Part shown: positions 1 through 64,000 of the stretch, one piece after another
How positions within the stretch are numbered: position 1 is the first letter of the stretch
How the letters are laid out: the number at the start of each line of letters is the position of its first letter
NCBI GenBank assembly: GCA_008086245.1
Contig: VSIX01000029.1
Coordinates: 11,813 to 75,812 of the forward strand
Length of the DNA stretch: 64,000 nt
Origin: Candidatus Mcinerneyibacterium aminivorans
GTDB taxonomy: Bacteria; Macinerneyibacteriota; Macinerneyibacteria; Macinerneyibacteriales; Macinerneyibacteriaceae
Direction of reading: 5' to 3'
Translations under genes and position numbers: made by a program
The notes under the pieces: model-generated
Seen by the model: the letters and a program-made list of their open reading frames with translations, nothing else
Database searches by the model: none
What the model was told of the DNA's origin: nothing

Positions 1-121
1 TAATATTCCCCATATTTGTTTTTAATAAAACTGTTGGATTTTCAACTTTATTTTTCTTTTGAATCATACTGCAACCTCCGATTATTGTGCCTATAATTAT
101 AAAAATTAATAATTTTTTCAT
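1..121 (-). CDS. Partial lipoprotein N-terminus. The gene continues beyond the window start, so only the start is visible.
   Basis: Revcomp of 1-121 reads MKKLLIFIIIGTIIGGCSMIQKKNKVENPTVLLKTNMGNI... with a lipobox (IGGC). ATG is at 121-119 on the minus strand, preceded by GGAGGA (revcomp of 128-133). Confidence 0.4.
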   Translation of the reverse strand, partial: MKKLLIFIIIGTIIGGCSMIQKKNKVENPTVLLKTNMGNI

Positions 122-257
122 TTTAACTCCTCCTTTGTTACATTATAATTATAATTTTAAAAATTAAATCATTCAATAAAAAATAAGAATTATATTGTAA
201 TAATATATATTAAAAGTATAATATTGTTCGTATTTAAAAATATGAAAGGTATTTTGT

Positions 258-1616
258 ATGGCTCAGGATCTAACAAAAGGTAATATTTTTAAAGAATTAA
301 TAATAATGTCTATTCCCACTATGATAGGTTTTAGCTTTCAGATGATATATGATTTAGTTGATCTGTTCTGGATAGGGAAAATTTCAAGTGATGCAATAGC
401 AGGTGTAACGATATTTACAACCATATTCTGGGTTGTAGAAGCATTAAATGAGATTATAGGAGTGAGTTCCATTTCTCTTATTTCACAGGCTTATGGTAAA
501 AATGATAGGCTTAAAACTAATAAAGCTATAGAACAAACTATAACATTTAAATTCATAGTTGCAATAATTGCTGCAGTTTTGTTGAGTATTTTTTTAAAAC
601 CGTTTATGAATTTTTTTGGTACAGCAAAAGTTGTTAATTATGGTCTGGAATATGGTTATATAAGATTGTTTTTTCTCCCCATCATGTTTTCTTCATTTTC
701 TGTTAATACTGCTCTTCGCTGCATAGGAGATGCTAAAACTCCCATGAAAATAATGATTTTTGCCAGCATTATAAATATATTTCTGGATCCATTTTTAATA
801 TTTGAAAAGGTTCCAGTATTAAATATTAATGGTTTGAATTATGGAATAAAAGGAGCGGCAATAGCAACAATAATTTCTCAATCTGTAGCTTTTTTTATCG
901 GTATGTATATAATATTTTCCGGTAAGGAGGGTATCCAGCCTAAACTGAGAAATCTCTTTAAACTTAACTGGATGATTGATAAAAAGTTGATTACAATTGG
1001 GTTGCCAAATGGGATTCAGGTATTTTTAAGAAATTTATCTCATGCTGTTATATTAAAATATGTCTCTTTATTTAGCAGTACCGCAATAGCGGCTTTTGGA
1101 ATAGGTGGAAGGATATTTGGATTTGCATTTATGCCCTTAATCGGGTTTTCAATGGGAGGTTCGGCCATTGTAGGACAGTCCCTTGGAGATGAGAATGTTA
1201 AAAGAGCCAAAAAAACTGGGTTTATGGCAGGGTTTATATTGATGGTTGTAATGCTTATTTTTTCGATTTTTGTTATATTCTTTGGGAAAGAAGTTATAGG
1301 AATTTTCTCATCGAATTCTGATGTAATAATGCTGGGAGCGCAGTTTTTAAAATTTGGCACAATAGGACTGGTTTTCATTGGATTTGGATATGGTTTAGCA
1401 ACTGTATTTTCGGGATCAGGTTATAATATTCCATTTTTGATTTCAACAACCATATCAAGATGGCTTATTCAGATACCCGTATTGTTTATGGCTGTAAACC
1501 TTCTGAATCTTTCAATAATCTGGGTCTGGCTTTCGTTTTTATTTGGAGATATTGTAGAATTAATAGTTTTTTCAATATTTTTTAGGGATAAGCGGTGGAA
1601 GAATAAAAGAGTTTGA
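258..1616 (+). CDS. MATE family multidrug/oligosaccharide efflux transporter
   Basis: 452 aa, 12 predicted TM segments, composition typical of NorM/MATE family. Confidence 0.75.
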   Translation: MAQDLTKGNIFKELIIMSIPTMIGFSFQMIYDLVDLFWIGKISSDAIAGVTIFTTIFWVVEALNEIIGVSSISLISQAYGKNDRLKTNKAIEQTITFKFIVAIIAAVLLSIFLKPFMNFFGTAKVVNYGLEYGYIRLFFLPIMFSSFSVNTALRCIGDAKTPMKIMIFASIINIFLDPFLIFEKVPVLNINGLNYGIKGAAIATIISQSVAFFIGMYIIFSGKEGIQPKLRNLFKLNWMIDKKLITIGLPNGIQVFLRNLSHAVILKYVSLFSSTAIAAFGIGGRIFGFAFMPLIGFSMGGSAIVGQSLGDENVKRAKKTGFMAGFILMVVMLIFSIFVIFFGKEVIGIFSSNSDVIMLGAQFLKFGTIGLVFIGFGYGLATVFSGSGYNIPFLISTTISRWLIQIPVLFMAVNLLNLSIIWVWLSFLFGDIVELIVFSIFFRDKRWKNKRV

Positions 1617-1624
1617 TGGAAAGA

Positions 1625-1641
1625 GGAGGGCTAAGCCCTCC
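1625..1641. terminator. Perfect hairpin (GGAGGGC-TAA-GCCCTCC) between convergent genes. Candidate bidirectional terminator.
   Basis: 7-bp GC-rich stem seen directly. Sits between the MATE stop (1616, + strand) and the hsp20 stop (1658, - strand). Confidence 0.5.
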
Positions 1642-1657
1642 GGAATGGAAAACGAGC

Positions 1658-2074
1658 TTAGCTTGTTGATATATTAATTCTTTTATAAGTATTTTCTTTT
1701 TTCGAAAGTTTGATTTCTAATAATCCATTTTTAAGATTCGCATCAATATTATCCCTATCAACTGTATCCGGGAGTTTGAATTTTCTTTCTAATTTTCCAT
1801 TTGTGATTTCTCTTCTGCAGTAGTCTTTATCTTCTTCATCCAAATTTCTATTTGCTGTTATATTCAAAATATTATCATCCAGAGTAATCTCCAAATCATC
1901 TTCGGTTATTCCGGGCAGTTCTGCAATAATTTTGAATTCATCTTCCAGTTCTTTTATATCAACCGGAAAACGGTCACCGTAATTTAAATTTTGATTAGCT
2001 ATATCATTTCTTAAAAAATTTTCGAGAAGATCAAAACTATCATCATAAACATTTCTTAATTTTAAAAGTGTCAT
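1658..2074 (-). CDS. Small heat shock protein (Hsp20/alpha-crystallin family)
   Basis: 138 aa. C-terminal GLLEIKLSKKE resembles the Hsp20 alpha-crystallin domain signature. Confidence 0.75.
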   Translation of the reverse strand: MTLLKLRNVYDDSFDLLENFLRNDIANQNLNYGDRFPVDIKELEDEFKIIAELPGITEDDLEITLDDNILNITANRNLDEEDKDYCRREITNGKLERKFKLPDTVDRDNIDANLKNGLLEIKLSKKENTYKRINISTS

Positions 2075-2514
2075 AGTATCCTCCTTTATTTTTATTTTAT
2101 TTCAACAACACAGTTATATATAAAGCATATTGCATGCCAGATTAAAATAGAAGTGAAAAGAAAATTGTAACTTGTATCTAATTAGTAAAATATAAAAAAA
2201 AATAATTTAAATATTTATAAGTGATATTTTATATTAGGGTAAATATTATACAATGGTTTACACAAAGGGGTGGGTAATAATTACACATTTGCAAATTTCT
2301 GATTGAAGGAATAAGCGGATGGATTTAAGGAATTTTCCATCCTATTGTTTACTTTAAGATTTTAAACATGCAAATATTTGATTTAAAAGATCGTACCGCC
2401 AATAATATAATTCTCACATATAAACTTTTATACTCTTGAAGGAATTCAAATATAATTTGTAAATTTACTAAATATTAAGTATAATAAGTTTATTAAAATA
2501 GAAGAGGAGATAAT

Positions 2515-3504
2515 ATGAAATTTAAGGTGTTTTTAATGGTTATTTTGTTAATTTTTGTTTTATTTGCATCAGTTAATGCAAAAGGAGATTCGGATACTAA
2601 ACTATTGGATAGAAAAGGAATGATAATTGGAGAAAATCCTCCAAAAGATAAACCCGAATTGTTTGCAAAAGGGATAGTGTCTACTGGTATGTTTGAAAGA
2701 GATATAACTTTCTCTCCCGATTACAGCCAGTGTTATTTTCGTATACAGCTTGGAGGGAGGGCAACGATTATTACATTAAAACAAAAAAATCGTAAATGGA
2801 CCAAACCGCATGTAGCAGAATTTTCCGGTATTTATAATGATATGGAGCCTCATATATCTCCGGACGGCAAGTATCTTTATTTTGTTTCAAACCGTCCCAT
2901 GGATGATTCGAAACAGCCATTAGATGAAACTAATATCTGGCGAATGAAAAAAAATGGCAAGAAATGGGGCAAGCCAGAACCTTTAGGTGAAAAAATTAAT
3001 GGACGGGGAAATGTTTACTATCCTTCTGTAACTAAAAATAATCAGCTCTATTTTACACGAAGGGATGAAAATAATAATGAGTATATTTTTGTATCTGATT
3101 ATGAGAATGGCAAATTTAAAAACCCTGTCAAGCTTCCCGATACAATAAATTCCGGAAAATATCAGTTTAATGCAGCAATATCTCCCGATGGAGATTATAT
3201 AATTGTTCCTGTATTTGGACGTAAAGATTCTATAGGAGCTACCGATTATTATATATCCTTTAAAAAAGATGATAAATGGGGAAAACTAAAAAATCTTGGA
3301 TCAATGATAAATTCTGAAAAATCCGAATATGCTCCCTACATAACTCCTGATGGTAAATATTTATTTTTTCAATCTCAACAGGGAAGTATAAAAAATATGG
3401 AAAAGATGAGTTATGAAAAATTAAAAAAAATATTTAAAAATCCCAGGAATGGATTAAGCGATATTTACTGGATAAGTACAGAATTTTTATATGAATTAAA
3501 ATAA
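2515..3504 (+). CDS. Secreted TolB-like beta-propeller protein (PD40/WD40-like repeats)
   Basis: Signal peptide MKFKVFLMVILLIFVLFASVNA. Repeated SPDGKYLYF-type PD40 motifs (3 copies). Confidence 0.6.
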   Translation: MKFKVFLMVILLIFVLFASVNAKGDSDTKLLDRKGMIIGENPPKDKPELFAKGIVSTGMFERDITFSPDYSQCYFRIQLGGRATIITLKQKNRKWTKPHVAEFSGIYNDMEPHISPDGKYLYFVSNRPMDDSKQPLDETNIWRMKKNGKKWGKPEPLGEKINGRGNVYYPSVTKNNQLYFTRRDENNNEYIFVSDYENGKFKNPVKLPDTINSGKYQFNAAISPDGDYIIVPVFGRKDSIGATDYYISFKKDDKWGKLKNLGSMINSEKSEYAPYITPDGKYLFFQSQQGSIKNMEKMSYEKLKKIFKNPRNGLSDIYWISTEFLYELK

Positions 3505-3707
3505 TAAATATTATTCTTGGATTAAGTTTTCTTATTATATATCACTAAAGTAATATAAAATTCAATTATAGCTTATAATATCAATTAATATCTCTAAAAT
3601 TGTTATACATCGGTAATATTTGTAATGAATTTAATTCACGTTGTCTATCTTGAAAATTTAAAAATTATATAATATACTAGAATAATAAATATTAAAAGGA
3701 GGGGTTT

Positions 3708-4160
3708 ATGAAAACAATCGAATCAATTATTAAAAAAAAGGGAGATGAGGTTTTTTCAATTGGGGATGATAAAAAGCTACTTGAAGCTGTAAAATTATTG
3801 AATGAAAAAAAAATAGGGGCTCTGCTAATTTTAAATGACAAGAAGCAAATTGAAGGTATTATAAGTGAAAGAGATATTCTGCGGGAAGTTGATCATGATG
3901 AAGGGATAATTAAAAATGTCGATATTAAAAATGTTATGACAAAAAAAGAAAATATAATTGTTGCTCATTTAAAAGATGATATAGATTATGCAATGAGTGT
4001 TATGTTGAAGAATAAAATTAGACATTTACCCGTATTGGATGAAGAGGGAAATCTTGAGGGTATCATTTCTATTGGAGATGTATTGAAAAGTGAATTAAAC
4101 GAATATGATAGGGAAAATAAATATTTAAAGGATTATATTAGCGGGAAATATCCCGTTTAA
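3708..4160 (+). CDS. CBS-domain pair protein
   Basis: 150 aa with two CBS-like repeats (ISERDIL / IRHLPVLDEEGNLEGIISIGDVL). Confidence 0.7.
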   Translation: MKTIESIIKKKGDEVFSIGDDKKLLEAVKLLNEKKIGALLILNDKKQIEGIISERDILREVDHDEGIIKNVDIKNVMTKKENIIVAHLKDDIDYAMSVMLKNKIRHLPVLDEEGNLEGIISIGDVLKSELNEYDRENKYLKDYISGKYPV

Positions 4161-4215
4161 GTATGAAAAATCAAATCGGGGAAATCAGCTAATGGGGAAA
4201 TTTAATTTTTTTTTC

Positions 4216-4244
4216 TTGAAAAACATTAAATATTATTATATAAT
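4216..4244 (+). promoter_or_regulatory. Sigma70-like promoter (TTGAAA-17 nt-TATAAT) upstream of the hydrogenase super-operon
   Basis: -35 TTGAAA at 4216-4221 and -10 TATAAT at 4239-4244 with a 17-nt spacer, seen directly. Sits about 45 nt upstream of ATG 4287. Confidence 0.5.
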
Positions 4245-4286
4245 TGATTAATTGTGAAATAATTAATTATTTATTTGGGGTTAATT

Positions 4287-5363
4287 ATGGTAAATAGAGT
4301 TTTTCAAATTAAAATTACTGATTGGGTTTCTTTTTTGGAAGACATGTATCGGGAGTATGATATTTATGCCCCCCAGAGTTTTGAGGATAAATTATACTTT
4401 GAATTCCTTGATAAATCAGATATAAAAAATATTTCCTATAGAGATATAGCCTACAGAACAGTGCAGCCTATAAAAATATTTTTTCTTCCAGTTGGAGAAA
4501 CGGTTTCAAATACTTCTAATTCAGAAGAAATTGATAAAAATTATAAAAAGAAGATTCTTGTTGGATTGAAAGCATGTGATTTAAATGCATTATCAATTTT
4601 AGATGAGGTATATCTGGATGAAGATTTTATAGATCCATTCTATAAACATAGAAGAGAAGATACCATTATAATAAGCAGTGACTGCACCGATCCTTTAGAG
4701 TCCTGTTTCTGCACTGAAGTTGATTCACAACCGTATCCTGTTAAAAATTTTGATTTAAATCTTTCATTGGTTGATAATTATATTTTGATTGAAGTTGGAT
4801 CAGAAAAAGGGCAGAAATTAATAGATGAATATGGAAAAGATTACTTTAAAGAAGCAAATAATGGTTTAATAGATAAGAGAGAGCAAAATAGAGAAAAAAT
4901 AAAAAGTAAAGTAGAGGAAATTAACACTGAATTTGCAACAAAGGATTCATATGATCTAATACTTAAAGGAAATTATGAATCTGAAATTTGGGAGGAACTT
5001 GCAGAGGATTGTGTTGAATGTGGGGGGTGTACTAATATTTGTCCTACATGTCACTGTTTTATACTTGTGGATGGTGCAAAGGGCGAGGAATTCTTTAAAA
5101 ATAAATACTGGGATTCATGTCAATTAGATGATTTTACAAAAATGGCTGCCGGTGAGGATCCAAGGGATGAAATATGGAAAAGGTTCAGAAACCGTTATTT
5201 TTGCAAATATAATTATAAACTTGATAATTTTAATATCATTGCCTGTACTGGATGCGGTAGATGTATAGAAGCCTGTCAGGGTGATATAGATAAAAGAGAG
5301 GTTTTAAAAAAAGTTAGTGAAACTAAAAAAAACAAAAAGACAAATCGGGAGGAAGTAAACTAA
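4287..5363 (+). CDS. Fe-S protein of the sulfhydrogenase beta (HydB) / anaerobic sulfite reductase AsrA family
   Basis: C-terminal CVECGGCTNICPTCHC (CxxCxxCxxxCP) plus CTGCGRCIEAC. Length and Cys pattern fit the HydB/AsrA family. The tracked start at 4275 is TTG; ATG 4287 (MVNRVF) is preferred. Confidence 0.6.
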   Translation: MVNRVFQIKITDWVSFLEDMYREYDIYAPQSFEDKLYFEFLDKSDIKNISYRDIAYRTVQPIKIFFLPVGETVSNTSNSEEIDKNYKKKILVGLKACDLNALSILDEVYLDEDFIDPFYKHRREDTIIISSDCTDPLESCFCTEVDSQPYPVKNFDLNLSLVDNYILIEVGSEKGQKLIDEYGKDYFKEANNGLIDKREQNREKIKSKVEEINTEFATKDSYDLILKGNYESEIWEELAEDCVECGGCTNICPTCHCFILVDGAKGEEFFKNKYWDSCQLDDFTKMAAGEDPRDEIWKRFRNRYFCKYNYKLDNFNIIACTGCGRCIEACQGDIDKREVLKKVSETKKNKKTNREEVN

Positions 5364-5413
5364 ATTAAAATTATAATAACATACAGGTAAAACCATAAAA
5401 ATGGGAGGGATTA

Positions 5414-6232
5414 ATGAAAGAAAACCCTTATAATCCAATAAAGGCAAAAGTTGATGATGTAATAACGGAATCATCAACAATTAAAACATTAAAGTTAATC
5501 CCTGAAGAAAATTTTAGTTTTCAAGCTGGAGAGTTTATCGAACTAACCGTTCCAGGTGTTGGAGAAGCTCCCTTTACACCATCATCTTCACCTTATAATA
5601 CAGAGTCCTTAGATGTTACTGTAATGGAAGTTGGACGCGTAACAAGAAAAATTCATAATATGAAAAAAGGGGATATTACAGGTATCAGGGGACCATTAGG
5701 CAAAGGTTATCCTATTGAAAAATTTGAAAATAAGGAAGTACTTCTTCTTGGGGGAGGAGTTGGTATGGCTCCAATTCGTTCCTTATTGCTTGAATTAATC
5801 CATGATACAAGCAGGTTTGAACAAATATATTTGTGCTACGGATCAAAAACACCATCAGATATTATTTATAAAAATCAGTTTGAAAAATGGAGAAATGTTA
5901 AGGGATTAAAAGTTTTAAGAACTGTCGATGAGCCTGATGAAAATTGGGAGGAGTGTGTAGGAGTTGCTACGGTGCTACTAGAAAAAATTGATATCAATGT
6001 AGAAAATAGTGTTGCAATTGTCTGCGGACCTCCTGTAATGATGAAATTTGGAACTTACAGTCTTCTTGATATGGGATTCAAATCGGAAGATATATATTTA
6101 TCGATGGAAAGAAATATGTCCTGCGGTATAGGTAAATGCGGTCACTGCGCTCTTGGTAAATATTATGTATGTAAAGATGGTCCAGTATTTACCTATGAAC
6201 AAATAAAAGACATTCCGGAGAAATGGGTATAA
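5414..6232 (+). CDS. FAD/NAD(P)-binding oxidoreductase with C-terminal [2Fe-2S] cluster (sulfhydrogenase gamma HydG / AsrB / PyrK-like family)
   Basis: GGGVGMAPIRS (GGxGxxP NAD(P) motif). C-terminal CGIGKCGHCALGKYYVCKDGPVF is a PyrK-type 2Fe-2S motif. Confidence 0.7.
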   Translation: MKENPYNPIKAKVDDVITESSTIKTLKLIPEENFSFQAGEFIELTVPGVGEAPFTPSSSPYNTESLDVTVMEVGRVTRKIHNMKKGDITGIRGPLGKGYPIEKFENKEVLLLGGGVGMAPIRSLLLELIHDTSRFEQIYLCYGSKTPSDIIYKNQFEKWRNVKGLKVLRTVDEPDENWEECVGVATVLLEKIDINVENSVAIVCGPPVMMKFGTYSLLDMGFKSEDIYLSMERNMSCGIGKCGHCALGKYYVCKDGPVFTYEQIKDIPEKWV

Positions 6233-6705
6233 TTATGAAAAGATTATTTATTGATTTAGAAGTTTGTAAAAAATGTGAAAAATGTGTAATAGAATGCAGT
6301 TATTACAATCATTATCCCGAGAATAATGGAATTACTGCTCTTAGAGAAAGAGTTAGATATGCTTTGATTTGTAAGCAATGTGAAGAAGCACCATGTGTTG
6401 AGGTATGTCCCCAGGATGCTTTGGAAAAACAGGAGGATGGATCATTAAAAAGATATAATATGCTTTGTGTCGGTTGTAATTCCTGTGTTATAGCATGTCC
6501 TTTTGGAACAATTTATCCTGAATTAATACCTTATCTGGATTCTGTTTGTGATTACTGTAAAAAGAGATTTAAAGATGCCTACCTTTGTATTGAAACCTGT
6601 CCTTATGATGCGATTGAATATAAAGAAGTAAAGGAAGATAAAGAAAAAAATATTATACTAATAAATAAAAATTTAGGGGTGCATTTAAAAAAATGGAAAC
6701 TTTAA
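6223..6705 (+). CDS. 2x[4Fe-4S] ferredoxin (HycB-like electron-transfer subunit)
   Basis: CKQCEEAPCVEVCP and CVGCNSCVIACP motifs. Overlaps the upstream gene by 10 nt. Confidence 0.7.
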   Translation: MGIIMKRLFIDLEVCKKCEKCVIECSYYNHYPENNGITALRERVRYALICKQCEEAPCVEVCPQDALEKQEDGSLKRYNMLCVGCNSCVIACPFGTIYPELIPYLDSVCDYCKKRFKDAYLCIETCPYDAIEYKEVKEDKEKNIILINKNLGVHLKKWKL

Positions 6706-7628
6706 AATCAATTCTATATTTTATAGTTTTTCCCGGTTTTTTATTTACTGCAATTGCCGGTATTCTTGTAAGCTGGATAGATAGAAAGGTAACTGCTCTG
6801 GTGCAGTGGAGGGTGGGTCCTCCCTTTATGCAGCCCTTATATGATTTTGTGAAGTTATTGGGAAAAGAAACCATTATTCCCAGAGGAAGTTCCAAATTTA
6901 CCTTTTTATTATCACCGGTTTTGAGTTTAACCTCAATTACAATAGTTTCAACAATGCTTTGGCATACATTTATAATGCCCTCAAAGGGTTTTGTTGGAGA
7001 TTTAATTGTGATAGTGTATTTGCTGGTGATGCCTTCAATTGCAATTATTCTTGCGGGTTTTTCTTCAGCCAATCCTCTATCATCTATTGGTGCTTCAAGA
7101 GAAATGAAATTGTTACTTTCCTATGAATTACCTTTTATAATTTCTGTTTTAGTTGCTGTTATAAATTCAGGAAATGAGATATTGATGGGCAATATTTTAA
7201 TGTTTCAAAATAATAACGGAGCAATAGCAGGTTCTTTATCAGGTATTCTTGCTTTTGTTGTAGCTATTTTATGTATGCAGGCAAAATTAGCTCTTGTTCC
7301 TTTTGATGCCCCGGAAGCCGAAACCGAAATAACAGGCGGACCATTTATTGAATATTCCGGAACTCCTCTAGCAATATTTAAACTTAGCAGGTGGATGCTT
7401 CTTTTTGTGTTACCGCTTTTTTTGGTTGGTGTTTTCTGGGGCGGTTTTAGAATTGAAGGCATAGATTTATTGTGGAGTGTTTTGAAATATGTAGCGCTGC
7501 TCGTAGTTATAATACTGATTAAAAACACAGCCCCGAGATTTAGAATAGATCAGGTATTAAAGTTATTTTGGGGACCGATTACTTTCTTAGCTATACTTGC
7601 TGTAATATTAGCATATTTAGGAGTATAA
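6693..7628 (+). CDS. Group-4 [NiFe] hydrogenase membrane subunit, NuoH/EchB/MbhM-like
   Basis: 311 aa polytopic protein. EAETEITGGPFIEYSG matches the NuoH-family signature. Confidence 0.75.
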   Translation: METLKSILYFIVFPGFLFTAIAGILVSWIDRKVTALVQWRVGPPFMQPLYDFVKLLGKETIIPRGSSKFTFLLSPVLSLTSITIVSTMLWHTFIMPSKGFVGDLIVIVYLLVMPSIAIILAGFSSANPLSSIGASREMKLLLSYELPFIISVLVAVINSGNEILMGNILMFQNNNGAIAGSLSGILAFVVAILCMQAKLALVPFDAPEAETEITGGPFIEYSGTPLAIFKLSRWMLLFVLPLFLVGVFWGGFRIEGIDLLWSVLKYVALLVVIILIKNTAPRFRIDQVLKLFWGPITFLAILAVILAYLGV

Positions 7629-7629
7629 A

Positions 7630-8046
7630 ATGGGATTTAAGGAAAACGCTTTAAAACGGTCTTTATGGGTTTTTCATTTTAGCGGTGGCTCCTGTAACAA
7701 CTGTGATATTGAACTACTTGATTGTTTAACTCCAAGATATGATTTAGAACGTTTTGGGATAGAACTTGTAGGAAGTATAAGGCATGCAGATATAATTGCT
7801 GTGACGGGCATTGTAAACAGACAGTGTAAGCCCCGGTTAGAAAAGATTTATAAACAGGCATCCAAACCAGTTTTTGTAGTTGCATGTGGAGCCTGTCCAT
7901 GTACGGGAGGGATATTCAAAAATAGTTATCATACAGCAGGTCCTTTAGATGAAATAATTCCGGTAGATGCATACATTCCCGGATGTCCTCCTAAACCCGA
8001 AGCAATAATATCTGCTATAGTGAAATTAAGAAATAAATTGGAGTAG
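7630..8046 (+). CDS. [NiFe] hydrogenase small subunit, NuoB/EchC/MbhJ-like
   Basis: CNNC...ACGACPCTGG...IPGCPP, the conserved cysteines that hold the proximal 4Fe-4S cluster in the NuoB family. Confidence 0.8.
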   Translation: MGFKENALKRSLWVFHFSGGSCNNCDIELLDCLTPRYDLERFGIELVGSIRHADIIAVTGIVNRQCKPRLEKIYKQASKPVFVVACGACPCTGGIFKNSYHTAGPLDEIIPVDAYIPGCPPKPEAIISAIVKLRNKLE

Positions 8047-8049
8047 AAA

Positions 8050-8499
8050 ATGAATGAAGAAGTAATAAATATTAAAAATAAGTTCGATAATAAAATTGTT
8101 GAGTTTTATGAAAAATCTAAAAAGAGATATTATATCACGATTGAAAAGGATGATTTGCTCGATTTTGTCGATTATATTTTTAATGAATTGGGGTTCAGGT
8201 ATATGATTGAAACAGGGATTGATACCCCCGGGGGAATAGAGATCCTTTATCACTTTTCTTTTGACAGCAGGGAAACTGTGGTTACTTTGAAGACACTCTT
8301 GGATTCTAAAGAACCTGTAGTGGAATCAATAAGTTCAATAGTACCGGGGGCTAAGTGGATTGAAAGAGAGATTATGGATATCCTCGGAGTTAAGTTTTTA
8401 AATCATCCTAATCCGGAAAAATTTATTCTATCAGATGATTGGAATGAAAAAGAGTATCCACTGAGAAGAGATTATGATGAAAAGAAAAATAATAATTAA
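8050..8499 (+). CDS. NuoC-like (30 kDa) subunit of the group-4 hydrogenase (MbhK-like)
   Basis: 149 aa with a NuoC-family core (IVPGAKWIEREIMDILGVKF). Confidence 0.7.
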   Translation: MNEEVINIKNKFDNKIVEFYEKSKKRYYITIEKDDLLDFVDYIFNELGFRYMIETGIDTPGGIEILYHFSFDSRETVVTLKTLLDSKEPVVESISSIVPGAKWIEREIMDILGVKFLNHPNPEKFILSDDWNEKEYPLRRDYDEKKNNN

Positions 8500-8523
8500 T
8501 AAGTGCTATAGGGGATTATTATT

Positions 8524-9744
8524 ATGAGTGATGAAAATAAAAATAGTAAAAAAGAAAGAACTGTAATACCGATAGGTCCTTATCATCCACTTCAGGAGGA
8601 ACCGGAATATTTTCAGCTGCATGTGGAAGGCGAGATTGTAAAAAAAATTGAATGGAGAACTTCTTATAATCATCGGGGAATAGAAAAGCTATCCCAATCT
8701 ATGAGCTATGACCAGGTTCCATATCTGGTTGAACGCATTTGTGGTATATGTTCAACTTCTCACCCGCTTTCTTATGTTAATGCGGTTGAAGACCTGGCTG
8801 AAATTGAAGTCCCTGTTAGGGCAAAATATATTAGAACTATAATAGCCGAACTTGAGAGGTTACATTCTCACCTCTTATGGGTAGGATTAGCGGGTCATTT
8901 TCTGGGATTTAATACGGTATGGATGTGGGCATGGAAGTACAGGGAACCAGTTCTTGAAATAATGGAAGCGGTAACAGGGAATAGGCAGAATTATGCTATG
9001 ATGAAAATTGGTGGAATTAGAAGGGATATTGATAATGAGGATATACCGAGCATAAAAAAAATGCTTGATGATTTAAAACCTAAAGTTGACCTTTTAAGAG
9101 GTGCAGTAATGGATGACCCTATCATTCACGCCCGTACAAAGGGGATAGGTGTATTAACACCGGAAGATGTTCATAATTATGGAGCTTTGGGTCCTACTGC
9201 AAGAGCTTCTGGCATAAAAGATGATATCAGAAGGGATTATCCCTATGCAGCTTATGATATCATTGACTGGGATGTAATCGTGGAAGAAGAAGGAGATGTT
9301 TTTGCAAAAGCTGTTGTCAGAATCAAGGAAATGTATGAATCAATAAGCATGATTCATCAATGTTTGGATGCTCTAAAAAAAGAAAATGGGGAAATTGAAA
9401 CAACTGTAAAGGAGATTCCTCCAGGAGATGGAATCGGACAGGCAGAAGCACCGAGAGGGGAAGTTTTCCATTTTGTTAGAAGTGATGGTACAAATAGACC
9501 TGTTAGACACAAAGTAAGGGCTCCCAGTTTTTGCAATGTTCCGACTTTTGAGGTTACAACTGTGGGGGAAACTATTTCAGATGCTGCAATTATACTTGCT
9601 GCAGTGGATCCATGCTATTGCTGTACCGAGCGCATGGCCGTTATTAATTCTGAAGGTGAAAAAAGTTTAACAGGGGATGATTTAATAAAAATGTCGCAGC
9701 AGAAAACTGAAAGAATGAGAAAATCCAAAAAGGAGAATAAATGA
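8524..9744 (+). CDS. Group-4 [NiFe] hydrogenase large (catalytic) subunit, NuoD/EchE/MbhL-like
   Basis: N-terminal RICGICSTSH (RxCGxCxxxH) and C-terminal DPCYCCTER (DPCxxC) NiFe-ligand motifs are both present. 406 aa. Confidence 0.85.
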   Translation: MSDENKNSKKERTVIPIGPYHPLQEEPEYFQLHVEGEIVKKIEWRTSYNHRGIEKLSQSMSYDQVPYLVERICGICSTSHPLSYVNAVEDLAEIEVPVRAKYIRTIIAELERLHSHLLWVGLAGHFLGFNTVWMWAWKYREPVLEIMEAVTGNRQNYAMMKIGGIRRDIDNEDIPSIKKMLDDLKPKVDLLRGAVMDDPIIHARTKGIGVLTPEDVHNYGALGPTARASGIKDDIRRDYPYAAYDIIDWDVIVEEEGDVFAKAVVRIKEMYESISMIHQCLDALKKENGEIETTVKEIPPGDGIGQAEAPRGEVFHFVRSDGTNRPVRHKVRAPSFCNVPTFEVTTVGETISDAAIILAAVDPCYCCTERMAVINSEGEKSLTGDDLIKMSQQKTERMRKSKKENK

Positions 9745-11537
9745 ATTTGATATTGTTAACTATTGCAATTCCTCTCATTGCAGGCTTTTTAATTTTTATT
9801 CTTCCAAAAAAATTTACTAATATTACAAAGTTTCTTTCAACAATTTCCATATTAATATCTTTTATAATTAATATAATTTTGTTCATTAATACAGAAAAAA
9901 TAGTCAACAACTATTTTATGTTTGATAACTTATCTAAATTTATTTTGCTTTTTATAGGCCTGTTTGCAGTCTTTGTAATTATATATTCACTTAAATATAT
10001 AGAGAGTGTTACAGAAAATATAAATATGTATTTTTCATATATTTTGTTTACTGTAAGTGCATCTTATGGAGCAGCTCTTGCTAATAATTTAATTCTTCTC
10101 TCTGTATTTTGGGGATTTTTAGGTTTTACTTTATATATGTTAATAAATACGAATGACAATGCAACTGCTGAATCCAGTAAAGCTTTTATAATAATAGGAG
10201 CTACAGATTCATTGATGATAATTGGTATAGGTATTTTATATTACATCACCAGTTCTCTAAATATCAGCAGCATTAATATTTCTTTAAAACAGGGTCCCAT
10301 TTTTTTACCTACCATTGCATTTTTAACTTTTGTTGCTGCAGCATTTGCTAAAGCCGGCGCTATGCCTTTTCATACTTGGATTCCGGATATGTCGGAAAAG
10401 GCTCCCATTCCAGTTACAGCATTTTTACCTGCATCTTTGGATAAGCTTCTTGGGATATATTTACTTGCAAGAATAAGTATTAGTGTTTTTGAGCTTAATT
10501 CCTCAATGACATTTATATTATTACTGTTTGGATCAATTACAATAATTGCAGCCGTTTTTATGGCACTTGTTCAGCATGATTTAAGAAAACTGCTTTCCTA
10601 TCATGCAATAAGTCAGGTTGGGTATATGGTTCTTGGTATCGGTACGGGTAATCCCGTAGGTATAGCAGGGGGATTATTTCATATGCTTAATCATTCAATA
10701 TATAAAAGTAATTTGTTTTTAATAAGTGGTTCGGTAAAATATCGTACCAATACAATGAATATGGATAAACTTGGCGGACTGGCTAAATACATGCCGATAA
10801 CTTTTATTGGGGCTGTAATTGCCTCTCTATCAATATCCGGGGTGCCCCCATTTAATGGATTTGTTTCAAAATGGATGGTATATCAGGGTCTAATTGATAT
10901 GGGAAAAGCTGGAAGTAAATTATGGATTTTATGGCTTGTAGCAGCTATGTTTGGTTCCGCTTTGACTCTTGCTAGTTTCATGAAAGTCATTTATTCAGTA
11001 TTTCTGGGAAGATCAGAAAAAAAATGGAGTTTTGGGGATGTTAACTGGACTATGCTTTTACCTATTATTTTCCTATCGATTCTGTGTGTAGGATTCGGAG
11101 TTTTCGCTTTTGCAGTTCCATTAAAATTATTTATAATTCCAGCCCTTGGAGAAATTGGATTATTTGGATTATGGAATTCTCAAATGGCAACCTTATTAAT
11201 GTTAGTGGGCATTGCTTTGGGCTTTTTGATATACTTAATTGGAAATATGAAAAATGTACGTGAAAGCGATATTTTTATTGGAGGCGAAGAAATTCCTTCA
11301 AATAAAAGAGTTACAGGAACTGAATTTTATGACAGTATAAGGGATATATCTATTTTAGATAAAATATATAAAATGGCAGAGAAGAAATATTTTGACCTAT
11401 ATGAAATGCTTAAAAAATTTACATTTGCTATCACTAACAGACTCAGATTAATTCATTCGGGGAAACTTGTAGCATATATTCTTTGGATATTTTTTGGTAT
11501 GGCTGTTTTGTTTATTTTATTAAACATTAGGGGCTAA
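9741..11537 (+). CDS. Antiporter-like membrane subunit (NuoL/MrpA N-terminal type; MbhH-like)
   Basis: 598 aa polytopic protein. LLSYHAISQVGYMVLGIG matches the NuoL/M/N/MrpA/D proton-pump family core. Confidence 0.75.
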   Translation: MNLILLTIAIPLIAGFLIFILPKKFTNITKFLSTISILISFIINIILFINTEKIVNNYFMFDNLSKFILLFIGLFAVFVIIYSLKYIESVTENINMYFSYILFTVSASYGAALANNLILLSVFWGFLGFTLYMLINTNDNATAESSKAFIIIGATDSLMIIGIGILYYITSSLNISSINISLKQGPIFLPTIAFLTFVAAAFAKAGAMPFHTWIPDMSEKAPIPVTAFLPASLDKLLGIYLLARISISVFELNSSMTFILLLFGSITIIAAVFMALVQHDLRKLLSYHAISQVGYMVLGIGTGNPVGIAGGLFHMLNHSIYKSNLFLISGSVKYRTNTMNMDKLGGLAKYMPITFIGAVIASLSISGVPPFNGFVSKWMVYQGLIDMGKAGSKLWILWLVAAMFGSALTLASFMKVIYSVFLGRSEKKWSFGDVNWTMLLPIIFLSILCVGFGVFAFAVPLKLFIIPALGEIGLFGLWNSQMATLLMLVGIALGFLIYLIGNMKNVRESDIFIGGEEIPSNKRVTGTEFYDSIRDISILDKIYKMAEKKYFDLYEMLKKFTFAITNRLRLIHSGKLVAYILWIFFGMAVLFILLNIRG

Positions 11538-11538
11538 T

Positions 11539-12093
11539 ATGCTTGAACTTTACATTGTTTTAATATTAATGATAATTGGAGCTATAATAGCAGTAGAAAC
11601 AAAAAGTATTTTATCTTCGATAGTTGCTCTGGGTAAAGTAGGACTGGGGCTTACCATTGCCTTTTTGATATTAAAAGCTCCGGATTTGGCTATAGTTCAG
11701 CTAGTTGTTGAGATTTTAACCCTAATAATACTTATCCGTGCAACTCTTGGAAGAGATGTAAAATATACTAAAGAAAATCAGAACTGGGGGGTTAAATTTC
11801 TCTCAATTATTTTAATTATTATCTTTTTAATTTTTTCCTACAATGTTTTACAATCATTGCCGGAGTTCGGAAATCCAATATTAAAAGTTGCAGATTACTA
11901 TATAGAAAACGGCATGAAAGAAACGGGAGCTGCAAATCTTGTTACTTCTGTTATTCTTGATTTCCGTGCCTTTGATACTTTAGGAGAAGCAACAGTTTTA
12001 TTTACTGCTATTTTAGGAGCTTTAGCGGTTTTAAGAAAAAATGGAATTAAGGATAAAGATACAAAGGAAAATAAAGGAGTTCAAGGTGATTAA
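11539..12093 (+). CDS. Separately encoded MrpA C-terminal-like / MnhB-domain subunit (MbhD/E-like)
   Basis: N-terminal TM region plus NLVTSVILDFRAFDTLGEATVLFTAILG, the MnhB-domain signature. Confidence 0.6.
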   Translation: MLELYIVLILMIIGAIIAVETKSILSSIVALGKVGLGLTIAFLILKAPDLAIVQLVVEILTLIILIRATLGRDVKYTKENQNWGVKFLSIILIIIFLIFSYNVLQSLPEFGNPILKVADYYIENGMKETGAANLVTSVILDFRAFDTLGEATVLFTAILGALAVLRKNGIKDKDTKENKGVQGD

Positions 12094-12535
12094 TAACAGA
12101 GATTCTCAGGGTATGTCAGTAATTGTAAAAACTATTACAAGGTTGACTATTGGATTGATTCTTCTGTATGGTGTGTACATATTATTACACGGACATATTA
12201 CACCGGGAGGAGGTTTCGCCGGGGGAGTTATAATTGCCCTGTCTTTTATACATATAATGCTTGCTTTTGGAAAAAATGTTGCCCTTGAGAAATTAAATCA
12301 AACCTGGAGCAAAATTTTTGAAAGTACAGGGGCGCTGTTATTTATTACTATAGCATTTCTCGGTTTTTTTGGAGGGGTGTTTTTTAATAATTTTCTGGAT
12401 AAAGGAGAACATTTTGAACTTTTCAGTGCCGGAACAATCTTGCTTTCGAATATTGCAATATTTTTAAAGGTTGGAGCAGGTTTGTTTCTTTTATTTGTTG
12501 CTCTTGTTCTATTTAAAATTGGGGGTAGAAAGTGA
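12086..12535 (+). CDS. MrpB-like subunit (MbhF-like)
   Basis: HGHITPGGGFAGGVIIA is the MrpB signature. The tracked start (12041) overlaps the upstream gene. GTG 12086, preceded by AAAGGAG, is preferred. ATG 12113 is an alternative. Confidence 0.55.
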   Translation: MINNRDSQGMSVIVKTITRLTIGLILLYGVYILLHGHITPGGGFAGGVIIALSFIHIMLAFGKNVALEKLNQTWSKIFESTGALLFITIAFLGFFGGVFFNNFLDKGEHFELFSAGTILLSNIAIFLKVGAGLFLLFVALVLFKIGGRK

Positions 12536-12867
12536 TATATTTTCTTTGCTTTATATTATTTAGTATTGGACTTTATAGTATATTAACAAAAAGAAATCTC
12601 ATTAAAATTATAATCGGGATATCCATAGTTGATTATGCAATAAATTTATTCTTTATTTTGGTGGGATATAGAATGAATGGGAGATCTCCAATTTTAGAAA
12701 AAGGAGAAGAAATTGAAAGAATAGTCGATCCATTGCCCCAGGCCGTAGTTTTGACTTCTATTGTTATCGGTCTGGCAGTAACTGCATTACTGGTAGCAAT
12801 TGCTATTAGAATATATGAAAAATATGGTACTTTTGATATCAATGAAATTAAAGAATTGAAAGGATAA
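12532..12867 (+). CDS. MrpC/NuoK-like subunit (MbhG-like)
   Basis: 111 aa, 3 TM segments, NuoK/MrpC-like. Confidence 0.6.
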   Translation: MIYFLCFILFSIGLYSILTKRNLIKIIIGISIVDYAINLFFILVGYRMNGRSPILEKGEEIERIVDPLPQAVVLTSIVIGLAVTALLVAIAIRIYEKYGTFDINEIKELKG

Positions 12868-12869
12868 AA

Positions 12870-14363
12870 ATGGAACATATTATACCATTGTTTGTAGCAA
12901 TAAGTCTGGCAACAGCATTTTTAATATCACTGCTGGGATCAAAATTTAAATTTTTTAGAACAGCATTTCCTGTCATTTCTTCAGCTGCACTTGTTATACT
13001 TTCTGTTCTTTCAATTTTTCTTGTAAATAATAATGGTTTAATGGTATATAAAATGGGAGGCTGGATTCCTCCTATAGGAATATGTATGGTTCTGGACGGA
13101 TTGTCTTCCTTTATGCTTTTAACCGTTAATTTAGTTGCTTTTTTTATAATGATATATTCAATAAATTATGTTAAAAAATATACAGATGTTTATAAATATT
13201 TTGGGCTGCTATTTTTGATGCTGGCAGGAATGAATGGTGTAATTATAACAGGGGATCTTTTCAATTTATTTGTGTATTTGGAAGTTGCTGCAGTATCAAG
13301 TTATGCTCTTGTAGCTTTTGGTACAGGGAGACAGGAGCTGGAAGCATCCTTTAAATATATGGTTATGGGAACACTTGCTTCCGGTTTAATATTGTTATCA
13401 ATTGCTTTAATGTACAGCTATACTTCAACTTTAAACATGGCTGATATTGGCAAATCTCTTGCAAATGAAGGAAGTTCTTCCGTGATAATTTTTATTTCAG
13501 TAATGTTTATTGTAGGTTTTGGTCTAAAAGCAGCACTTGTGCCGTTTCACTGGTGGCTGCCCGATGCTCACCCATCTGCACCTGCACCTATTTCTGCTAT
13601 GCTTTCAGGGGTGCTTATAAAAGCATTAGGAGTTTATGCTATAATAAGAATATTTTACAATGTTATCGGAAGCAATATATATACTTCAAGAATATTGCTT
13701 GTATTAGGAACCCTTTCCATGATAGTTGGAGTAATTTTCGCAATTGGACAGTATGACTTTAAAAGATTGCTTGCATACCATTCAATAAGTCAGATCGGTT
13801 ATGTTATACTTGGAATCGGTTTGGCAACTCCTCTCGGAATTTTGGGGGGACTTTTCCATTTATTTAACCACTCAATATTCAAATCATTGCTCTTTTTAAA
13901 CTCGGGAGCTGTTGAATATTCAACCGGAACAAGAGATTTAAAGAAAATGGGTGGACTTAATAAGAAAATGCCGGTAACCGGAAATACATCAATGATAGCT
14001 TCTATGTCAATAGCTGGGATTCCACCTTTTAACGGATTCTGGAGTAAGCTTTTGATAATAATCGCCTGTGTAGAAGCTAATGAGTATATTTATGGACTAT
14101 TTGCTGTCATAGGTAGTGTTCTTACAATGGCATCCTTTATGAAAGTTCAGAAATATGCATTTCTGGGCAAACTAAAGGAAAAGTGGAAAAATATAGAGGA
14201 AGTACCATTTGGAATGAAGTTTTCTATGATTTGTTTGGCTCTTATTTGTGTATTTGGTGGTTTATTACTGTTACCTGAAATATCTAATTTATTACTGAAA
14301 GAAGCATCAAATGCAGTTTTAATAGGTAAAGAATATGTTAACCAGGTTCTGGGGAGTGTTTAA
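12870..14363 (+). CDS. Second antiporter-like subunit (MrpD/NuoM-N-like)
   Basis: 497 aa. LLAYHSISQIGYVILGIG and WWLPDAHPSAPAPISA fit the MrpD/NuoM family. Confidence 0.75.
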   Translation: MEHIIPLFVAISLATAFLISLLGSKFKFFRTAFPVISSAALVILSVLSIFLVNNNGLMVYKMGGWIPPIGICMVLDGLSSFMLLTVNLVAFFIMIYSINYVKKYTDVYKYFGLLFLMLAGMNGVIITGDLFNLFVYLEVAAVSSYALVAFGTGRQELEASFKYMVMGTLASGLILLSIALMYSYTSTLNMADIGKSLANEGSSSVIIFISVMFIVGFGLKAALVPFHWWLPDAHPSAPAPISAMLSGVLIKALGVYAIIRIFYNVIGSNIYTSRILLVLGTLSMIVGVIFAIGQYDFKRLLAYHSISQIGYVILGIGLATPLGILGGLFHLFNHSIFKSLLFLNSGAVEYSTGTRDLKKMGGLNKKMPVTGNTSMIASMSIAGIPPFNGFWSKLLIIIACVEANEYIYGLFAVIGSVLTMASFMKVQKYAFLGKLKEKWKNIEEVPFGMKFSMICLALICVFGGLLLLPEISNLLLKEASNAVLIGKEYVNQVLGSV

Positions 14364-14857
14364 TGAGAAGCAAAATAGTTTTATTTATAGTGGCGTTGGT
14401 AGTTTGGCTGGGTTTCACCTGGCCACCTGATTTGTCTCATTTGTTGGTAGGAATACTTGTAGCTATTTTCGTGGCTTACATGACAGGTGATATGTTTATA
14501 ACACGTCCACATCACTTAATACATCCTTTGAGGTATTTCTGGCTATTTGTCTATATTCCTGTGTTTATATGGGAATGTTTTAAAGCTAATCTGGATGTCG
14601 TTTACAGGGTTATCCATCCTGATGTTCCTATTAATCCGGGTATTGTTAAAGTTAAAACCAAATTAAAGTCGGATACTGGAATTACTTTTTTAGCCAATTC
14701 TATTACCCTAACACCTGGAACCTTAAGTGTGGATGTAGATCAGGATAATGGATACTTATATATCCACTGGATCCATGTTTTTAATGAAGATGTTGAAGGA
14801 GCAACTAAAGATATTGTTAGAAGATTTGAATATATATTGGAAAGGATTTTCGAATAA
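14363..14857 (+). CDS. MrpE-like subunit (MbhA-like)
   Basis: 164 aa, N-terminal TM pair. Position in the Mrp E-F-G series. Confidence 0.5.
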   Translation: MRSKIVLFIVALVVWLGFTWPPDLSHLLVGILVAIFVAYMTGDMFITRPHHLIHPLRYFWLFVYIPVFIWECFKANLDVVYRVIHPDVPINPGIVKVKTKLKSDTGITFLANSITLTPGTLSVDVDQDNGYLYIHWIHVFNEDVEGATKDIVRRFEYILERIFE

Positions 14858-15228
14858 TGAAAAAGAGATTGCGATGGATTTTAGGTTCTGTAGTTTTAAT
14901 TATAATATTATATTTAATTTTATTTTATCCCTTCCAGATATTAATATATGAGAAATTATTATTTATACCTGTATTAAAAAGGGTAATCTTTATTCTCTTA
15001 TTGAGTGCAGCTTTTTGTTTGTTTAGGATTATGAAAGGACCTACTGCTCTGGATAGAATAGTTGCTATTGATATTTTGGGGATATTAATTGTTGGGTTAT
15101 GCTCTGTATTAACTATTACCACCGGAAGAAGCTGGTATCTTGATATAGGTATAGCCTGGGCATTACAGAGTTTTATAGGAACAATAGCACTTTCAAAATA
15201 TATGGAAGGGCGGGATTTTGATGATTGA
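14857..15228 (+). CDS. MrpF-like subunit (MbhB-like)
   Basis: 123 aa, small 3-TM protein immediately following the MrpE-like ORF. Confidence 0.5.
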   Translation: MKKRLRWILGSVVLIIILYLILFYPFQILIYEKLLFIPVLKRVIFILLLSAAFCLFRIMKGPTALDRIVAIDILGILIVGLCSVLTITTGRSWYLDIGIAWALQSFIGTIALSKYMEGRDFDD

Positions 15229-15565
15229 TACTATAGGGATTATTTTTATAGGTCTAGGGATCTTTTTTGACCTTTTTGGTTGTTTGGGTTTAATAAGATT
15301 TCCGGATTTATATAATAGGCTACAGGCATCAACCAAATGTGTTACATTTGGAACGGGAAGTATTTTATTTGGAACTTTTTTAATAGTGGGATTTACAGCG
15401 GCAGGTATAAAAGCATTATTTACAATTATCTTTATTGTTCTTACAGCGCCGGTTTCTGCCCATGCTTTGTCCAAAAGTGCACATATGTCCGGAATACCAT
15501 TATGGCAGGAAAGTGTATGCGATAAATTGGAAGATGAAAACAGATATAAAAAGAACGACCAGTAG
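15218..15565 (+). CDS. MrpG-like subunit (MbhC-like)
   Basis: 115 aa, TM-rich. ...TAPVSAHALSKSAH resembles the MnhG family. Confidence 0.55.
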   Translation: MMIDTIGIIFIGLGIFFDLFGCLGLIRFPDLYNRLQASTKCVTFGTGSILFGTFLIVGFTAAGIKALFTIIFIVLTAPVSAHALSKSAHMSGIPLWQESVCDKLEDENRYKKNDQ

Positions 15566-15595
15566 TATTATAAAATATAATAGTGAGGGATAAAT

Positions 15596-16234
15596 ATGAA
15601 GCTACCCAGTCTTTTTCAGTTTAGAGTTTTAAAAGAGGCTTTAAAATCAATATTTTCGCCGAGATATACTTCCAAATATCCGGCTGTGTCCCATGTTCCC
15701 CCAAAAAAATTTAGGGGGAAACCGGAATTTAATGAGAAAGAATGCGTTGGTTGTAAGGCTTGTGCCGAAGTTTGTCCTACAGAGGCAATTGAGGTAGTTG
15801 ATGATGTTGAAATATCGCCTCCTAATAGAAAATTTCTTCATCATTATGATTTATGTATATTTTGCGGTCACTGTGAGGCGAACTGTATTACAGAAAAGGG
15901 GATTGTTTTAGAAGACGAATACGATCTTGCTGTGTTTGATAGAGACGAAGCATTTACTTCTATTGATAAAGAATTAATAATCTGTGAGGATTGTGGGGAA
16001 ATAATTGGGGCTAAGGATCATTTAATCTATCTGGCTAAAAAATTAGGGCCTCTTGCTTACGGTAACTTCCCCCTTATTATGACAGCACAAAAAGAACTAA
16101 AAATCGTAAACAGAGATCTTCCTTCCACAATATCTGGAGAAAAAAGAAGAACGGACATGTTTAATGTACTGTGCCCCAAATGTAGAAGTGAAATACTTAT
16201 AAATATTGGTGGAAGTGAGAATGAAGAAGATTGA
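15596..16234 (+). CDS. NuoI-like 2x[4Fe-4S] subunit (MbhN-like) with a Cys-rich C-terminal extension
   Basis: CVGCKACAEVCP and CIFCGHCEANC motifs. An extra CEDCGE...CPKC pair lies in the C-terminal ~80 aa. Confidence 0.75.
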   Translation: MKLPSLFQFRVLKEALKSIFSPRYTSKYPAVSHVPPKKFRGKPEFNEKECVGCKACAEVCPTEAIEVVDDVEISPPNRKFLHHYDLCIFCGHCEANCITEKGIVLEDEYDLAVFDRDEAFTSIDKELIICEDCGEIIGAKDHLIYLAKKLGPLAYGNFPLIMTAQKELKIVNRDLPSTISGEKRRTDMFNVLCPKCRSEILINIGGSENEED

Positions 16235-16667
16235 CGACATATTAAAAGGGAAGGTACTTTTTGTAGGAATCGGAAATGAAATGAGAGGAGATGATGGGAT
16301 AGGTCCTTTTTTTGTCAAAAAGGGGCGAAGATTATTAGATGATTATCAGTTTTTGAATGTAAAAGAAACACCGGAAAATTATTTTGACAAAATGTTAGAA
16401 AAGGATATTGATACTTTAATATTTGTCGATGCCGTTGATTTTAATTCATCACCCGGAACCATCAAATTATTTGGTAAAGATCAGATTGTTAATTCTTCAA
16501 TATCCACACATAATTCATCATTAAAAATGTCGATTAATTTTTTAAAACAATTTAAAGCAAATCTAAGAATATTTTTAATAGGAATTCAACCTGAGAACTG
16601 TCAATTGAATAACAATTTATCATTTAATGTGAAAAGTAGTATTGATAGACTTCTAGATAAACTATAG
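16206..16667 (+). CDS. hycI: Hydrogenase maturation endopeptidase (HycI/HybD family)
   Basis: VLFVGIGNEMRGDDGIGPF matches the GiGN...DDg.G protease signature. Confidence 0.8.
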   Translation: MVEVRMKKIDDILKGKVLFVGIGNEMRGDDGIGPFFVKKGRRLLDDYQFLNVKETPENYFDKMLEKDIDTLIFVDAVDFNSSPGTIKLFGKDQIVNSSISTHNSSLKMSINFLKQFKANLRIFLIGIQPENCQLNNNLSFNVKSSIDRLLDKL

Positions 16668-16704
16668 TTCTTTATTTTAATTAATTTTTAGAGAGAGTAC
16701 AAAA

Positions 16705-17061
16705 ATGGATAATATGGATATAGCGGATGATTTATATTTACTTATTAAAGACCTTGCAGAAGAAGAAAATATACACTCTGTAAAGTATATTAAATTGGTA
16801 ATTGGTAAAGCATTGGAGGTTAATAAGAAAGGATTATTCAAAAAATTACAGAAGGATATATTTCCCGGGACAATTTGTAAGAATACTAAATTGGATATTG
16901 TAGAAGAAAGTGTGAAATTAAAGTGTAGAAAATGCAGCAAAATTATGACACCTGATCAAAAGTTTTTTGTATATTGTAATTATTGCGGGGGGCATGATTT
17001 TGATATTATTCAGGGTAGAAAGATATATATTGACAAAATTGAAGGGAAGACAAAGCAATAA
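16705..17061 (+). CDS. HypA-like zinc-finger protein lacking the N-terminal MHE nickel-binding motif (HypA paralog)
   Basis: CRKC-14 aa-CNYC zinc finger. Overall alignment to HypA is good, but the N-terminus is MDNMDIADD, not MHE. Confidence 0.55.
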   Translation: MDNMDIADDLYLLIKDLAEEENIHSVKYIKLVIGKALEVNKKGLFKKLQKDIFPGTICKNTKLDIVEESVKLKCRKCSKIMTPDQKFFVYCNYCGGHDFDIIQGRKIYIDKIEGKTKQ

Positions 17062-17079
17062 AAATTATAAGGAGGAAGT

Positions 17080-17724
17080 ATGGAGATTGTGAAAATTGGG
17101 AAAGAGGCAATGAAAAAAAATGAAAATTTTGCTGATAAAAATAATAAATTACTTACAGATAATGATATATTTGCCGTTGATGTTATGGGATCGGTTGGTT
17201 CGGGAAAAACATCAATAATTAAGCAAATAATTAAAAAATTAAAAAATAAACAAAGAATTGGAGTGATAGCAGGGGATTTGACTACTGAGATTGATGCCAG
17301 GCGAATTGAAGAGGAAGGAGTACCTGTAATACAGATTCAAACGGGAAGAGTGTGTCATTTGGATGCTGGACTTGTACAAAAAGCTATTACAAAATTTAAT
17401 TTGGCGGATATAGATTTATTATTTATAGAAAATGTAGGTAATTTAATTTGTCCTGCAGGCTGTCCGATAGGAGCCCATATGGAACTTGTTGTTACTTCTG
17501 TGACCGAAGGGCCCTATATGATTCAGAAACATCCACCGATGTTTCAAAGAGCCGATACAGTAGCTATGAATAAAATAGATTTTGCCGAAAAGATGGAAAT
17601 CTCAATTGAAAATTTTAAAGAAGATTTGAGTAAAATTAACCCGACATCTAAATTTGTCGGGACTAACGGGTTAACCGGCGAAGGGGTTGAAGAGTTAATT
17701 GAATGCATGAATTTACCGCAGTAA
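17080..17724 (+). CDS. hypB: Hydrogenase nickel incorporation GTPase HypB
   Basis: GSVGSGKTS P-loop. ENVGNLICPAGCPIGAH is the HypB signature. 214 aa. Confidence 0.85.
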   Translation: MEIVKIGKEAMKKNENFADKNNKLLTDNDIFAVDVMGSVGSGKTSIIKQIIKKLKNKQRIGVIAGDLTTEIDARRIEEEGVPVIQIQTGRVCHLDAGLVQKAITKFNLADIDLLFIENVGNLICPAGCPIGAHMELVVTSVTEGPYMIQKHPPMFQRADTVAMNKIDFAEKMEISIENFKEDLSKINPTSKFVGTNGLTGEGVEELIECMNLPQ

Positions 17725-18104
17725 AAAATATTATCAATATTATTTTAAAAGCTGCAAGGGATAATAATGCAGAAAAAATATATTCAATTAAAATCGGTAT
17801 AGGTGAATTAACAATGCTTGAGAAAAATCAGATCCAATACTGGTTAAAGCTAATGCTGGATGAGATAGATATAGCCAAAAACAGCAAGTTAAATTTACAT
17901 ATAATAAAAGGCGTTATAAGATGTCAGGAGTGCAATTTTAAGGGACCGCTTGAATCAACTATGGAACTTAACCATCTTTTCCCTGTAATTAAATGCCCGG
18001 AGTGTGAAAGCAATAATATTGAAATTATTAAAGGGGACAGATGCCTTGTAGAAGAAATGGAAGTAGATAAATATAATGAAAGTATATCAGGAGGGGATAA
18101 TTAA
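17703..18104 (+). CDS. hypA: Hydrogenase nickel insertion protein HypA (canonical)
   Basis: N-terminal MHEFTAV (MHE Ni site). CQEC...CPEC zinc finger. Overlaps hypB by 22 nt. Confidence 0.85.
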   Translation: MHEFTAVKNIINIILKAARDNNAEKIYSIKIGIGELTMLEKNQIQYWLKLMLDEIDIAKNSKLNLHIIKGVIRCQECNFKGPLESTMELNHLFPVIKCPECESNNIEIIKGDRCLVEEMEVDKYNESISGGDN

Positions 18105-19414
18105 TGTGCTATGCTATTCCTGGACAGGTTGTAGATATTAATAAGAAAAGATTGATTGTAGAGTATTTCGGTGAAAAAAGAAAGGTCCTAAACGAATTTT
18201 TGGATATCAGCATAGGAGATTATATATATGCCCAGGGGGGATATGCCATCAATAAAATACCCGAAAAGGAAGCCGTATCCATTTTAACTGCATGGAGGGA
18301 AACTTTTTTCAATTTGCAAAAAGTTGATTTAAAAATATCTAAAAGGGATTATAAGGATAAAAATATTAGAAAAGATATTGCGAATATACTGGATAAAGCT
18401 GTAGAAAATAAAGACCTTTCTAAGAAAGAACTTTTAAAACTGATGAATATAGAAAAAAAAGAAGAATTAGAAATGCTTTATAAAACGGCAAATTTTTTGA
18501 GAAGAAAATATATGGGTAATTCATGCTGTGTTCATGGAATTATAGAATATTCGAATAACTGTGTTCGTAATTGTAAATATTGCGGTATATCTACTTATAA
18601 TTCTGATATATCAAGATATAATATAGAAGAAAAAAATATTGTTAAAATTGCAAATAAAGCTGTTAACGAGCATGGCTTTATGGCTCTGGTTTTACAGAGT
18701 GGTGAATCTGATGAGTACAGTATTGAAAAACTATGCAGGATTATAAAAAAAATTAGAAAAGATATTGCTGTTTTGATTTTTATAAGTATGGGAGAACTTT
18801 CCAGAAAAGAATTGCAAAAATTGTATGATGCAGGGGCAAGAGGTTTTCTCCTGCGGTTTGAAACAAGCAATGAAGAGTTATATTCAAAATTACATCCCGG
18901 ATATAGATTGGAAGATAGAATTAACTGTATACAAAACGCTTCTGATATAGGTTATTTTATTGTAACAGGTGGTTTAATTGGACTCCCCGGGCAAACAAGA
19001 AAAGATGTATTAAATTCCATATTGCTTGCGAGAAAACTTAAAACCGAAATGTACAGCTTTGCCCCCTTTATACCCACACCTAATACTCCCCTTAACAGTG
19101 AAACCAGTCCGGAAGAAAAAGAAGTTTTAAAAACTCTGGCTATATCCAGAATAGTTGATCCAGAGAATGCCAAAATATTAATTACAACTGCATTTGAAAC
19201 AATAAATAAATCGGCAAGAAAAAATGGCCTTCTAGCTGGAGGTAATTCTTTAATGTTAAATGTTACTCCCGATAAATATAAAAATAATTATTTCTTGTAT
19301 CCAAACAGGGCTCATAATAATGAAACTATACAGGAACAAATTGATGAAACCGTAAATCTGCTGAATTATCTCGGTAGAGCCCCAACTGATATAGGTATAA
19401 ATTGGAATAGTTAA
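18104..19414 (+). CDS. Fusion protein: N-terminal HypC/HupF-like domain (MCYAIPG...) fused to a HydE/BioB/PylB-family radical SAM domain
   Basis: First ~70 aa: MCYAIPGQVVDIN...GDYIYAQGGYAI...EKEAVSILTAWRE, a HypC pattern with Cys2. From ~aa 125: LRRKYMGNSCCVHGIIEYSNNCVRNCKYCGIS (CX3CX2C), LQSGE, LLRFETSNEELYSKLHP, IGLPGQT and FIPTPNTPL, close to HydE motifs as remembered. Start overlaps the hypA stop (TAATG). Confidence 0.7.
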   Translation: MCYAIPGQVVDINKKRLIVEYFGEKRKVLNEFLDISIGDYIYAQGGYAINKIPEKEAVSILTAWRETFFNLQKVDLKISKRDYKDKNIRKDIANILDKAVENKDLSKKELLKLMNIEKKEELEMLYKTANFLRRKYMGNSCCVHGIIEYSNNCVRNCKYCGISTYNSDISRYNIEEKNIVKIANKAVNEHGFMALVLQSGESDEYSIEKLCRIIKKIRKDIAVLIFISMGELSRKELQKLYDAGARGFLLRFETSNEELYSKLHPGYRLEDRINCIQNASDIGYFIVTGGLIGLPGQTRKDVLNSILLARKLKTEMYSFAPFIPTPNTPLNSETSPEEKEVLKTLAISRIVDPENAKILITTAFETINKSARKNGLLAGGNSLMLNVTPDKYKNNYFLYPNRAHNNETIQEQIDETVNLLNYLGRAPTDIGINWNS

Positions 19415-19613
19415 TACTAACCATTATAAAAATCTTCAACAATTATATAAAATGCAGTGTAAAATTATTTTAGATAGTAATTGAGTTTCATTATTTGTTA
19501 GGTATAATTATTTAAAATAAGTAGCCTGTATGTGAATAATAAAGCTGAGAAGTTATATGATATTCTAAAAAATAATAGTTAATAATATTATCTTGATATT
19601 AAATGAATTAAGT

Positions 19614-19642
19614 ATTGACACTGAAACTAAATACTTTATATT
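19614..19642 (+). promoter_or_regulatory. Sigma70-like promoter (TTGACA-17 nt-ATATTT) for the GNAT / racemase-like / sdaA genes
   Basis: TTGACA at 19614-19619 and an AT-rich -10 at 19636-19642, seen directly. Lies in the 260-bp gap after the hyp genes. Confidence 0.45.
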
Positions 19643-19674
19643 TTTTAAACAATCAGTGAATAAGGAGGGATAAT

Positions 19675-20115
19675 ATGAAAATAAAAAAAATAGATAAAAG
19701 TTCAGAACTGGACAAATATGGGATTGAATCGGTAGTAAAGTTTTTACATAAGCATCTGGAAGAATATGGGGATAAGAAAAAAGCTATCAGGGAAGCGATA
19801 AATTATTCATTTTCAGAAAAAGAAGGAAAAGGTGGATTTCTTCTTTTAGGTCTGGAGAAAGATAAAATAATAGGAGCAGTTGTAATAAATAAGACAGGAA
19901 TGAAGCATTATATACCTGAAAATATTCTTGTATATATAAGTACTCACAAAAAGAGAAGAGGTCAGGGGTTGGGAACAAAACTGATGAAAAAAACAATAGA
20001 GGAAACATCTGGAAATATTGCTCTGCATGTCGAAGAGGATAATCCGGCCGTGGGTCTTTATAAAAAATTAGGATTTGAAACCAAATATCTTGAAATGAGA
20101 TACAGGAAAGATTAA
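19675..20115 (+). CDS. GNAT family N-acetyltransferase
   Basis: 146 aa. RRGQGLGTKLMKK and HVEEDNPAVGLYKKLGFE are GNAT motifs A and B. Confidence 0.7.
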   Translation: MKIKKIDKSSELDKYGIESVVKFLHKHLEEYGDKKKAIREAINYSFSEKEGKGGFLLLGLEKDKIIGAVVINKTGMKHYIPENILVYISTHKKRRGQGLGTKLMKKTIEETSGNIALHVEEDNPAVGLYKKLGFETKYLEMRYRKD

Positions 20116-20119
20116 GGTT

Positions 20120-21217
20120 ATGGCTTATTTAACTGTTTATACAAAAAGAATATTAAAAAATATTAAGAAAATAGATAGAATCATGCAGGAACATAATAAA
20201 AAATGGACACTTGTAGCAAAAGTTCTCGGGGGGCACGAGGAATCTTTAAAAAATGTTTTAAGTTTATGCAGTGATGTGAAAAATCTTACTGGTGTTGCTG
20301 ATTCAAGACTTACAAGTTTGGAAACGATTAAAAATATTAATTCAAATGTAAAAACAATGTATATAGCTCCTCCATCAAGAAAATCAGTTAACAAGGTAGT
20401 TAAATATGCCGATATATCCTTGAATTCATCTTTTTCTACAATAAAGAAGCTGAACAAAGCTGCAAAAGAAGAAAATACAGTTCAAAAAATAATTATTATG
20501 GTAGAATTAGGAGAATTAAGAGAAGGGGTATTAAGAGAAAATATAGTTGAATTTTATGAAAAGGTTTTTAAATTAGATAATATTAAAGTGATTGGATTGG
20601 GGACAAATCTTGGATGTATGTATGGAGTTGAACCTACATACGATAAACTTATACAGCTGTCTCTTTATAAGGAGATTATAGAAGCCAAGTTCGACAAAAA
20701 GCTTGAAATAATTTCTGGTGGAAGTTCAATCTCTCTACCTATGCTTTTTAAAGATAAGATACCTGAAAACATGAATCACTTTAGAATTGGAGAAGCCGCT
20801 TTTCTAGGCACAACTCCTTTAACCGAGGGTAAATTTAGAAATTTATCCAGAAATACCTTTAAATTTTATTCCTATATTATTGAACTTGAAGAAAAAAGAT
20901 CAAAACCTCAGGGTAATTTAACTGATGCCAATGTTGGAGACGGACTGCCTTATGAACCAGAGGAAAATGAAACTATACTTAGGGCGGTTCTGGATTACGG
21001 AAAACTTGATGTTGATAACAAGCATCTAAAACCTAAAAATCCGGATATGACATTTGCAGGTTCTTCTTCGGACATGTCGGTTTATAATGTTAAACAAATT
21101 ACCAAAAAGGATGGAAATAAGATGTATAAGGTTGGTTCAAAAATTCAATTCAATCTTGATTATATGGGAGTTGCGCGATTGATGACGTCCAAATATATTA
21201 AAAAGAGGGTAGTATAA
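20120..21217 (+). CDS. PLP-dependent enzyme with an alanine-racemase N-terminal-domain fold (putative amino-acid racemase, YhfX/ornithine-racemase-like)
   Basis: 365 aa. N-terminal LVAKVLGG is a candidate PLP-lysine motif. Overall alr-fold family resemblance. Family assignment is from memory only. Confidence 0.45.
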   Translation: MAYLTVYTKRILKNIKKIDRIMQEHNKKWTLVAKVLGGHEESLKNVLSLCSDVKNLTGVADSRLTSLETIKNINSNVKTMYIAPPSRKSVNKVVKYADISLNSSFSTIKKLNKAAKEENTVQKIIIMVELGELREGVLRENIVEFYEKVFKLDNIKVIGLGTNLGCMYGVEPTYDKLIQLSLYKEIIEAKFDKKLEIISGGSSISLPMLFKDKIPENMNHFRIGEAAFLGTTPLTEGKFRNLSRNTFKFYSYIIELEEKRSKPQGNLTDANVGDGLPYEPEENETILRAVLDYGKLDVDNKHLKPKNPDMTFAGSSSDMSVYNVKQITKKDGNKMYKVGSKIQFNLDYMGVARLMTSKYIKKRVV

Positions 21218-21251
21218 ATTAGTAAATTTGTAGGAAAGGATAGTTATTAGT

Positions 21252-22598
21252 ATGTCCATCCCGGATATTAAATCAGTATTGAAAATTGCTTTAGGTCCCA
21301 GCTCATCTCATACTCTTGGAGCTTTAAAAATTGGTCAGAAAGTTAGAAAATTTTTGAATTCATTAGAGGATGTCGAATTTAACAGGATAAAAGTCAAACT
21401 TTTGGGCAGTTTTGCTCTTACCGGAAAGGGGCATCTAACCGATAAAGCAATTATAGCAGGACTCAATGGATACGAGGTGGACAAATCATCAAATTCCATC
21501 TTAAATGAATATACTAAAGTAAATAAAAGAAATAAAATTGATACGGGAATTCAGAAAATTTCTTTTTCTAAGGATGATATAATTTTAGACAAGGATGATT
21601 CTTCATACAGCCATCCTAACACCGTTTTGTTTACTATTTATTCAAACCAAAAAAAATATAACAAAAAATTTATCTCAATTGGTGGCGGTGAAATTGAGGA
21701 AATTAATAAAAACGGTAATATTTCCCAAAAAAAGCAAACAAAAAGTAAAGGTTTAACCCGGATAATTTCTGAATGTAATAAAAACAATATTAATATTATC
21801 GATTATATTCTTTCATTTGAAAAAAATATTTACGGTTACGAAAAAAATGAACTGTATCGATATTTAGGAGATATTTGGGATTTAATGGAGAAAAATATTG
21901 AAGACGGAATTAGAAAAGAGGGAGTACTCCCTGGTAATTTACAATTAAATAGAAGAGCTAAAGAGATGTATGATTCTTTTATTGATAATTTGAGAAGCTG
22001 GAAATTGCTATCGCGCCAAATAACCTTATCTTCAATTTATGCTATTGCGGTTGCCGAGGAAAATGCCTCAGGAGCTAAAATAGTTACGGCCCCTACCTGC
22101 GGGTCTGCAGGAGTTATACCGGCAACATTAAAAGTTATGATGGAAAAATATCATTATCCCAAAAAGAAAATATTAAATGCTTTACTGGTAGCCGGTTTAT
22201 TAGGTGCTATAGCTAAGGGGAATGCTTCTATATCTGGTGCAGAGGTGGGCTGCCAGGGAGAAATTGGGGTTGCATCATCAATGGCTGCAGGGGCTATTTG
22301 TTTTTTGATGGGAGGTACGCTGGAGCAAATCGATTTTGCAGCGGAGATTGCTCTGGAACACCATCTTGGTTTGACCTGTGACCCAGCTGGAGGGCTTGTC
22401 CAAATTCCATGTATTGAGAGAAATGCGGTAGGTGCTATTACAGCATTAAACTCTGCAAACTTATCTTTATTAAGAAAAACACCGAACAAAATTAAATTCG
22501 ATAGTGTTCTTGATTCTATGATGGAAATTGGTGGGGATATGAGTAAAAAATATAAAGAAACCTCTCTTGGAGGATTGGCAAGTAGATTTACCTGTTAA
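21252..22598 (+). CDS. sdaA: L-serine dehydratase, iron-sulfur dependent, single-chain (beta + alpha domains)
   Basis: N-terminal GPSSSHTLGALKIG and C-terminal TAPTCGSAGVIPA match SdaA/SdaB signatures. 448 aa. Confidence 0.8.
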   Translation: MSIPDIKSVLKIALGPSSSHTLGALKIGQKVRKFLNSLEDVEFNRIKVKLLGSFALTGKGHLTDKAIIAGLNGYEVDKSSNSILNEYTKVNKRNKIDTGIQKISFSKDDIILDKDDSSYSHPNTVLFTIYSNQKKYNKKFISIGGGEIEEINKNGNISQKKQTKSKGLTRIISECNKNNINIIDYILSFEKNIYGYEKNELYRYLGDIWDLMEKNIEDGIRKEGVLPGNLQLNRRAKEMYDSFIDNLRSWKLLSRQITLSSIYAIAVAEENASGAKIVTAPTCGSAGVIPATLKVMMEKYHYPKKKILNALLVAGLLGAIAKGNASISGAEVGCQGEIGVASSMAAGAICFLMGGTLEQIDFAAEIALEHHLGLTCDPAGGLVQIPCIERNAVGAITALNSANLSLLRKTPNKIKFDSVLDSMMEIGGDMSKKYKETSLGGLASRFTC

Positions 22599-22677
22599 AA
22601 CCTCATTCAGAGAGTTAAGTCATAGATAAAGGGGGAAGAATTTAGCTTTTATATAATTTTATCTGCTAAATTAATTT

Positions 22678-23241
22678 ATGATTTTATCAAATATCGAAAT
22701 AATATATGAAACTTTAATTGTCCTCTTTTTAGTATATTTATCTTACAAAATCTTATTGGGTCAAATTATTTTTATCGATAAATATTACATACATATTTTA
22801 AAATTTACCCCTGTATTTTGGATTGTAACTAAATATTACTCCAATATTCTCTCCGGAATCATATTCATATTATATATTGTATTTTGCGTTCTGGTTTTTG
22901 CCTATACAAAAAAAAATGTAATTATAATTGCTAAAAAGGAAAAATATTTATCATTTCTTTATAAATATTTTGTTAATAAAGAAATTAGATTTAAATATGA
23001 TAGAAAGGTGTATGAAGTATCAATATATTTACCCGATTACAACTTAGAAATTGCTTCAAATAAAACAATTATTAGTTATTTAGAAATCATACTTCCTGCA
23101 TCTATAACAACTGAAGAACAATCTGTAGTAAATATTATAAGAAAAAATTCAAAAAATAAAAATTTAAATATAAATAGGAATAATGCATTCAAAATATTGC
23201 TTTTTTTAGCAGGATTAATGGTGTTCTTTTATTATTATTGA
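22678..23241 (+). CDS. Hypothetical membrane protein
   Basis: 187 aa, several hydrophobic helices, low complexity. No recognisable family. Confidence 0.3.
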   Translation: MILSNIEIIYETLIVLFLVYLSYKILLGQIIFIDKYYIHILKFTPVFWIVTKYYSNILSGIIFILYIVFCVLVFAYTKKNVIIIAKKEKYLSFLYKYFVNKEIRFKYDRKVYEVSIYLPDYNLEIASNKTIISYLEIILPASITTEEQSVVNIIRKNSKNKNLNINRNNAFKILLFLAGLMVFFYYY

Positions 23242-23348
23242 AGGATAGTGTGAATTATTTATGATTGAATTAGGGGAATCTCTTGCTTTTATCGTAAATA
23301 TGTTTACAATATCATATATTAATGTGTTATAAATGAGAAGGAGGTACT

Positions 23349-24473
23349 ATGAAAAAAATTATCGTTTTATTCCTATTAGTTATATTTTTATTTAGCTGTT
23401 CAACTCGAAAAAAAGTTGAGAATGTTGATGCGGAATTAATTGATGTTTGGATACCTGAAAAACTGAGCTTGCGTAATCCACTGGAAAATATTGGAATCTA
23501 TGAAGATAAAGTTTATTACTGGAGTAATAGCGGTAATAAATATTTTTTAAATTTTTATGATTTAAGCGGTAGTAATATTAAAAAACTGGAATTTGAGATG
23601 GGCAAAGGTCCCGGTCAAATCTTTTCAAATAATTCGACTTTCATAAAGAATGATCAAATAAATATACTGGATCTGGCTAGACGGTCTCTTTTAGTTTTTG
23701 ATATGAATGGAAAATATGTCGATGATTATAAGATTAACATTAATGATTTTGGCCAGGTTGCCCGAAATCAAAATTATCTATATTTTAGCGGAATATTAAA
23801 GAATAAACTTGCTAAAATTGATCTAGAAAATAATGAAGTAGTGAAGAGTATAAAGTATAAAAATGCTGATTCAATTAAGTCATTTAGGGATATAATGGGA
23901 AAGAAACTTAGAATGTCATCAATTATTATCGACGAAGAGGCAAAAATACTTTATAGAGGTACATCTAATCTGCCCTATAAAATAGAAAAATATGATTTTA
24001 ATTTGGAAAAAATTGATGAATTTAAAAGAGAAATAACGGGAAATTTTAAAGACTTTATAATTGAAGAAGGTACCGGAGGAAGCGGCTCAATTATTATAAG
24101 CAGCATGCAAACAGATGATAAATACTTATATGCATCATTTGGAGGGGGACAGGTTACAGAAAGGAAAAATAATAAAATATCTCTTTCGGGAATTGCAAAT
24201 GATTATTTTATTTCTGTTTTTGACAAAAAAAACGGTGATTTCCTTTATGAAATTAATGTTCCTTCTATAAGTCCATTAAAAGGAGTAACAAAATTATTGA
24301 AAGTAACAAAAGATAAATTGTTTATTATGGTGGTGGATTTTGAAGACACTTTAAATGACCTTTTAAAGGATAAGAATTTGAAGGCTGAAAAGAATGAATT
24401 GGAAAGTAGATTTATTTCAAGTGATGTAAAAAGAGCTATTGTTATAGTAAAAAATCCCATTTATCAGGATTAA
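23349..24473 (+). CDS. Hypothetical lipoprotein
   Basis: Signal peptide plus lipobox LFSCS. 374 aa, no recognised motif. RBS GGAGG upstream. Confidence 0.5.
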   Translation: MKKIIVLFLLVIFLFSCSTRKKVENVDAELIDVWIPEKLSLRNPLENIGIYEDKVYYWSNSGNKYFLNFYDLSGSNIKKLEFEMGKGPGQIFSNNSTFIKNDQINILDLARRSLLVFDMNGKYVDDYKININDFGQVARNQNYLYFSGILKNKLAKIDLENNEVVKSIKYKNADSIKSFRDIMGKKLRMSSIIIDEEAKILYRGTSNLPYKIEKYDFNLEKIDEFKREITGNFKDFIIEEGTGGSGSIIISSMQTDDKYLYASFGGGQVTERKNNKISLSGIANDYFISVFDKKNGDFLYEINVPSISPLKGVTKLLKVTKDKLFIMVVDFEDTLNDLLKDKNLKAEKNELESRFISSDVKRAIVIVKNPIYQD

Positions 24474-24508
24474 ATCCTGGATTCTAAAAAATATTTAAAA
24501 TTTGTTGG

Positions 24509-24535
24509 GTATTGCTAAAGTTAGAATAGCAATAC
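24509..24535 (+). terminator. Hairpin (GTATTGCTA-9 nt loop-TAGCAATAC) followed by a T-rich tract. Candidate terminator of the lipoprotein gene.
   Basis: Perfect 9-bp inverted repeat seen directly. Followed by tcaacttctttattatt. Confidence 0.45.
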
Positions 24536-24921
24536 TCAACTTCTTTATTATTAATAAATTAGACTAAAAAATTACAGAATAATTTATATTATTTATTCTA
24601 TTGGGTATTAGATGTTATTATTAAATGTTATTTATTAATAAATAAATTATATTAAAATATAACATTCAAAGAGATAAATATCTGTATATATGATTATATC
24701 TATCGATATAAAGAAATATATAGTTATAATACACTATTATAGACTATTAAAGTTGTAAAAAAATGATTAATCAAGTTTAATCCAAAATAATTACTTGACA
24801 TGCTTAATTAGCTTCTTATTATAAAAATGAATTAAAAGCAACAAAAAAGTGGTATAAAAATTATAAAGATGAAGTTAATTAATGGTGGAATATTAATTAA
24901 AATTTTAACTGGAGGTTCTAA

Positions 24922-25722
24922 ATGTTAAATATTAATGATAAGCATGTTAAAATGATAGTTGAATGGATGAGAAAGCAGGTTAAAAAAAGAGATGCTGATG
25001 GAGCAATTGTAGGTTTAAGCGGTGGAGTGGATTCATCAGTTGTTGGTGGGTTAGTAAAAAAAGCATTTAAAGATAATAGCCTGGGAGTTATGCTTCCTTC
25101 AAGTGGTACGATAACTAAAGATGTTAAATATGCTCAAAAAGCAGCAAATAGGTTTGATCTTGATACAATAAAAGTTAATGTTAAAAATGTTTATGATGAA
25201 TTTGTTAAAACTTTTGAAGATATCAACATTAAAGATGTCGAAAGAAATTATTGGCCACAAACTCATATTCCGACTGATAATCCCCAGTATCAAAATATCT
25301 CTACACGCTTAAGGATGATGTCTCTTTATCATATAGCGGAAAGAATGAATTATGTAGTAATGGGAACAAGTAATAAAAGCGAAATACTAACAGGATATTT
25401 TACATTATATGGAGACGGGGCAACTGATATGAGACCTATTGGAGGGTTATATAAAACAGAAGTCTGGGACCTGGCAGAGTATATAAAAGTTCCAGAGAAA
25501 ATAGTCGATAGACCTCCTTCTGGAGGTTGCAGGGGAGACGAAACAGATAGAGATGAATACGAATTTGGTATAGACTATCAAACTTTTGATCAAATTCATG
25601 AGGCCATGATAAAGAACAAACCTCTTGATGGATTTGATGATGATGATATAAAAAGAGTGAAGGAACTAATTGAAGCTGCAGATAAAAAATCTAAAATTCC
25701 AACCTTAAAAGTTAATAGATAA
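24922..25722 (+). CDS. nadE: NH3-dependent NAD+ synthetase
   Basis: GLSGGVDSS PP-loop. 266 aa, typical NadE length. Confidence 0.85.
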   Translation: MLNINDKHVKMIVEWMRKQVKKRDADGAIVGLSGGVDSSVVGGLVKKAFKDNSLGVMLPSSGTITKDVKYAQKAANRFDLDTIKVNVKNVYDEFVKTFEDINIKDVERNYWPQTHIPTDNPQYQNISTRLRMMSLYHIAERMNYVVMGTSNKSEILTGYFTLYGDGATDMRPIGGLYKTEVWDLAEYIKVPEKIVDRPPSGGCRGDETDRDEYEFGIDYQTFDQIHEAMIKNKPLDGFDDDDIKRVKELIEAADKKSKIPTLKVNR

Positions 25723-25737
25723 TAAACTGTTTTCACA

Positions 25738-25767
25738 AACCGGTAGGTTTTCAGGGACCTACCGGTT
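25738..25767 (+). terminator. Rho-independent terminator-like hairpin (AACCGGTAGGT-loop-ACCTACCGGTT) after nadE
   Basis: 11-bp perfect stem seen directly, 16 nt after the nadE stop. Confidence 0.55.
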
Positions 25768-25886
25768 GTCATTCTATTAATTCTTATACCAATTAAAATA
25801 ATTTAATTCTTTCTTTCATTTGTATGTAATTTTCATTATAATAGATATGTTGAAATTATTTAATTATTTATAATAAAGGAGATGAT

Positions 25887-26375
25887 ATGGAATTAAGATA
25901 TGATTCATATTGCGGATTATATTGTGGAGCCTGTCCATTTTTTAATGCAACGGTTGAAGGAGAAGAAAAACTGGATAAATTGTATGAGAAAATTAAAGAA
26001 AATAACAACCAAATTGAAAAATCTGATTTGAAGTGTAAGGGGTGCAAGAGCAATACGCATTCTGCTTATTGTGAAAATTGTGAAATAAGAGTATGTATAG
26101 AAAAAAAAGATTTAAATTTTTGTTATGAATGCGATCAGTATCCGTGTGAATTTTTGAGTAATTTTAGAAAAGATAGTGCAGCTCATCATTCAATAATATT
26201 CAAGAATCTTGAAACTATACAGATGCTGGGAGTTGATAAATGGATAGAAAATCAAGAAAAAAGATGGCAGTGTGATAATTGCTCAGAAAAATTTACGTGG
26301 TACAAGAAAATATGTGATAATTGTAATAAAGAATTATTTAATGCTGTTAAAGAGGAAGAATTGTTGGAAGAATAA
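25887..26375 (+). CDS. Cysteine-rich protein (DUF3795-like zinc-ribbon family)
   Basis: CGLYCGACPF, CKGCKSN, CENCEIRVC and CYECDQYPCEF Cys clusters. 162 aa. Confidence 0.5.
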   Translation: MELRYDSYCGLYCGACPFFNATVEGEEKLDKLYEKIKENNNQIEKSDLKCKGCKSNTHSAYCENCEIRVCIEKKDLNFCYECDQYPCEFLSNFRKDSAAHHSIIFKNLETIQMLGVDKWIENQEKRWQCDNCSEKFTWYKKICDNCNKELFNAVKEEELLEE

Positions 26376-26436
26376 TATCCCGGATTTTCAAAATTTCTGA
26401 TTAATTATGGTATTAACTATCATTCCTGATAATAAA

Positions 26437-27348
26437 TTATATATATATTTTTTTCAGGGTTAGTTCATCAAGGTTAAATTTGCCGAGATTCAGGTCTTTA
26501 CCATCATTAAGATATTTAATTTCTTCAGGTTTAAATCCAAGTATTTGTGAGGCTGCAACATCAACAGCAAGTATATCAGTGCTGATTAACTGCATTTTTT
26601 TTGTTACTACTTTGCTGTTGTAATATCCCGAAGGGCCTCCTCTTACCATTACATTATAGGCATCTACGATATTTAAATCAGGTTTCCTGTAATTGAAAAT
26701 TTCTGCTATACATCTGTGTAGTCCATTTCTGTGATAAAACGATCTATCCCACACAATTCCCATAAAATTTTTCATAGCACTGGTCATTTTTGTTGATCCA
26801 TGTGTTTTTAATACTGGAATATTTATTAATTTATCAGCAGAGAGAACGAGTTCATGCACTTCTGCAGTATTTAAAATTTTTGTATTAGCAATTTTTACCT
26901 TATTAAAATATTTTGGGCTGGAAGCTGGAACTATTTTAGCTTTTGTGCCACTAACTGCATTTTTTATCCCGCTTACCCTATAGGTGGTGTCAGCGTTATA
27001 AATGGTATGATCAAAAATATTCACCTCTTTCGCACCCAAATCAAGACATGCCTGCAGTACAGTTTTAACAAGTGTTGGATTAGTATTACCTCCATCATCG
27101 GGTGAGGAATTCCATGAAGCATTTACCTTTATAGCTACTGAATCCCCTTTTTTTATGAACTTTTTTAATCCTCCCAGATAAGGTATTCCCTTTTTAAACA
27201 TAACATCAGGGCTGCCTCCCTGTACAGCGACAAGTTCGTAATTATTGCTATTCTGCCCCAGAATAAGTGGAGTTCCGGATACAAGATATCCAATTGAGGA
27301 AGCCCCAATTATTTTTAAAGATTTTTTTATAAAATCTCTCCTATCCAT
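26437..27348 (-). CDS. Tat-signal DUF362-family protein (exported, putative redox/cofactor protein)
   Basis: N-terminal MDRRDFIKKSLKIIGASSIGYLVSG (twin-arginine motif RRDFIK). The rest resembles the DUF362 family. Confidence 0.55.
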   Translation of the reverse strand: MDRRDFIKKSLKIIGASSIGYLVSGTPLILGQNSNNYELVAVQGGSPDVMFKKGIPYLGGLKKFIKKGDSVAIKVNASWNSSPDDGGNTNPTLVKTVLQACLDLGAKEVNIFDHTIYNADTTYRVSGIKNAVSGTKAKIVPASSPKYFNKVKIANTKILNTAEVHELVLSADKLINIPVLKTHGSTKMTSAMKNFMGIVWDRSFYHRNGLHRCIAEIFNYRKPDLNIVDAYNVMVRGGPSGYYNSKVVTKKMQLISTDILAVDVAASQILGFKPEEIKYLNDGKDLNLGKFNLDELTLKKIYI

Positions 27349-27397
27349 ATAGTCCTCCTTTACCTAATATTTCATATTTTTATTATATTCTATTTTT

Positions 27398-28849
27398 TTA
27401 AAATGGAAACTTTTCTTCTTTAATTTCTTTTTCAACTTTTTGTTCCTTAATCTGCAATTTTTTATGGTTTTTAAAGGGTTCAACTTTTATGGCTCTTACT
27501 GGACGTGTTGGGCATGCATATTCACATGAGCCGCAGCCAACACATTTGCTGTTATCAATCTCGGGGGCTTTTAAATTCTTTTTATAAGCTATCATGTGAA
27601 CGGCTCCTGTTGGACATATTTCGGCACAGGCACCGCAGGATTGATTTTTAGCATATACTACACATATATTTTTATCTAATCCCGATTTGCCCAAAGCAGT
27701 TTTTTGCTTTTCTTTTAAAGATATGTAAGTAAGAGCATCCGTAGGGCAGACTCTGCTGCAGTCATTGCAAAAATAATCACAAAATGATTCTTCATAATCC
27801 AAAACAGGATAATTAGCTGCTGGCTGAAGTACATTTGTAGGGCATACTTCTACACATCTAAAACAGTTAATACAATTATTAAGGTATTTATTTAAAGTAT
27901 TCCCCCCAGGAGGAAATGTTTTTGTTTTATCAAAGGTATGAGATTGGGGTATAAAATTTTTTATCCTAATTATTCCGGAGAATAATAATAAGAAAAAGAT
28001 ACTTCCCAATTTTTTTAAAAAATTTCTTCTATTGACAATATTGTTATCATTCATGGTTTTATTTTGCTTTAAATATTTAAAACCAAAGCTAATTGCATCG
28101 GTTGGGCAAATGGCCATACAGTTAAAACATCGTATACATAATGAATTTTCAATATTTTGTTCTTCTATATTAATGCAGCTTGTTTTACATGTTACTTCGC
28201 ATTTGCCGCATTCAATACAGACAGAATTTTTTATACTCAATTTCATAGCAGAAAATTTTGATAATATTCTGAAAATAAATCCTGTTGGGCACATATAAAG
28301 ACAGAAAAATCTTTTTCTAATGATTAAAGAAGAAAATAATATAGTAATATATAATAGCAGGATATAAACGATTATTGTTATATTGGTATCGGAAAAGACT
28401 GATTTTATCATAAATGTAATTTTACTTGATATAGAATATGGTTCCAAAGCGGAAGTTATCACTTTAAGATTAAAAACAAATGATATTAAAAATAATATAA
28501 AGACAGAGAAAGATATATATAAAGTTTTCCTGCTATTTATATGAATATTTGATTTTAATATTCTTATCTTGGCATATAAGAATTCAAAAAAATCCTGTAG
28601 TATTCCCATAGGGCAGAAAAGTGAACAGTAAATTCTTCCAAATAAAAATAATAAAAAGAAATTTATAACTGTAAAGATAAGAAAGAGAATTGTAAAATTT
28701 AATAATAATCCGATTAAAGAAGGCATAAACTGTATAGAGAAAAAATATTCATTGATTAATTTGTTGGATGAAAAATAAGAAATCCCAAAAAAAGCTAATA
28801 TGAAAATTATTTGCCAAATTATTCTAAATATCTTAAGATTCTTTTTCAT
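27398..28849 (-). CDS. Membrane polyferredoxin: NapH-like N-terminal half fused to a NapG-like Tat-signal-bearing 4x[4Fe-4S] ferredoxin half
   Basis: N-terminal TM helices with CSLFCPMG and CLYMCPTG (NapH CxxxCP motifs). Mid-protein MNDNNIVNRRNFLKKLGSIFFLLLF (internal twin-arginine motif). It is followed by four CxxCxxCxxxCP clusters. Confidence 0.6.
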   Translation of the reverse strand: MKKNLKIFRIIWQIIFILAFFGISYFSSNKLINEYFFSIQFMPSLIGLLLNFTILFLIFTVINFFLLFLFGRIYCSLFCPMGILQDFFEFLYAKIRILKSNIHINSRKTLYISFSVFILFLISFVFNLKVITSALEPYSISSKITFMIKSVFSDTNITIIVYILLLYITILFSSLIIRKRFFCLYMCPTGFIFRILSKFSAMKLSIKNSVCIECGKCEVTCKTSCINIEEQNIENSLCIRCFNCMAICPTDAISFGFKYLKQNKTMNDNNIVNRRNFLKKLGSIFFLLLFSGIIRIKNFIPQSHTFDKTKTFPPGGNTLNKYLNNCINCFRCVEVCPTNVLQPAANYPVLDYEESFCDYFCNDCSRVCPTDALTYISLKEKQKTALGKSGLDKNICVVYAKNQSCGACAEICPTGAVHMIAYKKNLKAPEIDNSKCVGCGSCEYACPTRPVRAIKVEPFKNHKKLQIKEQKVEKEIKEEKFPF

Positions 28850-29576
28850 GACTGTCTCCCCCAGTATTTTTTACAAATTTAGAAATAAATACTGTTAATT
28901 CAAAAAGTAAATATAAAATTATTCCTACAATAATTTGAGATATTATATCAGGGGGGGTAAATAGGGCAGCTATTAAAAAAATTCCTATAATGGCATATTT
29001 TCTAATGCTTTTTAAATATTTGTAGGAAATAATATCTAATTTAACAAGAAACAAAAGCAGAATAGGAATTTGAAAACAAAATGCAAGTATAATTATTAGA
29101 ACAAATATGAGGTCAATATATGATGAAAAGTTTAAGAGTGGTTTAATATCATCCTGTGAGGAAAAGCTCATAAAAAATTTTATTGTAAAAGGAGCCAAAA
29201 AGTTATAAACAAAATAGATAGAGAAAAAATATAATAAGGGAGAAAAAAATGAAATCATAAGGAATTCTTTTTTTTCTTTTTTATAAAGTGCAGGGTAGAT
29301 AAAAGAGAGTAAAAGAGCTGCGGTAATGGGAATGGTTAAAAGTAAAGATATATAGAAAGAAAATTTCATGTAAGCTAAAAATTTTTCGTATATTTTGAAA
29401 AAGTAAAAATTTAAGGAAGGAAGATTAGATTTTGCAAATGGTTGAGAAATAATTTCAATTAAGTAATTCCTAAATATAAAAGCTATTATAAAAAAAAATA
29501 TCAAAAAAAATAATGAAAATATAACCTTTTTTCGGAATATTTCTAAATGGTCAAAAAAATTAAGATCTTTTCTCAT
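28833..29576 (-). CDS. tatC: Twin-arginine translocase subunit TatC
   Basis: 247 aa. N-terminal FDHLEIFRKK matches the TatC HLxELRxR motif. 6 TM segments. Confidence 0.75.
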   Translation of the reverse strand: MRKDLNFFDHLEIFRKKVIFSLFFLIFFFIIAFIFRNYLIEIISQPFAKSNLPSLNFYFFKIYEKFLAYMKFSFYISLLLTIPITAALLLSFIYPALYKKEKKEFLMISFFSPLLYFFSIYFVYNFLAPFTIKFFMSFSSQDDIKPLLNFSSYIDLIFVLIIILAFCFQIPILLLFLVKLDIISYKYLKSIRKYAIIGIFLIAALFTPPDIISQIIVGIILYLLFELTVFISKFVKNTGGDSHEKES

Positions 29577-29581
29577 AAAAA

Positions 29582-29779
29582 TTAGTTTTTATTATCTCTA
29601 TTATTTTTGCTGCTTTCTTCTTTTATTTCATTATCTTTTTCTTCAAAAGAGGAAAACTCTTTTTTGAATTCTCTGTATGCTTTACCCATAGACTTTGCAA
29701 CTTCCGGTAATCTTTTTGCTCCAAATAAAATTAATACAATAAATAGAATAAGCAATATTTCGGTAAATCCAATACTCAT
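29582..29779 (-). CDS. tatA: Twin-arginine translocase subunit TatA/E
   Basis: MSIGFTEILLILFIVLILFGAKRLPEVAKSMGKAYREFKK is a typical TatA N-terminus. Confidence 0.8.
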   Translation of the reverse strand: MSIGFTEILLILFIVLILFGAKRLPEVAKSMGKAYREFKKEFSSFEEKDNEIKEESSKNNRDNKN

Positions 29780-29893
29780 AAGACCTCCTTTAAAAATTAT
29801 TTACTATTTATTATAATTTAGGATTTATAAAATGTCAATTATGTTGTTAATTATAAAATATTTAAATTTTTTTTAAAAAAATCAAAAAAACGT

Positions 29894-29921
29894 TTGATTT
29901 ATCTCAATCTTCTACTATACT
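29894..29921 (+). promoter_or_regulatory. Sigma70-like promoter (TTGATT-16 nt-TATACT) upstream of the cold-shock gene
   Basis: -35 at 29894-29899 and -10 at 29916-29921, seen directly, about 50 nt upstream of ATG 29970. Confidence 0.45.
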
Positions 29922-29969
29922 TAGTTCTGTAAAGGGAAGTTTATTTTTTTATACGGAAAAGGAGTATTT

Positions 29970-30170
29970 ATGAAAGGTAAAGTTAAGTGGTTTGATTCTA
30001 AAAAAGGCTATGGTTTTATTAAAGGTGAAGATGGACAGGACGTATTTGTACATTACTCAGAAATTGATCAGCAAGGCTTTAAATCTTTAGAAGAAAATCA
30101 AGAAGTAGAATTTGAAGTTGAAGACGGTTCAAAAGGCCCTCAGGCCAAGAACGTTAAAGTTCTAGACTAA
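29970..30170 (+). CDS. cspA: Cold-shock protein (CspA family)
   Basis: [16 protein letters not shown]...[12 protein letters not shown]1/RNP2 motifs. 66 aa. Confidence 0.9.
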
Positions 30171-30334
30171 GTAAATCAATTTTATAATTCCTCTATAAAA
30201 TATGGTAATATGTCGTAATTAAAACGGTAAATTTAAGTATTAAAAATAAATTTCTCTTGCTTACCAGATTTTATAGAATTCGTTTAGGACTTTAAACTGA
30301 ATTAGGAATTTAACTAATTGAACATTTAGATGAA

Positions 30335-30368
30335 AAGGGTGATTTGAAAGAATCACCCTTTTTTTTTG
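30335..30368 (+). terminator. Rho-independent terminator (AAGGGTGATT-TGAAAG-AATCACCCTT followed by T8)
   Basis: 10-bp perfect stem plus a run of 8-9 T, seen directly. Lies between cspA (+) and the HD-domain gene (-). Confidence 0.7.
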
Positions 30369-30374
30369 TACTTT

Positions 30375-31193
30375 CTATAAATAATTTCTCTTTTTTGAAT
30401 TATTGATAGTTGCATATAACTCAATAAAGGGTTTGATGGTGCTAAATTTTATTTTGGGGAGTAATACTTTTTCAACCTGAAATAACCCTGCTGACTCTTT
30501 CATATGAACATTTATTCTTATAGGCTTGTTTTTTCCTTCATCTATTTCAAGTTTGGTTATGGTTTGTGCCGAAAATCGATGGATATCACCTGCTTTTGCT
30601 TCATTAGAAAGCAGGGAAGGTATTCTGGCGCGTCCTTTTTCCAAATCACATCCATCTGCAATAATAACCAATCCTGCTTCTATTGAAGTAATAGTTCTAT
30701 TAGCCATATGTCCAATTATGCCTTCTATTACAGTAGATCTTATTACAGTTCTTTTTTCAATATTTTTAGGGTATATTTTTTTTAATAATCTGGTAATTAT
30801 TGGAATAGATAAATTGACACTTAAAAATTCATGATTATCTCTTCCTATACTCATTCCTATATCATGAAGTAAGGATGCCAGTAAAATACTAATTCTGCTA
30901 TCTTCACTGTTGCCCAGCTCTTCTTTTTCAAGATTAAATTTAATATTTTTATTTTTAAGCAAACCAAACATTATCATGGCATTTAAAGCTGTTTTTTTCA
31001 TATGAACCGGTCCATGGTCATTGTATCCCAATCTTTTAATTGAAACGATGTTAGAATGATTTTGTAGTGTTATTATTTCCCTGTCATTAAAAATTAAGGA
31101 AGCAATTTGTTTTGATTTGCCGGATAATTTTGATAAAATACCATCTTCTAATTTATTTTCCTTATATGATTTTTGCATAAAGATCTCCTCCAT
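30375..31193 (-). CDS. HD-domain metal-dependent phosphohydrolase
   Basis: HGPVH...LLASLLHDIGM, the H...HD motif pair. 272 aa. Confidence 0.55.
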   Translation of the reverse strand: MEEIFMQKSYKENKLEDGILSKLSGKSKQIASLIFNDREIITLQNHSNIVSIKRLGYNDHGPVHMKKTALNAMIMFGLLKNKNIKFNLEKEELGNSEDSRISILLASLLHDIGMSIGRDNHEFLSVNLSIPIITRLLKKIYPKNIEKRTVIRSTVIEGIIGHMANRTITSIEAGLVIIADGCDLEKGRARIPSLLSNEAKAGDIHRFSAQTITKLEIDEGKNKPIRINVHMKESAGLFQVEKVLLPKIKFSTIKPFIELYATINNSKKRNYL

Positions 31194-31234
31194 TCATAAT
31201 ATTATTAAAAAGTTGGGATTCTGTTAATTACAAA

Positions 31235-32320
31235 TTATTTTTTATAATAAATTCTATACAGGTAGCCATTTTTATCATCTGATACAATTAAAGATCCATC
31301 ATTTATAACTTCAACATCTACAGGTCTTCCAAACTTCTTATTATCCTTAAGCCATCCATCGGCAAAAACGGTGTACTCATACTGGTTATTTATCTTTTTA
31401 ATATTGGTTACTCTATATCCAATAGGGGTTGAACGATTCCAGGATCCATGCTCTGCTATAAATATTGTATTATAATATTCTTCCGGGAATTGATTTTTAT
31501 TGTAGAATCTCATTCCGAGTGAAGCTACATGGGGACCCAGTTTAACTACAGGTTTTATATATTTTTTGTTATTATCCAGTTTTTTTCCATATTTTGGATC
31601 TAAAATATTTTCTCCGTGAATAAATGGAAAACCAAAATGTAAATTTTGATTTTCTGCTTTATTTAATTCATCTGGAGGAATATTATCTCCCAGCCAGTCT
31701 CTACCATTGTCTGTAAACCATAGTGTTTCGGTTTCAGGGTGCCAGTCAAAACCCACAGAATTTCTTATTCCCCGTGCAAATATTTCAAAATTAGTCCCAT
31801 CCAAATCAAGCCTGCAGATAGATGCAAAGTGTTTATTTTCTGATAAACATACATTGCAGGGAGCACCAATAGAAATATATATTTTTCCATCTGGACCAAT
31901 TTTTAAATATCTCCATTCATGGTGGGTCTGTTCCGGTAGGTCATCATAAAGAATTGAAAATTGAGGTGATTTTAAATTAGACATTATATTTTCAAATACT
32001 AGGATTCTATTAACTTCAGCAACATACAGATTACCTTTATAATAATCTATTCCATTGGGCTGATTTAAATTATCCGCTACAGTAATAATTTTATCGGCTT
32101 TAAAGTCATTATCTGTATCAATTACTGCATACAGCTTTTGAGTCCTTGTGCCAACAAATATAGTACCTTTTTCAGCAAATGCTAGTGTTCTTGCACCTTT
32201 TATGTTTTTAGCGTATATCTCTATATGGAAATTTTCCGGAATATTAATTTTGTTTAAATCTATTGCCCAAAATGAGATTGTAATTACAAAAAAAACTAAT
32301 ATTATGCCAAATTTTTTCAT
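31235..32320 (-). CDS. Secreted soluble aldose/sorbosone dehydrogenase-like beta-propeller (PQQ-dependent sugar dehydrogenase family)
   Basis: Signal peptide. FTDNGRDWLGDNIPPDELN and overall YliI/sorbosone-DH family resemblance. 361 aa. Confidence 0.6.
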   Translation of the reverse strand: MKKFGIILVFFVITISFWAIDLNKINIPENFHIEIYAKNIKGARTLAFAEKGTIFVGTRTQKLYAVIDTDNDFKADKIITVADNLNQPNGIDYYKGNLYVAEVNRILVFENIMSNLKSPQFSILYDDLPEQTHHEWRYLKIGPDGKIYISIGAPCNVCLSENKHFASICRLDLDGTNFEIFARGIRNSVGFDWHPETETLWFTDNGRDWLGDNIPPDELNKAENQNLHFGFPFIHGENILDPKYGKKLDNNKKYIKPVVKLGPHVASLGMRFYNKNQFPEEYYNTIFIAEHGSWNRSTPIGYRVTNIKKINNQYEYTVFADGWLKDNKKFGRPVDVEVINDGSLIVSDDKNGYLYRIYYKK

Positions 32321-32429
32321 ATAAACCTCCTATATTATAATTATATCATTATATTTTAGTTTTAAAATATTTTAATTGGTAATTTAATAAATTGTGCTAT
32401 CTTTTGAATAGGAGGTGATTTTTTTGAAT

Positions 32430-33170
32430 ATGAAAAAAACTTTTTTTATTTTTGTTTTATTTTTATCAATTTATATTACAATTTTTGCAACCTGGAAGAT
32501 GGAAGTTGAGTTATCGAAAGTTTATGGTGGATATTCGGATATCAGAATTCCCAATAAAGAGGGTGATTTGATATCATTAACCGATGATTTAGACATGGAA
32601 AGTATATATTCCTATAGGTTAATGTTTTCAAAAACACTCGGGAATAAACATACTTTATTACTGACATATGCGCCTTTTAAAATTGAATCCCATGGAAAAT
32701 TACCCCGTGATATTTATTATAATGATTCATTATTTGTTAAGGATGAAATGATTAATTCTGTTTATGTATTTAATTCTTACAGATTAACATATCGATATAA
32801 AATTTATAGTACTGAGAAAATTGATTTTGGTTTGGGGGTAACAGCAAAAATAAGAGAGGCATTCATATCACTGGATGAAGTAAATACCGGAACTTATTCT
32901 AAAAAATCAAATGTTGGTTTCGTGCCTATAATTAATTTTAATTTTAATTATAAATTTTCAAATGATTTTTATTTGAATTTTTCTGGAGATGCTCTTGTTT
33001 CACCTTATGGGAGGGCAGAAGATATATTTTCGGGTTTATATTATAATATAAATAAAAATTTCCAACTAAAAGCTGGATACAGATTTTTGGAAGGTGGATC
33101 CGATGTCGAAGAAGTATACAGTTTTTCTTATTTTCATTACCTGTTATTTGGATTTGTGATATCAATTTAA
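32430..33170 (+). CDS. Hypothetical secreted/outer-membrane beta-strand-rich protein
   Basis: Signal peptide. Alternating aromatic/hydrophobic pattern with C-terminal ...F. The tracked start at 32415 is GTG abutting GGAGG; ATG 32430 is preferred. Confidence 0.4.
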   Translation: MKKTFFIFVLFLSIYITIFATWKMEVELSKVYGGYSDIRIPNKEGDLISLTDDLDMESIYSYRLMFSKTLGNKHTLLLTYAPFKIESHGKLPRDIYYNDSLFVKDEMINSVYVFNSYRLTYRYKIYSTEKIDFGLGVTAKIREAFISLDEVNTGTYSKKSNVGFVPIINFNFNYKFSNDFYLNFSGDALVSPYGRAEDIFSGLYYNINKNFQLKAGYRFLEGGSDVEEVYSFSYFHYLLFGFVISI

Positions 33171-33295
33171 TTAAAAAGACTTTTTAATTTCTTAAATATT
33201 ATTAAAAAAAATTAATTATTTGTAACTTTTCCCCTCCTTAATCAGTATTATATAATGAAAAGGTGATAGGAGAATATTAAAAAGGAGGCTTGTTT

Positions 33296-34159
33296 ATGAA
33301 AAAGATTTTGTTTACGGTATTTATTGCAGTTATATTGTTCTGGGGATGCTCTAATTCAACAGGACCGACAGGATCGGGAGATTTAGAGATGTTGTTAACA
33401 GATGGTCCCATAGATTCTACTGAAGTAAGTGAAGTTATGGTTAAATTCAAGGAAATTAAAGTTAATAAAACCGGGGACCTAACTGATTTTAAGACATTTA
33501 AAGAGTACGGTGAAAATGAAGGTATTTTCAACTTAATGGATCTTCAGGATGGATTAACTTCTGAGCTGGGCACAAAACAAATGGATGCAGGTGTTTACAG
33601 TCATATCAGGATAATATTTGATGATACATATGACCATCATATCACTGTTAATGGATCATATGAGCCACTAGAGCTTACCTATAGTACAGAAGAAGGGAAT
33701 TTTACCACCGGTCATCTTGAATTGGCTGGTTCTTTCAGGATCGAAGAAGGAATTAAAACAAGTTTAATACTGGATTTTGATGTACGCAAATCTGTTGTTG
33801 ATCAGGAAACAGGGTATAAATTGCATCCTGCAATTCGTTTGGTAACAGAAGATATAACAGGAGCTGCTGATATTCAATTAAGCAATATCCCGGCAGAAGT
33901 AGATCATGTTATTAGCTATCTCTATAATGATGGAACATTTGATGAAACTACAGAGATAGGCAACGATTTCACAAATTCTGTAATTTCTGATGATCCAAAT
34001 GATAGCAACCTAATTGAATTTGATTATATTGAGGAAGGAACCTATACTCTTGTAATTGCTACATTTGATGCAGATGGCAATATTATTGATGTGTATACAA
34101 AATCCATTGAAATAGTTAATGGAGAAACCGCTCAGGAGTCATTTGATTTTTCAGCTTGA
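33296..34159 (+). CDS. Lipoprotein, DUF4382-like
   Basis: Lipobox FWGCS. MLLTDGPIDS... resembles the DUF4382 N-terminus. AAGGAGG lies 7 nt upstream of ATG 33296. Confidence 0.5.
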   Translation: MKKILFTVFIAVILFWGCSNSTGPTGSGDLEMLLTDGPIDSTEVSEVMVKFKEIKVNKTGDLTDFKTFKEYGENEGIFNLMDLQDGLTSELGTKQMDAGVYSHIRIIFDDTYDHHITVNGSYEPLELTYSTEEGNFTTGHLELAGSFRIEEGIKTSLILDFDVRKSVVDQETGYKLHPAIRLVTEDITGAADIQLSNIPAEVDHVISYLYNDGTFDETTEIGNDFTNSVISDDPNDSNLIEFDYIEEGTYTLVIATFDADGNIIDVYTKSIEIVNGETAQESFDFSA

Positions 34160-34190
34160 TACAGTTTATCCTGTGTGATAGCATAAAAAT

Positions 34191-34748
34191 ATGGATGAAT
34201 ATGACGAGTTAAATTATGAAGTTATAGAAGCGGTGTTGAGCGGGCACACCGCTTCTTTTGAAAAAATTATTGAAAGGTTTGAAGCTATGGTATTTGATTT
34301 GACATATAAACATATACAAAATTATGAAGATGCCAGAGATTTAACGCAGGAAATATTTATAAAGGTTTTTGAAAATCTTGATAAATATGATAAAAATTAT
34401 AAATTTTTTTCCTGGATTTATAGAATTAGTTTAAATGAAATATATTCTTATTTAAAAAGAAATAAATGGAAACAAAAAACTATTTCAATAGAAAAAGTTA
34501 AATTTTTTTTTGTCAGAGATAAGAATGAAAAAGAGGATTATAAGGAAGCAATGCTGCATAAAATTCAGAAAATTATTGATAAAGAAAAAGATAGGGATAA
34601 ACAAATTTTTTCTCTTTTTTACTATAGTGACTACTCAATTGAAGAAATTAGCAAATTAACGGATGAGACAAAGAGCAATGTAAAAGTTATACTGCATAGA
34701 TTAAGAAACAAAATTAAGGAAAAACTTGAAGTTGAGGTGAAAAAATGA
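34191..34748 (+). CDS. ECF-type RNA polymerase sigma-70 family factor
   Basis: 185 aa. Region 2 (DLTQEIFIKVF) and region 4 (IEEISKLTDETKSNVKVILHRLR) helix-turn-helix. Confidence 0.7.
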   Translation: MDEYDELNYEVIEAVLSGHTASFEKIIERFEAMVFDLTYKHIQNYEDARDLTQEIFIKVFENLDKYDKNYKFFSWIYRISLNEIYSYLKRNKWKQKTISIEKVKFFFVRDKNEKEDYKEAMLHKIQKIIDKEKDRDKQIFSLFYYSDYSIEEISKLTDETKSNVKVILHRLRNKIKEKLEVEVKK

Positions 34749-35221
34749 AAAAATATTCTTTTAATGATGAAATTAAAAACAAAAAACTTCAGGAAAGTTT
34801 AAAGTATGCAATAATGGATAAAATTTATGAAAAGAAATATAAAAAAATGTATTTTAAAAAGCTTGCTTATAGTTTCGGGATAATTTTGTTACTGGCATTT
34901 ACCTTGTTAATAGGATATAATTATGGCAAACATACACAGGATAATAAAACTACGCTGGTCTTTAAATTAAAAAGACCGGATGCAGAAAGTGTAAAGCTTG
35001 TAGGGGATTTTAATAACTGGAATAGGGAAGGAATAAATTTAAAAAATCAAAACGGTTACTGGAAAACCCAGATAAAACTTGAAGAAGGAAGCTATAGATA
35101 CTTTTTTATAGTAGATGGAAAAGTTGTTCTTGATCCAGCTAACCCTACTATAGATGATCCATTTGGAGACAAATTATCTCTTGTTAATGTTTATCAGGAG
35201 GGAAAGGATAATCGATTATGA
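34745..35221 (+). CDS. Membrane-anchored putative anti-sigma factor with a C-terminal CBM48/AMPK-beta-like glycogen-binding-type domain
   Basis: Overlaps the sigma gene by 4 nt. One TM segment. KLVGDFNNWN...GYWKTQIKLEEGSYRYFFIVDGKVVLDPANP is a CBM48/E-set signature. Confidence 0.5.
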   Translation: MKKYSFNDEIKNKKLQESLKYAIMDKIYEKKYKKMYFKKLAYSFGIILLLAFTLLIGYNYGKHTQDNKTTLVFKLKRPDAESVKLVGDFNNWNREGINLKNQNGYWKTQIKLEEGSYRYFFIVDGKVVLDPANPTIDDPFGDKLSLVNVYQEGKDNRL

Positions 35222-35697
35222 AAAAATTAATTATATTAATTTTTATAATAATAATAATAAGTTCATCTGTAATTTTTGGTATATCATTTGAAAAAAAACA
35301 GAAATTAATTGAAAACAGATACAGGGAAGTTATTAAAAAAAGATATAAATTATCAGAAAATGAAATGGATAAGTTATTTGATGAAATAAATAAAAATTTT
35401 AATAGCAATCAAATAAAACTTGAAATTATGAGAAGAATAGCTTTGAAAGAAAAAGTAAACAGCAATGATAACAAAATTAAATCCAGATTAAATATGAAAA
35501 ACATGAATAATGTTCAATTTAGAAATAATTATCTTAAAAGAGTAGAGCAGCAAAAGAAAAAAATGAGGAAATTTATTCTGGACAAAGTTAAAAATTTAAG
35601 GACAAAATTTCAAGTTCAGGGTCCAAAGGGAGAGGAATTTGGTCCTCCAGGAGAAATTGATCCTCCCCACAGTAATCCAAAGAATGGAGAAAAATAA
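35218..35697 (+). CDS. Hypothetical secreted Lys-rich protein with a short collagen-like GPxG tail
   Basis: Signal peptide. GPKGEEFGPPGEIDPP at the C-terminus. Confidence 0.35.
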   Translation: MKKLIILIFIIIIISSSVIFGISFEKKQKLIENRYREVIKKRYKLSENEMDKLFDEINKNFNSNQIKLEIMRRIALKEKVNSNDNKIKSRLNMKNMNNVQFRNNYLKRVEQQKKKMRKFILDKVKNLRTKFQVQGPKGEEFGPPGEIDPPHSNPKNGEK

Positions 35698-35703
35698 TAA
35701 GAA

Positions 35704-36318
35704 ATGAATATTAACCGATATATAGTAAAATTTTTTTTAGTATTTTTTATTTTCATTTTTACTATTTTCACACTTTATGCCGGTGAATATAATTCTTTAA
35801 GGAAAAAAATTGAAGATAAAAATTTAAAATCTGAGTCATGGAATTATTATTTTGAACTTGCTGAAATAAGAAACATTTCCCATGAAAAATTATCGAATTT
35901 GATTGAGGAGAAAATCGATTATTTATTAATTGTTAAACAGGATATAGAAAAATTTAAGCAGGAATGGATTGGAATATTTTTATTTTTCTCTGATATCGGA
36001 ATAGAAAAAGAAAATGTTATTGAAATTAAACATAAAAATATTAATTATGGGAATCTAAAGATTTTAAAGAATTTTTTATCAATACTAAAATCCAGTTTTG
36101 ATTTTAATAATGATGAATTAAACCGGGTTTTTAATTATTGCTGTATTAAAAATTATAAGCTGGATGATTTAAATATATTGACATTAAACTTAAAAAGAAA
36201 TTTGAAAAAATTAAGATTGAGAAAAAATATTGTTAAAAATAAAATATTAAAGGAATTTTCTAAAGGATTGGATATGAAATTTATATTAAGAGAAATTTCG
36301 GGAGTTATAGATGAATAA
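35704..36318 (+). CDS. Hypothetical protein (N-terminal signal/anchor)
   Basis: 204 aa, no recognisable motif. Confidence 0.3.
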   Translation: MNINRYIVKFFLVFFIFIFTIFTLYAGEYNSLRKKIEDKNLKSESWNYYFELAEIRNISHEKLSNLIEEKIDYLLIVKQDIEKFKQEWIGIFLFFSDIGIEKENVIEIKHKNINYGNLKILKNFLSILKSSFDFNNDELNRVFNYCCIKNYKLDDLNILTLNLKRNLKKLRLRKNIVKNKILKEFSKGLDMKFILREISGVIDE

Positions 36319-37375
36319 GAGAATACTGTTGTTTGTCATGTTAATCGGGATAATAATTAATACTGCTGCTGATGTTTCAATCAACAACAATTTTTATGCA
36401 GGTTATACTTCGAATATTTATAAAAACAAATCTGAACTAAACGATAATTATGCAGGTGATAATTTAACTATTTTTTACAACAATGAAGCTTTCAGTATAG
36501 ATTCCTATTTTGAATATTTAAGATATTTTGATTATAAGTATGGAAATTACATCTATTTTAATATTGAACCCAGATATATAGTGCCGTTATCACTAAAATC
36601 GGATTTAATCTTTAAAGCCGGTATTAACAACTATTTATACCCAAATGATAAATATATGAATAATTATGATTATATTTTGGAGACTACTTATAAATATGAT
36701 ACTTTATTTTCATTGAGAAATTTATTAACCCTTAAATATAGGGAGAATACATTTCCCCAAAATAACTTAGATTTCAATGAAGTCTCTATTTCTGACAGTT
36801 TATATTATTATGTAAATCTTGAAACCGTATTGAATTTCTATATGAATTATACAATTGTTTACTGGGAAGAACGAAAATTATATCTGGATCCGGATACAAT
36901 TTCAAACAAAACTCCCAAGGATAGTAAAATAGAATCAAAAATTGATCTGGAATACATATTCAATAATATTTTTATATCTAATTTTATCGTTCGATTCGAA
37001 AAGCAAAACAGTGATTTAAATTCTGTAATACAAATCGATGAAAATACAGAAAAGTTTGAGAAAGATATATATTCATATAATGTTTTAGAATTAGCGAATA
37101 TCATTAATATTTTATATGAGAACTGGACACTCGAAATTGAAAATAATTATTTGTTCAAAAAATATGATGAAAGAAAAATATTTTACCCGGATGGAACTAT
37201 TGGAGATGAAACCGTTTATAATAATATTTACAGTATAAATGTTTTTGTGGAAAAGCAAGTATCCACTAATGCAGGTATTAATTTGAATTTCTACTTTGAA
37301 AATAATAATTCAAATGATTACTACCTTGATGGGGAGGGGTTTGATATAGAGGGGGGTATCTATTATCAGTTTTAA
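36311..37375 (+). CDS. Hypothetical secreted Tyr/Asn-rich protein (possible outer-membrane beta-barrel)
   Basis: Signal peptide. Y/N-rich alternating pattern. C-terminal ...YYQF. Confidence 0.35.
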   Translation: MNKRILLFVMLIGIIINTAADVSINNNFYAGYTSNIYKNKSELNDNYAGDNLTIFYNNEAFSIDSYFEYLRYFDYKYGNYIYFNIEPRYIVPLSLKSDLIFKAGINNYLYPNDKYMNNYDYILETTYKYDTLFSLRNLLTLKYRENTFPQNNLDFNEVSISDSLYYYVNLETVLNFYMNYTIVYWEERKLYLDPDTISNKTPKDSKIESKIDLEYIFNNIFISNFIVRFEKQNSDLNSVIQIDENTEKFEKDIYSYNVLELANIINILYENWTLEIENNYLFKKYDERKIFYPDGTIGDETVYNNIYSINVFVEKQVSTNAGINLNFYFENNNSNDYYLDGEGFDIEGGIYYQF

Positions 37376-37736
37376 AAACAGCACCTTCTATATTTATCCA
37401 ATAGGGGAAATAAAAAAATTAAAACATGCAAAACACAAGATAATTGTTTATAAAAAATATTTAAAAGGTTTGGACAAAATTGAAAATTATAATAAATTAA
37501 GAATTCTTTACTGGATGGATAAACTAAATGATTCTGATAGAGAAATCCTCAGTGTTTATCCGCACAATAATAAAAATAATATTAAAAGAGGTGTTTTTTC
37601 AACTCATAGCCCTGTAAGACCTAATCCCATAGGAGTATCAACGGTTAATCTTATAAATAGAGAAAATAATATTTTAATCGTTAAGGGTCTTGATGCTTTG
37701 GATAATTCCCCGCTTATTGATATAAAATCAAATTAA
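37362..37736 (+). CDS. TsaA/YaeB-like tRNA methyltransferase domain protein; start codon uncertain (no in-frame ATG/GTG upstream of the conserved N-terminus)
   Basis: VFSTHSPVRPNPIGVSTVNLI...LDALDNSPLIDIK matches the TsaA C-terminus. In-frame upstream residues IYPIGEI... look like the TsaA N-terminus. The frame is open from 37350 but holds only a TTG at 37470 and rare ATT/ATC candidates. Confidence 0.45.
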   Translation: MISFKNSTFYIYPIGEIKKLKHAKHKIIVYKKYLKGLDKIENYNKLRILYWMDKLNDSDREILSVYPHNNKNNIKRGVFSTHSPVRPNPIGVSTVNLINRENNILIVKGLDALDNSPLIDIKSN

Positions 37737-37796
37737 TCAAATTTCAAATTGCATAATTAATAAATTTTATTATAATTCCAACAGGGAGGTTTCTAT

Positions 37797-38567
37797 ATGG
37801 AAAATCTATACGACAGTCATGTACATATAAATTTAAATCAATATGATAAAAATAGGGAAAAAATTATAAAAATGTGTGAAAACAAACTTGATTTCATGAT
37901 TAATATCGGAATTGATGAGAAAAGTTCAGAACAATCTATAGCTTACAGCTTTCAATATGATTTCATATATGCTACCGTAGGGGTTCATCCAACAAATATC
38001 AAAGAGTACACTGATAAGCTTGAAAAAAGACTTTTTAAGATGGGAAAAGAAGAAAAGGTAGTAGCAATTGGTGAAATTGGACTTGATTATCACTGGATGA
38101 AGGATCCAAAAGATTACCAGAAAGAAATTTTTAGAAGGCAAATGGAAATTGCCAGAAAACTCAACAAACCTGTTGTAATTCATAGCCGGGAGGCACAGGA
38201 TGATACTTTTAAAATACTAGAGGAATTCAGTAATGAAGTTTATGGAGTAATGCATACATATGCAGGAGATATTGAAACAATGAAAAAGTTGAAAAATATG
38301 GGTTATTATTTTTCTTTTTCAGGACCTGTTACTTTTAAGGGGAAAAGAAGTGATTATACACGAAAAGTAGTTAAAAATACTCCGATTGAAAGAATCTTGA
38401 TCGAAACCGATTCGCCCTTTTTAGCTCCCCAGCCTATGAGGGGAAAGGTCAATGTGCCAACAAATGTTGAGTATGTTTTTGAAAAGATTGCCGAAATTAA
38501 AAATATGTCAAAAGAAAAAGCTCTTTTCATCCTTAGAAATAACGCAAAAGAGATTTTTGGAATTTAG
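37797..38567 (+). CDS. TatD-family metal-dependent hydrolase/DNase
   Basis: YDSHVHINL N-terminal His motif. 256 aa. IETDSPF family motif. Confidence 0.75.
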   Translation: MENLYDSHVHINLNQYDKNREKIIKMCENKLDFMINIGIDEKSSEQSIAYSFQYDFIYATVGVHPTNIKEYTDKLEKRLFKMGKEEKVVAIGEIGLDYHWMKDPKDYQKEIFRRQMEIARKLNKPVVIHSREAQDDTFKILEEFSNEVYGVMHTYAGDIETMKKLKNMGYYFSFSGPVTFKGKRSDYTRKVVKNTPIERILIETDSPFLAPQPMRGKVNVPTNVEYVFEKIAEIKNMSKEKALFILRNNAKEIFGI

Positions 38568-38578
38568 GAAGGATTAGT

Positions 38579-40297
38579 ATGCTGGAAATTTTAGAAAACA
38601 AGTTAAAAAATAATTTTAAGAAAATCGTTAAGAAAGCCTATCCGGATTTTGATAAATGGGAAACATTAAATATAGAACCTGCAACAGATTTCAAATTTGG
38701 GGATTTTCAAACTAATTTTGCAATGAAAAATTCCAATTATTTCAGGGACAATCCGAGGAATATAGCAACAAACATTATAAATAAATTTAAAAAATCTGAT
38801 TTAATTGAAAATATCGAGGTGGCAGGTCCCGGGTTTATAAATATTTTTATTAAAACGGAATTTTTATCAAGTTATATAGCTAATTTAGAGAGGGAAAAAT
38901 TAGATTTTTCTTTTCTGGACCAAAAAGGAAGTGTTATAATAGATTATTCCTCCCCCAATATAGCAAAAAGAATGCATGTGGGTCATTTAAGAAGCACGGT
39001 AATTGGGGATTCAATTAAAAGAATTTATAACTTTTTAGGGTTTCACACAGTTGCTGATAATCATCTTGGAGATTGGGGAACTCATTTTGGAAAACTAATA
39101 GTTGCATACAGAAAATGGCTGGATAAAGAAAATTATAGAAAAAATCCAGTTAGAGAACTGGAAAGATTATACGTTAAATTCAACAGGGAAGCTGAAAAAA
39201 ACAAAGAACTGAATAATGATGCAAGAAAGGAATTGAATAAACTTCAGGAGGGAAATAAAAAGAATAAAAATTTATGGAAGGAATTTGTAGAGGTTTCTCT
39301 GGGTGAATATAAAAAAATGTATAAAAAATTAAATATAGAATTTGATACTTATCACGGGGAATCTTATTATCATGACATTATGGATGATATTATAACAATC
39401 CTTAAAGAAAAGAACATAGCAGAAAAGGATGATGGAGCATTGGTTGTTTTCTTTAATGAGGATAAGAATTTGCATCCCTGTATAGTAATGAAAAAAGATG
39501 GGTCTTATTTATATGCTACTTCGGAACTTGCAACTATTAAATATAGAATTAAAAACTACGATGTAAATAGAATGGTATATGTTACAGATGAAAGACAGAA
39601 AGATCATTTTAAACAGATATTTGAAATAGCAAGAAAAATTGGCTGGGATAAAAAATATATTCATGTTCCATTTGGATTAATGAGTTCCAAAGATGGAGTT
39701 TTTTCTTCACGGGAAGGAAATATAATTTTAATGAAAGATTTAATAAATAAAGCTTTAGAGAAGGCAAAAGAAGTTGTTGAAGAAAAAAATCCTGAACTCC
39801 CGGAGAGTGAGAAAAGAAAGATTGCTGAAACTATTGGGATTGGTGCGATAAAATATTCTGATTTAGGGCAGAACAGAAAATCCGAAATTACATTTAACTG
39901 GGATAAAATGCTTCAATTTGAGGGAAATACTTCACCATATTTACAGTATGTATATGTCAGGGTACAATCTTTATTTAAAAAAGCAAAACAGGAAGATATT
40001 AATTACAGCCTGGATTCCAAAATATATTTAAACAATCCAACAGAGAAACAAATTGCTATTAAACTTTCTCATTTTCCCAAAATAGTTATAAATGCAGCTA
40101 AATATTATAAGCCTAATATAATTGCTGATTATCTATTTGATTTAGCACAAACATATAATACTTTCTATAACTCTCTTTCAATATTGAGAGAAGATAGAGA
40201 AATAAGAGATTCAAGATTGTTGCTTTCCAAAAAGGTTGCTTATATAATAAAAACTGGATTGAATCTTTTGGGAATAAATGTAGTAGATAAGATGTAA
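38579..40297 (+). CDS. argS: Arginyl-tRNA synthetase
   Basis: PNIAKRMHVGHLRSTVIGD (HIGH motif). 572 aa. C-terminal anticodon-binding domain. Confidence 0.85.
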   Translation: MLEILENKLKNNFKKIVKKAYPDFDKWETLNIEPATDFKFGDFQTNFAMKNSNYFRDNPRNIATNIINKFKKSDLIENIEVAGPGFINIFIKTEFLSSYIANLEREKLDFSFLDQKGSVIIDYSSPNIAKRMHVGHLRSTVIGDSIKRIYNFLGFHTVADNHLGDWGTHFGKLIVAYRKWLDKENYRKNPVRELERLYVKFNREAEKNKELNNDARKELNKLQEGNKKNKNLWKEFVEVSLGEYKKMYKKLNIEFDTYHGESYYHDIMDDIITILKEKNIAEKDDGALVVFFNEDKNLHPCIVMKKDGSYLYATSELATIKYRIKNYDVNRMVYVTDERQKDHFKQIFEIARKIGWDKKYIHVPFGLMSSKDGVFSSREGNIILMKDLINKALEKAKEVVEEKNPELPESEKRKIAETIGIGAIKYSDLGQNRKSEITFNWDKMLQFEGNTSPYLQYVYVRVQSLFKKAKQEDINYSLDSKIYLNNPTEKQIAIKLSHFPKIVINAAKYYKPNIIADYLFDLAQTYNTFYNSLSILREDREIRDSRLLLSKKVAYIIKTGLNLLGINVVDKM

Positions 40298-40374
40298 TAA
40301 GTATTTAAAATAAATTATTTACTTTAATCATGATTATTGTATAATTTTTCTATGGAAAATGGAGGTTTAAATAA

Positions 40375-41412
40375 ATGGATAAGTATAATAAACTTGCGCG
40401 TTTGACAACAGAAAGAAATCTTGCTCTTGAAGTTGTAAGATTAACTGAAGCTGCGGCTCTGGCTACTTATCCACATATAGGAAAGGGAAATAAAAACAAA
40501 GCAGATAAAGCAGCTACAGAGGCTATGAGAAAATCATTTGCAAAAATATATATATCTGGGACAGTGGTGATTGGTGAAGGAGAACTTGATAATGCCCCAA
40601 TGCTTTATAATGGCGAAGAAGTAGGGAGATGGGGGGAGCATGACCCGGAAGTCGATATAGCTGTAGATCCGCTTGAAGGAACTAAATTGTGTGCCAAAAA
40701 TAGACCCAATGCTATTACCTGTTTGGCAATGACAGATGGTAATTTTTTAAGAGCACCTGATATGTATATGTATAAAATTGTTGTTGGCCCGGGAGCAAAG
40801 GGCAGTATAGATTTAAGTAAAGATGTTAAGGAAAATCTTATAAACATAGCAGAGGCAAAGAATAAACCAATAAATGATTTGAATTTAATATTACTGGAAA
40901 GAAAAAGAAATAAATATATAGTTGAAGCTGCTAGAGAACTTGACTGCAAAATTACTTATATAAGTGATGGAGATATTGCTGCATCTCTATATGCAGTACT
41001 GGACAATTCTCCAATGGATGTTTATATGGGTATAGGAGGAGCTCCCGAAGGAGTAATTACTGCTTCAGCGGTTAAAAGTGTTGAAGGTGATATGCAGGCA
41101 AGATTAGCATTTGATTTTTCAAAAGGAAATAAAGCACATATAGATCTTGAAAAACTAAAAGTACGTGCAAAAAATATGGGCATAAACGATTTTGAAAAGA
41201 TATATAATCTTGATGAACTGGTTACAGGGAATACTTTTTTTGCAGCAAGTGGTGTAACAGACGGGGAGCTGTTAAGAGGAGTTAGACAGAAACCGGGAGG
41301 ATTTCAGGTTGAATCTTTGGTTATGCGCTCCAGGACGGGAACAATTAGATGGCTGCAATCACAATATAATCTCGATAAAAGAGTCGATTATTCAAGTATA
41401 CTGGAGGATTAA
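40375..41412 (+). CDS. glpX: Fructose-1,6-bisphosphatase class II (GlpX)
   Basis: N-terminal LALEVVRLTEAAALATYPHIGKGNKNKADKAATEAMR matches the GlpX family. 345 aa. Confidence 0.8.
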   Translation: MDKYNKLARLTTERNLALEVVRLTEAAALATYPHIGKGNKNKADKAATEAMRKSFAKIYISGTVVIGEGELDNAPMLYNGEEVGRWGEHDPEVDIAVDPLEGTKLCAKNRPNAITCLAMTDGNFLRAPDMYMYKIVVGPGAKGSIDLSKDVKENLINIAEAKNKPINDLNLILLERKRNKYIVEAARELDCKITYISDGDIAASLYAVLDNSPMDVYMGIGGAPEGVITASAVKSVEGDMQARLAFDFSKGNKAHIDLEKLKVRAKNMGINDFEKIYNLDELVTGNTFFAASGVTDGELLRGVRQKPGGFQVESLVMRSRTGTIRWLQSQYNLDKRVDYSSILED

Positions 41413-41414
41413 AA

Positions 41415-42113
41415 ATGCCGAATGAACTTTTATGGATATTATATATACTGCTTGATTTTATCATTTCATTGATAATATTCAAATTGTTTAAAAAGGAAGG
41501 CCTATTTATAATAATAACGATTAATATAATATTATGCAATATACAGGTAATTAAATTTATTAAAATGTTCGGAATTACTACAACTCTGGGAAATTTGCTA
41601 TATGGTGGGATATTCTGGGCTACAGATATGCTTTCGGAAATATACGGCAAAAAAGAGGCTAAAAAGGGAGTATTTATAGGTTTTGTTACATTATTTACCA
41701 TGACAATTATCATGTATGGTGCTACACTGTTTAAACCTGCTTCAATTGATACTATGCATCCTCATATTGAAGCTATTTTTACTTTTTTACCGAGAATAGC
41801 TTTTGCTTCTTTAATTGCATATCTGGCAAGTCAGCTTCATGATGTGTGGGGTTTCCTTTTTTTAAAAGAGAAGACAAAGGGAAAACATCTTTGGTTGAGA
41901 AATAATGTGTCAACTATTACATCTCAGGCAATAGATTCTGTAGTTTTTACCGTTATTGCTTTTTATGGAATTGTCCCGGTAAGTGATTTTATTCAAATAT
42001 TAGTTACAACATATGTTTTTAAACTCATTGTAGCAGTTTTTGATACGCCTTTTTTATATCTTGGTAGAAGTCTTGCTGTAAAAATGGGTGAGTATTTTGA
42101 TAGAGAAATTTAA
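41415..42113 (+). CDS. Queuosine-precursor transporter family membrane protein (YhhQ/DUF165/VUT)
   Basis: 232 aa, 6 TM segments. RNNVSTITSQAIDSVVFTVIAFYG matches the YhhQ signature. Confidence 0.6.
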   Translation: MPNELLWILYILLDFIISLIIFKLFKKEGLFIIITINIILCNIQVIKFIKMFGITTTLGNLLYGGIFWATDMLSEIYGKKEAKKGVFIGFVTLFTMTIIMYGATLFKPASIDTMHPHIEAIFTFLPRIAFASLIAYLASQLHDVWGFLFLKEKTKGKHLWLRNNVSTITSQAIDSVVFTVIAFYGIVPVSDFIQILVTTYVFKLIVAVFDTPFLYLGRSLAVKMGEYFDREI

Positions 42114-42121
42114 AGTGGAGG

Positions 42122-42457
42122 TTGTTTATGTATAAATGTAAGGAATGTGGATATCTTCATTGGTTAGAAGAGCTACCCGAAAGATGTCCTAAATGTCTCT
42201 CAAAAGGTGAAGTTTTTGTAGAAATAGAAGAAAAAGCAGAGAATAAAATTGAAGAATCACTGTATACAAATGAGTTATTGATTGAATTAATGGATAATTT
42301 AAATAAAGTTCTCGACATTTCAGCTGAAGGGATGAATGAAAAGCTGGATGATGATTGCTATAAATTATTTACCAGAGTATATAAAAACAGTATCGAAATG
42401 ATTCAGGCTGTTAAAGCAGAAATTGCAGCTCATGTAGAAGATGATAAATGGGGATGA
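42122..42457 (+). CDS. Hypothetical protein with an N-terminal rubredoxin-like zinc ribbon
   Basis: CKECGY...CPKC. 111 aa. Ends 1 nt before the smc start. Confidence 0.4.
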   Translation: MFMYKCKECGYLHWLEELPERCPKCLSKGEVFVEIEEKAENKIEESLYTNELLIELMDNLNKVLDISAEGMNEKLDDDCYKLFTRVYKNSIEMIQAVKAEIAAHVEDDKWG

Positions 42458-42458
42458 T

Positions 42459-45400
42459 ATGTTTATAAAACAACTGGAACTTGTGGGTTTTAAATCTTTT
42501 GCCGAAAAAACAACTGTAAATTTTTCGGATGGTATGACATGCATAGTTGGCCCGAATGGATGCGGTAAAAGCAACATTGGCGAAGCTATCAGGTGGGTAT
42601 TTGGAGAACAGAGCGCAAAAAAATTAAGAGGAAGCAGCATGGATGATTTTATTTTTAACGGTACCAACCAAAGAAAGCCGCTTAATCGAGCCGAAGTAAC
42701 AATTACTTTAAATAATGAAAATAACATTTTACCTTCAGAATATAATGATGTTACAGTTAAAAGAAGAGTTTTTTCTGATGGGCAGTCTGAATATTTTATA
42801 AACAATCAGAAGTGTAGATTGAAGGATGTTCGTAATTTAATTACTGATACAGGAATAGGAATTAGTGCTTATTCATTTATAGAACAGGGGATGATTTCTG
42901 AAATTCTATCTTCAGATCCCACGGAGAGAAGAAGAATTTTTGAAGAAGCAGCTGGTGTAATGAAATATAGAGTAAGAAAAAAAGAAACAATGAAAAAATT
43001 AACAGATACTGAAGAAAATGTAGATCGCTTAAAAGATATTATTTATGAAGTTAAAAGGCAGAGAAGCTCACTTGAAAAACAGGTGGAAAAAGCTAAAAAA
43101 TATAAAAAACTTGAGAAAAAACTTAAATCAAAAGAAATTATACATTTTAAAATAAAAACTAAAAAACTTGAAGATAAAATTAATAAAAAAGAAAAGGTAA
43201 TGGAGGGAATTGAAGATAAAATTTCAAATTTCAATACTCAAATTACAAAATTAAAAGCAAATATGGAAGATAAGCAGCTTGTATTTATTGATAAAGAGGA
43301 AAATCTAAAGGACATTGAAAATAGTATTTATAATAAAAAGCTGAAAATGGAAAAAAAGAAAAGTGAACTCGATAATTTAATAAATCAAAGGGAGTTCTGG
43401 AAAAATGAAATTAAAACTTTAAAAGAAGAAATTAAGAACTTGAAACAAGTAAATGAGGAAATTGAAACAAAAATATCAAGTTTTGAGAGTAAAATAAAAA
43501 AGTTAGAATTTCAAAAAGATGGCCAGGAAGATAAAATATCAGAAAAACTGGATAAAGTTGAGACTAAAAAAGAAAAACTAAAAAAAGCAGAAGAAAATTA
43601 TGAGGAAAAAGTTAGCATTTTGCTTGATTTTATGAAAGATAGATCAAAATTGAGAACTGCTATTAATAATAATATTTCTGAAATTAATAATTATAAAAAA
43701 AGAAATGAATCTTTAACAAATTCAAATAAAAAAATTGAAAATTCCCTGAAAGAAAGGAAAAATGAACTTAAAAATTCAAAAAATAATTTAAAAGACATGA
43801 AAAACAAATTAGATGAACTACAAAAAGAATTAAAGGAAAATCGAAATAAGTTAAAAGAAAAGAATGATAGCCTGGAAAGTTTAATTGAAAAAAAACAGAC
43901 TAAAGAAAATAATTTGAAAAATATTGAAGCAAAATTAAGCAGCATAGAGATGCTTGAAAAGAAAATGGAAGGTCTGAATAGAGGAACCAAGAATATTTTA
44001 AAAAATAAGGATAAATTTGATATTGATGGAATACTGGCCGATTATATTAATGTGGATGATGGTTTTGAAAGAATCTTTGAGAATTTGCTTTCAGAGTATA
44101 TACAAATATTGATCCCCAATAATTTTAATTTTGAAAAACTAAAATCGTTTGTAAATGATAGAAAAAATGGAGAAAAATTTATTTATTATTCGAAAAATGA
44201 AGAGAATGAACAAAATATTCATGAAGATTCAATTTTAAATTATTGTAAAATTGAGAATAAAAAACTAAAAGGTTTACTATATAATTTGCTTGGTAATGTT
44301 ATTTATAAAAAAGAATATAAAAGAAAATATTTAAAGGATGGTTACACCCTGGTGCTGGAAGATGGGACTATTTATCATCCTAACGGATTAATTATTTATG
44401 CGGATCTTGCAAATCAGGGAATGAGTATAATTGAAAGAAAATCTTTAAAAGAAAAATATAGAGAAAAAATTGAAGATTTAAATAAACGGATTAAAAAAAG
44501 CAGTATAGAGGTGAATAGGAAAAAAGAAAAAGTTGATAAAATAAAAAATGAAAATGAGAAATTTAAAAATAAAATTACCGATAAAGAAAAACAGATCTCG
44601 GATCTCAAGAAAGATATAGGGTATTTAAAAAAGGAAATAGATAGATTAAAGGAAGAATTAAGCATAAATGAAAAAGAGATAGAGATTAACATGAAAGAAA
44701 TTAAGCAGCTGAAGAAAGATAAAAAAGAAACCGAAGAAGAACTAAAAAATTTGAACAAAAAGCAAGAGGTGAATGATAGTGAAAAAAAGGAGCTTCAATC
44801 CGAAATTAATAAGTTAAAGAAGGAAATCGATGATGAAAATAATGAGCTATCATCTTTAAAAGATAAATATTCAGATATAAAAAATGAATTAAATTCTGCA
44901 AAAAAAGATCTAAATCATCTTCAAACACGTAAAGAAAACAATATTAATAGGATTGATGATAAAACAAATAAAGTCGAGGAAGATAAGGAAAAAATAGCTA
45001 ATTCGATGAAAAGGGAGGAAGACCTTAAAAAAAATATAAACAATTTAGTTAATGAGATTGATAAAAAAGAAAAAGAAAAAGTTCAATTAAATGAAAAAGT
45101 AAAAACAATTAAAGAAGAAGTGGCCGAAATAAATGAAAAAATTGAAAATATTAGAAAAAAGCTTGAAGATGAACAGATGAAAATACGTAAAAGTGAAGTA
45201 GAATATACAAAATTAACTGATGAATTGCAAAATCTTAATGAATATATTTATGGAAAATACGATGTAACAGAAAGTTATATAGAAAATCTAACTGTGCCTG
45301 AGGAATATGATTTTGAAAAGTACAAAAAACAAATTGAGTCTTTAAAAAGCAAAATAAAATCTCTGGGAAATATTAATATGTCGGCAATTGATGAATATGA

Positions 45401-45983
45401 AGAGCTGAACGAAAGATACGATTTTTTAATTTCACAAAAAGAAGACCTCGATGAATCAAAAGAAAAACTGGAAAAAGCTCTTGATAAAATTGAAAATATA
45501 AGTGAAGAAAAATTTATTGATACATTTTATAAAATAAAAAATAATTTCAAGGAAATATTCCCAGAACTGTTTAATGGAGGGAAAGCAGATATTTCACTTA
45601 TCCTTGATGAAGATGAGGATGTGTTAAATTCAGGAATAGATGTAAATGTTAAGCCTCCAGGTAAAAGATTGCAGAATATAAATCTCTTATCAGGAGGAGA
45701 AAAAGCTTTATCGGCTATAGCATTACTGTTTTCAATATTTAAGGTTAAGCCAGCTCCATTTTGTGTTTTGGATGAAATAGATGCTCCTCTGGATGATACA
45801 AATGTATCCAGATTCATCAATCTGCTTTCTGATTTTACTGATACCACTCAATTTATTATTATTACGCATAATAAATATACAATTGAATCGGCTGATTCTC
45901 TATATGGGGTTACTATGGAAGAGCCGGGAGTTAGTTCACTTGTATCGGTTTCAATTAAAGAATTTGAACAGGACAGGAGCTAA
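42459..45983 (+). CDS. smc: Chromosome segregation protein SMC
   Basis: N-terminal MFIKQLELVGFKSFA...IVGPNGCGKSN Walker A. Long coiled coils. C-terminal LSGGEKALSAIALLF signature and a D-loop. The tracked start at 42441 is probably 6 codons too long. Confidence 0.9.
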   Translation: MFIKQLELVGFKSFAEKTTVNFSDGMTCIVGPNGCGKSNIGEAIRWVFGEQSAKKLRGSSMDDFIFNGTNQRKPLNRAEVTITLNNENNILPSEYNDVTVKRRVFSDGQSEYFINNQKCRLKDVRNLITDTGIGISAYSFIEQGMISEILSSDPTERRRIFEEAAGVMKYRVRKKETMKKLTDTEENVDRLKDIIYEVKRQRSSLEKQVEKAKKYKKLEKKLKSKEIIHFKIKTKKLEDKINKKEKVMEGIEDKISNFNTQITKLKANMEDKQLVFIDKEENLKDIENSIYNKKLKMEKKKSELDNLINQREFWKNEIKTLKEEIKNLKQVNEEIETKISSFESKIKKLEFQKDGQEDKISEKLDKVETKKEKLKKAEENYEEKVSILLDFMKDRSKLRTAINNNISEINNYKKRNESLTNSNKKIENSLKERKNELKNSKNNLKDMKNKLDELQKELKENRNKLKEKNDSLESLIEKKQTKENNLKNIEAKLSSIEMLEKKMEGLNRGTKNILKNKDKFDIDGILADYINVDDGFERIFENLLSEYIQILIPNNFNFEKLKSFVNDRKNGEKFIYYSKNEENEQNIHEDSILNYCKIENKKLKGLLYNLLGNVIYKKEYKRKYLKDGYTLVLEDGTIYHPNGLIIYADLANQGMSIIERKSLKEKYREKIEDLNKRIKKSSIEVNRKKEKVDKIKNENEKFKNKITDKEKQISDLKKDIGYLKKEIDRLKEELSINEKEIEINMKEIKQLKKDKKETEEELKNLNKKQEVNDSEKKELQSEINKLKKEIDDENNELSSLKDKYSDIKNELNSAKKDLNHLQTRKENNINRIDDKTNKVEEDKEKIANSMKREEDLKKNINNLVNEIDKKEKEKVQLNEKVKTIKEEVAEINEKIENIRKKLEDEQMKIRKSEVEYTKLTDELQNLNEYIYGKYDVTESYIENLTVPEEYDFEKYKKQIESLKSKIKSLGNINMSAIDEYEELNERYDFLISQKEDLDESKEKLEKALDKIENISEEKFIDTFYKIKNNFKEIFPELFNGGKADISLILDEDEDVLNSGIDVNVKPPGKRLQNINLLSGGEKALSAIALLFSIFKVKPAPFCVLDEIDAPLDDTNVSRFINLLSDFTDTTQFIIITHNKYTIESADSLYGVTMEEPGVSSLVSVSIKEFEQDRS

Positions 45984-45984
45984 A

Positions 45985-46884
45985 ATGGCTGATATTTTTG
46001 ATAAATATAAGAAGGGATTTGAGAAAACAAAACAGGGTTTGTTTGGAAAATTTATTAGTTCTATAACCAAATCTAAATCTTTAAATGAAGATTTAGTTGA
46101 AGAAGTTGAGAATCTTTTACTTGGCGCTGATCTCGGATATGAGGTAGTTAGTGAAATAATTAAAGAAGTAAAAAGTCAGGCAGAAAGCAATAAAGAATTA
46201 GAAGTATTGTTCAAGGATAGTCTTTATAAAATCTTAAAAGGAAAAAATCGCGAGTTATCCAAAGGTGATGATTTAACAGTTTATCTATTTGTTGGTGTAA
46301 ATGGGGTGGGCAAAACTACAACCATTTCAAAACTGGGCAATATGTTAAATAAGCAGGGAGAAAAGGTTCTTTTGGCAGCAGGAGATACATATAGAGCCGC
46401 CGGCGGGGAACAGCTAGCTGAGTGGGGAGATAAGCTTGGTCTAAGGGTAATCTCTCAAAAAAGAGGAGCAGATGCTGCAGCTTTAGTGTATGATGCAATT
46501 GATTCTGCTATATCCAACAACTATGATTATTTATTAATTGATTCGGCCGGTAGACTTCATACAAAGAAAAATTTGATGGAGGAACTTGTTAAGATAAATA
46601 AAACTATTGAAAAGAAATTGAATCATAGAGCCGATGAAAACATTTTGGTTCTTGATGCTACTACAGGACAAAATGCCATAAAACAGGTTAAACGATTTCA
46701 TCAAAAAATTAATATCGACAGCATAATAATTGCAAAAATGGATGGAACCGCAAAGGGAGGAATCATCTTTCCAATTGAGAAAAAATACAATATCCCTATT
46801 AAATATGTTGGACTTGGAGAAGGCAAAGAAGATCTTCAACAATTTGATCCACAGATATATATTCAAACGTTATTTGAGGAGTGA
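45985..46884 (+). CDS. ftsY: Signal recognition particle receptor FtsY
   Basis: VGVNGVGKTTT, DTYRAAG and IIAKMDGTAKGG are SRP-GTPase motifs. The tracked ORF (from 45781) extends upstream into smc; ATG 45985 (MADIFDKY) is preferred. Confidence 0.85.
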   Translation: MADIFDKYKKGFEKTKQGLFGKFISSITKSKSLNEDLVEEVENLLLGADLGYEVVSEIIKEVKSQAESNKELEVLFKDSLYKILKGKNRELSKGDDLTVYLFVGVNGVGKTTTISKLGNMLNKQGEKVLLAAGDTYRAAGGEQLAEWGDKLGLRVISQKRGADAAALVYDAIDSAISNNYDYLLIDSAGRLHTKKNLMEELVKINKTIEKKLNHRADENILVLDATTGQNAIKQVKRFHQKINIDSIIIAKMDGTAKGGIIFPIEKKYNIPIKYVGLGEGKEDLQQFDPQIYIQTLFEE

Positions 46885-46887
46885 TTT

Positions 46888-47691
46888 ATGTTATTTCCCT
46901 ACAAAAGAAAAGGAAAGATGGGATTAGCTCTATCTTCAGGGGCAGCTCATGGTCTGGCCCATATCGGGGTATTGAAGGTTATGGAAAAAAACGGTATAAA
47001 TTTCGATTATATATGCGGTTCAAGCGTTGGTGCAATTATAGGAGCGCTGTGGGCCGAAGGGTATACATCTGGAGAGATTTATCAGATTGCTAAAAGAATG
47101 AACTGGAAAAAGATTGTAAAAATAACAATTCCTAAAAGAGGATTTTTCTCAATAGAAGGTCTTGAAAAAATTATAAAAGAATATATACCCCATAACAGAT
47201 TTGGTGGATTAAAAAAGAAATTTGGATGTGTGGCTACAAGCTTAAAATCTGAAAAACCAATTTATTTTACAGAGGGTGATTTGGCAAAAAAAATAGCCGC
47301 AAGCTGTGCTATACCTGTTATTTTCAAACCGATACAAATTAATGGAGAATATTGTATTGATGGTGGTTTTATTGAAAACACACCAGCTACACTCGCTAGA
47401 ACACTAGGAGCAGATAGTGTAGTTGGAGTAAGATTAAATAAACATTACCAATTTACTACCAAACCGGATAGTATAATTAAAATACTATTACAAACTATTA
47501 AAATCATGTCTCCTTCAGAAAAGTTTTCAAAATATATTGATAGAGGCGATGTTGTTATTAATCCTAAAATAAGAGAAATTGACTATGACGGTCTTGATAG
47601 GATTGATAAATTGGTGGAACTGGGCAAACAGGCTGCTCAGCAAAAAATAAAAAATATAAACGGAAAGTTTTTATTAAAAAAGGATAGGTAA
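46888..47691 (+). CDS. Patatin-like phospholipase
   Basis: GLALSSGAAHGLAHIGVL (oxyanion Gly-rich). GSSVG (GxSxG). DGG motif. Confidence 0.75.
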   Translation: MLFPYKRKGKMGLALSSGAAHGLAHIGVLKVMEKNGINFDYICGSSVGAIIGALWAEGYTSGEIYQIAKRMNWKKIVKITIPKRGFFSIEGLEKIIKEYIPHNRFGGLKKKFGCVATSLKSEKPIYFTEGDLAKKIAASCAIPVIFKPIQINGEYCIDGGFIENTPATLARTLGADSVVGVRLNKHYQFTTKPDSIIKILLQTIKIMSPSEKFSKYIDRGDVVINPKIREIDYDGLDRIDKLVELGKQAAQQKIKNINGKFLLKKDR

Positions 47692-48660
47692 ATGTATATA
47701 GGTTTTACAGTTTGTGCTTTGATAATTGTTGTAGCTGGCTGGTATCTAGCATATTATGGGGATATTATAGCAGAAAAAAGCGGTCTGGGCCGGAGTTTTA
47801 TTGGTTTAATAGGAGTTGCTGCTATAACCTCTCTGCCCGAATTAATTACTACCACCTCTGCTGTAGTTCTTAGAGATGCTCCCGAATTAGCTTTTAGCAA
47901 TGTATTTGGCAGTAATATGTTTAATATACTAATCGTGGCAATTCTTGAAATATTTATTATTCGAAAACCGTTTTTGTATCTTGTTTCTAAAAAAAACATA
48001 GCAACTATTGGATTTATATTTTTAGCTACTTTTAGTGTTCTTTTGGGGTTTGAGGGATATAGTTTTGAAATCAGGTGGATAAGTTTTAATTCAATTTTAA
48101 TACTTATAATTTATCTGGCAGCCATGTATACTGGTTTTAAAAATTCAAAAGATGATGAAGAGATAACAGACCTTTATGGTGATAAAAATTTAAAAAAAGC
48201 CATTTATTTATTTATTATTCTCGGAATAATTATAATAATTTCCGGAACTTTTGGAACTATTTTTGCAGATGAAATTGCTGTTGAAACGGGATTGGGAAGA
48301 ACATTTGTAGGCGGGTTGTTCCTGGCAGTTATGACATCTCTACCCGAATTAATAACAGGTCTTTCGGCGATAAAATTAAAGGCCTATAATATGATTGTGG
48401 GAAATCTATTGGGATCAAATATGTTCAATATAGCAATACTGTTTATTTGCGATATTGTATATGCTGATGAATCAATATTCTTGAATTTAAAACAAACCCA
48501 ATTTTTGCCGGTTGTATTTTCCTTAATTTTGCTAAGTTTAATGTTGATTGGAATGATTAGAAATAAAGAATCTTATTTGTTTAAAAAGAAGGTTCATCTT
48601 GAAACTATTTTTATCCTTTTATTTTACATACTGGGAATTTTTTTGATTTACAAATTATAA
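47692..48660 (+). CDS. Sodium/calcium exchanger family (CaCA, YrbG-like) membrane protein
   Basis: Two internal repeats with the GSNMFNI motif. 322 aa, about 10 TM segments. Confidence 0.7.
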   Translation: MYIGFTVCALIIVVAGWYLAYYGDIIAEKSGLGRSFIGLIGVAAITSLPELITTTSAVVLRDAPELAFSNVFGSNMFNILIVAILEIFIIRKPFLYLVSKKNIATIGFIFLATFSVLLGFEGYSFEIRWISFNSILILIIYLAAMYTGFKNSKDDEEITDLYGDKNLKKAIYLFIILGIIIIISGTFGTIFADEIAVETGLGRTFVGGLFLAVMTSLPELITGLSAIKLKAYNMIVGNLLGSNMFNIAILFICDIVYADESIFLNLKQTQFLPVVFSLILLSLMLIGMIRNKESYLFKKKVHLETIFILLFYILGIFLIYKL

Positions 48661-48851
48661 AAATTAACTCATTTTCTTTTTTAACTGTTAATTTAAATCT
48701 GATTCTTTAAAAAATCTTGAACTCATAATATAATATAGTATTATTAATGTAAGCGATTTGTATTTAGTTAAACAGGAGTAATATTAATTATTTAAATTAA
48801 TATGGTGTTTAGATTCAAACCTATTAAAATAATTTATTGAGGGGAATTTAT

Positions 48852-49310
48852 ATGTATATTGATATTTTTCTTGCAATTATCACTATGATTATAGTATTTT
48901 TTTCTATGAAAAAAGGTTTTTTTATGGAAATATTTCATATATTTAGTTTATTAATAGCATTTTGGATCACAAAAAATTATTATTATATAATCTCAAATAG
49001 TTTATTAAAGGGAATATCAAATTCTACTATTAGAGTGCTGTTATCATATACTATAATGTTTGTAGCTGTATTTATCTTTGCATTACTTATATTTTCTAAA
49101 ATTCGGGATTATGTTGGGAGAAGTAAAAATATCAATACAATTGATAAAACAATGGGAGGTTTATTCGGGATATTGAAAAGCTTATTGATATTTGAAATCA
49201 TTCTTCTTTTAATTATTAAATTTGAAATATTAACTGTATCCCAGATTACAAAAAATTCATATATAGGTAAATTTTTAGTAATTGTATCAAACGATTTGAA
49301 TTTGTTTTAA
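48852..49310 (+). CDS. CvpA-family membrane protein
   Basis: About 150 aa, 4 TM segments, CvpA-like architecture. The tracked start is TTG at 48837; ATG 48852 is preferred. Confidence 0.45.
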   Translation: MYIDIFLAIITMIIVFFSMKKGFFMEIFHIFSLLIAFWITKNYYYIISNSLLKGISNSTIRVLLSYTIMFVAVFIFALLIFSKIRDYVGRSKNINTIDKTMGGLFGILKSLLIFEIILLLIIKFEILTVSQITKNSYIGKFLVIVSNDLNLF

Positions 49311-49328
49311 TATAATAGAGGGGTTAAA

Positions 49329-50483
49329 ATGGCCTTATATCATGAAAATGCTTATGTGAAAAAATTTAAAACAAACATTTCCAAAATTATTAAATTTGAA
49401 GATACCTATGGTCTGATTCTTGAAAAAACATATTTTTATCCAGAATCGGGTGGACAGCTAGCTGATAAGGGAAAAATTAATAATATTGATGTAATAAATG
49501 TTATTAAAAGAAATGATGAAATTGTTCATATAGTTAAAAACAAACCTAAATCTGAATCCGTAGAGTGTTACATAAATTGGGATAGAAGGTATGATTTTAT
49601 GCAGCAGCATACAGGACAGCATCTACTATCCGCAGTAATAGATGATAAATATCAGTCTGAAACAGTTTCGTTCCACATGTCGGAGGAGTACTCATTTATT
49701 GATATAGATATTCCAAAATTAGGGGAAAAAACTATAAAAGAAATTGAAAATGAAGTGAATAGTTTAATATGGGAGAATAAAGTTATTAACACATTTTGGA
49801 TCGATCCCGATAAAATTGATAGTTATGATATAAGAAAACAGGGTAAATATGATGAGAAAATTAGAATGGTTGAAATTGAAGATGTTGATCTTTCAATGTG
49901 TGGAGGAACTCATGTTTCAGAAATTTGTGAAATTGGAATGTTAAAAATAACAAATGCTGAAAAAGTAAAGGAAAACACCTTTAGAATTTATTTTAGATGC
50001 GGCAGAAGGGCACTTCAATATTTTCAAAGTATAAACATTATGATTAACAATTTATCATCAATACTTTCTGTAAAAAGAAGTGAAATAGTAAAAATGGCCA
50101 AAAAATTTAAAAAAGATAGAGAAAATTATTATCATGAAATAGAGAATTTAAAGGAGAGATTGATTGATGAAAAATTAAAAAACATTAAAACTAATTCCCG
50201 AAAAATAGTTTATGACACGGTAAATGATATTGATAATAACGCTTTAAATTACTATGCCAATCAAATACTGCAGACAAATACTAAGATAGCAATATTATAT
50301 GATACTGTCCAAAAATTTTTACTAATTCGACAAAAGGGCAATGAATACAACCTAAAAGAAATAGGTAATTCAATTATAAGTCGGTACTCAGCAAAGGGAG
50401 GCGGAAGTGAACTAATATTTCAGATTGTAAATATTGAAATCAGCAACCTGAAAAATGAAATAATAGAAAGATATATTAAATGA
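49329..50483 (+). CDS. AlaX-type alanyl-tRNA editing protein (free-standing AlaRS editing domain homolog)
   Basis: HTGQHLLSAV (HxxxH) and CGGTHV zinc motifs of the AlaRS/ThrRS second additional domain. 384 aa. Confidence 0.7.
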   Translation: MALYHENAYVKKFKTNISKIIKFEDTYGLILEKTYFYPESGGQLADKGKINNIDVINVIKRNDEIVHIVKNKPKSESVECYINWDRRYDFMQQHTGQHLLSAVIDDKYQSETVSFHMSEEYSFIDIDIPKLGEKTIKEIENEVNSLIWENKVINTFWIDPDKIDSYDIRKQGKYDEKIRMVEIEDVDLSMCGGTHVSEICEIGMLKITNAEKVKENTFRIYFRCGRRALQYFQSINIMINNLSSILSVKRSEIVKMAKKFKKDRENYYHEIENLKERLIDEKLKNIKTNSRKIVYDTVNDIDNNALNYYANQILQTNTKIAILYDTVQKFLLIRQKGNEYNLKEIGNSIISRYSAKGGGSELIFQIVNIEISNLKNEIIERYIK

Positions 50484-51490
50484 TATTAAGTATTTTATTT
50501 GCATTAACCTTTATTGTTGGAATATTACTTGTAAAGCTGTTTAGAATGACAGCTTTGAAATTTAATATAGTTGATATTCCTTCAAGTAAAATAAAATTTC
50601 ACAAAAAACCTATTCCTTATCTCGGAGGCCCTGCATTTATTCTCAATAGCTTATTATTTTATTTAATATTTATATTTATTACAAATCCTTACAATATTTC
50701 TTCCTCTAAGGAGCTATTTATATTAGTATTTGGAACCGTTATTTTGTTATTGGGATTAATTGATGATATTGTACAAATTAGACCTCTTACAAAGATAATT
50801 GTTCAATCAATAATAATTTTATTAATGATTTCTCAGGATATTAGATTGCAGATTATTTATTTACCCAAAATTGTAAATATATTACTAACATATCTATGGA
50901 TACTTGGAATAACTAACGCTTTTAATCTTATTGACATAATGGATGGTTTATGTGGTGGTATAGCTTTTATTGCTTCAATATTTCTTTTTTTTACAAGTCA
51001 ATCCGGGCACTTTTTCCTGCTCTTTCTGGCAATTTCTTTGTTTGTTTTTCTAATTTTCAATTTCCCACCAGCAAAAATATTTATGGGAGATGCAGGAAGT
51101 TTGTCACTGGGGTTTTTCCTGGCAAGCTATTCAATATTAGGCAGTTATGGAGCAAATAACAGACTCGCTTTAATTTCACCAATATTAATACTTTGGCTTC
51201 CAATATATGAAACTATACTTGTATCGGTTATGAGAATAAAAAAAGGAAAATCTCCATTCGTTGGAAGCAAAGATCATTTTGCATTTAGGTTGAGAAAGTT
51301 AAAATTTCCTAAACTTGCAATACTCCTGATAAGTTATTTTATAACAATAATTATGGGAGAAACAGCATTCCTGGCTGCTTATATGGATTTAGAAAATGCT
51401 ATTTTGGTATATTTCTTACTGGTATTCTTTTTTATTGTATTCTTTTATCTTCTTTCTCTTATTAAAGTAGAGAACTTTAATGATTATTAA
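50480..51490 (+). CDS. Glycosyltransferase family 4 polyprenyl-phosphate sugar-1-phosphate transferase (WecA/MraY-like)
   Basis: ITNAFNLIDIMDGL and IFMGDAGSLSLGF match MraY/WecA signatures. 336 aa polytopic. Confidence 0.7.
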   Translation: MILSILFALTFIVGILLVKLFRMTALKFNIVDIPSSKIKFHKKPIPYLGGPAFILNSLLFYLIFIFITNPYNISSSKELFILVFGTVILLLGLIDDIVQIRPLTKIIVQSIIILLMISQDIRLQIIYLPKIVNILLTYLWILGITNAFNLIDIMDGLCGGIAFIASIFLFFTSQSGHFFLLFLAISLFVFLIFNFPPAKIFMGDAGSLSLGFFLASYSILGSYGANNRLALISPILILWLPIYETILVSVMRIKKGKSPFVGSKDHFAFRLRKLKFPKLAILLISYFITIIMGETAFLAAYMDLENAILVYFLLVFFFIVFFYLLSLIKVENFNDY

Positions 51491-51567
51491 TTTATTATTA
51501 GCTTTTTACAAGATACCTCTAAAATATTATTTTGTTTAAAAGAATCAAAAAAACAGAAAATTTCAAT

Positions 51568-51596
51568 GGAGGATAACTTGTTTCAAGCTACCCTCC
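51568..51596. terminator. Imperfect stem-loop between convergent genes (GGAGG...CTTG ttt CAAG...CCTCC). Possible bidirectional terminator.
   Basis: Outer GGAGG/CCTCC and inner CTTG/CAAG pairing seen directly. Lies between the WecA-like (+) and PurH-like (-) stops. Confidence 0.3.
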
Positions 51597-51614
51597 ACTA
51601 TTAGATAAAGATAA

Positions 51615-52790
51615 TTAATGCCTGAATAATCTAATACCGGTATGATACATAATCATGTTGTATTTGTCTACAACGTTTGTGACATTTTCATCCCTAATAG
51701 AGCCACCTGGTTGTGAAATATACTTTACATTTAGCTTGTTCGCTCTATCAATACTGTCTCGAAAAGGGAAAAAAGCATCCGAGCAAAGTGTTAAATTATC
51801 AAAATTTTTAAGCCATTTTTGTTTTTCTTTCTGGGTAATAAGTTCTGGTTTTTCTTTTAAATTATCAAGAAGGAATTCCCTCTCAGCACTTGAAAGCTTA
51901 TCCCATAATAGGTATTTATCAACCAGGTTAGTTTTTGCTGCTCTGGATAATCCATCAACATAGTTTAATCTGGCCACCTTCGGATGCTGCTGAAGGAGCC
52001 ATTTTTCAGCTTTTTCACAGGCAAGTCTGGTGCAGTGGACCCTGGACTGCTGACCGGCTCCATTACCTATAATTTGGCCGTTATAAGCTACACATACTGA
52101 ATTTGATTGAGTATATCTAAGAGCAATATTTCCGGTTATTAGTGTTTCTTTAATGTTATTATCAACGGATTTGTTTTTGGATACAATATTGTTTTTTGAA
52201 AATATTTTATTTGTTATTGGTTTTGTATCTCTATCCTGATATAGATTAAATCCGAAAATATCTCTCTTTTCAATTTTTGATGGTTCATAATTAGGGTCTA
52301 TTTGAATAATCAAATAGTTACCATTTTTCTTCTTTTTTAAAATTTCTAAAGCTTTACTTTCATATTCAGGAGCAATAATCAAATCAGAAACCTCTTTTCT
52401 TAAATATTCAGCCAGGGATACATCGACTTTTGAACTAATTGCTGCAGCATCTCCATAGGAGCTCATTCGATCTCCACCACGTGCTCTTATATATGCCTTA
52501 GCTGCTTTGGAATATTTTTTTTCCTTTAAAAATTGGGATTTTAAAAAATTTTCATTCAGTGGCTTGGCTACTGCAGCCCCAGCTGGACTAACGTGTTTAA
52601 AAGAAGCAGCAGAAATTTTTCCTGTAGCTTCATGTAGCTTTTTTACTAATTGCCAGCTATTCAATGCATCCAGCATATTTATATAACCAGGCTTGCCGTT
52701 TAAAATATTTAAATAATTGTCATCAAATTCAATTTTTGCATTTTTCTGATGCGGATTGCAGCCGTATTTTAATTTTATTTCCATAATCAA
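51615..52790 (-). CDS. AICAR formyltransferase-domain protein (PurH formyltransferase domain only, no MGS/IMP cyclohydrolase domain)
   Basis: LKYGCNPHQ (compare PurH LRYGENPHQ). C-terminal YHTGIRLFRH. 391 aa with no N-terminal MGS-like domain. Confidence 0.65.
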   Translation of the reverse strand: MIMEIKLKYGCNPHQKNAKIEFDDNYLNILNGKPGYINMLDALNSWQLVKKLHEATGKISAASFKHVSPAGAAVAKPLNENFLKSQFLKEKKYSKAAKAYIRARGGDRMSSYGDAAAISSKVDVSLAEYLRKEVSDLIIAPEYESKALEILKKKKNGNYLIIQIDPNYEPSKIEKRDIFGFNLYQDRDTKPITNKIFSKNNIVSKNKSVDNNIKETLITGNIALRYTQSNSVCVAYNGQIIGNGAGQQSRVHCTRLACEKAEKWLLQQHPKVARLNYVDGLSRAAKTNLVDKYLLWDKLSSAEREFLLDNLKEKPELITQKEKQKWLKNFDNLTLCSDAFFPFRDSIDRANKLNVKYISQPGGSIRDENVTNVVDKYNMIMYHTGIRLFRH

Positions 52791-52893
52791 CCTCCAGTTT
52801 ATTTTTAAATAATTATAATTGATATATTTATTTAATTCAATAATTCCTTTACTAAATTGTTTTCAACAGGTATTAAAAAAAGATAATTAATAG

Positions 52894-52941
52894 TTGACAG
52901 AGTGAATATTAAGGTTAGTATATTGAACAACTAGTCAATAT
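52894..52941 (+). promoter_or_regulatory. Promoter (TTGACA-16 nt-TAGTAT) overlapped by an inverted repeat (ATATTGA-N8-TCAATAT): candidate TetR operator
   Basis: TTGACA at 52894-52899, TAGTAT at 52916-52921, palindrome at 52920-52941. All immediately upstream of the TetR gene. Confidence 0.5.
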
Positions 52942-52957
52942 TATGAAAGGAGGATTA

Positions 52958-53563
52958 ATGAGCCATAAAAGAAAATGGGAAATAAAGATAAAAAAACAGA
53001 AAATTGCAGATGCTGCAATATCTCTTTTTTTGGAAAAGGGATTGGCCAATGCTACATTGAAAGATATTGCTTCCAAAATCGGATATAGCAAATCCAGTAT
53101 CTCTTCATATTTTGATTCAAAATCAGATATATTTTTGTTTTTAATTGAAAGAGATATTGAATTAATAAAAGATATAATTAAAAAAGCTAAAAAAAGAATC
53201 AGTGAGAATAAAAAAAATATTCTTGAATATTTTCTTGATAATGAACTTTCAAATTTTTTAGATTCTAAGACAATGACAAAATTGTTAAATAAACAATTTA
53301 AAGAAGCTCTAAATATGTTTTCTGATAATGAAAAATTAATTGAAAGGGTATATGATTTAAGAAAAAGTCAAATAAAGCTTTACAATATATTTTTATCAGA
53401 ATATGTACATGATGAGAAAACTAAAGAACTATATTCATACTTTTTGCTTTCAATATTGCACAGTATTAGTCATTATCAAATTCATTCTAAAGATCCGATA
53501 GAAAGAAAAAAACTTTTAGAAAAAACAAAAGAATTTATTTTTAATGGATTAAATAAAAAATAA
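52958..53563 (+). CDS. TetR/AcrR family transcriptional regulator
   Basis: N-terminal HTH (GLANATLKDIASKIGYSKSSISSYF). AGGAGG lies 4 nt upstream of ATG 52958; the tracked start at 52943 is less likely. Confidence 0.8.
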   Translation: MSHKRKWEIKIKKQKIADAAISLFLEKGLANATLKDIASKIGYSKSSISSYFDSKSDIFLFLIERDIELIKDIIKKAKKRISENKKNILEYFLDNELSNFLDSKTMTKLLNKQFKEALNMFSDNEKLIERVYDLRKSQIKLYNIFLSEYVHDEKTKELYSYFLLSILHSISHYQIHSKDPIERKKLLEKTKEFIFNGLNKK

Positions 53564-53581
53564 AGACCACAGGAGGTAATT

Positions 53582-54931
53582 ATGAAGAAAATTGTAACAT
53601 TTTTGCTACTGGCAATTTCTGTACTAACGATTTATGCCGAGAAATGGAATGTTCAAAAATGTGTTAATTATGCTTTAAAGGAAAACATTCAGCTTGAAAA
53701 TAAAAGAAGACAAAAGGATATAGTTAATAAGGAGATAATGGATGCATACGGATCATTTCTTCCAAATATAAGCCTGGAAGGTTCGAAAGTATTGAAGGAG
53801 TCTAAAATTGAAACGGAAATGTCCTCTTTTGAATTAGCACCCATTCCGGATACATCTCTTTTAGGAATTTCCGGGCAAACCACAAGAAGTATTGAACAGG
53901 ATATGATTTCAAATTATCAGTATCAATTTAAAATATCACAGCCTCTTTTTATGGGAGGTGCTATTTTTTATAATTTGAAGAATAAATATATCGAGAAAAA
54001 AATATCCTCTTTTGAGATTGAAAAAGAAAAGATGGATTTAATCTATAATGTTTATTCTATTTATTACAATTTGATTTATACGAAAATGATGCTTGAAATT
54101 ACCCAGGAATCAATTGATATTACAAAAAGACAGGTTGATATGATTAAAAAAAGATATGATAGTGGAGAAGCATCCAATCTGGATTTGTTGCAGGCAAGAG
54201 TTGAGTTAAATAATTTGTATCCTAAACGAATTAAACTAAAAAGTGCATATGAAAATGGATTGAAAAATTTAAAAAATGTTATTGGTTTAAAACAGGACAA
54301 TAGTTTTGAGATAGTTGATGAATTTCCCCAAATTAAATTTGATTTAGAAGAAAAGTATTCAGAATTGATGTCACTTGCACAGAAACATTCTCCAGTTTTA
54401 AATATTCTTCAATCAAAATTAAAACAGCTTAATAATATAGAAACTGTTGCAAAAGGCAATTATCTGCCAAATATTCTTTTAACAGGGGCTTTTGGTCAGC
54501 AAAAGGAAGAATGGGGAGAAGATTGGAAGGATAATTATAATTTAATGCTCACTTTCAGCTGGGATTTATTCAACGGTTTTGCCAGGGAAAGCAATCTCTC
54601 AAAAATATATATTAATGAAGACATTATGAATGATAATTATAGATATACAAAAGATCAAATTAGTACTGCGATCAGAACCCAGTTCGAAAATATCAGAGAA
54701 GCCAAACAGAGGTTGGAAGCTGAAGAAAAAAATTTAGAACTTGCTAAAGAAAATTTAAGTATGGCAAATGAAAGTTATAAAGAAGGATTAATCTCCGTAC
54801 TGGATTTGATGAAGGCAAGATTGTCATATAATAATTCAAGAAGTTCATTGGTTCAGGCTAAATATGATAAAAACCTTGCAATTTTAGAACTAAAAAAGAG
54901 TTTAGGTATATTAGGTAATAAGGAGGAATAG
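53582..54931 (+). CDS. Outer membrane efflux protein (TolC family)
   Basis: Signal peptide. Two internal repeats, 449 aa, TolC-like coiled helices. Confidence 0.75.
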   Translation: MKKIVTFLLLAISVLTIYAEKWNVQKCVNYALKENIQLENKRRQKDIVNKEIMDAYGSFLPNISLEGSKVLKESKIETEMSSFELAPIPDTSLLGISGQTTRSIEQDMISNYQYQFKISQPLFMGGAIFYNLKNKYIEKKISSFEIEKEKMDLIYNVYSIYYNLIYTKMMLEITQESIDITKRQVDMIKKRYDSGEASNLDLLQARVELNNLYPKRIKLKSAYENGLKNLKNVIGLKQDNSFEIVDEFPQIKFDLEEKYSELMSLAQKHSPVLNILQSKLKQLNNIETVAKGNYLPNILLTGAFGQQKEEWGEDWKDNYNLMLTFSWDLFNGFARESNLSKIYINEDIMNDNYRYTKDQISTAIRTQFENIREAKQRLEAEEKNLELAKENLSMANESYKEGLISVLDLMKARLSYNNSRSSLVQAKYDKNLAILELKKSLGILGNKEE

Positions 54932-55789
54932 ATGAAAAAAATAAGTATATTATTTATTACAATATTATTAGTATTTACTATTTCCTGTAGTAAAAAGAAA
55001 AGTAAGGCTAAAACTGATTCAAAACCATTTGTTAGCGTTGAAAAAGTTCAAAAAAGAACTATACTGGAGTTCTTTGAAACCTCGGGAACCTTAAAGGGCT
55101 CTGAAGAGGTAGATGTTTTTTCTAAAGTTTCGGGAAAATTGATTGAATATAAAGTTGAAGAAGGCAGTCATGTAGAAAAAAATCAGGTTATAGCTCTGGT
55201 TGATAGAGATGTAACTGGTGTAGAATATAAACCTGCTAAAATTAAATCTCCTATTAGTGGAATTTTGGTCAAAAATTATATGGATAAGGGAACTATGATA
55301 ACCCCAGGACAGATGCCCGTTTCTAAGGTATCCGATATGACAAATGTTGTTTTAGAAATATCTTTGCCGGAAAAATATTTTTCTCAGCTTAAAAGAAATT
55401 TAAAAGTAGACATTAAAGTTGATTCTTTTCCAAATGAAGAATTTGAAGGTTCTATAAGTAATTTTAGCCCTGTGGTTGAACAGTTTACTCACACAGTAAA
55501 TACAGAAATTCAAATACCGAATTCTAATTTAAAGCTCCGTTCCGGAATGTTTGCGAGGGCGTCTATTTTATTTGATAAAAGAAAAGTTATATCTGTACCC
55601 CAGCAGGCTATAGTTGGTGAAAATCATATATATATTTACGAGGATGGAAAAGTACATATCAAAAAAATTAAAAAAGGGTATTTGTATAAAGAATATGTTG
55701 AAATAAAAGAAGGACTTGAGGAAGGACAGAATATAGTAACAGTAGGCCATAAATTGCTTAAAGATGGATTAGAAGTAAGAGTGAGATAA
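54932..55789 (+). CDS. RND efflux membrane fusion protein (periplasmic adaptor)
   Basis: Lipobox FTISCS. Biotinyl-like/beta-barrel MFP architecture. 285 aa. Confidence 0.75.
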   Translation: MKKISILFITILLVFTISCSKKKSKAKTDSKPFVSVEKVQKRTILEFFETSGTLKGSEEVDVFSKVSGKLIEYKVEEGSHVEKNQVIALVDRDVTGVEYKPAKIKSPISGILVKNYMDKGTMITPGQMPVSKVSDMTNVVLEISLPEKYFSQLKRNLKVDIKVDSFPNEEFEGSISNFSPVVEQFTHTVNTEIQIPNSNLKLRSGMFARASILFDKRKVISVPQQAIVGENHIYIYEDGKVHIKKIKKGYLYKEYVEIKEGLEEGQNIVTVGHKLLKDGLEVRVR

Positions 55790-55800
55790 AGGAGGAAAAA

Positions 55801-58800
55801 ATGAAACTTCCTAATTTTGGAGTTAAGAGACCGATAGCAACATTGATGATATTTGTTGCAATATTATTTTTAGGTATATTATCACTGATGCTTTTAGGTA
55901 TAGATTTATTTCCTGATATATCGAATCCCTATGCAAGTGTAATTACAACTTATCAGGGAGCAAGTGCAGAAGATGTTGAAAAAAAAGTTACAGAAGTAAT
56001 AGAAAAAAATGTATCCACTGTTTCAAATGTTAAGGAGGTTACCTCAGTATCATCTGAAGGTGTTTCGGCCGTCACCGTTGAATTTGAATGGGGGAAAGAT
56101 CTTGATGCGGGAGTAAGTGATTTAAGGGAAGCACTTGATTTTGCTTCAGCAGATTTGCCTGATGATGTAGGTGACCCATCCATCTTTAAGTTCGATATAT
56201 CCCAGATGCCTATTCTATTTTTTGCGATAAGTGCAAAATACAATACGAAACAAATGAGATATATAGTAGATGATCAATTAGTACAACCTCTGAAAAGAGT
56301 TCCTGGTATAGGGTCAGTACAGATGCGGGGAGGACCCATAAGGGAAGTTAGAGTTTATTTTGATAGGGAAAAATTGAATGACATAGGATTAAATGTGTAT
56401 ACTCTGGCCGAAATGATTGATAGTCAAAATCAAAATATACCTGCTGGAAATATTGAGAATGAGAAAAGAGATGTGTTGGTTAGAATACCTGAAGAATATG
56501 AAAGTGTTGAAGAACTCAAGAACCTAATTGTAGCTAATAAAAGAGGTAATATTGTAAGATTAAAAGATGTTGCCACTATTAACGATGATTACTACCAGGA
56601 GGAGAGATATGTAGAAGTTAATGGCAAATCAGGTATGGTGGCAATGGTTCAAAAACAATCCGGAGCAAATACAGTTCAGGTAATTGAACGGGCAAAAGAA
56701 AAAATGAAAGAAATTGAAGCAAATTTGCCTTCTGATTTTGATGTGCAGATAGTTTTTGATAATAGTGAGTTTATCAAAGATTCTATAAATAATCTTACAA
56801 AAACAATATTTACAGGTGGAATATTGGTTATTTTAATAGTCCTATTGTTTCTAAGAAATATTAGAGGCAGTGCAATTATAGTTCTTATAATCCCTTTTTC
56901 CCTAATAATTGCTTTTATATTATTATATGTTAATGGATTTACTATTAATATGATTTCATTATCCGCTTTAGCCGTTTCAATAGGTATGGTGGTTGATAAT
57001 GGAATTGTAGTTTTGGAGAATATTTACAGGCATTTAGAGAAAGGTGAAAAACCCAATGAAGCTGCTATGTGGGGGGCATCTGAAGTAGGAGGAGCTATTC
57101 TTGCATCTAGTATTACTACTGCTGTAATATTTTTACCGATATTCTTTATAAATGATATATCTGCTATGTTATTTAAGCAGTTAGGTTATGCAATGATAAT
57201 AGTTTTAGCCGGTTCATTATTAGCTTCTTTACTGCTTATTCCCATGCTTGCTTCAAAATTTTTGAAAAGAAAAAAAATTAAAAGTAAATTTTTTAATAAA
57301 AGTGAAGCAATTTTTACTAAAATTGAAGATATTTATGGAAAGATAATAAATTGGTCAATTTGGCATCGAAAAACTACTATAATTAGTGCCGTATTGATAT
57401 TTGCAATTTCTATAGGAGTTTTACTAACTTCTGTAGGTACAGAATTTATGCCAACCAGTGATTCAGGACAGGTTCAGATGAGAGTATATACTCCTCAGGG
57501 AACAAGTTTGGAAAAAACAAAAGAGATTGGACTTAGACTTCAGAAAAAAATTGTTGATAAATATAGAGATATTATAGATAAATACTACTTCATAGTTGGA
57601 ACTTCCGAAAGTAATATAGGTGCAGCCTTCGGACAGGATGAAGGTACTAATATTGCTGAATTATCCTATCAGCTTGTAAAAGTTGTAAATAGAGAAAAAA
57701 GTTCACAGGAGGTAACCGAAGAAATAAGACAGATGGTTGAGGATACAAAAGGAGTTGAAAAAATTAGTATATCTTCTGAAGATTTTTTTAGGCAAATGTT
57801 TGGTGGAGGGGGATCTCCTCTTCGAATAGAAGTTTATGGATATGATTTGGATGAAACATTTGAGTTATCCAAACTTGTGGAAAGAAGAGTTTCTGAGATA
57901 AAAGGAGTAAGAAATACTTCAATATCAAGAGATATGGGTAAACCTGAAATACAGCTTGATTTTAATCGCGAAAGGCTATATCAAAGCGGTTTATCTGTAG
58001 GGAGTATAGGAAATCAGGTCAGAGCTCAATTCAGCGGATTAATTGCTTCTAAATACAGGGCTGAAGATGAAGAATATGATATTTTTATGAGATTAAAAGA
58101 TGAATATAAAAAAAACATATCAGATATTAAAGGAATGTATATATTAAATAAAATGGGGAATAAAATACCTCTTGAAAATCTGGCAGATGTTGAGCTTTCC
58201 CAGGGCCCGGTAGAAATTGAAAGAAAGGATCAAAATAGAGTTATATATGTAACAGCAAATACTTATGGCAGATCATTTGGTGAAGTGGCTTCTGAGGTGA
58301 GGGATGTATTAAATAGAATTGAAAAACCTAAAGGAACAGATCTTGTTTTAACGGGTCAAGCTAAAGATCAGGCAAAATCTTTTAGATTGCTTGCTTTAGC
58401 TGTTTTAGCGGGTATCGTATTGGTATATATGGTTATGGCAAGCCAGTTCGAATCTTTAAAAGACCCTTTTATTATCATGTTTTCAATACCTTTTGCATTT
58501 AGTGGGGTGTTTTTTATACTCGCAATAACCGGAGTTGATTTAAGTATAATTGTATTTATTGGAATGATTTTACTTGTAGGAATGGTTGTAAATAATGCTA
58601 TTGTTTTAATTGATTATATTAATCTATTAAGAAAAAGAGATTATAAGCTTGTTGATGCAATTTTAACCGCATGTAAGCAGCGTCTCAGACCTGTATTAAT
58701 GACTGCTTTAACGACAATGTTTGGAATGCTACCTCTTGCTTTAAGTAGTGGAGAAGGTGCAGAAAGCTGGATCCCTTTGGGGATATCTGTTATCGGGGGA

Positions 58801-58896
58801 CTCTTTTTCTCAACATTTGTTACCCTTATATTAATACCAACAATATATATGATAATTGAAAGAAAAAATGCTGCTGAAAGAGGTGAGTTGAAATGA
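55801..58896 (+). CDS. RND family efflux transporter (AcrB/HAE1-like)
   Basis: 1031 aa, 12 TM segments with two large periplasmic loops. Conserved VVDNGIVVLENI and VNNAIVLIDYIN motifs. Confidence 0.85.
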   Translation: MKLPNFGVKRPIATLMIFVAILFLGILSLMLLGIDLFPDISNPYASVITTYQGASAEDVEKKVTEVIEKNVSTVSNVKEVTSVSSEGVSAVTVEFEWGKDLDAGVSDLREALDFASADLPDDVGDPSIFKFDISQMPILFFAISAKYNTKQMRYIVDDQLVQPLKRVPGIGSVQMRGGPIREVRVYFDREKLNDIGLNVYTLAEMIDSQNQNIPAGNIENEKRDVLVRIPEEYESVEELKNLIVANKRGNIVRLKDVATINDDYYQEERYVEVNGKSGMVAMVQKQSGANTVQVIERAKEKMKEIEANLPSDFDVQIVFDNSEFIKDSINNLTKTIFTGGILVILIVLLFLRNIRGSAIIVLIIPFSLIIAFILLYVNGFTINMISLSALAVSIGMVVDNGIVVLENIYRHLEKGEKPNEAAMWGASEVGGAILASSITTAVIFLPIFFINDISAMLFKQLGYAMIIVLAGSLLASLLLIPMLASKFLKRKKIKSKFFNKSEAIFTKIEDIYGKIINWSIWHRKTTIISAVLIFAISIGVLLTSVGTEFMPTSDSGQVQMRVYTPQGTSLEKTKEIGLRLQKKIVDKYRDIIDKYYFIVGTSESNIGAAFGQDEGTNIAELSYQLVKVVNREKSSQEVTEEIRQMVEDTKGVEKISISSEDFFRQMFGGGGSPLRIEVYGYDLDETFELSKLVERRVSEIKGVRNTSISRDMGKPEIQLDFNRERLYQSGLSVGSIGNQVRAQFSGLIASKYRAEDEEYDIFMRLKDEYKKNISDIKGMYILNKMGNKIPLENLADVELSQGPVEIERKDQNRVIYVTANTYGRSFGEVASEVRDVLNRIEKPKGTDLVLTGQAKDQAKSFRLLALAVLAGIVLVYMVMASQFESLKDPFIIMFSIPFAFSGVFFILAITGVDLSIIVFIGMILLVGMVVNNAIVLIDYINLLRKRDYKLVDAILTACKQRLRPVLMTALTTMFGMLPLALSSGEGAESWIPLGISVIGGLFFSTFVTLILIPTIYMIIERKNAAERGELK

Positions 58897-59210
58897 AAAA
58901 AGTTAGTATAATATATTCAGCTACAATATTTGAAGAAATGAAAAAAGCTTTAGAAGATATCGGAATCAAAGCCTATTCAATTATTCCAACAGTTTACGGG
59001 AAAGGTTTATCAACCCAACCGAGATTTGACAGCCATGTATGGCCCGGAAAAAACCAGATGATTATCATTATCTGTGATGAAAAAAGCAGCAATTTAATAT
59101 TGGATGAAGTAAATCAATTGAGAAAAAAATTTCCAAAAGAAGGAATAATTGGATATATAGAAAATATTGACGACATTACAGAGCATGAGAAAATAAATCC
59201 TTTACAATAA
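58893..59210 (+). CDS. P-II-like (GlnB-fold) small protein translationally coupled to the RND pump
   Basis: 105 aa. MKKVSIIY..EEMKKALEDIGI...GKG...IIIICDE pattern resembles GlnB-like alpha/beta folds. Start overlaps the RND stop (ATGA). Confidence 0.4.
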   Translation: MKKVSIIYSATIFEEMKKALEDIGIKAYSIIPTVYGKGLSTQPRFDSHVWPGKNQMIIIICDEKSSNLILDEVNQLRKKFPKEGIIGYIENIDDITEHEKINPLQ

Positions 59211-59226
59211 AATAATAATTTTTTTT

Positions 59227-59247
59227 GGGGAGGGATTTTTCCTCCCC
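59227..59247 (+). terminator. Hairpin GGGGAGG-GATTTTT-CCTCCCC after the efflux operon
   Basis: 7-bp GC stem seen directly, flanked by T runs. Confidence 0.5.
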
Positions 59248-59318
59248 ATTCAATTATTTAAAAATTTCTTGTCATTAGTTACTAATAATATATAATTATT
59301 CTCGGATTTGGAGTTTTT

Positions 59319-60041
59319 ATGAAGACAAAAAAAATTTTTTTTTATATTGTTGTTTTTTTTATTTTTACTTATTTTAGAATATATTCTTTTTCTTTGGCTG
59401 AATCAGCAAATATAAAAAATAAATATAATATTACGAAAGAAGATATTTTATATATAGATAAAAATTTAAAAAATATTGATAACAGGAAATTTTTAAAAAT
59501 GTTAAATTTCAATACGAAATTATCAGAAAGTTATAAACCTAAAATGTTAAAACAGGTCCCTGAAAAATATACAAAAGATGAAAAAAAAGTACTTATTGAT
59601 TATAAGGTATATGAGGATCTTATAAAAATGATTAAAGCTGCAAAAAATGAAGATATAAATCTTAAAGTAATTTCTGGATATAGAAGTTATTTATATCAAA
59701 AAAAATTATATAAAAAAATGTGTGATAAATATGATGCAAATTATGCAAAAAAGTATATAGCCAAACCCGGATATTCACAGCATCAAACAGGAAAAGCAGT
59801 GGATTTTAATTCACTTATTATAGATCAAAAAAATAAAAAGATATTTCAGTGGTTGAAAGAAAATGCCTATAAATTTGGGTTTTCGTTATCCTATCCAAAA
59901 GATAAAAATGAAACTTCATATCAATATGAACCTTGGCATTATTTACATGTGGGAAAAGATGTTTCCGATATTATACATAATATATTTGGGGGTAATCAAA
60001 AAAAATTTTTATTATTCATAAATGAGTATATAAATCAATAA
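59319..60041 (+). CDS. D-alanyl-D-alanine carboxypeptidase (VanY / peptidase M15B family)
   Basis: SGYRSYLYQ, GYSQHQTGKAVDF and EPWHY are zinc-ligand motifs of M15B. Confidence 0.75.
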   Translation: MKTKKIFFYIVVFFIFTYFRIYSFSLAESANIKNKYNITKEDILYIDKNLKNIDNRKFLKMLNFNTKLSESYKPKMLKQVPEKYTKDEKKVLIDYKVYEDLIKMIKAAKNEDINLKVISGYRSYLYQKKLYKKMCDKYDANYAKKYIAKPGYSQHQTGKAVDFNSLIIDQKNKKIFQWLKENAYKFGFSLSYPKDKNETSYQYEPWHYLHVGKDVSDIIHNIFGGNQKKFLLFINEYINQ

Positions 60042-60050
60042 GGAGGATTT

Positions 60051-61346
60051 ATGCTAGATATTGAGTTTGTTGAGAAAAATAAAGATGAAGTGATAAAAAG
60101 ATTAAATAAAAGAGGAGAGGATTACAATTCAGAAATAAAGCAAATTTTAGAATTAAATAAAAAAAGAAAAAAAATTATAAATGAAGCAAACCAATTAAAA
60201 CATAAAAAAAATAAAATCTCTGAGAAAATAGGAGAACTTAAAAGAAAAGGAAAGAATAAGGAAGCAGATAGAATTATCAACGAAGTGGGGGAAATTAGCG
60301 ATCTAATTTCTGATTATGATGATAAACTTAAAAATGTTCAGGAAGAACTGGATAATGTTTTACTTAATATACCCAATATACCCGATAAAGATGTACCTGC
60401 GGGTGATAAATCTAATAATGAAGTAGTTAGAGTAATCGGTGAAAAACCTAATTTTGATTTTGATCCCCTCAATCATGTTGAAATTGCAAAAAAGAATGAT
60501 CTTATAGATTATAAGAGAGGGGTGAAATTAGGTGGTAATGGTTTTTGGATGTACAAAAATAAGGGAGCCATTATAGAATGGGCATTAATTAATTTTTTTA
60601 TTGATACTCATATACAAAACGGATATGAATTTATTCTTCCCCCTCATTTATTAACTGAGGAATGCGGTATAACTGCTGGACAGTTTCCTAAATTTAAGGA
60701 TGATGTTTTTTTTATAAAAAATTCAAAATTTAAGGATAAAGAACAGTTTCTTCTCCCAACAGCAGAAACTGCTATAGTTAATATGCATCGGGATGAAATT
60801 ATTGAAGAAGAGCAACTTCCAAAAAAATATTTTGCATATACGCCATGTTACAGAAGAGAAGCCGGCAGTTATAGAAAAGAAGAAAGAGGAATGATCAGGG
60901 GACATCAGTTTAATAAGGTAGAACTTTTTCAATTAACGACTCCTGAAAAATCTGATAAAGCTTTAGAAGTAATGGTAAATCAGGCGGAATCTCTTGTCAA
61001 AAAGCTCAATTTACATTATCGAATTACAAAACTTGCTGCTAAAGATTGTAGTTTCGCAATGGCAAAAACATTTGATATTGAGGTTTGGATACCAAGCATG
61101 AATCAATATAAGGAAGTTAGCTCTGTTTCTAATTCAAGAAATTTCCAGGCATTAAGGGGAAATATTCGCTACAAAAAAAATTCTTCTGACAGAAATATTC
61201 CAATAAACACTTTAAATGCATCCGGTCTGGCAACCAGCAGACTTTTTCCAGCAATAATGGAACAAAATCAAAATAGTGATGGTTCTTTTAGTATACCAGA
61301 GGTTTTAAAGAGATATATACCAGACAATTATAAAGATTTGGGTTAA
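60051..61346 (+). CDS. serS: Seryl-tRNA synthetase
   Basis: N-terminal coiled coil. Class II motifs (FAYTPCYRREAGSYRKEERGMIRGHQFNKVELF). 431 aa. Confidence 0.9.
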   Translation: MLDIEFVEKNKDEVIKRLNKRGEDYNSEIKQILELNKKRKKIINEANQLKHKKNKISEKIGELKRKGKNKEADRIINEVGEISDLISDYDDKLKNVQEELDNVLLNIPNIPDKDVPAGDKSNNEVVRVIGEKPNFDFDPLNHVEIAKKNDLIDYKRGVKLGGNGFWMYKNKGAIIEWALINFFIDTHIQNGYEFILPPHLLTEECGITAGQFPKFKDDVFFIKNSKFKDKEQFLLPTAETAIVNMHRDEIIEEEQLPKKYFAYTPCYRREAGSYRKEERGMIRGHQFNKVELFQLTTPEKSDKALEVMVNQAESLVKKLNLHYRITKLAAKDCSFAMAKTFDIEVWIPSMNQYKEVSSVSNSRNFQALRGNIRYKKNSSDRNIPINTLNASGLATSRLFPAIMEQNQNSDGSFSIPEVLKRYIPDNYKDLG

Positions 61347-61348
61347 GT

Positions 61349-61756
61349 ATGGGCAAATATTTATTGGATAACATCCCTGATGATTTGACTGTTATAGAAA
61401 GAGCAGCTTATATTAGTAAAAAAGTTAGAGAAATCGGTTTTGACTGGAAGGATACTGAAGAAGTATTTGAAAAAGTGGAAGAAGAATTTAATGAAATTAA
61501 TGATGAAATGAAGAGAAAAAATACCCGAAGTGATGAAAAATTAAAGGAAGAAGTTGGAGATCTTGTTTTTTCTCTTATAAATTTTTCTAATTTTTTGGGA
61601 TTTGATATAAGAGATGCTTTGGAAATTACTAATAAAAAATTTATAGAGAGATTCAGCTATGTTGAAGATAGCCTCAAAAATAATAATAGTAATTTATCCG
61701 GGGCTACATTAGAAGAGATGGAAAAATTGTGGAATAAAGCTAAAAATAAACCTTGA
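61349..61756 (+). CDS. MazG-like nucleoside triphosphate pyrophosphohydrolase domain protein
   Basis: EVFEKVEEEFNEI...EEVGDLVFSLINFSNFLGFD is the MazG EExxE/DxxF core. Confidence 0.65.
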   Translation: MGKYLLDNIPDDLTVIERAAYISKKVREIGFDWKDTEEVFEKVEEEFNEINDEMKRKNTRSDEKLKEEVGDLVFSLINFSNFLGFDIRDALEITNKKFIERFSYVEDSLKNNNSNLSGATLEEMEKLWNKAKNKP

Positions 61757-61805
61757 AAAATATTTAGGATATGATATTATTCTTTTCGATTTAGGAGGTA
61801 TTATT

Positions 61806-61994
61806 ATGGCAAAAAAATGTTATTTTTGTAATAAAAGTTCTTTAAAAGGGAATAAGATAAGTAGAGCAAAAAACAAATCCAAGAGAAGATTTAAACCTAA
61901 TTTGCAGCGTGTTAAAATTAAAGAGGAAGGAAAAACAAAAAAGGTTTATGTTTGTACAAGATGTATAAAAGCGGGAAAGACAATAAACTATTAA
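61806..61994 (+). CDS. rpmB: 50S ribosomal protein L28
   Basis: MAKKCYFCNKSSLKGNKISRAKNKSKRRFKPNLQ is the L28 signature. Confidence 0.85.
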   Translation: MAKKCYFCNKSSLKGNKISRAKNKSKRRFKPNLQRVKIKEEGKTKKVYVCTRCIKAGKTINY

Positions 61995-63703
61995 GGATTT
62001 TTGTATTTCCCTTAATTATTTTCCTATTTTCTTCCATTGCTCTTGCTCAAAATGAAAAAGTTAAACAGGTTTTAATAGAAGGCAACAAAACCTTTACTGA
62101 TTCTCAAATAAAGGATAGATTAAAACTCAAAAAGGGCGCAGAATTTTATTCAACCTTGTTTTTTTCTGATATAGATACTATTAATAAATTTTATAATGAG
62201 CAGGGCTATAAATATGCAAAAATATCAGCATCTTATGATATTGAAGGGAATGATATATCAATAACTATAGATATATTTGAAGGAAATCCCTTAAAAGTAA
62301 AAAAAATTATTGTTAATGATAGCAAATTTGAACTGGTTAAAATTACCAAAAAATTTTATGGAGATATATATTCTAAAAGTTTAATATCCACTTTAAAATC
62401 CTCCATTATCGATTATTTATCCAATAAAGGATATTTTCAACCCAAAGTATCCTTAAGTGAGACCATCAATAATAAAACGGATGTCACTGTTAATATAAAT
62501 ATTGAAGAAGGAAACATACATTATTTCGGGGATATTATGTTTACCGGACTTAATAAAATTGATAAAAAATATATAAAAAAACGTTTAACTTTTGAAAAAG
62601 GTGATAGGTATTCAAAAGAAAAAGTTATTAAATACAGAAAATTATTATATGATTTAAATGTTTTTAGACATATTCAAATTAAATATTATGAAAGGGAAAA
62701 AAAAGAAGTGGATTTGCTGTTTGATATAACTGAGGATAAATTCAAGTGGGTGGGTTTTAATGTTGGATATACTACTCCGGCTACAACCCGTTTTGGGCTG
62801 GAGTGGGGCAATAATAATTTCTTAAATAGATTACTAATATTAAAATTCACAAATGATAATAACATCGATTTTAATAAAAACTATTATGAGGTTAATTCAA
62901 ATTTAAATCTAACACAACCAAGATTTTTTTTTAATAGATTTAGCTGGGAAAACAACCTGGGATTAAAATTTGAAAAAGATGGAAAAACAAAATACAGCAA
63001 AATAATGTATAGTTCTTTATTCACAAAAGAAATAAGAAAAGATTATTTTTTTACTTTTGGTTTTGAAAAAAAATTGACTTTCTATGAAGATCTCGATATT
63101 GAGGGGAGTGGAGCTGAAAAAAATAAATGGCTGATCTCTAATAATTTAGTTGCAAAATATTATTATGATAATATCGAACGTAAATTAAATCCAGTAAAAG
63201 ATAGTTTTTATGTAAGCTTGTTTCAGAGATTTTCCGGATCAATTTTAAAGGGTGATTGGCAGTATCTGTATGGGAATTATGATACTACATTTTATAAAAA
63301 TCTTTATAGGTCAAAGTTCATAGCTTTATTTCATATTAACTATAAAATTTATAGCAGTATAAATAACAAATTAAAAGTTCCTTATGATGAATTAATATCC
63401 CTGGGCGGTGTTTATGATATCAGAGGATACAATTATAAAGGGATTGGTGATGAATTTTATAGAGCAATAATTATTAATATAGCTGAAAGGGTAAAAATAT
63501 ATAAAAAGCTCTGGGTTGAGAGTTTCGTTGATATTGGTGAAGGGATAAAAAGAAACGAAAAATTTAACAAAGAGAACCTAAAAGCTACTACAGGTTTGGA
63601 ACTTAGATATATTTTTCCATTTTTGGTTTTAAGAGCGGGATATGCATATAAAATATCTGATAAGGGAGAAGGATATTATTTAACAATAGGACAAATTTTT
63701 TAA
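61952..63703 (+). CDS. Omp85-family outer-membrane protein (TamA/BamA-like; POTRA domains plus beta-barrel)
   Basis: Signal peptide. POTRA-like VLIEGNKTFTDSQIKDRLKLKKG. C-terminal barrel ending ...LTIGQIF. Start overlaps rpmB by about 40 nt. Confidence 0.7.
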   Translation: MYKMYKSGKDNKLLRIFVFPLIIFLFSSIALAQNEKVKQVLIEGNKTFTDSQIKDRLKLKKGAEFYSTLFFSDIDTINKFYNEQGYKYAKISASYDIEGNDISITIDIFEGNPLKVKKIIVNDSKFELVKITKKFYGDIYSKSLISTLKSSIIDYLSNKGYFQPKVSLSETINNKTDVTVNINIEEGNIHYFGDIMFTGLNKIDKKYIKKRLTFEKGDRYSKEKVIKYRKLLYDLNVFRHIQIKYYEREKKEVDLLFDITEDKFKWVGFNVGYTTPATTRFGLEWGNNNFLNRLLILKFTNDNNIDFNKNYYEVNSNLNLTQPRFFFNRFSWENNLGLKFEKDGKTKYSKIMYSSLFTKEIRKDYFFTFGFEKKLTFYEDLDIEGSGAEKNKWLISNNLVAKYYYDNIERKLNPVKDSFYVSLFQRFSGSILKGDWQYLYGNYDTTFYKNLYRSKFIALFHINYKIYSSINNKLKVPYDELISLGGVYDIRGYNYKGIGDEFYRAIIINIAERVKIYKKLWVESFVDIGEGIKRNEKFNKENLKATTGLELRYIFPFLVLRAGYAYKISDKGEGYYLTIGQIF

Positions 63704-63704
63704 T

Positions 63705-64000
63705 ATGAAAAAAATATTAAGAACTATATTTGTTGAAATATTTATTTCTATTCTAATCTTTCTTACCATAATATTTTTTATTACATATATGAACATTGAT
63801 GATTACCTTACTGACAACTATCTTTCTTTAATTTTAAAAAAGTATAATGTTAAAATTGATAAAAACAATATAGATATTAGGTTCCCTTTTAAACTTGAAT
63901 TGAGCAATATAAGTATCGGAGGAGAATCCACTATCAAAGAAGCCTCAGTAATAGTTTCTCCTTTATCCTTTTTTTATAGGAATAAGATAAATATTATAAA
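63705..64000 (+). CDS. Partial N-terminus of a TamB/AsmA-like membrane-anchored protein (continues beyond the window)
   Basis: N-terminal TM anchor immediately downstream of the TamA-like gene. Only about 98 aa are visible. Confidence 0.35.
   Translation, partial: MKKILRTIFVEIFISILIFLTIIFFITYMNIDDYLTDNYLSLILKKYNVKIDKNNIDIRFPFKLELSNISIGGESTIKEASVIVSPLSFFYRNKINII

Follow-up and report, generated by a model that had tools for sequence, protein, structure and literature searches.

We analysed a 64-kb window of DNA (contig VSIX01000029.1, positions 11,813–75,812, forward strand; GCA_008086245.1) from a MAG of Candidatus Mcinerneyibacterium aminivorans. The region under study, window positions 16206–19414, holds five plus-strand ORFs at the end of a [NiFe]-hydrogenase operon. 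Genes were identified with Pfam and NCBIfam; those upstream of the region were assigned by Pfam.

4275–5363, plus strand: Fer4_22 protein, in an electron-input module (4275–6705)
5414–6232, plus strand: FAD/NAD-binding FNR-like protein with DHODB Fe-S domain, same module
6223–6705, plus strand: 2x[4Fe-4S] protein, same module
6693–7628, plus strand: NuoH-like protein, in the hydrogenase core (6693–9744)
7630–8046, plus strand: [NiFe] small subunit, hydrogenase core
8050–8499, plus strand: NuoC-like protein, hydrogenase core
8524–9744, plus strand: [NiFe] large subunit, hydrogenase core
9741–15565, plus strand: Mrp/Mbh antiporter-like membrane subunits, in a block spanning 9741–16234
15596–16234, plus strand: 2x[4Fe-4S] protein, 212 aa
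16206–16667, plus strand: HycI-type maturation endopeptidase (PF01750, 50.6 bits; TIGR00072, 94 bits, cutoff 47.45)
16705–17061, plus strand: HypA paralog 1, 118 aa (PF01155, 69 bits)
17080–17724, plus strand: HypB Ni-insertion GTPase, 214 aa (TIGR00073, 230 bits, cutoff 121.2)
17703–18104, plus strand: canonical HypA (copy 2), 133 aa (PF01155, 81.7 bits)
18104–19414, plus strand: HypC–radical-SAM fusion, 436 aa (PF01455, Radical_SAM and a weak BATS match)
18104–18310, plus strand: HypC domain of the fusion, residues 1 to ~69 (PF01455, 52.8 bits, residues 1–64)
18386–19414, plus strand: HydE-like radical-SAM domain of the fusion, residues 95–436 (TIGR03956, 242.9 bits, cutoff 254.6)

Judged by its sequence, the upstream hydrogenase is a group-4 [NiFe] enzyme of the Mrp/Mbh type. 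Its large subunit carries the motifs RICGICSTSH and DPCYCCTER, with the full set of four active-site Cys, and ends in a 36-aa extension that HycI would cleave off. The gene order with Mrp/Mbh subunits is common to Omnitrophota and Planctomycetia loci (L004, L028, L064, L078 and others), and the Fer4_22-FNR pair also heads the hydrogenase operons of most related loci. The five ORFs are best read as the maturation cassette of this hydrogenase.

The five ORFs are present on the plus strand at the coordinates of the initial annotation, and Pfam and NCBIfam bear out their identities. HycI scores 99.7 bits against TIGR00142, under the cutoff of 119.1; its gene starts either at TTG 16206 (153 aa) or at an alternative ATG 16221 (148 aa). 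The hypA duplication reported earlier is real, with PF01155 in both copies, but the two are only 21% identical. Copy 2 has the MHE N-terminus and two CxxC pairs in alignment. The first copy was aptly labelled a HypA-like paralog: it keeps both CxxC pairs of the Zn finger, but its N-terminus reads MDNMDI and it therefore lacks the Met-His-Glu nickel site with its His2 ligand. A word-seeded search of 5.8 billion proteins for relatives of this paralog returned itself alone. HypB has the P-loop GSVGSGKTS and the metal-site residues CH and C, and its N-terminal sequence has neither a Cys-rich nor a His-rich nickel site. A strong AGGAGG ribosome-binding site lies just 5' of hypB. The overlaps noted earlier, 22 nt for hypB/hypA and 1 nt for hypA/fusion, hold, but hypB is preceded by a gap of 18 nt (17062–17079) rather than 19. 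The proposal that the genes form one translational unit is reasonable for hypB-hypA-fusion and weaker for hycI and the hypA-like gene, which are followed by gaps of 37 and 18 nt. No terminator-like sites were found between the cassette genes; the next gene lies 260 nt 3' of the cassette, beyond a promoter-like site.

The 64-kb window contains no HypD, HypE or HypF, as the initial annotation had claimed: the E. coli proteins gave no tblastn match at E ≤ 1, and among the 20 large ORFs that lie outside the operon Pfam detected no HypD, HypE, HypF, HydG, HydF or [FeFe]-hydrogenase. Nor does this 64 kb of a MAG hold a second, unfused HypC. Two ORFs with no Pfam match were considered as HypD and rejected, both being lipoprotein- or OMP-like.

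The last gene (stop codon 19412–19414) encodes the fusion. Like HypC, HybG and HupF (PF01455, TIGR00074), its product begins with an OB-fold domain of ~65 residues, Met1 and the Fe-binding Cys2 being invariant in alignments of the fusions, and this domain matches T. kodakarensis HypC (PDB 2z1c; E 1e-10). It likewise stands at a [NiFe] operon end beside HypA, HypB and a protease. HypC, HybG and HupF are free proteins of 70–90 aa, whereas here the HypC domain shares one polypeptide with a 340-aa radical-SAM enzyme; and where E. coli HypC has the conserved His51, aligned fusions have an invariant Gln44 (AQGG).

Sequence and predicted fold identify the radical-SAM part as a paralog of HydE. T. maritima HydE (3IIZ, 7O1O) matches residues 95–427 (E 3e-61), aligning end-to-end with the domain at 35–36% identity, and Foldseek gives TM 0.93–0.96. 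The AlphaFold model (pLDDT 90.4, pTM 0.90) is confident across both domains and predicts one rigid body. HydE Lys309, a proposed radical relay, is replaced by Arg in most fusions, and the cysteines of the C-terminal auxiliary cluster are missing. All fusion domains tested score 225–243 bits against TIGR03956, just below the equivalog cutoff of 254.6; the domain of the window's fusion also matches the profiles of PylB (153 bits), BioB (130) and HmdB (90). The CX3CX2C motif (C153/C157/C160, nt 18560–18583) and the SAM- and substrate-pocket residues (HydE-numbered Q107, R159, E161, T268/T269) are invariant in 25 fusion sequences. So are HydE M224 and M291, which bind Fe in HydE (PMC11826987) and correspond to Met316 and Met384 of the fusion.

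We searched GTDB species genomes for further fusions and confirmed 391 matches by tblastn; the Ca. M. aminivorans MAG is not among them. Nearly all of the best 120 of 1968 protein matches carry PF01455 and PF04055. Domain order and linker are kept across phyla, at 53–59% identity apart from two close relatives. Several members bear the NCBI name "[FeFe] hydrogenase H-cluster radical SAM maturase HydE". We found the fusion mentioned in one preprint, in passing, and found no study that examines or explains it.

Gene context was counted in 84 non-redundant fusion loci, ±10 kb. Of these, 66 contain a [NiFe] large subunit, 61 HycI, 55 HypA, four HypB, 44 bona fide HydG and nine the [FeFe]-hydrogenase HydA. 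HypD, HypE and HypF occur in none, nor within 10 kb in five extra loci (L088, L090, L091, L093, L094), counts that describe neighbourhoods and not whole genomes. No HydF-like GTPase was found in the fusion neighbourhoods. Where the sequence continues for at least 3.5 kb downstream (67 loci), 40 have HydG and 27 lack it within ±10 kb, among them the locus of the cultured Caldatribacterium saccharofermentans. HydG is often translationally coupled to the fusion: it overlaps or abuts the end of the fusion gene in ~14 loci. In three more it lies within ~110 nt, and in ~15 nothing but a Rex gene or other small gene stands between the two. Neighbouring HydG proteins score 463 and 506 bits, past the equivalog cutoff of 312.

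The linkage extends to two independent HypC–HydE-like–HydG triple fusions, P0121 (906 aa) and P0131 (881 aa), whose HydG parts score 607 and 631 bits; each lies within a [NiFe]-hydrogenase cluster. Locus L094 has a cassette like that of the window (HycI-HypA-HypB-fusion), followed by a HydG gene that shares 4 nt with the fusion, and a closed 1.28-Mb Omnitrophota genome (L062) has a stand-alone HypA80-fusion-HydG module. In nine Omnitrophota loci an [FeFe]-hydrogenase sits between fusion and HydG, which may there serve the [FeFe] enzyme. Next to HydG, L052 and L061 also encode a distinct canonical HydE, scoring 331 and 360 bits, so the fusion is a paralog and not the cell's sole HydE.

In the classical pathway, HypCDEF assemble Fe(CN)2CO on a HypC-HypD scaffold with cyanide derived from carbamoyl phosphate. 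The large subunit in the window, with its four active-site Cys and cleavable tail, needs the same end product, and the nickel-insertion and protease steps (HypA, HypB, HycI) are shared; HypD, HypE and HypF, however, are absent from the window and the related neighbourhoods examined, and tyrosine-cleaving HydG recurs instead. In [FeFe] maturation, HydE takes HydG's tyrosine-derived [Fe(Cys)(CO)2(CN)] synthon and strips its cysteine. We propose that a comparable route from HydG through the HydE-like domain to HypC supplies the Fe-CO/CN unit to [NiFe] enzymes, a proposal that we hold at about the midpoint between doubt and belief. HydG would produce the synthon; the HydE-like domain would process it, Met316 and Met384 holding the Fe species; and the iron unit would pass to Cys2 of the fused HypC domain and on to the apo large subunit. 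Nickel insertion would fall to HypB and the HypA with MHE, and HycI would trim the tail after DPCYCCTER; the HypA that lacks MHE may have diverged into an accessory or be decaying. The HypC–HydE-like module would thus cover all or part of the HypD/HypE/HypF job, in which case these proteins could be dispensable.

Several observations count against a HydG-fed route. HydG is absent from the window, and in this route must be encoded elsewhere in the genome, as well as from the 27 neighbourhoods noted above. The HydG product has two CO and one CN, whereas the [NiFe] site has one CO and two CN, so an unprecedented ligand exchange would be required. In the nine Omnitrophota loci with an [FeFe]-hydrogenase, HydG may work for that enzyme instead, and the Lys309-to-Arg change in most fusions also counts against the route.

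Alternatively, maturation may be conventional, which we regard as possible but rather unlikely: HypD, HypE and HypF encoded elsewhere, perhaps with a plain HypC, would build Fe(CN)2CO, and the fusion would be an accessory, a HypC paralog specific to its operon in the manner of HybG or HupF. The contribution of the radical-SAM domain would then be non-essential or partial, for example supplying only the CO ligand under anoxia as an anaerobic counterpart of HypX. HypX, the CO-ligand synthase of aerobes for [NiFe]-hydrogenases, uses formyl-THF; the fusion would likewise be an add-on supplying a diatomic ligand to HypC-bound iron, but it has no sequence relationship to HypX, its hosts are strict anaerobes and its partner's chemistry is radical-SAM tyrosine cleavage. 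The hyp genes are commonly split and often scattered over the genome (in E. coli, 13 kb separate hypF from hypABCDE), and the window, just 64 kb of a MAG, lacks HydG. Since HypA and HypB are in the window, the other classical genes may simply be located elsewhere. HypCDEF is needed by all known [NiFe]-hydrogenase producers (PMC9431212). Against this, classical hypC nearly always abuts hypD, whereas the fusion loci have no HypD/E/F (0/84 and 0/5) and often HydG (44/84); His51 is lost; and the HydG triple fusions argue for a self-contained Fe-ligand line. A preprint moreover reports a reduced symbiont genome with protease, HypA, HypB and fusion alone.

That the fusion is no more than the organism's own HydE, serving [FeFe] maturation, its HypC gained by chance or for co-regulation of both hydrogenase systems and its halves independent, we consider highly improbable. 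The NCBI name, the conserved HydE active site and the nine loci with [FeFe]-hydrogenase within 10 kb would fit; the sub-cutoff scores of every member tested, the separate canonical HydE in two genomes, the lack of HydF in all neighbourhoods and of [FeFe]-hydrogenase in the window, and the preponderance of [NiFe] structural genes, HycI and HypA (55–66 of 84 loci vs 9) do not, nor do the conserved domain order and linker and the rigid-body model. It also seems very improbable that the radical-SAM domain performs unrelated chemistry, on the large subunit or a small-molecule cofactor (compare PylB, BioB and HmdB), with HypC as a tether. HydE, PylB, BioB and HmdB are close, and Lys309 and the auxiliary cluster are lost, but HydE is by far the closest match in both sequence and fold, the Fe-binding Met pair specific to HydE does not vary, and the recurrent partner is HydG, maker of HydE's substrate.

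Besides HypD/E/F lying elsewhere, the initial annotation had raised an alternative Fe-ligand route involving the fusion, and this route gains substantial indirect support from the HydE-like domain, the linkage to HydG and [NiFe] genes, and the lack of HypD/E/F in ~90 neighbourhoods. HydEF and other maturase fusions, such as algal HydE-HydF, are Rosetta-stone fusions of consecutive maturation enzymes, and HypC–HydE-like–HydG follows the same logic; unlike HydEF-type fusions, HypC–HydE-like crosses the boundary between [NiFe] (HypC) and [FeFe] (HydE, HydG) machinery. The association of the fusion with HydG suggests that the iron centre of a [NiFe] enzyme may be built by a hitherto undescribed route.

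The group-4 hydrogenase operon of the window (4275-16234), which encodes a Fer4_22 and FNR-like input, a NuoH-, NuoB-, NuoC- and NuoD-like core and Mrp/Mbh antiporter subunits, is closed by the genes of a maturation cassette.

Genes of the maturation cassette, in window coordinates
16206-16667, + strand, HycI-type protease (TIGR00072, 94 bits against a cutoff of 47.45)
16705-17061, + strand, HypA-like protein, copy 1 (zinc site only)
17080-17724, + strand, HypB (TIGR00073, 230.2 bits against a cutoff of 121.2)
17703-18104, + strand, HypA, copy 2 (MHE start and both CxxC pairs)
18104-19414, + strand, 436-aa fusion of a HypC domain (residues 1-64) and a radical-SAM domain

All five ORFs of this hyp cluster at 16206-19414, including the two copies of hypA, had been proposed in the initial annotation and were confirmed. 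Its figures for the hypB/hypA overlap (22 nt) and the hypA/fusion overlap (1 nt) were correct; the gap preceding hypB measured 18 nt rather than 19. No terminator-like sites were found between the five cassette genes, and downstream of the fusion gene there is a 260-nt spacer carrying a promoter-like site.

The [NiFe] large subunit has the motifs RICGICSTSH and DPCYCCTER, followed by a 36-residue C-terminal tail; a normal NiFe(CN)2CO site and processing by HycI are therefore expected. The protease scored under the cutoff of the HycI equivalog model (99.7 bits vs 119.1), with the superfamily match and the substrate tail both present. HypB has its P-loop (GSVGSGKTS) and the metal-site segments RVCHLD and NLICP. 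At 4275-6232, Fer4_22 and FNR-like FAD/NAD-binding proteins precede the Mrp-type group-4 hydrogenase, a pair that also heads the group-3b-like operons of relatives; in the window it points to a hydrogenase that is linked to NAD(P)H and translocates ions.

The two HypA copies are 21% identical to each other. Copy 2 has the nickel-binding Met-His-Glu start and a zinc site of two CxxC pairs. Copy 1 begins MDNMDI, without the His2 ligand, and keeps the zinc site; we regard it as a paralog that either has diverged into an accessory role or is decaying. Among 5.8 billion proteins only copy 1 itself was returned, by a word-seeded search from which its spread cannot be judged. In the related loci (L001-L094, ±10 kb around fusion homologues in other genomes), HypA mostly takes a shortened form of 80 aa, which has MHE and no zinc insert. 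This "mini-HypA" (L004:9722-9964, L005:9756-9998, L001:9753-9995 and about 40 other loci) keeps the nickel-binding start and the C-terminal strand and misses the entire zinc-finger insert. Its gene is directly upstream of the fusion, usually with no HypB nearby, which suggests nickel insertion without a zinc domain or HypB.

The HypC domain of the fusion matched PF01455 at 52.8 bits (cutoff 28.5) and scored slightly under the TIGR00074 cutoff (45.8 vs 48 bits). It starts MCYAIPG, with M1 and C2 invariant in 25 family members; Cys2 we take to be the iron ligand of HypC. The conserved histidine of HypC (His51 in E. coli) is missing, its position being held by an invariant glutamine, Gln44 of an AQGG motif, throughout the fusion family. 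Whereas HypC/HupF/HybG is a small stand-alone protein complexed with HypD, the HypC domain here is joined to a 340-aa radical-SAM domain. That second domain scored 242.9 bits against the HydE equivalog model TIGR03956, slightly short of the 254.6-bit cutoff and well clear of its scores for PylB (153 bits), BioB (130) and HmdB (90). The radical-SAM domains of two relatives reached 225.1 and 238.6 bits, and every fusion tested fell at 225–243.

Alignment with Thermotoga maritima HydE runs end to end (E 3e-61), with the CX3CX2C motif at C153/C157/C160. An AlphaFold model of the whole fusion, built with 25 homologues, reached pLDDT 90.4 and pTM 0.90, and Foldseek superposed it on T. maritima HydE structures at TM 0.93–0.96 and rmsd 1.4–2.7 Å. 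Counterparts of HydE Q107, R159, E161 and T268/269 are Q198, R251, E253 and T361/T362 of the fusion, all invariant in the family, as are M316 and M384, the counterparts of Met224 and Met291. In HydE this methionine pair has been proposed to hold Fe(I)(CO)2(CN)S intermediates (PMC11826987). HydE Lys309 corresponds to Arg402 in the window fusion and usually to Arg across the family. The auxiliary-cluster cysteines of HydE, which are non-essential, are absent from the fusion.

No match to HypD, HypE or HypF was obtained at E≤1 when the E. coli proteins (NC_000913) were searched by tblastn against the 64-kb window. Pfam scans of 20 large ORFs outside the operon found none of these three, nor HydF, HydG or an [FeFe]-hydrogenase; they returned transporters, tRNA synthetases, SMC, FtsY, BamA and similar proteins. 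The absence of hypD, hypE and hypF from these 64 kb, as first described, therefore holds, and the window lacks the three-protein set (HypD, HypE and HypF) by which a classical HypCDEF pathway would be called. A second HypC was not found within the window either. Two ORFs drew no Pfam hit, 23349-24473 and 36311-37375; a divergent HypD or HypE was considered for them and rejected, since they are lipoprotein- and outer-membrane-protein-like, without HypD motifs. On the minus strand at 26437-28849, a DUF362 protein (303 aa) adjoins a 483-aa protein rich in 4Fe-4S motifs.

We searched for the fusion in other genomes. Nearly all of the best 120 of 1968 protein matches had both domains, and these came from Margulisiibacteriota, Saganbacteria, Omnitrophota and Caldatribacterium. 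Two HypC-domain peptide patterns applied to GTDB species genomes yielded 391 confirmed matches. The architecture recurs in hundreds of independent assemblies, so an artefactual origin of the fusion, by misassembly or frameshift, was rejected. Database names for the protein vary among HydE, radical SAM protein, biotin synthase and HypC. The closest GTDB match to the window fusion, at 80% identity, is on a 3.8-kb contig (L008). Genes 3' of the fusion in the window (19675-23241) encode an acetyltransferase of the GNAT family, a PLP protein with the alanine-racemase fold, an L-serine dehydratase and a protein of 187 aa; after the L008 fusion come ORFs of 146, 365 and 187 aa, equal in length to three of these window genes and matched by ORF length only, and on the same measure the L-serine dehydratase has no counterpart there. 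HydG is not downstream of the fusion in this lineage.

ORFs were called in 85 loci (±10 kb), clustered and compared with references, and features were counted by tblastn over 84 non-redundant loci of the same extent.

Features within ±10 kb of the fusion, by number of loci out of 84
[NiFe] large subunit, 66
HycI, 61
HypA, 55
HydG, 44
[FeFe] HydA, 9
HypB, 4
HypD, HypE and HypF, 0

Comparison of hyp gene organisation in related genomes, which the initial annotation had proposed, thus extends the lack of HypD, HypE and HypF to the surroundings of the fusion in all 84 loci. HydF was likewise found in no locus: a P-loop and motif regular expression over 1554 neighbor proteins, which a very divergent HydF could escape, gave only ABC transporters. 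The window itself has no HydG, HydF or [FeFe] HydA. Usually the hydrogenase genes (group-3b-like or of the group-4 Mrp type) come first, then HycI, HypA and the fusion, with HydG, sometimes preceded by Rex, last.

Some neighborhoods held further genes. A Rex-type redox-sensing repressor (Put_DNA-bind_N and CoA_binding domains) lies directly 3' of the fusion in 38 related loci (for example L004:11321-11977), often between fusion and HydG, and hints at NADH/NAD+ control of the fusion module. A membrane protein of 237 aa whose loop is rich in His (HTHTHTHPDGTTHLHKHTH...), encoded beside the hydrogenase or fusion at L015:4544-5257 and clustering with proteins of L026, L039, L042, L052 and L077, is probably a nickel transporter. 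In Caldatribacterium saccharofermentans, the chromosome carries genes for a fused reverse transcriptase and Cas1, for Cas2 and for an IS605 OrfB/Cas12f-like protein (L001:1-4852), a few kb 5' of the operon for the hydrogenase.

Linkage of the fusion to HydG is tight in many loci. HydG overlaps or directly abuts the end of the fusion gene in about 14, is no more than about 110 nt away in three further loci, and is separated by a single Rex or other small gene in about 15 more. These are bona fide HydG genes (463 and 506 bits vs a cutoff of 312). When 50%-identity representatives were searched exhaustively, about 20 fusion clusters emerged, followed by a score gap before unfused HydE. Two of the representatives are HypC–HydE-like–HydG triple fusions, P0121 (906 aa, L088:10001-12721) and P0131 (881 aa, L090:10001-12646), both beside [NiFe]-hydrogenase genes, with HydG parts scoring 607 and 631 bits. 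Their relationship is only a distant one, and they represent independent triple fusions; P0121 was found on five contigs. Two divergent two-domain fusions also have HydG nearby. At L094 the order HycI-HypA-HypB-fusion is the window's set, and HydG overlaps the fusion stop by 4 nt; at L093 fusion, HydG and HypA fall within 7 kb.

The fusion does not merely stand in as the HydE of its cell: two loci, L052 and L061, carry beside HydG a canonical HydE of their own (331 and 360 bits), separate from the fusion, which belongs to the family scoring 225–243 and is there beside [NiFe] genes. Eight Omnitrophota loci (L024, L033, L034, L039, L045, L052, L054 and L058) share an [FeFe] block, in the order fusion, Rex, histidine kinase, small Fd-like protein, GltD/NuoF-like protein, [FeFe]-hydrogenase (about 590 aa), NuoE-like protein, response regulator and HydG; in L052 the canonical HydE follows HydG. 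By this order, one HydG locus is therefore common to both hydrogenase classes.

The simplest account of these gene linkages, we infer, is a route in which HydG would make an Fe-CO/CN synthon, the HydE-like domain would process it, and the fused HypC domain would take up the iron unit through Cys2 and deliver it to the large subunit of the [NiFe] enzyme. The initial annotation had left two options, HypD, HypE and HypF encoded elsewhere or an alternative iron-ligand route; the latter is the better supported, if unproven. That HydG and the fusion form a complete pathway, independent of HypD, HypE and HypF and using tyrosine to build the Fe(CN)2(CO) unit of [NiFe]-hydrogenases, is plausible while falling somewhat short of probable. 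The stoichiometry is a real difficulty: HydG is known to yield a product with two CO and one CN, against one CO and two CN at the [NiFe] site. Two tyrosines yield two CO and two CN, so the ligand material for the [NiFe] site would be available. The main rival is that HypD, HypE and HypF are encoded elsewhere in the genome, with the fusion module in an accessory role, possibly that of supplying CO anaerobically. A nearby HydG is absent from the window and from 27 of 67 related loci, Caldatribacterium included.

We found no description of a HydG/HydE route for [NiFe] enzymes, and nothing on Mcinerneyibacterium, in the full-text literature (subscription-only literature lay outside the search). 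The fusion protein is mentioned in one passing sentence of a 2026 preprint, and a Margulisbacteria/Saganbacteria paper with its 25 supplements does not discuss maturation genes. To our knowledge HypCDEF is regarded as universal for [NiFe]-hydrogenase maturation, and we know of tyrosine-based radical-SAM chemistry so far only from [FeFe]-hydrogenases. Where anaerobes obtain the CO ligand has long been asked. One fusion carrier, C. saccharofermentans, is in pure culture (PMC13408713).

Because a fusion of HypC with a HydE paralog is repeatedly coupled or fused to HydG in [NiFe] operons, our findings suggest that many uncultured anaerobes may build the [NiFe] iron-carbonyl-cyanide unit by tyrosine-based radical-SAM chemistry. 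If this is true, the route would occur widely among candidate phyla of anaerobes (Omnitrophota, Margulisiibacteriota, Saganbacteria, Atribacterota, Brevinematales and Mcinerneyibacteriota) and would give [NiFe] enzymes a defined anaerobic source of their CO ligand. Heterologous [NiFe]-hydrogenase production could also gain from it a small maturation module, of only two or three genes. Inference of hydrogenase capacity from genomes would change, since the lack of hypDEF is often read as a sign of a non-functional hydrogenase. One radical-SAM chemistry would feed both major hydrogenase classes, and the evolution of the [NiFe] and [FeFe] maturation systems would be linked.

Follow-up and report, generated by a model that had tools for sequence, protein, structure and literature searches.

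A HypC domain fused to a HydE-like radical SAM enzyme in the maturation operon of a [NiFe] hydrogenase

The fusion gene and its hydrogenase operon

The 64,000-nt stretch of DNA analysed here (hereafter the window) belongs to Candidatus Mcinerneyibacterium aminivorans (assembly GCA_008086245.1, contig VSIX01000029.1, positions 11,813-75,812 of the forward strand). On its plus strand, a gene at 18104..19414 codes for a protein of 436 aa (plus stop) in which a HypC domain precedes a HydE-like radical SAM domain. An earlier note made from the sequence of this stretch had described the same open reading frame; it exists, and its translation matches exactly the one quoted there. The fusion gene is the final gene of a plus-strand hydrogenase operon and is followed by a 260-nt AT-rich gap. 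The structural genes of a group-4 membrane-bound [NiFe] hydrogenase occupy 4275..16234, and include those of the small (7630-8046) and large (8524-9744) subunits, along with a Fer4_22 and FAD/NAD module, a NuoH-like protein, a 30-kDa subunit, Mrp-type antiporter subunits and a ferredoxin. This hydrogenase is of the group-4 Mbh/Mrp type and both Ni-binding motifs are found in its large subunit, which bears out the context assigned to the locus earlier.

Maturation genes follow, namely those coding for a HycI-type large-subunit endopeptidase (16206..16667), a second HypA paralogue of 118 aa (16705..17061), the CobW/HypB-type GTPase HypB (17080..17724) and a 133-aa HypA (17703..18104), all of them neighbours already named in the earlier note. 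The last of these hypA genes is translationally coupled to the fusion gene, as the same note had proposed: the segment 18090..18106 contains a GGAGG ribosome-binding site (18090-18094) and a TAATG overlap in which the hypA stop codon (18102-18104) shares a base with the start codon of the fusion gene (18104-18106). Scanning the 64 kb, which extend 18 kb upstream and 45 kb downstream of the fusion gene, revealed no hydA, hydF, hydG, hypD, hypE or hypF, in agreement with the reported lack of an [FeFe] hydrogenase, hydG and hydF in the window, nor any second radical SAM gene besides the fusion. The hydG gene of the Mcinerneyibacterium genome, if present at all, must lie outside the window.

A HypC-type domain joined to a HydE-type barrel

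Residues 1-64 (18104..18295) form a HypC-type OB-fold domain, which scores 52.8 bits against Pfam HupF_HypC (PF01455), above the gathering score of 28.5, and aligns residue by residue with HypC of Thermococcus kodakarensis (49.6 bits). The Pfam score upholds the HypC identity claimed for the N terminus, Cys2 included, whereas the TIGR00074 model is borderline: its cutoff is 48 bits, and the whole protein scores 45.8 and the isolated domain 48.6. The N terminus reads MCYAIPG, Cys2 (18107-18109) opening the invariant C-Y-x-I-P-G motif, and C2, I5, P6 and G7 are invariant across 54 family sequences. Like HypC, HybG and HupF (PF01455, TIGR00074; T. kodakarensis structure 2Z1C), the fused domain is an OB-fold of equal length that begins with Met-Cys followed by x-x-(I/V)-P-G, and is encoded with hypA, hypB, hycI and [NiFe] structural genes. 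Unlike these proteins, it lacks a nearby hypD, and its C-terminal HypC helix runs on into a conserved connector and the enzyme domain. Moreover, Gln44 (18233-18235) occupies the position of the conserved His of canonical HypC (H51 in Escherichia coli), a position that is invariably Gln in type I fusions and Ala, Thr or Tyr in type II fusions. This His was proposed to help hold iron on the HypCD scaffold (PMC12134894). Because it is missing, the fused domain may not behave as a canonical HypC.

The stretch from residue 65 to 137 (18296..18514) comprises a conserved helical connector and the HydE N-terminal helices. W64, F68, L71 and D75 are invariant in the fusion family, and the connector is therefore not a loose linker.

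Residues 138-430 (18515..19393) correspond to a HydE-type radical SAM (beta/alpha) barrel that contains the cluster motif C153-x3-C157-x2-C160 (18560..18583). Pfam Radical_SAM matches residues 147-306 with 73.8 bits. Among NCBIfam models, HydE (TIGR03956) scores highest, with 242.9 bits over residues 96-413, just missing the equivalog cutoff of 254.6. Three other type I fusions also remain below this cutoff (225.1, 238.6 and 245.8 bits), a type II fusion (P0137) lies slightly above it at 273.4 bits, and a canonical unfused HydE from the locus designated L078 reaches 359.6 bits. BioB (129.5 bits against a cutoff of 225), PylB (153.2 against 348) and HmdB (90 against 321) were ruled out, and no biotin, pyrrolysine or Hmd gene context was seen at any locus examined. 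A HydE-type barrel devoid of BioB or PylB affinity, as suggested earlier, agrees with these scores.

The proposed co-linearity with Thermotoga HydE was confirmed by residue-by-residue alignment (211 bits over query residues 95-427, full-length, about 36% identity) and by superposition of an AlphaFold model of the fusion (pLDDT 90.7, pTM 0.90), for which Foldseek returned an E value of about 4e-32 and a target-normalised TM score of 0.93-0.97 against T. maritima HydE (TmHydE). The structure prediction that the earlier note had called for thereby yielded the expected HydE-like barrel; the C-terminal auxiliary Fe-S cluster site also expected there finds no counterpart, as the region aligned to Thermotoga HydE is free of cysteines at this place.

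A comparison of 24 HypC-fused sequences with 111 canonical HydEs, in TmHydE numbering, indicates which parts of the active site are kept. In addition to the CX3CX2C motif and the co-linear barrel, the window protein shares with HydE (TIGR03956; T. maritima structures 3CIX, 3IIZ and 7O1O) the residues Q107 (Q198 in the window protein), L157 (L249), R159 (R251), M224 (M316), T268-T269 (T361-T362), M291 (M384) and K309 (R402, at a position that is either Lys or Arg). M224 is the Fe(CO)2CN-binding methionine of TmHydE and M291 a second Fe-binding methionine (PMC10114646, PMC11826987). Their equivalents M316 (19049..19051) and M384 (19253..19255) are invariant in the fused clade (24/24) and are found in 105 of the 111 canonical HydEs.

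The site to which TmHydE directs its product (S3) differs. Strand beta-1 of the fused proteins bears the clade signature C141-C142-V143-H144 (18524..18535), of which C142, at TmHydE position 52, and H144 occur in all 24 fused sequences. H144 substitutes R54, a residue implicated in the TmHydE product site (PMC11826987) and present as Arg in 104 of the 111 canonical HydEs (94%). R155 is replaced by Gly or Ala in 24/24 fused proteins and T134 by Phe in 21/24, so that of the polar S3 residues R54, T134, R155 and T269, only T269 is retained. Judging from the aligned residues, the radical SAM site of HydE and the residues that handle the iron synthon are retained in the fusion, and the product site is systematically replaced.

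Relatives and their gene neighbourhoods

The search for the same fusion elsewhere, suggested in the earlier note, established that it is not a one-off: the family counts at least 487 relatives, confirmed in metagenomes, with members in at least six lineages by NCBI names. The best 120 homologues are full-length fusions bar two apparent partials, and the family alignment has a mean column identity of 69%, with conservation extending to the interdomain connector. NCBI annotates several members as HydE. A neighbour-joining tree based on a simple distance recovered the fused clade with bootstrap support of only 55-63% (55-59% for the clade together with three unfused sisters); in this tree the fused proteins by themselves did not form a strictly monophyletic group. 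Type II fusions and the unfused sister proteins are likewise flanked by [NiFe] genes and hydG. Upstream of one archaeal-looking unfused sister (locus L095), an 89-aa ORF was considered as a stand-alone HypC and rejected, as neither a HypC motif nor a family match could be found in it.

Gene context was counted in 75 non-redundant loci, 31 of which are well flanked (5 kb or more to either side). Genes for [NiFe] large or small subunits lie within 10 kb of the fusion in 29 of the 31 well-flanked loci, the hydrogenase being of the 3b type in 19 and of group 4 in 10. The gene immediately upstream is hypA in 31 of the 75 loci (median gap 9 nt) and hycI in 11 (5 nt); either one precedes the fusion in 42/75. 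Fusion operons contain hycI, hypA and sometimes hypB, and crude motif scans detected no hypD, hypE or hypF signature in the 1.26 Mb flanking fusion genes. These neighbours place the fusion among the maturation genes of a [NiFe] hydrogenase. In one locus (L096), a canonical stand-alone hypC that retains the conserved His is located directly upstream of the fusion. The same locus codes for a 373-aa radical SAM protein that was discarded as a canonical HydE, given that BLAST found no match to the HydE, HydG and fusion references; the context of its CX3CX2C motif, CAMECGFCATG, appears RlmN-like.

Genes of the [FeFe] pathway are rare in these neighbourhoods, with hydF in 1/75 loci and [FeFe] hydA in 3/75, and these loci also hold a separate canonical hydE. 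A canonical unfused hydE and the fusion occur together in three loci (L078, L047 and L050), and the fusion is therefore a paralogue. In L078, a hydF–hydG–unfused hydE set adjoins a [NiFe]–hycI–hypA–fusion operon. Some fusion-bearing lineages possess [FeFe] hydrogenases as well, and these can share the locus of the fusion: L047 and L050 both contain [FeFe] hydABC.

hydG is a frequent companion. It was found in 35 of the 75 loci, directly follows the fusion in 16 (median gap -4 nt), and overlaps codons of the fusion in nine, with start/stop overlaps of 4-8 nt. The neighbouring hydG genes score 463-545 bits on the HydG equivalog model (cutoff 312). Furthermore, two proteins, P0121 (906 aa) and P0128 (881 aa), are HypC–HydE-like–HydG triple fusions encoded in [NiFe] operons, and they fall in two divergent subtypes. 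hydG is nevertheless absent within 10 kb in 13 of the 31 well-flanked loci, at the Caldatribacterium locus and in the window, and dependence on HydG is therefore not universal as far as adjacency can tell. The idea that the fusion has a HydG paralogue of its own was also set aside: the hydG genes of L047 and L050, which lie beside canonical hydE and [FeFe] genes, are 77-80% identical to fusion-adjacent hydG in related loci.

A candidate radical SAM route in [NiFe] maturation

HydG is the only anaerobic enzyme known to form both CO and CN on iron. Adjoining or fused to the gene in many relatives, it is the likely source of these ligands, and the role of the fusion protein is most likely to process the iron fragment and pass it on, not to synthesise the ligands. 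The reading that we favour, and consider probable from the residues and gene contexts described above, is that the enzyme processes the Fe(CO)2(CN) synthon of HydG and that its own HypC domain then receives the iron fragment, to be used in [NiFe] maturation. HydG would make the [Fe(Cys)(CO)2(CN)] synthon out of tyrosine, and the HydE-like domain would attack the cysteine sulfur by HydE-type radical chemistry and strip off the cysteine backbone. The resulting mononuclear Fe(CO)x(CN) fragment would not dimerise for HydF; it would be captured by the new Cys142/His144 site and transferred to Cys2 at the N terminus of the fused HypC domain, which would bring it to the apo large subunit, directly or via HypC/HypD. 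As the synthon carries two CO and one CN and the [NiFe] site one CO and two CN, an extra ligand exchange must be assumed: a second cyanide would displace one CO at the HypC/HypD or large-subunit delivery stage. Nickel insertion by HypA and HypB and trimming of the large subunit by HycI would come afterwards. The earlier note had put forward a radical SAM step in [NiFe] cofactor biosynthesis. Operon position, coexistence with HydE, the remodelled product site and the case of the Saganbacteria (see below) favour such a step, with the amendment that CO and CN probably come from HydG.

Three other explanations deserve consideration. The fusion could be the organism's HydE for assembly of the [FeFe] H-cluster, its HypC-like domain serving as an accessory carrier of HydG's synthon and its place in [NiFe] operons reflecting co-regulation only. 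HydE is indeed its best model and fold match, the equivalents of M224 and M291 are conserved, linkage to hydG is tight, several members are annotated HydE at NCBI, and hydABC is present in L047 and L050. We nonetheless find this rather improbable: a canonical unfused HydE stands beside the fusion in L078 (the 359.6-bit protein) and also in L047 and L050, hydF neighbours the fusion in a single locus whereas hycI or hypA precedes it in 42, and the site at which HydE holds its Fe(I)-dimer product is replaced in all fused proteins. Moreover, Saganbacteria, in which the gene order is 3b [NiFe]–hycI–hypA–fusion–hydG, were reported to lack [FeFe] hydrogenases, on the basis of metagenome-assembled genomes other than those analysed here (PMC6349859).

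An involvement in [NiFe] maturation independent of HydG is unlikely as well. The fusion would then catalyse another radical reaction on a cysteine or sulfur substrate at or near Cys2 of HypC, such as the production of CO from another small molecule or a modification of the large subunit, and hydG adjacency would reflect a shared regulon. The lack of hydG in the window and within 10 kb in 13/31 well-flanked loci speaks for it, a remodelled pocket could mean an altered substrate or product, and a preprint that describes a 1.52-Mb symbiont names no maturation genes other than HybD, HypA, HypB and the fusion, leaving HydG unmentioned. The latter is an argument from silence, and the covalent fusions to HydG in two divergent subtypes, the frequent 4-8 nt overlaps with hydG and the retention of residues that place and process the HydG synthon in TmHydE speak against this reading. 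Finally, in these lineages HydG and the fusion could take the place of the entire HypC/D/E/F pathway, all three diatomic ligands being derived from tyrosine. This would fit the lack of hypD, hypE and hypF signatures in the 1.26 Mb scanned, the operons that have hycI, hypA and sometimes hypB and lack hypC or hypD, and the preprint's description of HybD, HypA, HypB and the fusion as the symbiont's "full maturation machinery". hypCDEF genes are frequently unlinked from structural operons, however, so that little can be read from their absence within 10 kb, and the motif scans are crude. Given also the canonical hypC, with its His, immediately upstream of the fusion in L096 and the mismatch between the stoichiometry of the HydG synthon and the [NiFe] site, such a replacement appears very improbable.

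The proposed transfer of a HydG-derived fragment to the fused HypC domain has parallels in known systems. As in the HydG–HydE–HydF pathway, HydG recurs as a partner and the earlier half of HydE chemistry appears conserved; in contrast to that pathway, the neighbours are [NiFe] genes rather than hydF and hydA (L078 being the only locus with hydF), the HypC domain is proposed as acceptor, and a mononuclear species instead of a dimer as product. Chlamydomonas HydEF joins HydE to HydF, the acceptor of its product, and offers a precedent for a HydE–acceptor fusion, although it concerns HydF and [FeFe] rather than HypC and [NiFe], and its domain order differs. The fusion would also fill the same gap as HypX, the aerobic CO-ligand synthase, by providing CO for the Fe(CN)2CO unit. 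Fold and chemistry are nevertheless unrelated, HypX deriving CO from formyl-THF under oxic conditions and the fusion module occurring in strict anaerobes.

Our literature search found no functional description of the HypC–HydE-like fusion, only a single passing mention. The hypothesis is directly testable. One carrier of the fusion, Caldatribacterium saccharofermentans, is available in pure culture and produces H2 (PMC13408713).

The family joins the chaperone that carries Fe(CN)2CO to an enzyme whose nearest relative processes an Fe(CO)2(CN)-cysteine complex, with HydG recruited. E. coli and other model anaerobes have, to our knowledge, neither the fusion nor hydG, and this route therefore cannot be a universal answer. 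If our reading is true, some anaerobes would obtain the CO ligand from a ligand factory borrowed from the [FeFe] system, and two hydrogenase maturation pathways long seen as unrelated would be mechanistically connected. Database entries naming the fusion HydE would need correction, and hydG and HydE-like genes would cease to be reliable markers of [FeFe] hydrogenases in metagenomes. There is also a slim chance that HydG and the HypC–HydE-like protein may constitute, in many anaerobic lineages, a self-sufficient tyrosine-fed radical SAM route to the whole Fe(CO)(CN)2 unit that replaces HypD, HypE and HypF, in which case [FeFe] and [NiFe] maturation would share an ancestral ligand-synthesis module.

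Domain architecture and family

The open reading frame at 18104-19414 (forward strand) translates exactly as the earlier note had quoted it, and its reading as HypC joined to a HydE-like radical SAM enzyme was borne out in both halves. Residues 1-64 match the Pfam HupF/HypC family (52.8 bits, gathering score 28.5) and align with the full length of Thermococcus kodakarensis HypC (49.6 bits); residues 147-306 match the Pfam Radical_SAM family. The motif-by-motif co-linearity with HydE extends to an end-to-end alignment with the Thermotoga maritima enzyme (TmHydE; 211 bits, query 95-427). The best NCBIfam equivalog is HydE (TIGR03956; 242.9 bits over residues 96-413, just missing the cutoff of 254.6), far ahead of the PylB (153), BioB (129) and HmdB (90) models. 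The C-terminal auxiliary cluster expected by the earlier note did not materialize, the aligned region of the protein containing zero cysteines. An AlphaFold2 model built from 54 family members (pLDDT 90.7, pTM 0.90) superposes on TmHydE with a target-normalised TM score of 0.93-0.97 at 36% identity.

A protein identical to that of the window, annotated as HydE by NCBI, is encoded in a 'Candidatus Mcinerneyibacterium aminivorans' MAG, and the suggested search for the same fusion elsewhere revealed, by metagenome scan, a widespread conserved family of at least 487 relatives. The best 120 homologues (53-81% identity) are full-length HypC-radical SAM proteins, except two apparent partials. Carriers bear NCBI names such as Margulisbacteria, Saganbacteria, Omnitrophica, Caldatribacterium and also Elusimicrobia, and annotations of the homologues vary inconsistently between 'HydE', 'radical SAM protein', 'biotin synthase' and 'HypC family chaperone'. 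When aligned, 54 members share a mean column identity of 69%, with C2, Y3, I5, P6 and G7 of the HypC signature invariant and the inter-domain connector largely so (W64, F68, L71, D75). Together with the high pTM of the model, this favours two domains held in a fixed arrangement over two that are loosely joined.

When the radical SAM domain alone was searched exhaustively against representatives at 50% identity, the closest clusters all bore an N-terminal extension of ~90 residues, unfused proteins of ~350 aa starting only below ~240 bits. Two HypC-fused subtypes were distinguished, type I ('MCYAIPG…YAQGG'), to which the window protein belongs, and the more divergent type II ('MCLTIPG…'). At one locus (L022, 428-1723), a 69-aa HypC ORF and a 340-aa HydE-like ORF, with ~70 nt between them, stand in place of the fusion; the pair is either naturally unfused or the product of a frameshift in the assembly. 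Other HydE-like representatives carry different N-terminal extensions: the Se/S-carrier domain PF11823 in P0168 and P0193, with P0174 and P0259 appearing similar by sequence, and a common extension without family match in P0141, P0155 and P0192. It seems that fusion to small carrier domains with cysteines happened repeatedly among HydE-family enzymes.

Residue changes in the two halves

TmHydE residues were mapped onto an alignment of 24 fused proteins and 111 canonical HydEs (pairs are given as TmHydE/window). Kept in both groups are the radical SAM cysteines, Q107/Q198, L157/L249, R159/R251, T268-T269/T361-T362, K309/R402 (Lys or Arg) and the methionines M224/M316 and M291/M384, which are reported to bind the Fe(CO)2(CN) species (PMC10114646, PMC11826987). 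Four polar residues, R54, T134, R155 and T269, are reported to contact the CN ligands of the product, an Fe(I) dimer (PMC11826987). Among them the fused clade retains only T269, R54 (Arg in 104 of 111 canonical HydEs) being replaced by His in 24/24, T134 (Thr in 98/111) by Phe in 21/24, and R155 (Arg in 98/111) by Gly or Ala in 24/24. Moreover, all 24 fused proteins have Cys at position 52, where canonical HydEs have His, Tyr or Phe. This pattern indicates that the substrate-processing half of HydE is conserved and that its product or exit site is rebuilt, with the gain of a Cys-x-His pair that could be a metal binder.

The HypC half is also altered. Three solved HypCs, from T. kodakarensis, of the Shewanella type (HupF/HypC) and from E. 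coli, have a His in a 'vHxGFA' motif, at which position the window protein has Gln44 (the E. coli alignment being weak, 14 bits, E = 0.5). Type I proteins invariably have this Gln; type II proteins have other residues there. In HypC, C2 and H51 are, with C41 of HypD, the proposed iron ligands, and their exchange abolishes activity (2025 review, PMC12134894). At the type II locus L096, a canonical stand-alone HypC with the His is encoded directly 5' of a fused domain lacking it. On these sequence grounds, we take the fused domain to be a specialised HypC paralogue, which may hold iron differently or only transiently. At the same locus, a 3b-type large subunit (12660-13937) ends exactly at DPCITCSVH without C-terminal extension and hycI is absent, consistent with a maturation that needs no protease.

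Gene neighbourhoods and the link to HydG

The proposed maturation cluster was recovered in the window, with hycI, hypA, hypB and hypA lying 5' of the fusion and preceded, as claimed, by a group-4 [NiFe] hydrogenase of the Mbh/Mrp type, whose large subunit has both Ni-binding motifs and a C-terminal extension. The last hypA is translationally coupled to the fusion, its stop overlapping the start (TAATG), and GGAGG stands 9 nt 5' of that start. Neither hydA, hydF and hydG, whose absence had been noted, nor hypD, hypE, hypF or a second radical SAM gene was found within the 64-kb window, the remainder of which consists of housekeeping genes.

In the window, Fer4_22, FAD/NAD-binding (AsrA/AsrB-like) and ferredoxin genes ahead of the hydrogenase (4275-6705) suggest that the membrane-bound enzyme is NAD(P)H-linked; an equal module was described for the Mbh of Saganbacteria (Carnevali et al., 2019; PMC6349859). 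Here hypB is flanked by two full-size hypA paralogues (16705-17061 and 17703-18104); most related loci have instead a short hypA (~80 aa) just 5' of the fusion, and some (L005, 9753-9995; L050, 2296-2601) encode a 102-aa protein whose match to HypA is confined to the N-terminal half (25 bits, below cutoff). A GNAT acetyltransferase and an Ala_racemase_N-type PLP protein, then L-serine dehydratase, follow the fusion (19675-22598). The GNAT and Ala_racemase_N-type pair also lies 3' of an 81%-identical relative (L012), whose 3,983-bp contig ends there; since other lineages did not show this order, the synteny is probably unrelated. ORFs of moderate size without Pfam match lie at 35218-37375, 23349-24473, 30375-31193 and 32415-33170 (159, 354, 374, 272 and 251 aa).

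ORFs were called in all fetched loci and labelled by BLAST comparison with references that Pfam or NCBIfam had confirmed; dereplication of the loci at 95% identity of the fusion protein left 75. The usual order is [NiFe] structural genes, hycI, short hypA, fusion, sometimes a Rex-like regulator, and hydG, the structural set being of 3b type (Fer4_22, FAD/NAD, small subunit, large subunit) or group-4 Mbh/Mrp. The gene 5' of the fusion is hypA in 31 and hycI in 11 of the 75 loci (median gaps 9 and 5 nt). As a second arrangement, a formate-hydrogenlyase-like group-4 operon directly follows the fusion; eight such loci (L010, L034, L045, L049, L051, L069, L082, L091) comprise Fer4_22, FAD/NAD, a ~500-aa molybdopterin oxidoreductase, ferredoxin, an unusual TPR protein gene and the group-4 [NiFe] genes. 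Where at least 5 kb was available on both sides (31 loci), [NiFe] large or small subunit genes occur in 29 (19 of 3b type, 10 of group 4) and hydG in 18. At the Caldatribacterium saccharofermentans locus (L005, 1-4852), a reverse-transcriptase–Cas1 fusion, Cas2 and an IS605 OrfB/TnpB-like gene precede the [NiFe] operon.

In 16 of the 75 loci, hydG comes immediately 3' of the fusion; the median gap is -4 nt, and in nine of them the two genes overlap by 4-8 nt. The adjoining radical SAM/BATS genes encode bona fide HydG (463, 506 and 545 bits; equivalog cutoff 312). The two genes are even joined in triple HypC–HydE-like–HydG fusions, one per subtype (P0121, 906 aa; P0128, 881 aa), whose HydG parts score 607 and 631 bits and which both lie within [NiFe] operons. 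Type II fusions are likewise [NiFe]-linked with hydG next, in the order hycI–hypA–hypB–fusion–hydG (L097) or stand-alone hypC–fusion–hydG with a divergently transcribed 3b operon alongside (L096). So are the closest unfused relatives: one (L098) overlaps the end of a [NiFe] large-subunit gene (…DPCMSCAAH…) and is followed by hydG.

A HydG paralogue dedicated to the fusion was considered, but hydG beside canonical hydE (L047, L050) is 77-80% identical to fusion-adjacent hydG of related loci, and the gene does not seem to have been duplicated for the fusion's use. In nine of the 27 full-length HydGs encoded near fusions, the C-terminal cysteines follow a variant pattern (FCTAGYRCGRTGKC…FC), not the canonical CX2CX22C auxiliary-cluster motif (loci L008, L002, L030, L034, L035 and L042); the HydG of L078, beside hydF and hydE, falls into the subgroup of these variants by BLAST similarity. 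On an archaeal-looking contig with a histone-fold gene (L095, 4766-7208), a HydE-like gene that is unfused but has the clade's Cys-x-His signature adjoins a bona fide hydG (545 bits), the 15.8 kb of contig covered containing no hydrogenase gene.

A possible maturation route

The best-supported reading, which we hold to be reasonably probable, builds on the observed domain identities, residue pattern and operon and fusion linkages. HydG would produce the [Fe(Cys)(CO)2(CN)] synthon, and the HydE-like domain would attack the sulfur of its cysteine by the conserved radical reaction, stripping the cysteine backbone. The mononuclear Fe(CO)x(CN) fragment, not dimerised for HydF, would be kept by the new Cys142/His144 site and passed to Cys2 of the fused HypC domain. 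This domain would in turn supply the [NiFe] large subunit with it, either directly or through HypC/HypD, at which stage HypE/F could contribute the second cyanide. Nickel would then be inserted by HypA and HypB and the large subunit cleaved by HycI. In this scheme we infer the chemistry and the direction of transfer, and its weak points are a CO/CN stoichiometry mismatch and the His missing in the fused HypC domain. A third is that hydG is not near the gene in the window, nor in ~40% of well-flanked loci, as would befit a [NiFe] maturation chemistry independent of HydG; with the triple fusions and overlapping hydG genes on the other side, we regard this alternative as unlikely.

More doubtful still is an ordinary [FeFe] HydE with a passenger domain, a reading to which the kept substrate-processing residues and the nearby [FeFe] genes of a few loci could be credited. 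Only 1 of the 75 loci has hydF and 3 have [FeFe] hydA. In L078, a 3b [NiFe]–hycI–hypA–fusion operon is immediately preceded by hydF, in whose product Pfam recognises the HydF dimer and tetramer domains, by hydG, and by a 366-aa hydE that is unfused and reaches 359.6 bits with the HydE model; in L047 and L050 the fusion follows hycI, with hydABC, hydG and an unfused hydE a few kilobases off. Type I fusions score consistently 225-246 bits on the same model. In a neighbour-joining tree of 151 sequences (149 HydE-like domains, with two HydG as root), all HypC-fused sequences and three unfused sisters form one group apart from canonical HydEs, with a bootstrap of only 55-63% by this simple method. 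Judged by these sequence comparisons, the fusion is a HydE paralogue and probably not the [FeFe] HydE. Saganbacteria are reported to have no [FeFe] hydrogenases, their genomes encoding only group 3b and group 4 [NiFe] enzymes (Carnevali et al.; PMC6349859), yet a Saganbacteria locus (L009) reads Rex–3b [NiFe]–hycI–hypA–fusion–hydG and several further fusion proteins bear Saganbacteria names in NCBI, which supports a [NiFe] role at lineage level, the evidence being MAG-based and the published genomes different from that of L009. A complete replacement of HypDEF, finally, would fit the lack of hypD, hypE and hypF signatures in the 1.26 Mb flanking fusion genes; with a canonical HypC beside the fused one in L096, we consider it the least probable of these readings.

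In the literature found, neither the fusion family nor its [NiFe]/HydG linkage or altered active site is described. In line with the earlier note, which knew of no described system, the only mention found is a preprint on a 1.52-Mb symbiont, which names the fusion in passing, without analysis, alongside HybD, HypA and HypB, and never mentions HydG, HydF or HypD. The parts belong to known families, and hundreds of copies are already in databases, mostly mis-annotated or inconsistently annotated. There is a small chance that the fusion system constitutes a new maturation route. One carrier, Caldatribacterium saccharofermentans, is an H2 producer now available in pure culture (PMC13408713), so that the hypothesis can be tested directly.

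Follow-up and report, generated by a model that had tools for sequence, protein, structure and literature searches.

A minus-strand gene cluster of Candidatus Mcinerneyibacterium aminivorans encodes TatA, TatC, a 483-aa polyferredoxin (PFD), and a DUF362 protein with a Tat signal, in one tight operon. Together its products resemble a widespread and hitherto undescribed system for electron transfer at the outer surface of the cell membrane. Our preferred reading, which we hold with slightly more confidence than doubt, is that the operon comprises TatAC and two clients that make up a periplasmic oxidoreductase of the nickel-pincer-nucleotide (NPN) type, connected to the membrane by the PFD. The broader proposal, that Tat-exported DUF362 proteins are a large unrecognised class of NPN enzymes, the first outside the cytoplasm and the first wired to an Fe-S chain, with net redox chemistry, seems to us evenly balanced.

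The tatA-tatC-PFD-DUF362 locus

We analysed a window of 64,000 nt (64 kb) from this genome; all features below are on the minus strand. A sigma-70-type promoter-like site (29810..29838; TTGACA-17-TATAAT, 12/12 consensus match) is predicted upstream of tatA. The tatA product (29582..29779, 65 aa) matches PF02416 (E = 1.8e-20) and TIGR01411 (66.4 bits, cutoff 53.9), and that of tatC (28833..29576, 247 aa) matches PF00902 (E = 1.2e-49) and TIGR00945 (155.8 bits, cutoff 132.7). The PFD gene (27398..28849, 483 aa) encodes a NapH-like::NapG-like fusion with five TM helices and seven predicted Fe-S sites. Last comes the DUF362 gene (26437..27348, 303 aa), encoding the candidate NPN-type catalytic subunit; its PF04015 match (E = 2.7e-44; 152.1 bits against a gathering score of 24) covers profile positions 1-199 of 200. 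The junctions are a 5-nt gap (tatA/tatC), a 17-nt overlap (tatC/PFD), and a 49-nt gap (PFD/DUF362), and Shine-Dalgarno sequences lie upstream of tatA, PFD, and DUF362. The initial annotation had grouped these four genes into a single minus-strand cluster, and all four ORFs are indeed there, as are the motifs it named (two CX3CP motifs, the RR segment, four C-terminal Cys motifs, and MDRRDFIK) and the DUF362 domain.

No molybdopterin oxidoreductase, including napA, is present among the annotated ORFs of the window or in 129 related loci. The window encodes a fermenter-type, ferredoxin-linked hydrogenase and holds no quinone genes, so quinol coupling of the module is unproven.

A polyferredoxin with an internal twin-arginine motif

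The NapH-like half of the PFD (residues 1-265, TM1-4; 28055..28849) is supported by an NF007013 match, with hydropathy and AF2 helices in agreement. It carries two CX3CP motifs, CSLFCP (residues 75-80, nt 28610-28627) and CLYMCP (183-188, nt 28286-28303), and two cytoplasmic CX2CX2CX3C motifs (residues 211-249, nt 28103-28219). Next come the internal twin-arginine motif and a weakly hydrophobic TM5 (27956..28033): the segment NRRNFLKKLGSIFFLLLFSGII spans residues 273-294, with RR at 274-275 (nt 28025-28030), and is followed by R295 and K297. The NapG-like periplasmic domain (residues 299-483; 27401..27955; PRK09476 NapG E = 1.2e-17, below cutoff) has four 4Fe-4S motifs at residues 326, 357, 396, and 436, all sixteen Cys of which are invariant. 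Altogether, twenty-eight invariant Cys correspond to three plus four clusters (two CX3CP and two further motifs before TM5, four motifs after it). The initial annotation correctly placed four cluster sites in the C-terminal half and overlooked the two 4Fe-4S motifs of the N-terminal half.

Hydropathy peaks fall at residues 10-28, 52-70, 110-128, 159-177, and 281-294, and AF2 gives a helix over residues 274-298, which supports a membrane helix at the RR segment. The motif S-[RK]-R-x-F-[LI] is kept among 120 PFD homologs (R275 in 113/120). Of the five TM segments, TM5 has the lowest hydrophobicity in every one of fifty-two homologs, with a median of +3.6 against -1.0 to -2.4 for TM1-4 on a simplified Hessa-scale sum that differs from the dGpred server. 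The net charge after TM5 is at least +1 in thirty-three of fifty homologs.

NapH-like and NapG-like profiles are the best NCBIfam matches of the two halves, at scores far below the cutoffs: 95 bits for NF007013 (cutoff 234; E = 4e-27, residues 47-263) and 92.3 for TIGR02163 (cutoff 213), then 64 for PRK09476 (cutoff 269) and 54 for TIGR00397 (cutoff 179), with the RR and four motifs of NapG present. Judged by these sub-equivalog scores and the lack of napA, the 483-aa protein is to be classed as NapH-like, not as NapH. Relatives number over 1,180 at E ≤ 1e-10 and are usually 505-535 aa long; over 1,000 are full-length fusions. Omnitrophota and Ratteibacteria encode the NapH-like and NapG-like parts of the PFD in two separate genes, with tatA-tatC after them. 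These split genes still accompany DUF362 and tatAC; the NapH-like forms have no cytoplasmic ferredoxin domain, and the NapG-like part, encoded on its own, carries a signal, MKRREFLK, at its N-terminus. The latter bears out the proposal that the fusion retained an internal twin-arginine motif.

The fusion architecture is itself known, and was tested in a distant homolog by Tooke et al. 2017 (eLife, PMC5449189), a precedent that the initial annotation had overlooked. Their protein, Q1NSB0 of delta proteobacterium MLMS-1, is a polytopic polyferredoxin with a NapH::NapG fusion and dual Sec/Tat insertion; dependence on Sec and Tat was shown experimentally for Q1NSB0 reporter fusions only (PMC5449189). 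By its sequence, the window PFD has the features by which Tooke et al. 2017 predict dual Sec/Tat targeting. Both proteins have five TM helices, RR directly before TM5, a weakly hydrophobic TM5 followed by positive charges, and three cytoplasmic and four periplasmic 4Fe-4S sites. The relationship is distant (BLASTP E = 3e-8; only 21% identity over the NapH-like part), and the loops of the window PFD are shorter. No partner enzyme was described for Q1NSB0, whereas the window PFD has a conserved DUF362 neighbor and, in several phyla, tatAC or larBCE neighbors. The novel part is DUF362 as the partner of the PFD.

The closest quinol dehydrogenase systems are NapGH of E. coli and Wolinella succinogenes and the Qdh encoded next to pceA in Sulfurospirillum multivorans. 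Like the PFD, they combine a membrane part of four TM helices, two CX3CP motifs, and a cytoplasmic 2x[4Fe-4S] domain with a Tat-dependent four-cluster part in the periplasm, and they serve a catalytic subunit that Tat exports. For the pairing of a NapGH-like module with a Tat-exported enzyme that is not nitrate reductase, PceA of S. multivorans is a precedent (PMC4585668). Unlike in these systems, both halves here lie in one polypeptide, score below equivalog cutoffs, and occur without NapA/NapB or PceA, and the partner is a LarA-fold protein without an Fe-S, molybdopterin, or corrinoid motif. NosR, NirI, and RdhC/PceC use the same 4-TM, two-CX3CP module as a proposed link from the quinol pool to periplasmic enzymes, but they have a periplasmic FMN-binding domain where the PFD has a Tat-dependent helix followed by a periplasmic ferredoxin domain with four clusters. 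RdhC resembles the split Omnitrophota form in having no C-terminal Fe-S domain. MsrPQ (YedYZ) and its fused heme-MoCo relatives (Sco3746) likewise pair a Tat-exported cofactor enzyme with a membrane electron-transfer partner. They too are self-contained two-gene (or, in the MsrPQ type, fused) modules that are widely distributed without dedicated regulators and occur in fused and split forms. Their folds are unrelated, and they use heme b and MoCo rather than Fe-S and a candidate NPN-like cofactor.

DUF362 as a probable Tat-exported, LarA-like partner

DUF362 adjoins the PFD in eighty-seven of ninety-one clusters (90% identity) from about nine phyla, and in 41/43 clusters at 70% identity. This pair, suggested earlier from the window, recurs widely. 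Adjacency of tatAC recurs as well, in 7/49 lineages, and tatAC lies in the flank of 12/103 clusters. In Ignavibacteria the pair stands alone amid unrelated genes. No regulator, substrate-specific, or other respiratory genes travel with it in the related loci examined, and none of 150 diverse representatives is a PFD::DUF362 fusion. Hosts of a Tat-exported DUF362 with a PFD include gut Bacteroidales (Parabacteroides, Muribaculaceae), Ignavibacteria, Lentisphaerae, Spirochaetes, Planctomycetes, Omnitrophota, WOR-3, and others.

The DUF362 family comprises about 5,000 clusters at 50% identity and has no characterised member. The N-terminus of the window protein, MDRRDFIKKSLKIIGASSIG, includes MDRRDFIK, a twin-arginine motif followed by a hydrophobic region. 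Its predicted Tat signal peptide, MDRRDFIKKSLKIIGASSIGYLVSGTPLILG (27256..27348), is disordered in the AF2 model. The RR motif occurs in 119/120 close homologs, 123/146 diverse representatives, and all seventeen of the seventeen lar-adjacent members, so that Tat targeting, as first proposed for the window protein, is a predicted property of the subfamily; the objection that its homologs would be cytoplasmic and Tat-less fails. Because this signal is DUF362's own and conserved, the protein probably works outside the cytoplasm. A dozen of its polar residues are also invariant, as is usual in active sites.

The AF2 model (pLDDT 87.4) has a predicted LarA N-domain fold: its top nineteen Foldseek hits in the PDB are all LarA-family NPN enzymes (probability 1.00), and Pfam places DUF362 and LarA_N in one clan (PMC11770544). 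The LarA (lactate racemase) superfamily consists of NPN-dependent 2-hydroxyacid racemases and epimerases, with which DUF362 shares the fold of the cofactor-binding N-domain. In HMMER and two hhalign alignments, H183 (26800-26802), K193 (26770-26772), and H206 (26731-26733), which make up a candidate cofactor site (26731..26802), align to LarA His174, Lys184, and His200; Lys184 is the NPN tether and His200 a Ni ligand. The three residues are invariant across the whole DUF362 family, distant cytoplasmic members included, and the His-x9-Lys spacing is the same as in LarA. By sequence alone this register falls short of significance: hhalign gives E = 0.11-0.22, and 3/40 column shuffles equal or exceed its score. 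A Pfam search with the DUF362 protein returned nothing beyond DUF362 even at E ≤ 10, with LarA_N (DUF2088) unmatched, and a sequence search of the PDB gave no match. Of the two catalytic histidines of LarA, His174 has its counterpart in H183, and His108 has no clear one (D113 and H114 align 3-4 residues away); the C-terminal substrate-binding domain is absent, DUF362 ending about 30 residues past the N-domain-equivalent region. LarA is cytoplasmic, whereas DUF362 is Tat-exported and paired with a seven-cluster electron-transfer protein; this pairing suggests net redox chemistry rather than the 'hidden' redox isomerisation of LarA. The module has no flavin to couple a hydride carrier with one-electron Fe-S centres.

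Genes for LarE, LarB, and LarC, confirmed above equivalog cutoffs, lie beside orthologous modules. They are immediately adjacent in 15/103 clusters, in eight of the forty-one with at least 3 kb of flank, and in about 15-20% of lineages. These modules come from Bacteroidales, WOR-3, and Lentisphaeria, in three arrangements with no larA nearby, and larC lies 3-287 bp from the DUF362 start or within the same operon. All lar-adjacent DUF362 proteins have the Tat signal and the twelve core residues of the window protein. By a rough estimate that assumes one larC per roughly 3,000 genes, chance would give larC adjacency in at most ~0.1 of forty-nine lineages, against five observed. No lar genes occur in the window or within 10 kb past either end (~84 kb), nor within 8 kb of the module in the small-genome lineages (Omnitrophota, Ratteibacteria). 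The LarA fold and larBCE linkage, both overlooked by the initial annotation, change the probable kind of enzyme.

Competing explanations and the proposed mechanism

That the NapH::NapG fusion is an artefact of a frameshift or assembly, or that its C-terminal half is translated separately from Met266, has a negligible chance of being right. Other phyla do have two-gene versions, and a Met does lie 8 residues upstream of the RR motif, but the frame is unbroken in an independent JGI assembly (99.8% identical), which with the many full-length fused homologs effectively refutes an artificial fusion. The same architecture was validated experimentally in a distant homolog, and Met266 has no Shine-Dalgarno sequence where the other three genes have one. 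We also find it very improbable that DUF362 is a non-enzyme, such as a protein that helps to assemble, escort, or stabilise the Tat-dependent PFD, or that the tatAC/PFD adjacency is functionally meaningless. No substrate or activity has been reported for any DUF362 protein, and the tat genes of the window could be the organism's housekeeping copies; against this stand DUF362's own conserved Tat signal, its invariant active-site-like residues, its enzyme fold (Foldseek), and a pairing across phyla far above chance synteny.

Two further readings are each unlikely, to a similar degree. One takes the PFD as a NapGH-type menaquinol dehydrogenase that sends electrons outward to DUF362, a new terminal (respiratory) reductase with a periplasmic acceptor. 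It draws on the NCBIfam matches, on the conserved, Tat-targeted pair, and on NapGH and NapGH-like Qdh, which pass electrons from quinol to NapA and PceA, both exported by Tat; menaquinone is known from many hosts, Bacteroidales and Ignavibacteria among them. Yet the PFD scores far below the NapH/NapG equivalog cutoffs, the pair travels without regulatory, substrate-specific, or other respiratory genes, and its hosts include small-genome fermenters (Omnitrophota, Ratteibacteria, and Ca. Mcinerneyibacterium aminivorans) in which respiration is presumably unlikely. If the cofactor is the NAD-like NPN, its reduction by menaquinol would presumably also be uphill. The other reading keeps DUF362 as the catalytic partner of the PFD but has its His, Lys, and Asp bind a simple metal ion or other ligand, the larBCE adjacency reflecting co-regulation or a different enzyme. 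The non-significant LarA alignment and the missing His108 and C-domain suit it, as does the lack of adjacent lar genes in ~80% of well-flanked lineages, in the window, and around DUF362 genes in archaeal and CPR (Nealsonbacteria) genomes; proteins that must acquire a metal in the cytoplasm are also typically exported by Tat. It is opposed by lar adjacency in three phyla and three arrangements without larA, by the excess of larC neighbors over chance, by a fold match to NPN enzymes only, and by the shared His-x9-Lys spacing.

In the NPN-type reading that we prefer, TatAC would be a minimal translocase for its two clients, PFD and DUF362. Sec would insert TM1-4 of the PFD, leaving the two CX3CP motifs and the 2x[4Fe-4S] domain in the cytoplasm, and the RR-preceded TM5 and pre-folded four-cluster NapG-like domain would then be passed to Tat and reach the periplasmic side. 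DUF362 would most likely be loaded with NPN or a close relative in the cytoplasm, the compartment in which LarB/LarC/LarE synthesise this cofactor; such loading would explain its export as a folded protein by Tat. In the periplasm it may dock on the NapG-like domain, with the Fe-S chain carrying electrons between the membrane and its cofactor; the far end of this route would be the quinone pool, reached by way of the NapH-like module, or else the cytoplasmic Fe-S domain. The layout of the genes, the conserved pairing, the Tat motifs, the LarA-like fold, and the larBCE linkage in three other phyla are directly shown, whereas the cofactor identity in Ca. Mcinerneyibacterium aminivorans, the docking, the substrate, and the electron direction are inferred; on redox-potential grounds we lean towards substrate oxidation sending electrons inward.

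With DUF362, the polytopic polyferredoxin described by Tooke et al., so far an orphan, would gain a physiological partner. If the NPN reading is true, tatAC would sometimes share the operon because both clients need cofactor loading in the cytoplasm. Use of NPN would pose the chemical question of how a hydride-carrying pincer cofactor is coupled to one-electron Fe-S centres without a flavin, and would mean a new nickel requirement in anaerobes. It would extend the biology of this cofactor from cytoplasmic racemases to extracytoplasmic, electron-transport-coupled enzymes. It would also give larBCE a defined client where larA is missing, and would explain some of the excess, noted for a long time, of genomes that have larBCE but no larA.

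The Tat operon and its surroundings

The four minus-strand ORFs of the initial annotation were recovered at exactly the same positions, and three of its assignments were confirmed with Pfam and NCBIfam: tatA (29582-29779, 65 aa; PF02416, 1.8e-20 in Pfam), tatC (28833-29576, 247 aa; PF00902, 1.2e-49, and above the TIGR00945 cutoff), and the gene for the DUF362 protein (26437-27348, 303 aa; PF04015, 2.7e-44). The remaining ORF (27398-28849, also on the minus strand) encodes a cysteine-rich membrane protein of 483 aa with NapH-like and NapG-like matches, here called the polyferredoxin (PFD). Together they form an operon-like unit, with gene junctions of 5 nt, -17 nt, and 49 nt, clear Shine-Dalgarno sequences upstream of three of the four genes, and a perfect TTGACA-17-TATAAT consensus match upstream of tatA. 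A JGI gene call in locus L046 begins PFD at Met42 (442 aa), which would remove TM1. The 483-aa start is the better call, because homologs align from residue 1 and R9, Q40, and P43 are nearly invariant.

The window encodes BamA, a TolC-like protein, and AcrB, so the host is diderm. The DUF362 protein begins with MDRRDFIK, and the Tat targeting first proposed for it holds up: the RR motif is kept in 119/120 close homologs and in 123/146 diverse representatives at 50 per cent identity. A strict twin-arginine scan of the window, which was not exhaustive and missed the DUF362 signal itself, returned only the internal motif of PFD. An unlinked TatD-family DNase gene lies about 8 kb from tatA/tatC on the other strand (37797-38567, plus).

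GC skew is strongly positive throughout the window (1-64000), and almost all genes are on the plus strand. The main exceptions are the tat-PFD-DUF362 operon and two genes at 30375-32320, where skew is about 0. The gene at 31235-32320 (minus) encodes a GSDH-like beta-propeller protein of 361 aa, hydrophobic at its N-terminus; the protein also matches, below cutoff, the N-terminal domain of 'PVC-type heme-binding CxxCH proteins' (TIGR02604). Convergent with DUF362 is a DUF3795 cysteine-rich protein of 162 aa (25887-26375, plus), which an HMM scan found in 0/45 GTDB-genome loci and which is therefore probably no part of the DUF362-PFD system. No tRNA genes or Rfam families were found in the 64 kb of the window.

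A 13.9-kb Mbh/Mrp-type group-4 [NiFe] hydrogenase cluster occupies positions 4073-17973 (Fer4_22, NAD-binding FeS protein, NuoH-like, NiFe large subunit, two antiporter-like subunits, MnhE, ferredoxin, HycI, HypB). It is wholly missing from a near-identical Logan assembly (SRR34871447_56), in which the left flank is 99.98 per cent identical and the right flank only 93.0 per cent, suggesting a strain-variable island or a mosaic assembly. By exact-match look-ups, TatC, TatA, and NadE of the Logan strain differ from those of the window by a few residues. In a 436-aa protein encoded at 18104-19414 (plus), HypC/HupF at the N-terminus (residues 1-64) is fused to radical SAM (147-306); for a hydrogenase maturation factor such a pairing of domains is unusual. 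The gene call recurs in the Logan contig.

The fused polyferredoxin

Residues 47-263 of PFD best match NapH (NF007013, 4e-27) and residues 268-463 best match NapG (PRK09476, 1.2e-17), both far below the curated equivalog cutoffs. The fusion is real. A sequencing artefact, raised at the outset as what might undo it, was not borne out: the ORF is equally unbroken, and again beside DUF362, in an independent JGI metagenome contig (99.8 per cent identical), and homologs at E<=1e-10 number more than 1,180. Most of these are of 505-535 aa and align end to end; the homologs come from Bacteroidales, Ignavibacteria/Melioribacter, Rifleibacteriota, and others. All twenty-eight motif cysteines are invariant in an alignment of fifty-two sequences, in two CX3CP motifs, two CX2CX2CX3C motifs before residue 250, and four after residue 326. 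Separate translation from the internal Met266 was considered and rejected; no Shine-Dalgarno sequence precedes it.

This architecture has been published. The 'polytopic polyferredoxin' of Tooke et al. (eLife 2017, PMC5449189), Q1NSB0 from delta proteobacterium MLMS-1, was explicitly named there as a NapH::NapG fusion. It has five TM helices, with a twin-arginine motif immediately in front of TM5, and of its 4Fe-4S clusters three are cytoplasmic and four periplasmic. Reporter fusions to Q1NSB0 required both Sec and Tat, and the handover between them relies on low hydrophobicity of TM5 and on positive charges after it (PMC5449189). PFD of the window is a distant homolog (E=3e-8, 21 per cent identity) of the same anatomy, with five TM segments, 3+4 clusters, and a Tat-type TM5. 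TM1-4 lie at residues 10-28, 52-70, 110-128, and 159-177; RR at 274-275 precedes a TM5 core at 281-294, followed by R295 and K297, and AlphaFold places residues 274-298 in a single continuous helix flanked by two low-confidence linkers. By a simple Hessa-scale sum, TM5 is the least hydrophobic TM segment in 52/52 homologs (median +3.6 vs -1 to -2.4 for the others). Net charge after TM5 is positive in 33/50, and the internal twin-arginine motif has the conserved form S-[RK]-R-x-F-[LI]. The initial annotation was thus right about a fusion with a retained internal Tat signal, a feature already published; the new part is the conserved DUF362 partner. We found no solved NapH-type structures, and the PFD model matches only the ferredoxin parts of FwdF, RnfB, and NuoI.

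PFD also occurs as two genes in Omnitrophota, Ratteibacteria, and related MAGs, some of them unclassified (L028, L030, L032, L033, L035-L037, and L039 among the collected DUF362 loci). The NapH-like gene product (roughly 200 aa) has four TM segments and two CX3CP motifs. It lacks the cytoplasmic ferredoxin domain, and this absence argues for a core function that can do without that domain. The NapG-like product (roughly 195 aa) has four clusters and its own N-terminal MKRREFLK signal, and this natural split confirms the C-terminal half of the window PFD as a NapG-type Tat passenger. Gene order in these compact five-gene loci is DUF362, NapH-like, NapG-like, tatA, tatC.

The DUF362 protein, LarA, and the lar genes

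We collected 129 loci of this DUF362 subfamily (45 GTDB species genomes, 80 metagenomes, and a few from exact-match look-ups) and scanned them with HMMs built for this analysis. Pairing with PFD is obligate: among lineages whose contig has room for the neighbour, PFD directly adjoins DUF362 on the same strand in 87/91 de-replicated at 90 per cent identity and 41/43 at 70 per cent. Hosts include Bacteroidota (Parabacteroides, Tannerella, Muribaculaceae, Rikenellaceae), Ignavibacteria, Lentisphaerota/Victivallales, Spirochaetota, Planctomycetota, Omnitrophota, Ratteibacteria, WOR-3, and Mcinerneyibacteriota. PFD::DUF362 fusions were found in none of 150 diverse representatives, and the long proteins among them proved to be mis-called starts or unrelated N-terminal extensions. 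Genes for tatA/tatC flank the pair in 12/103 lineages (7/49 at 70 per cent identity), among them Spirochaetes, Victivallales, Lentisphaeria, the split-PFD phyla, and the window, which suggests that where they recur the pair is a principal Tat client.

Beyond the pair, the loci scanned share no neighbour across phyla that could hint at a substrate, nor any other conserved gene, and in Ignavibacteria the pair stands alone amid unrelated genes. In about 10-12 Bacteroidales loci (within L011-L027), 524-aa and 380-aa membrane proteins near the pair look, by eye, like CydA/CydB of cytochrome bd. We set aside cydAB and other recurring genes as functional neighbours: they reflect synteny within Bacteroidales, and lar-positive loci differ in what surrounds them. 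For the CydA/CydB-like proteins lineage synteny is most likely, though the pair would then adjoin a quinol oxidase.

The searchable literature held no characterised DUF362 protein, and searches for DUF362, COG2006, PF04015, and Mcinerneyibacterium gave nothing functional. The only relevant statement found was that DUF362 and LarA_N (DUF2088) both belong to Pfam clan CL0471 (PMC11770544); the main text of a 2026 Nat Chem paper, which set out to find new nickel-pincer enzymes and describes an AKR-fold family, does not mention DUF362. AlphaFold models the window protein with confidence (pLDDT 87.4, pTM 0.86; signal peptide disordered) and gives it a LarA-like fold. All 19 Foldseek matches in the PDB at E<=1e-3 are LarA-family enzymes dependent on the nickel-pincer nucleotide (NPN), including 5huq, 9eia, 2yjg, 4nar, 9q3j, 6d6z, and 7s91, all at probability 1.00; a sequence search of the PDB with the DUF362 profile gave no matches even at E<=10.

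The cofactor residues of LarA we take to be Lys184 and His200, in the numbering of Desguin et al. 2015. In LarA, the N-domain binds the cofactor, tethered via a thioamide to lysine with a histidine completing nickel coordination, the C-domain binds substrate, and catalysis relies on His108 and His174 as acid/base pair (PMC12611868, PMC13524815). With LarA sequences checked against PDB chains, an unfiltered HMMER alignment and two hhalign runs on the LarA N-domain share one colinear register, non-significant by sequence alone (E=0.11-0.22; 3/40 column shuffles score as high), that matches H183, K193, H206, N76, and D172 of DUF362 to His174, Lys184, His200, Asp72, and Asp163, respectively. With hhalign, only the run restricted to the N-domain and the one with a deeper profile gave this register; runs against a single LarA sequence or full-length LarA produced spurious, low-probability alignments, the latter drifting into the C-domain. 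Residues H183, K193, H206, K74, N76, K181, T189, R202, D229, and D263 are conserved family-wide, even in remote archaeal and CPR members that are cytoplasmic. DUF362 has no clear equivalent of His108 and lacks the LarA C-domain; given these differences and the non-significant alignment, we call the protein LarA-like and not a LarA family member.

Gene neighbourhoods link the module to larBCE in three phyla. A DUF362 homolog 51 per cent identical to that of the window (P0127, whose 90 per cent cluster includes a WOR-3 MAG protein) is followed on its contigs by PFD and then three overlapping genes, larE, larB, and larC, encoding the three NPN-biosynthesis enzymes. All exceed NCBIfam equivalog cutoffs (LarE 338 bits, cutoff 150; LarB 270, cutoff 175; LarC 185, cutoff 90; LarC2 152, cutoff 50). 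This arrangement is found in the WOR-3 group and L061; many Bacteroidales contigs have a divergent larC-larE-larB operon with larC 3-287 bp from the DUF362 start, and a Lentisphaeria MAG has DUF362-PFD-larC-tatA-tatC. Altogether, lar genes adjoin the module in 15/103 lineages, 8/41 of those flanked by 3 kb or more on each side, and 5/49 at 70 per cent identity, against a rough chance expectation, by our own estimate, of about 0.1 of 49 (taking larC as one gene in roughly 3,000, with six positions counted as neighbouring). None of the loci scanned contains a LarA homolog. All 17 lar-adjacent DUF362 proteins share the RR signal and the same 12 core residues with the window protein; this places them in one subfamily with it, and the NPN inference transfers to the window.

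The window and 10 kb beyond either end contain no lar genes. A PP-loop ORF (24922-25722, plus) was considered as LarE and rejected; it is NadE (TIGR00552, 196 bits), with no LarE match. This nadE lies about 700 bp from the DUF362 3' end on the opposite strand, and the JGI contig has it too. Nicotinic acid adenine dinucleotide is used by both NadE and LarB; the proximity is suggestive and probably coincidental.

Proposed role of the module

From these results, DUF362 would be loaded in the cytoplasm with NPN or a close relative, which would give a rationale for its export by Tat. Once exported, it would dock on the NapG-like domain and exchange electrons with the membrane via the seven Fe-S centres. 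Coupling to quinones may run through the NapH-like module, in line with proposals for NapH and RdhC. There is precedent for such a module with another client: in S. multivorans, a NapGH-like module serves the Tat-exported PceA and not nitrate reductase (PMC4585668).

As to the direction of electron flow, the initial annotation had suggested a possible new respiratory reductase, a reading that is plausible in outline if less probable in our view. We lean instead towards a periplasmic dehydrogenase passing electrons inward, because the potential of an NAD-like hydride cofactor should be far below that of menaquinone. We hold the full model with somewhat more confidence than doubt. Against it stand the lack of a flavin to bridge two-electron and one-electron chemistry, the split PFD forms without a cytoplasmic ferredoxin domain, the absence of lar genes around the window operon, and a host that resembles a fermenter (Mbh/Mrp-type hydrogenase), with no quinone genes in the window.

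In the literature available to us, we found no prior description of a LarA-like, NPN-linked, Tat-exported DUF362 protein. We rate the module as NapGH-type electron transfer facing the periplasm, with a catalytic partner that has no precedent. That partner, DUF362, is exported by Tat and related to the cofactor domain of LarA, and in several phyla orthologous modules are tied by gene neighbourhood to NPN biosynthesis.
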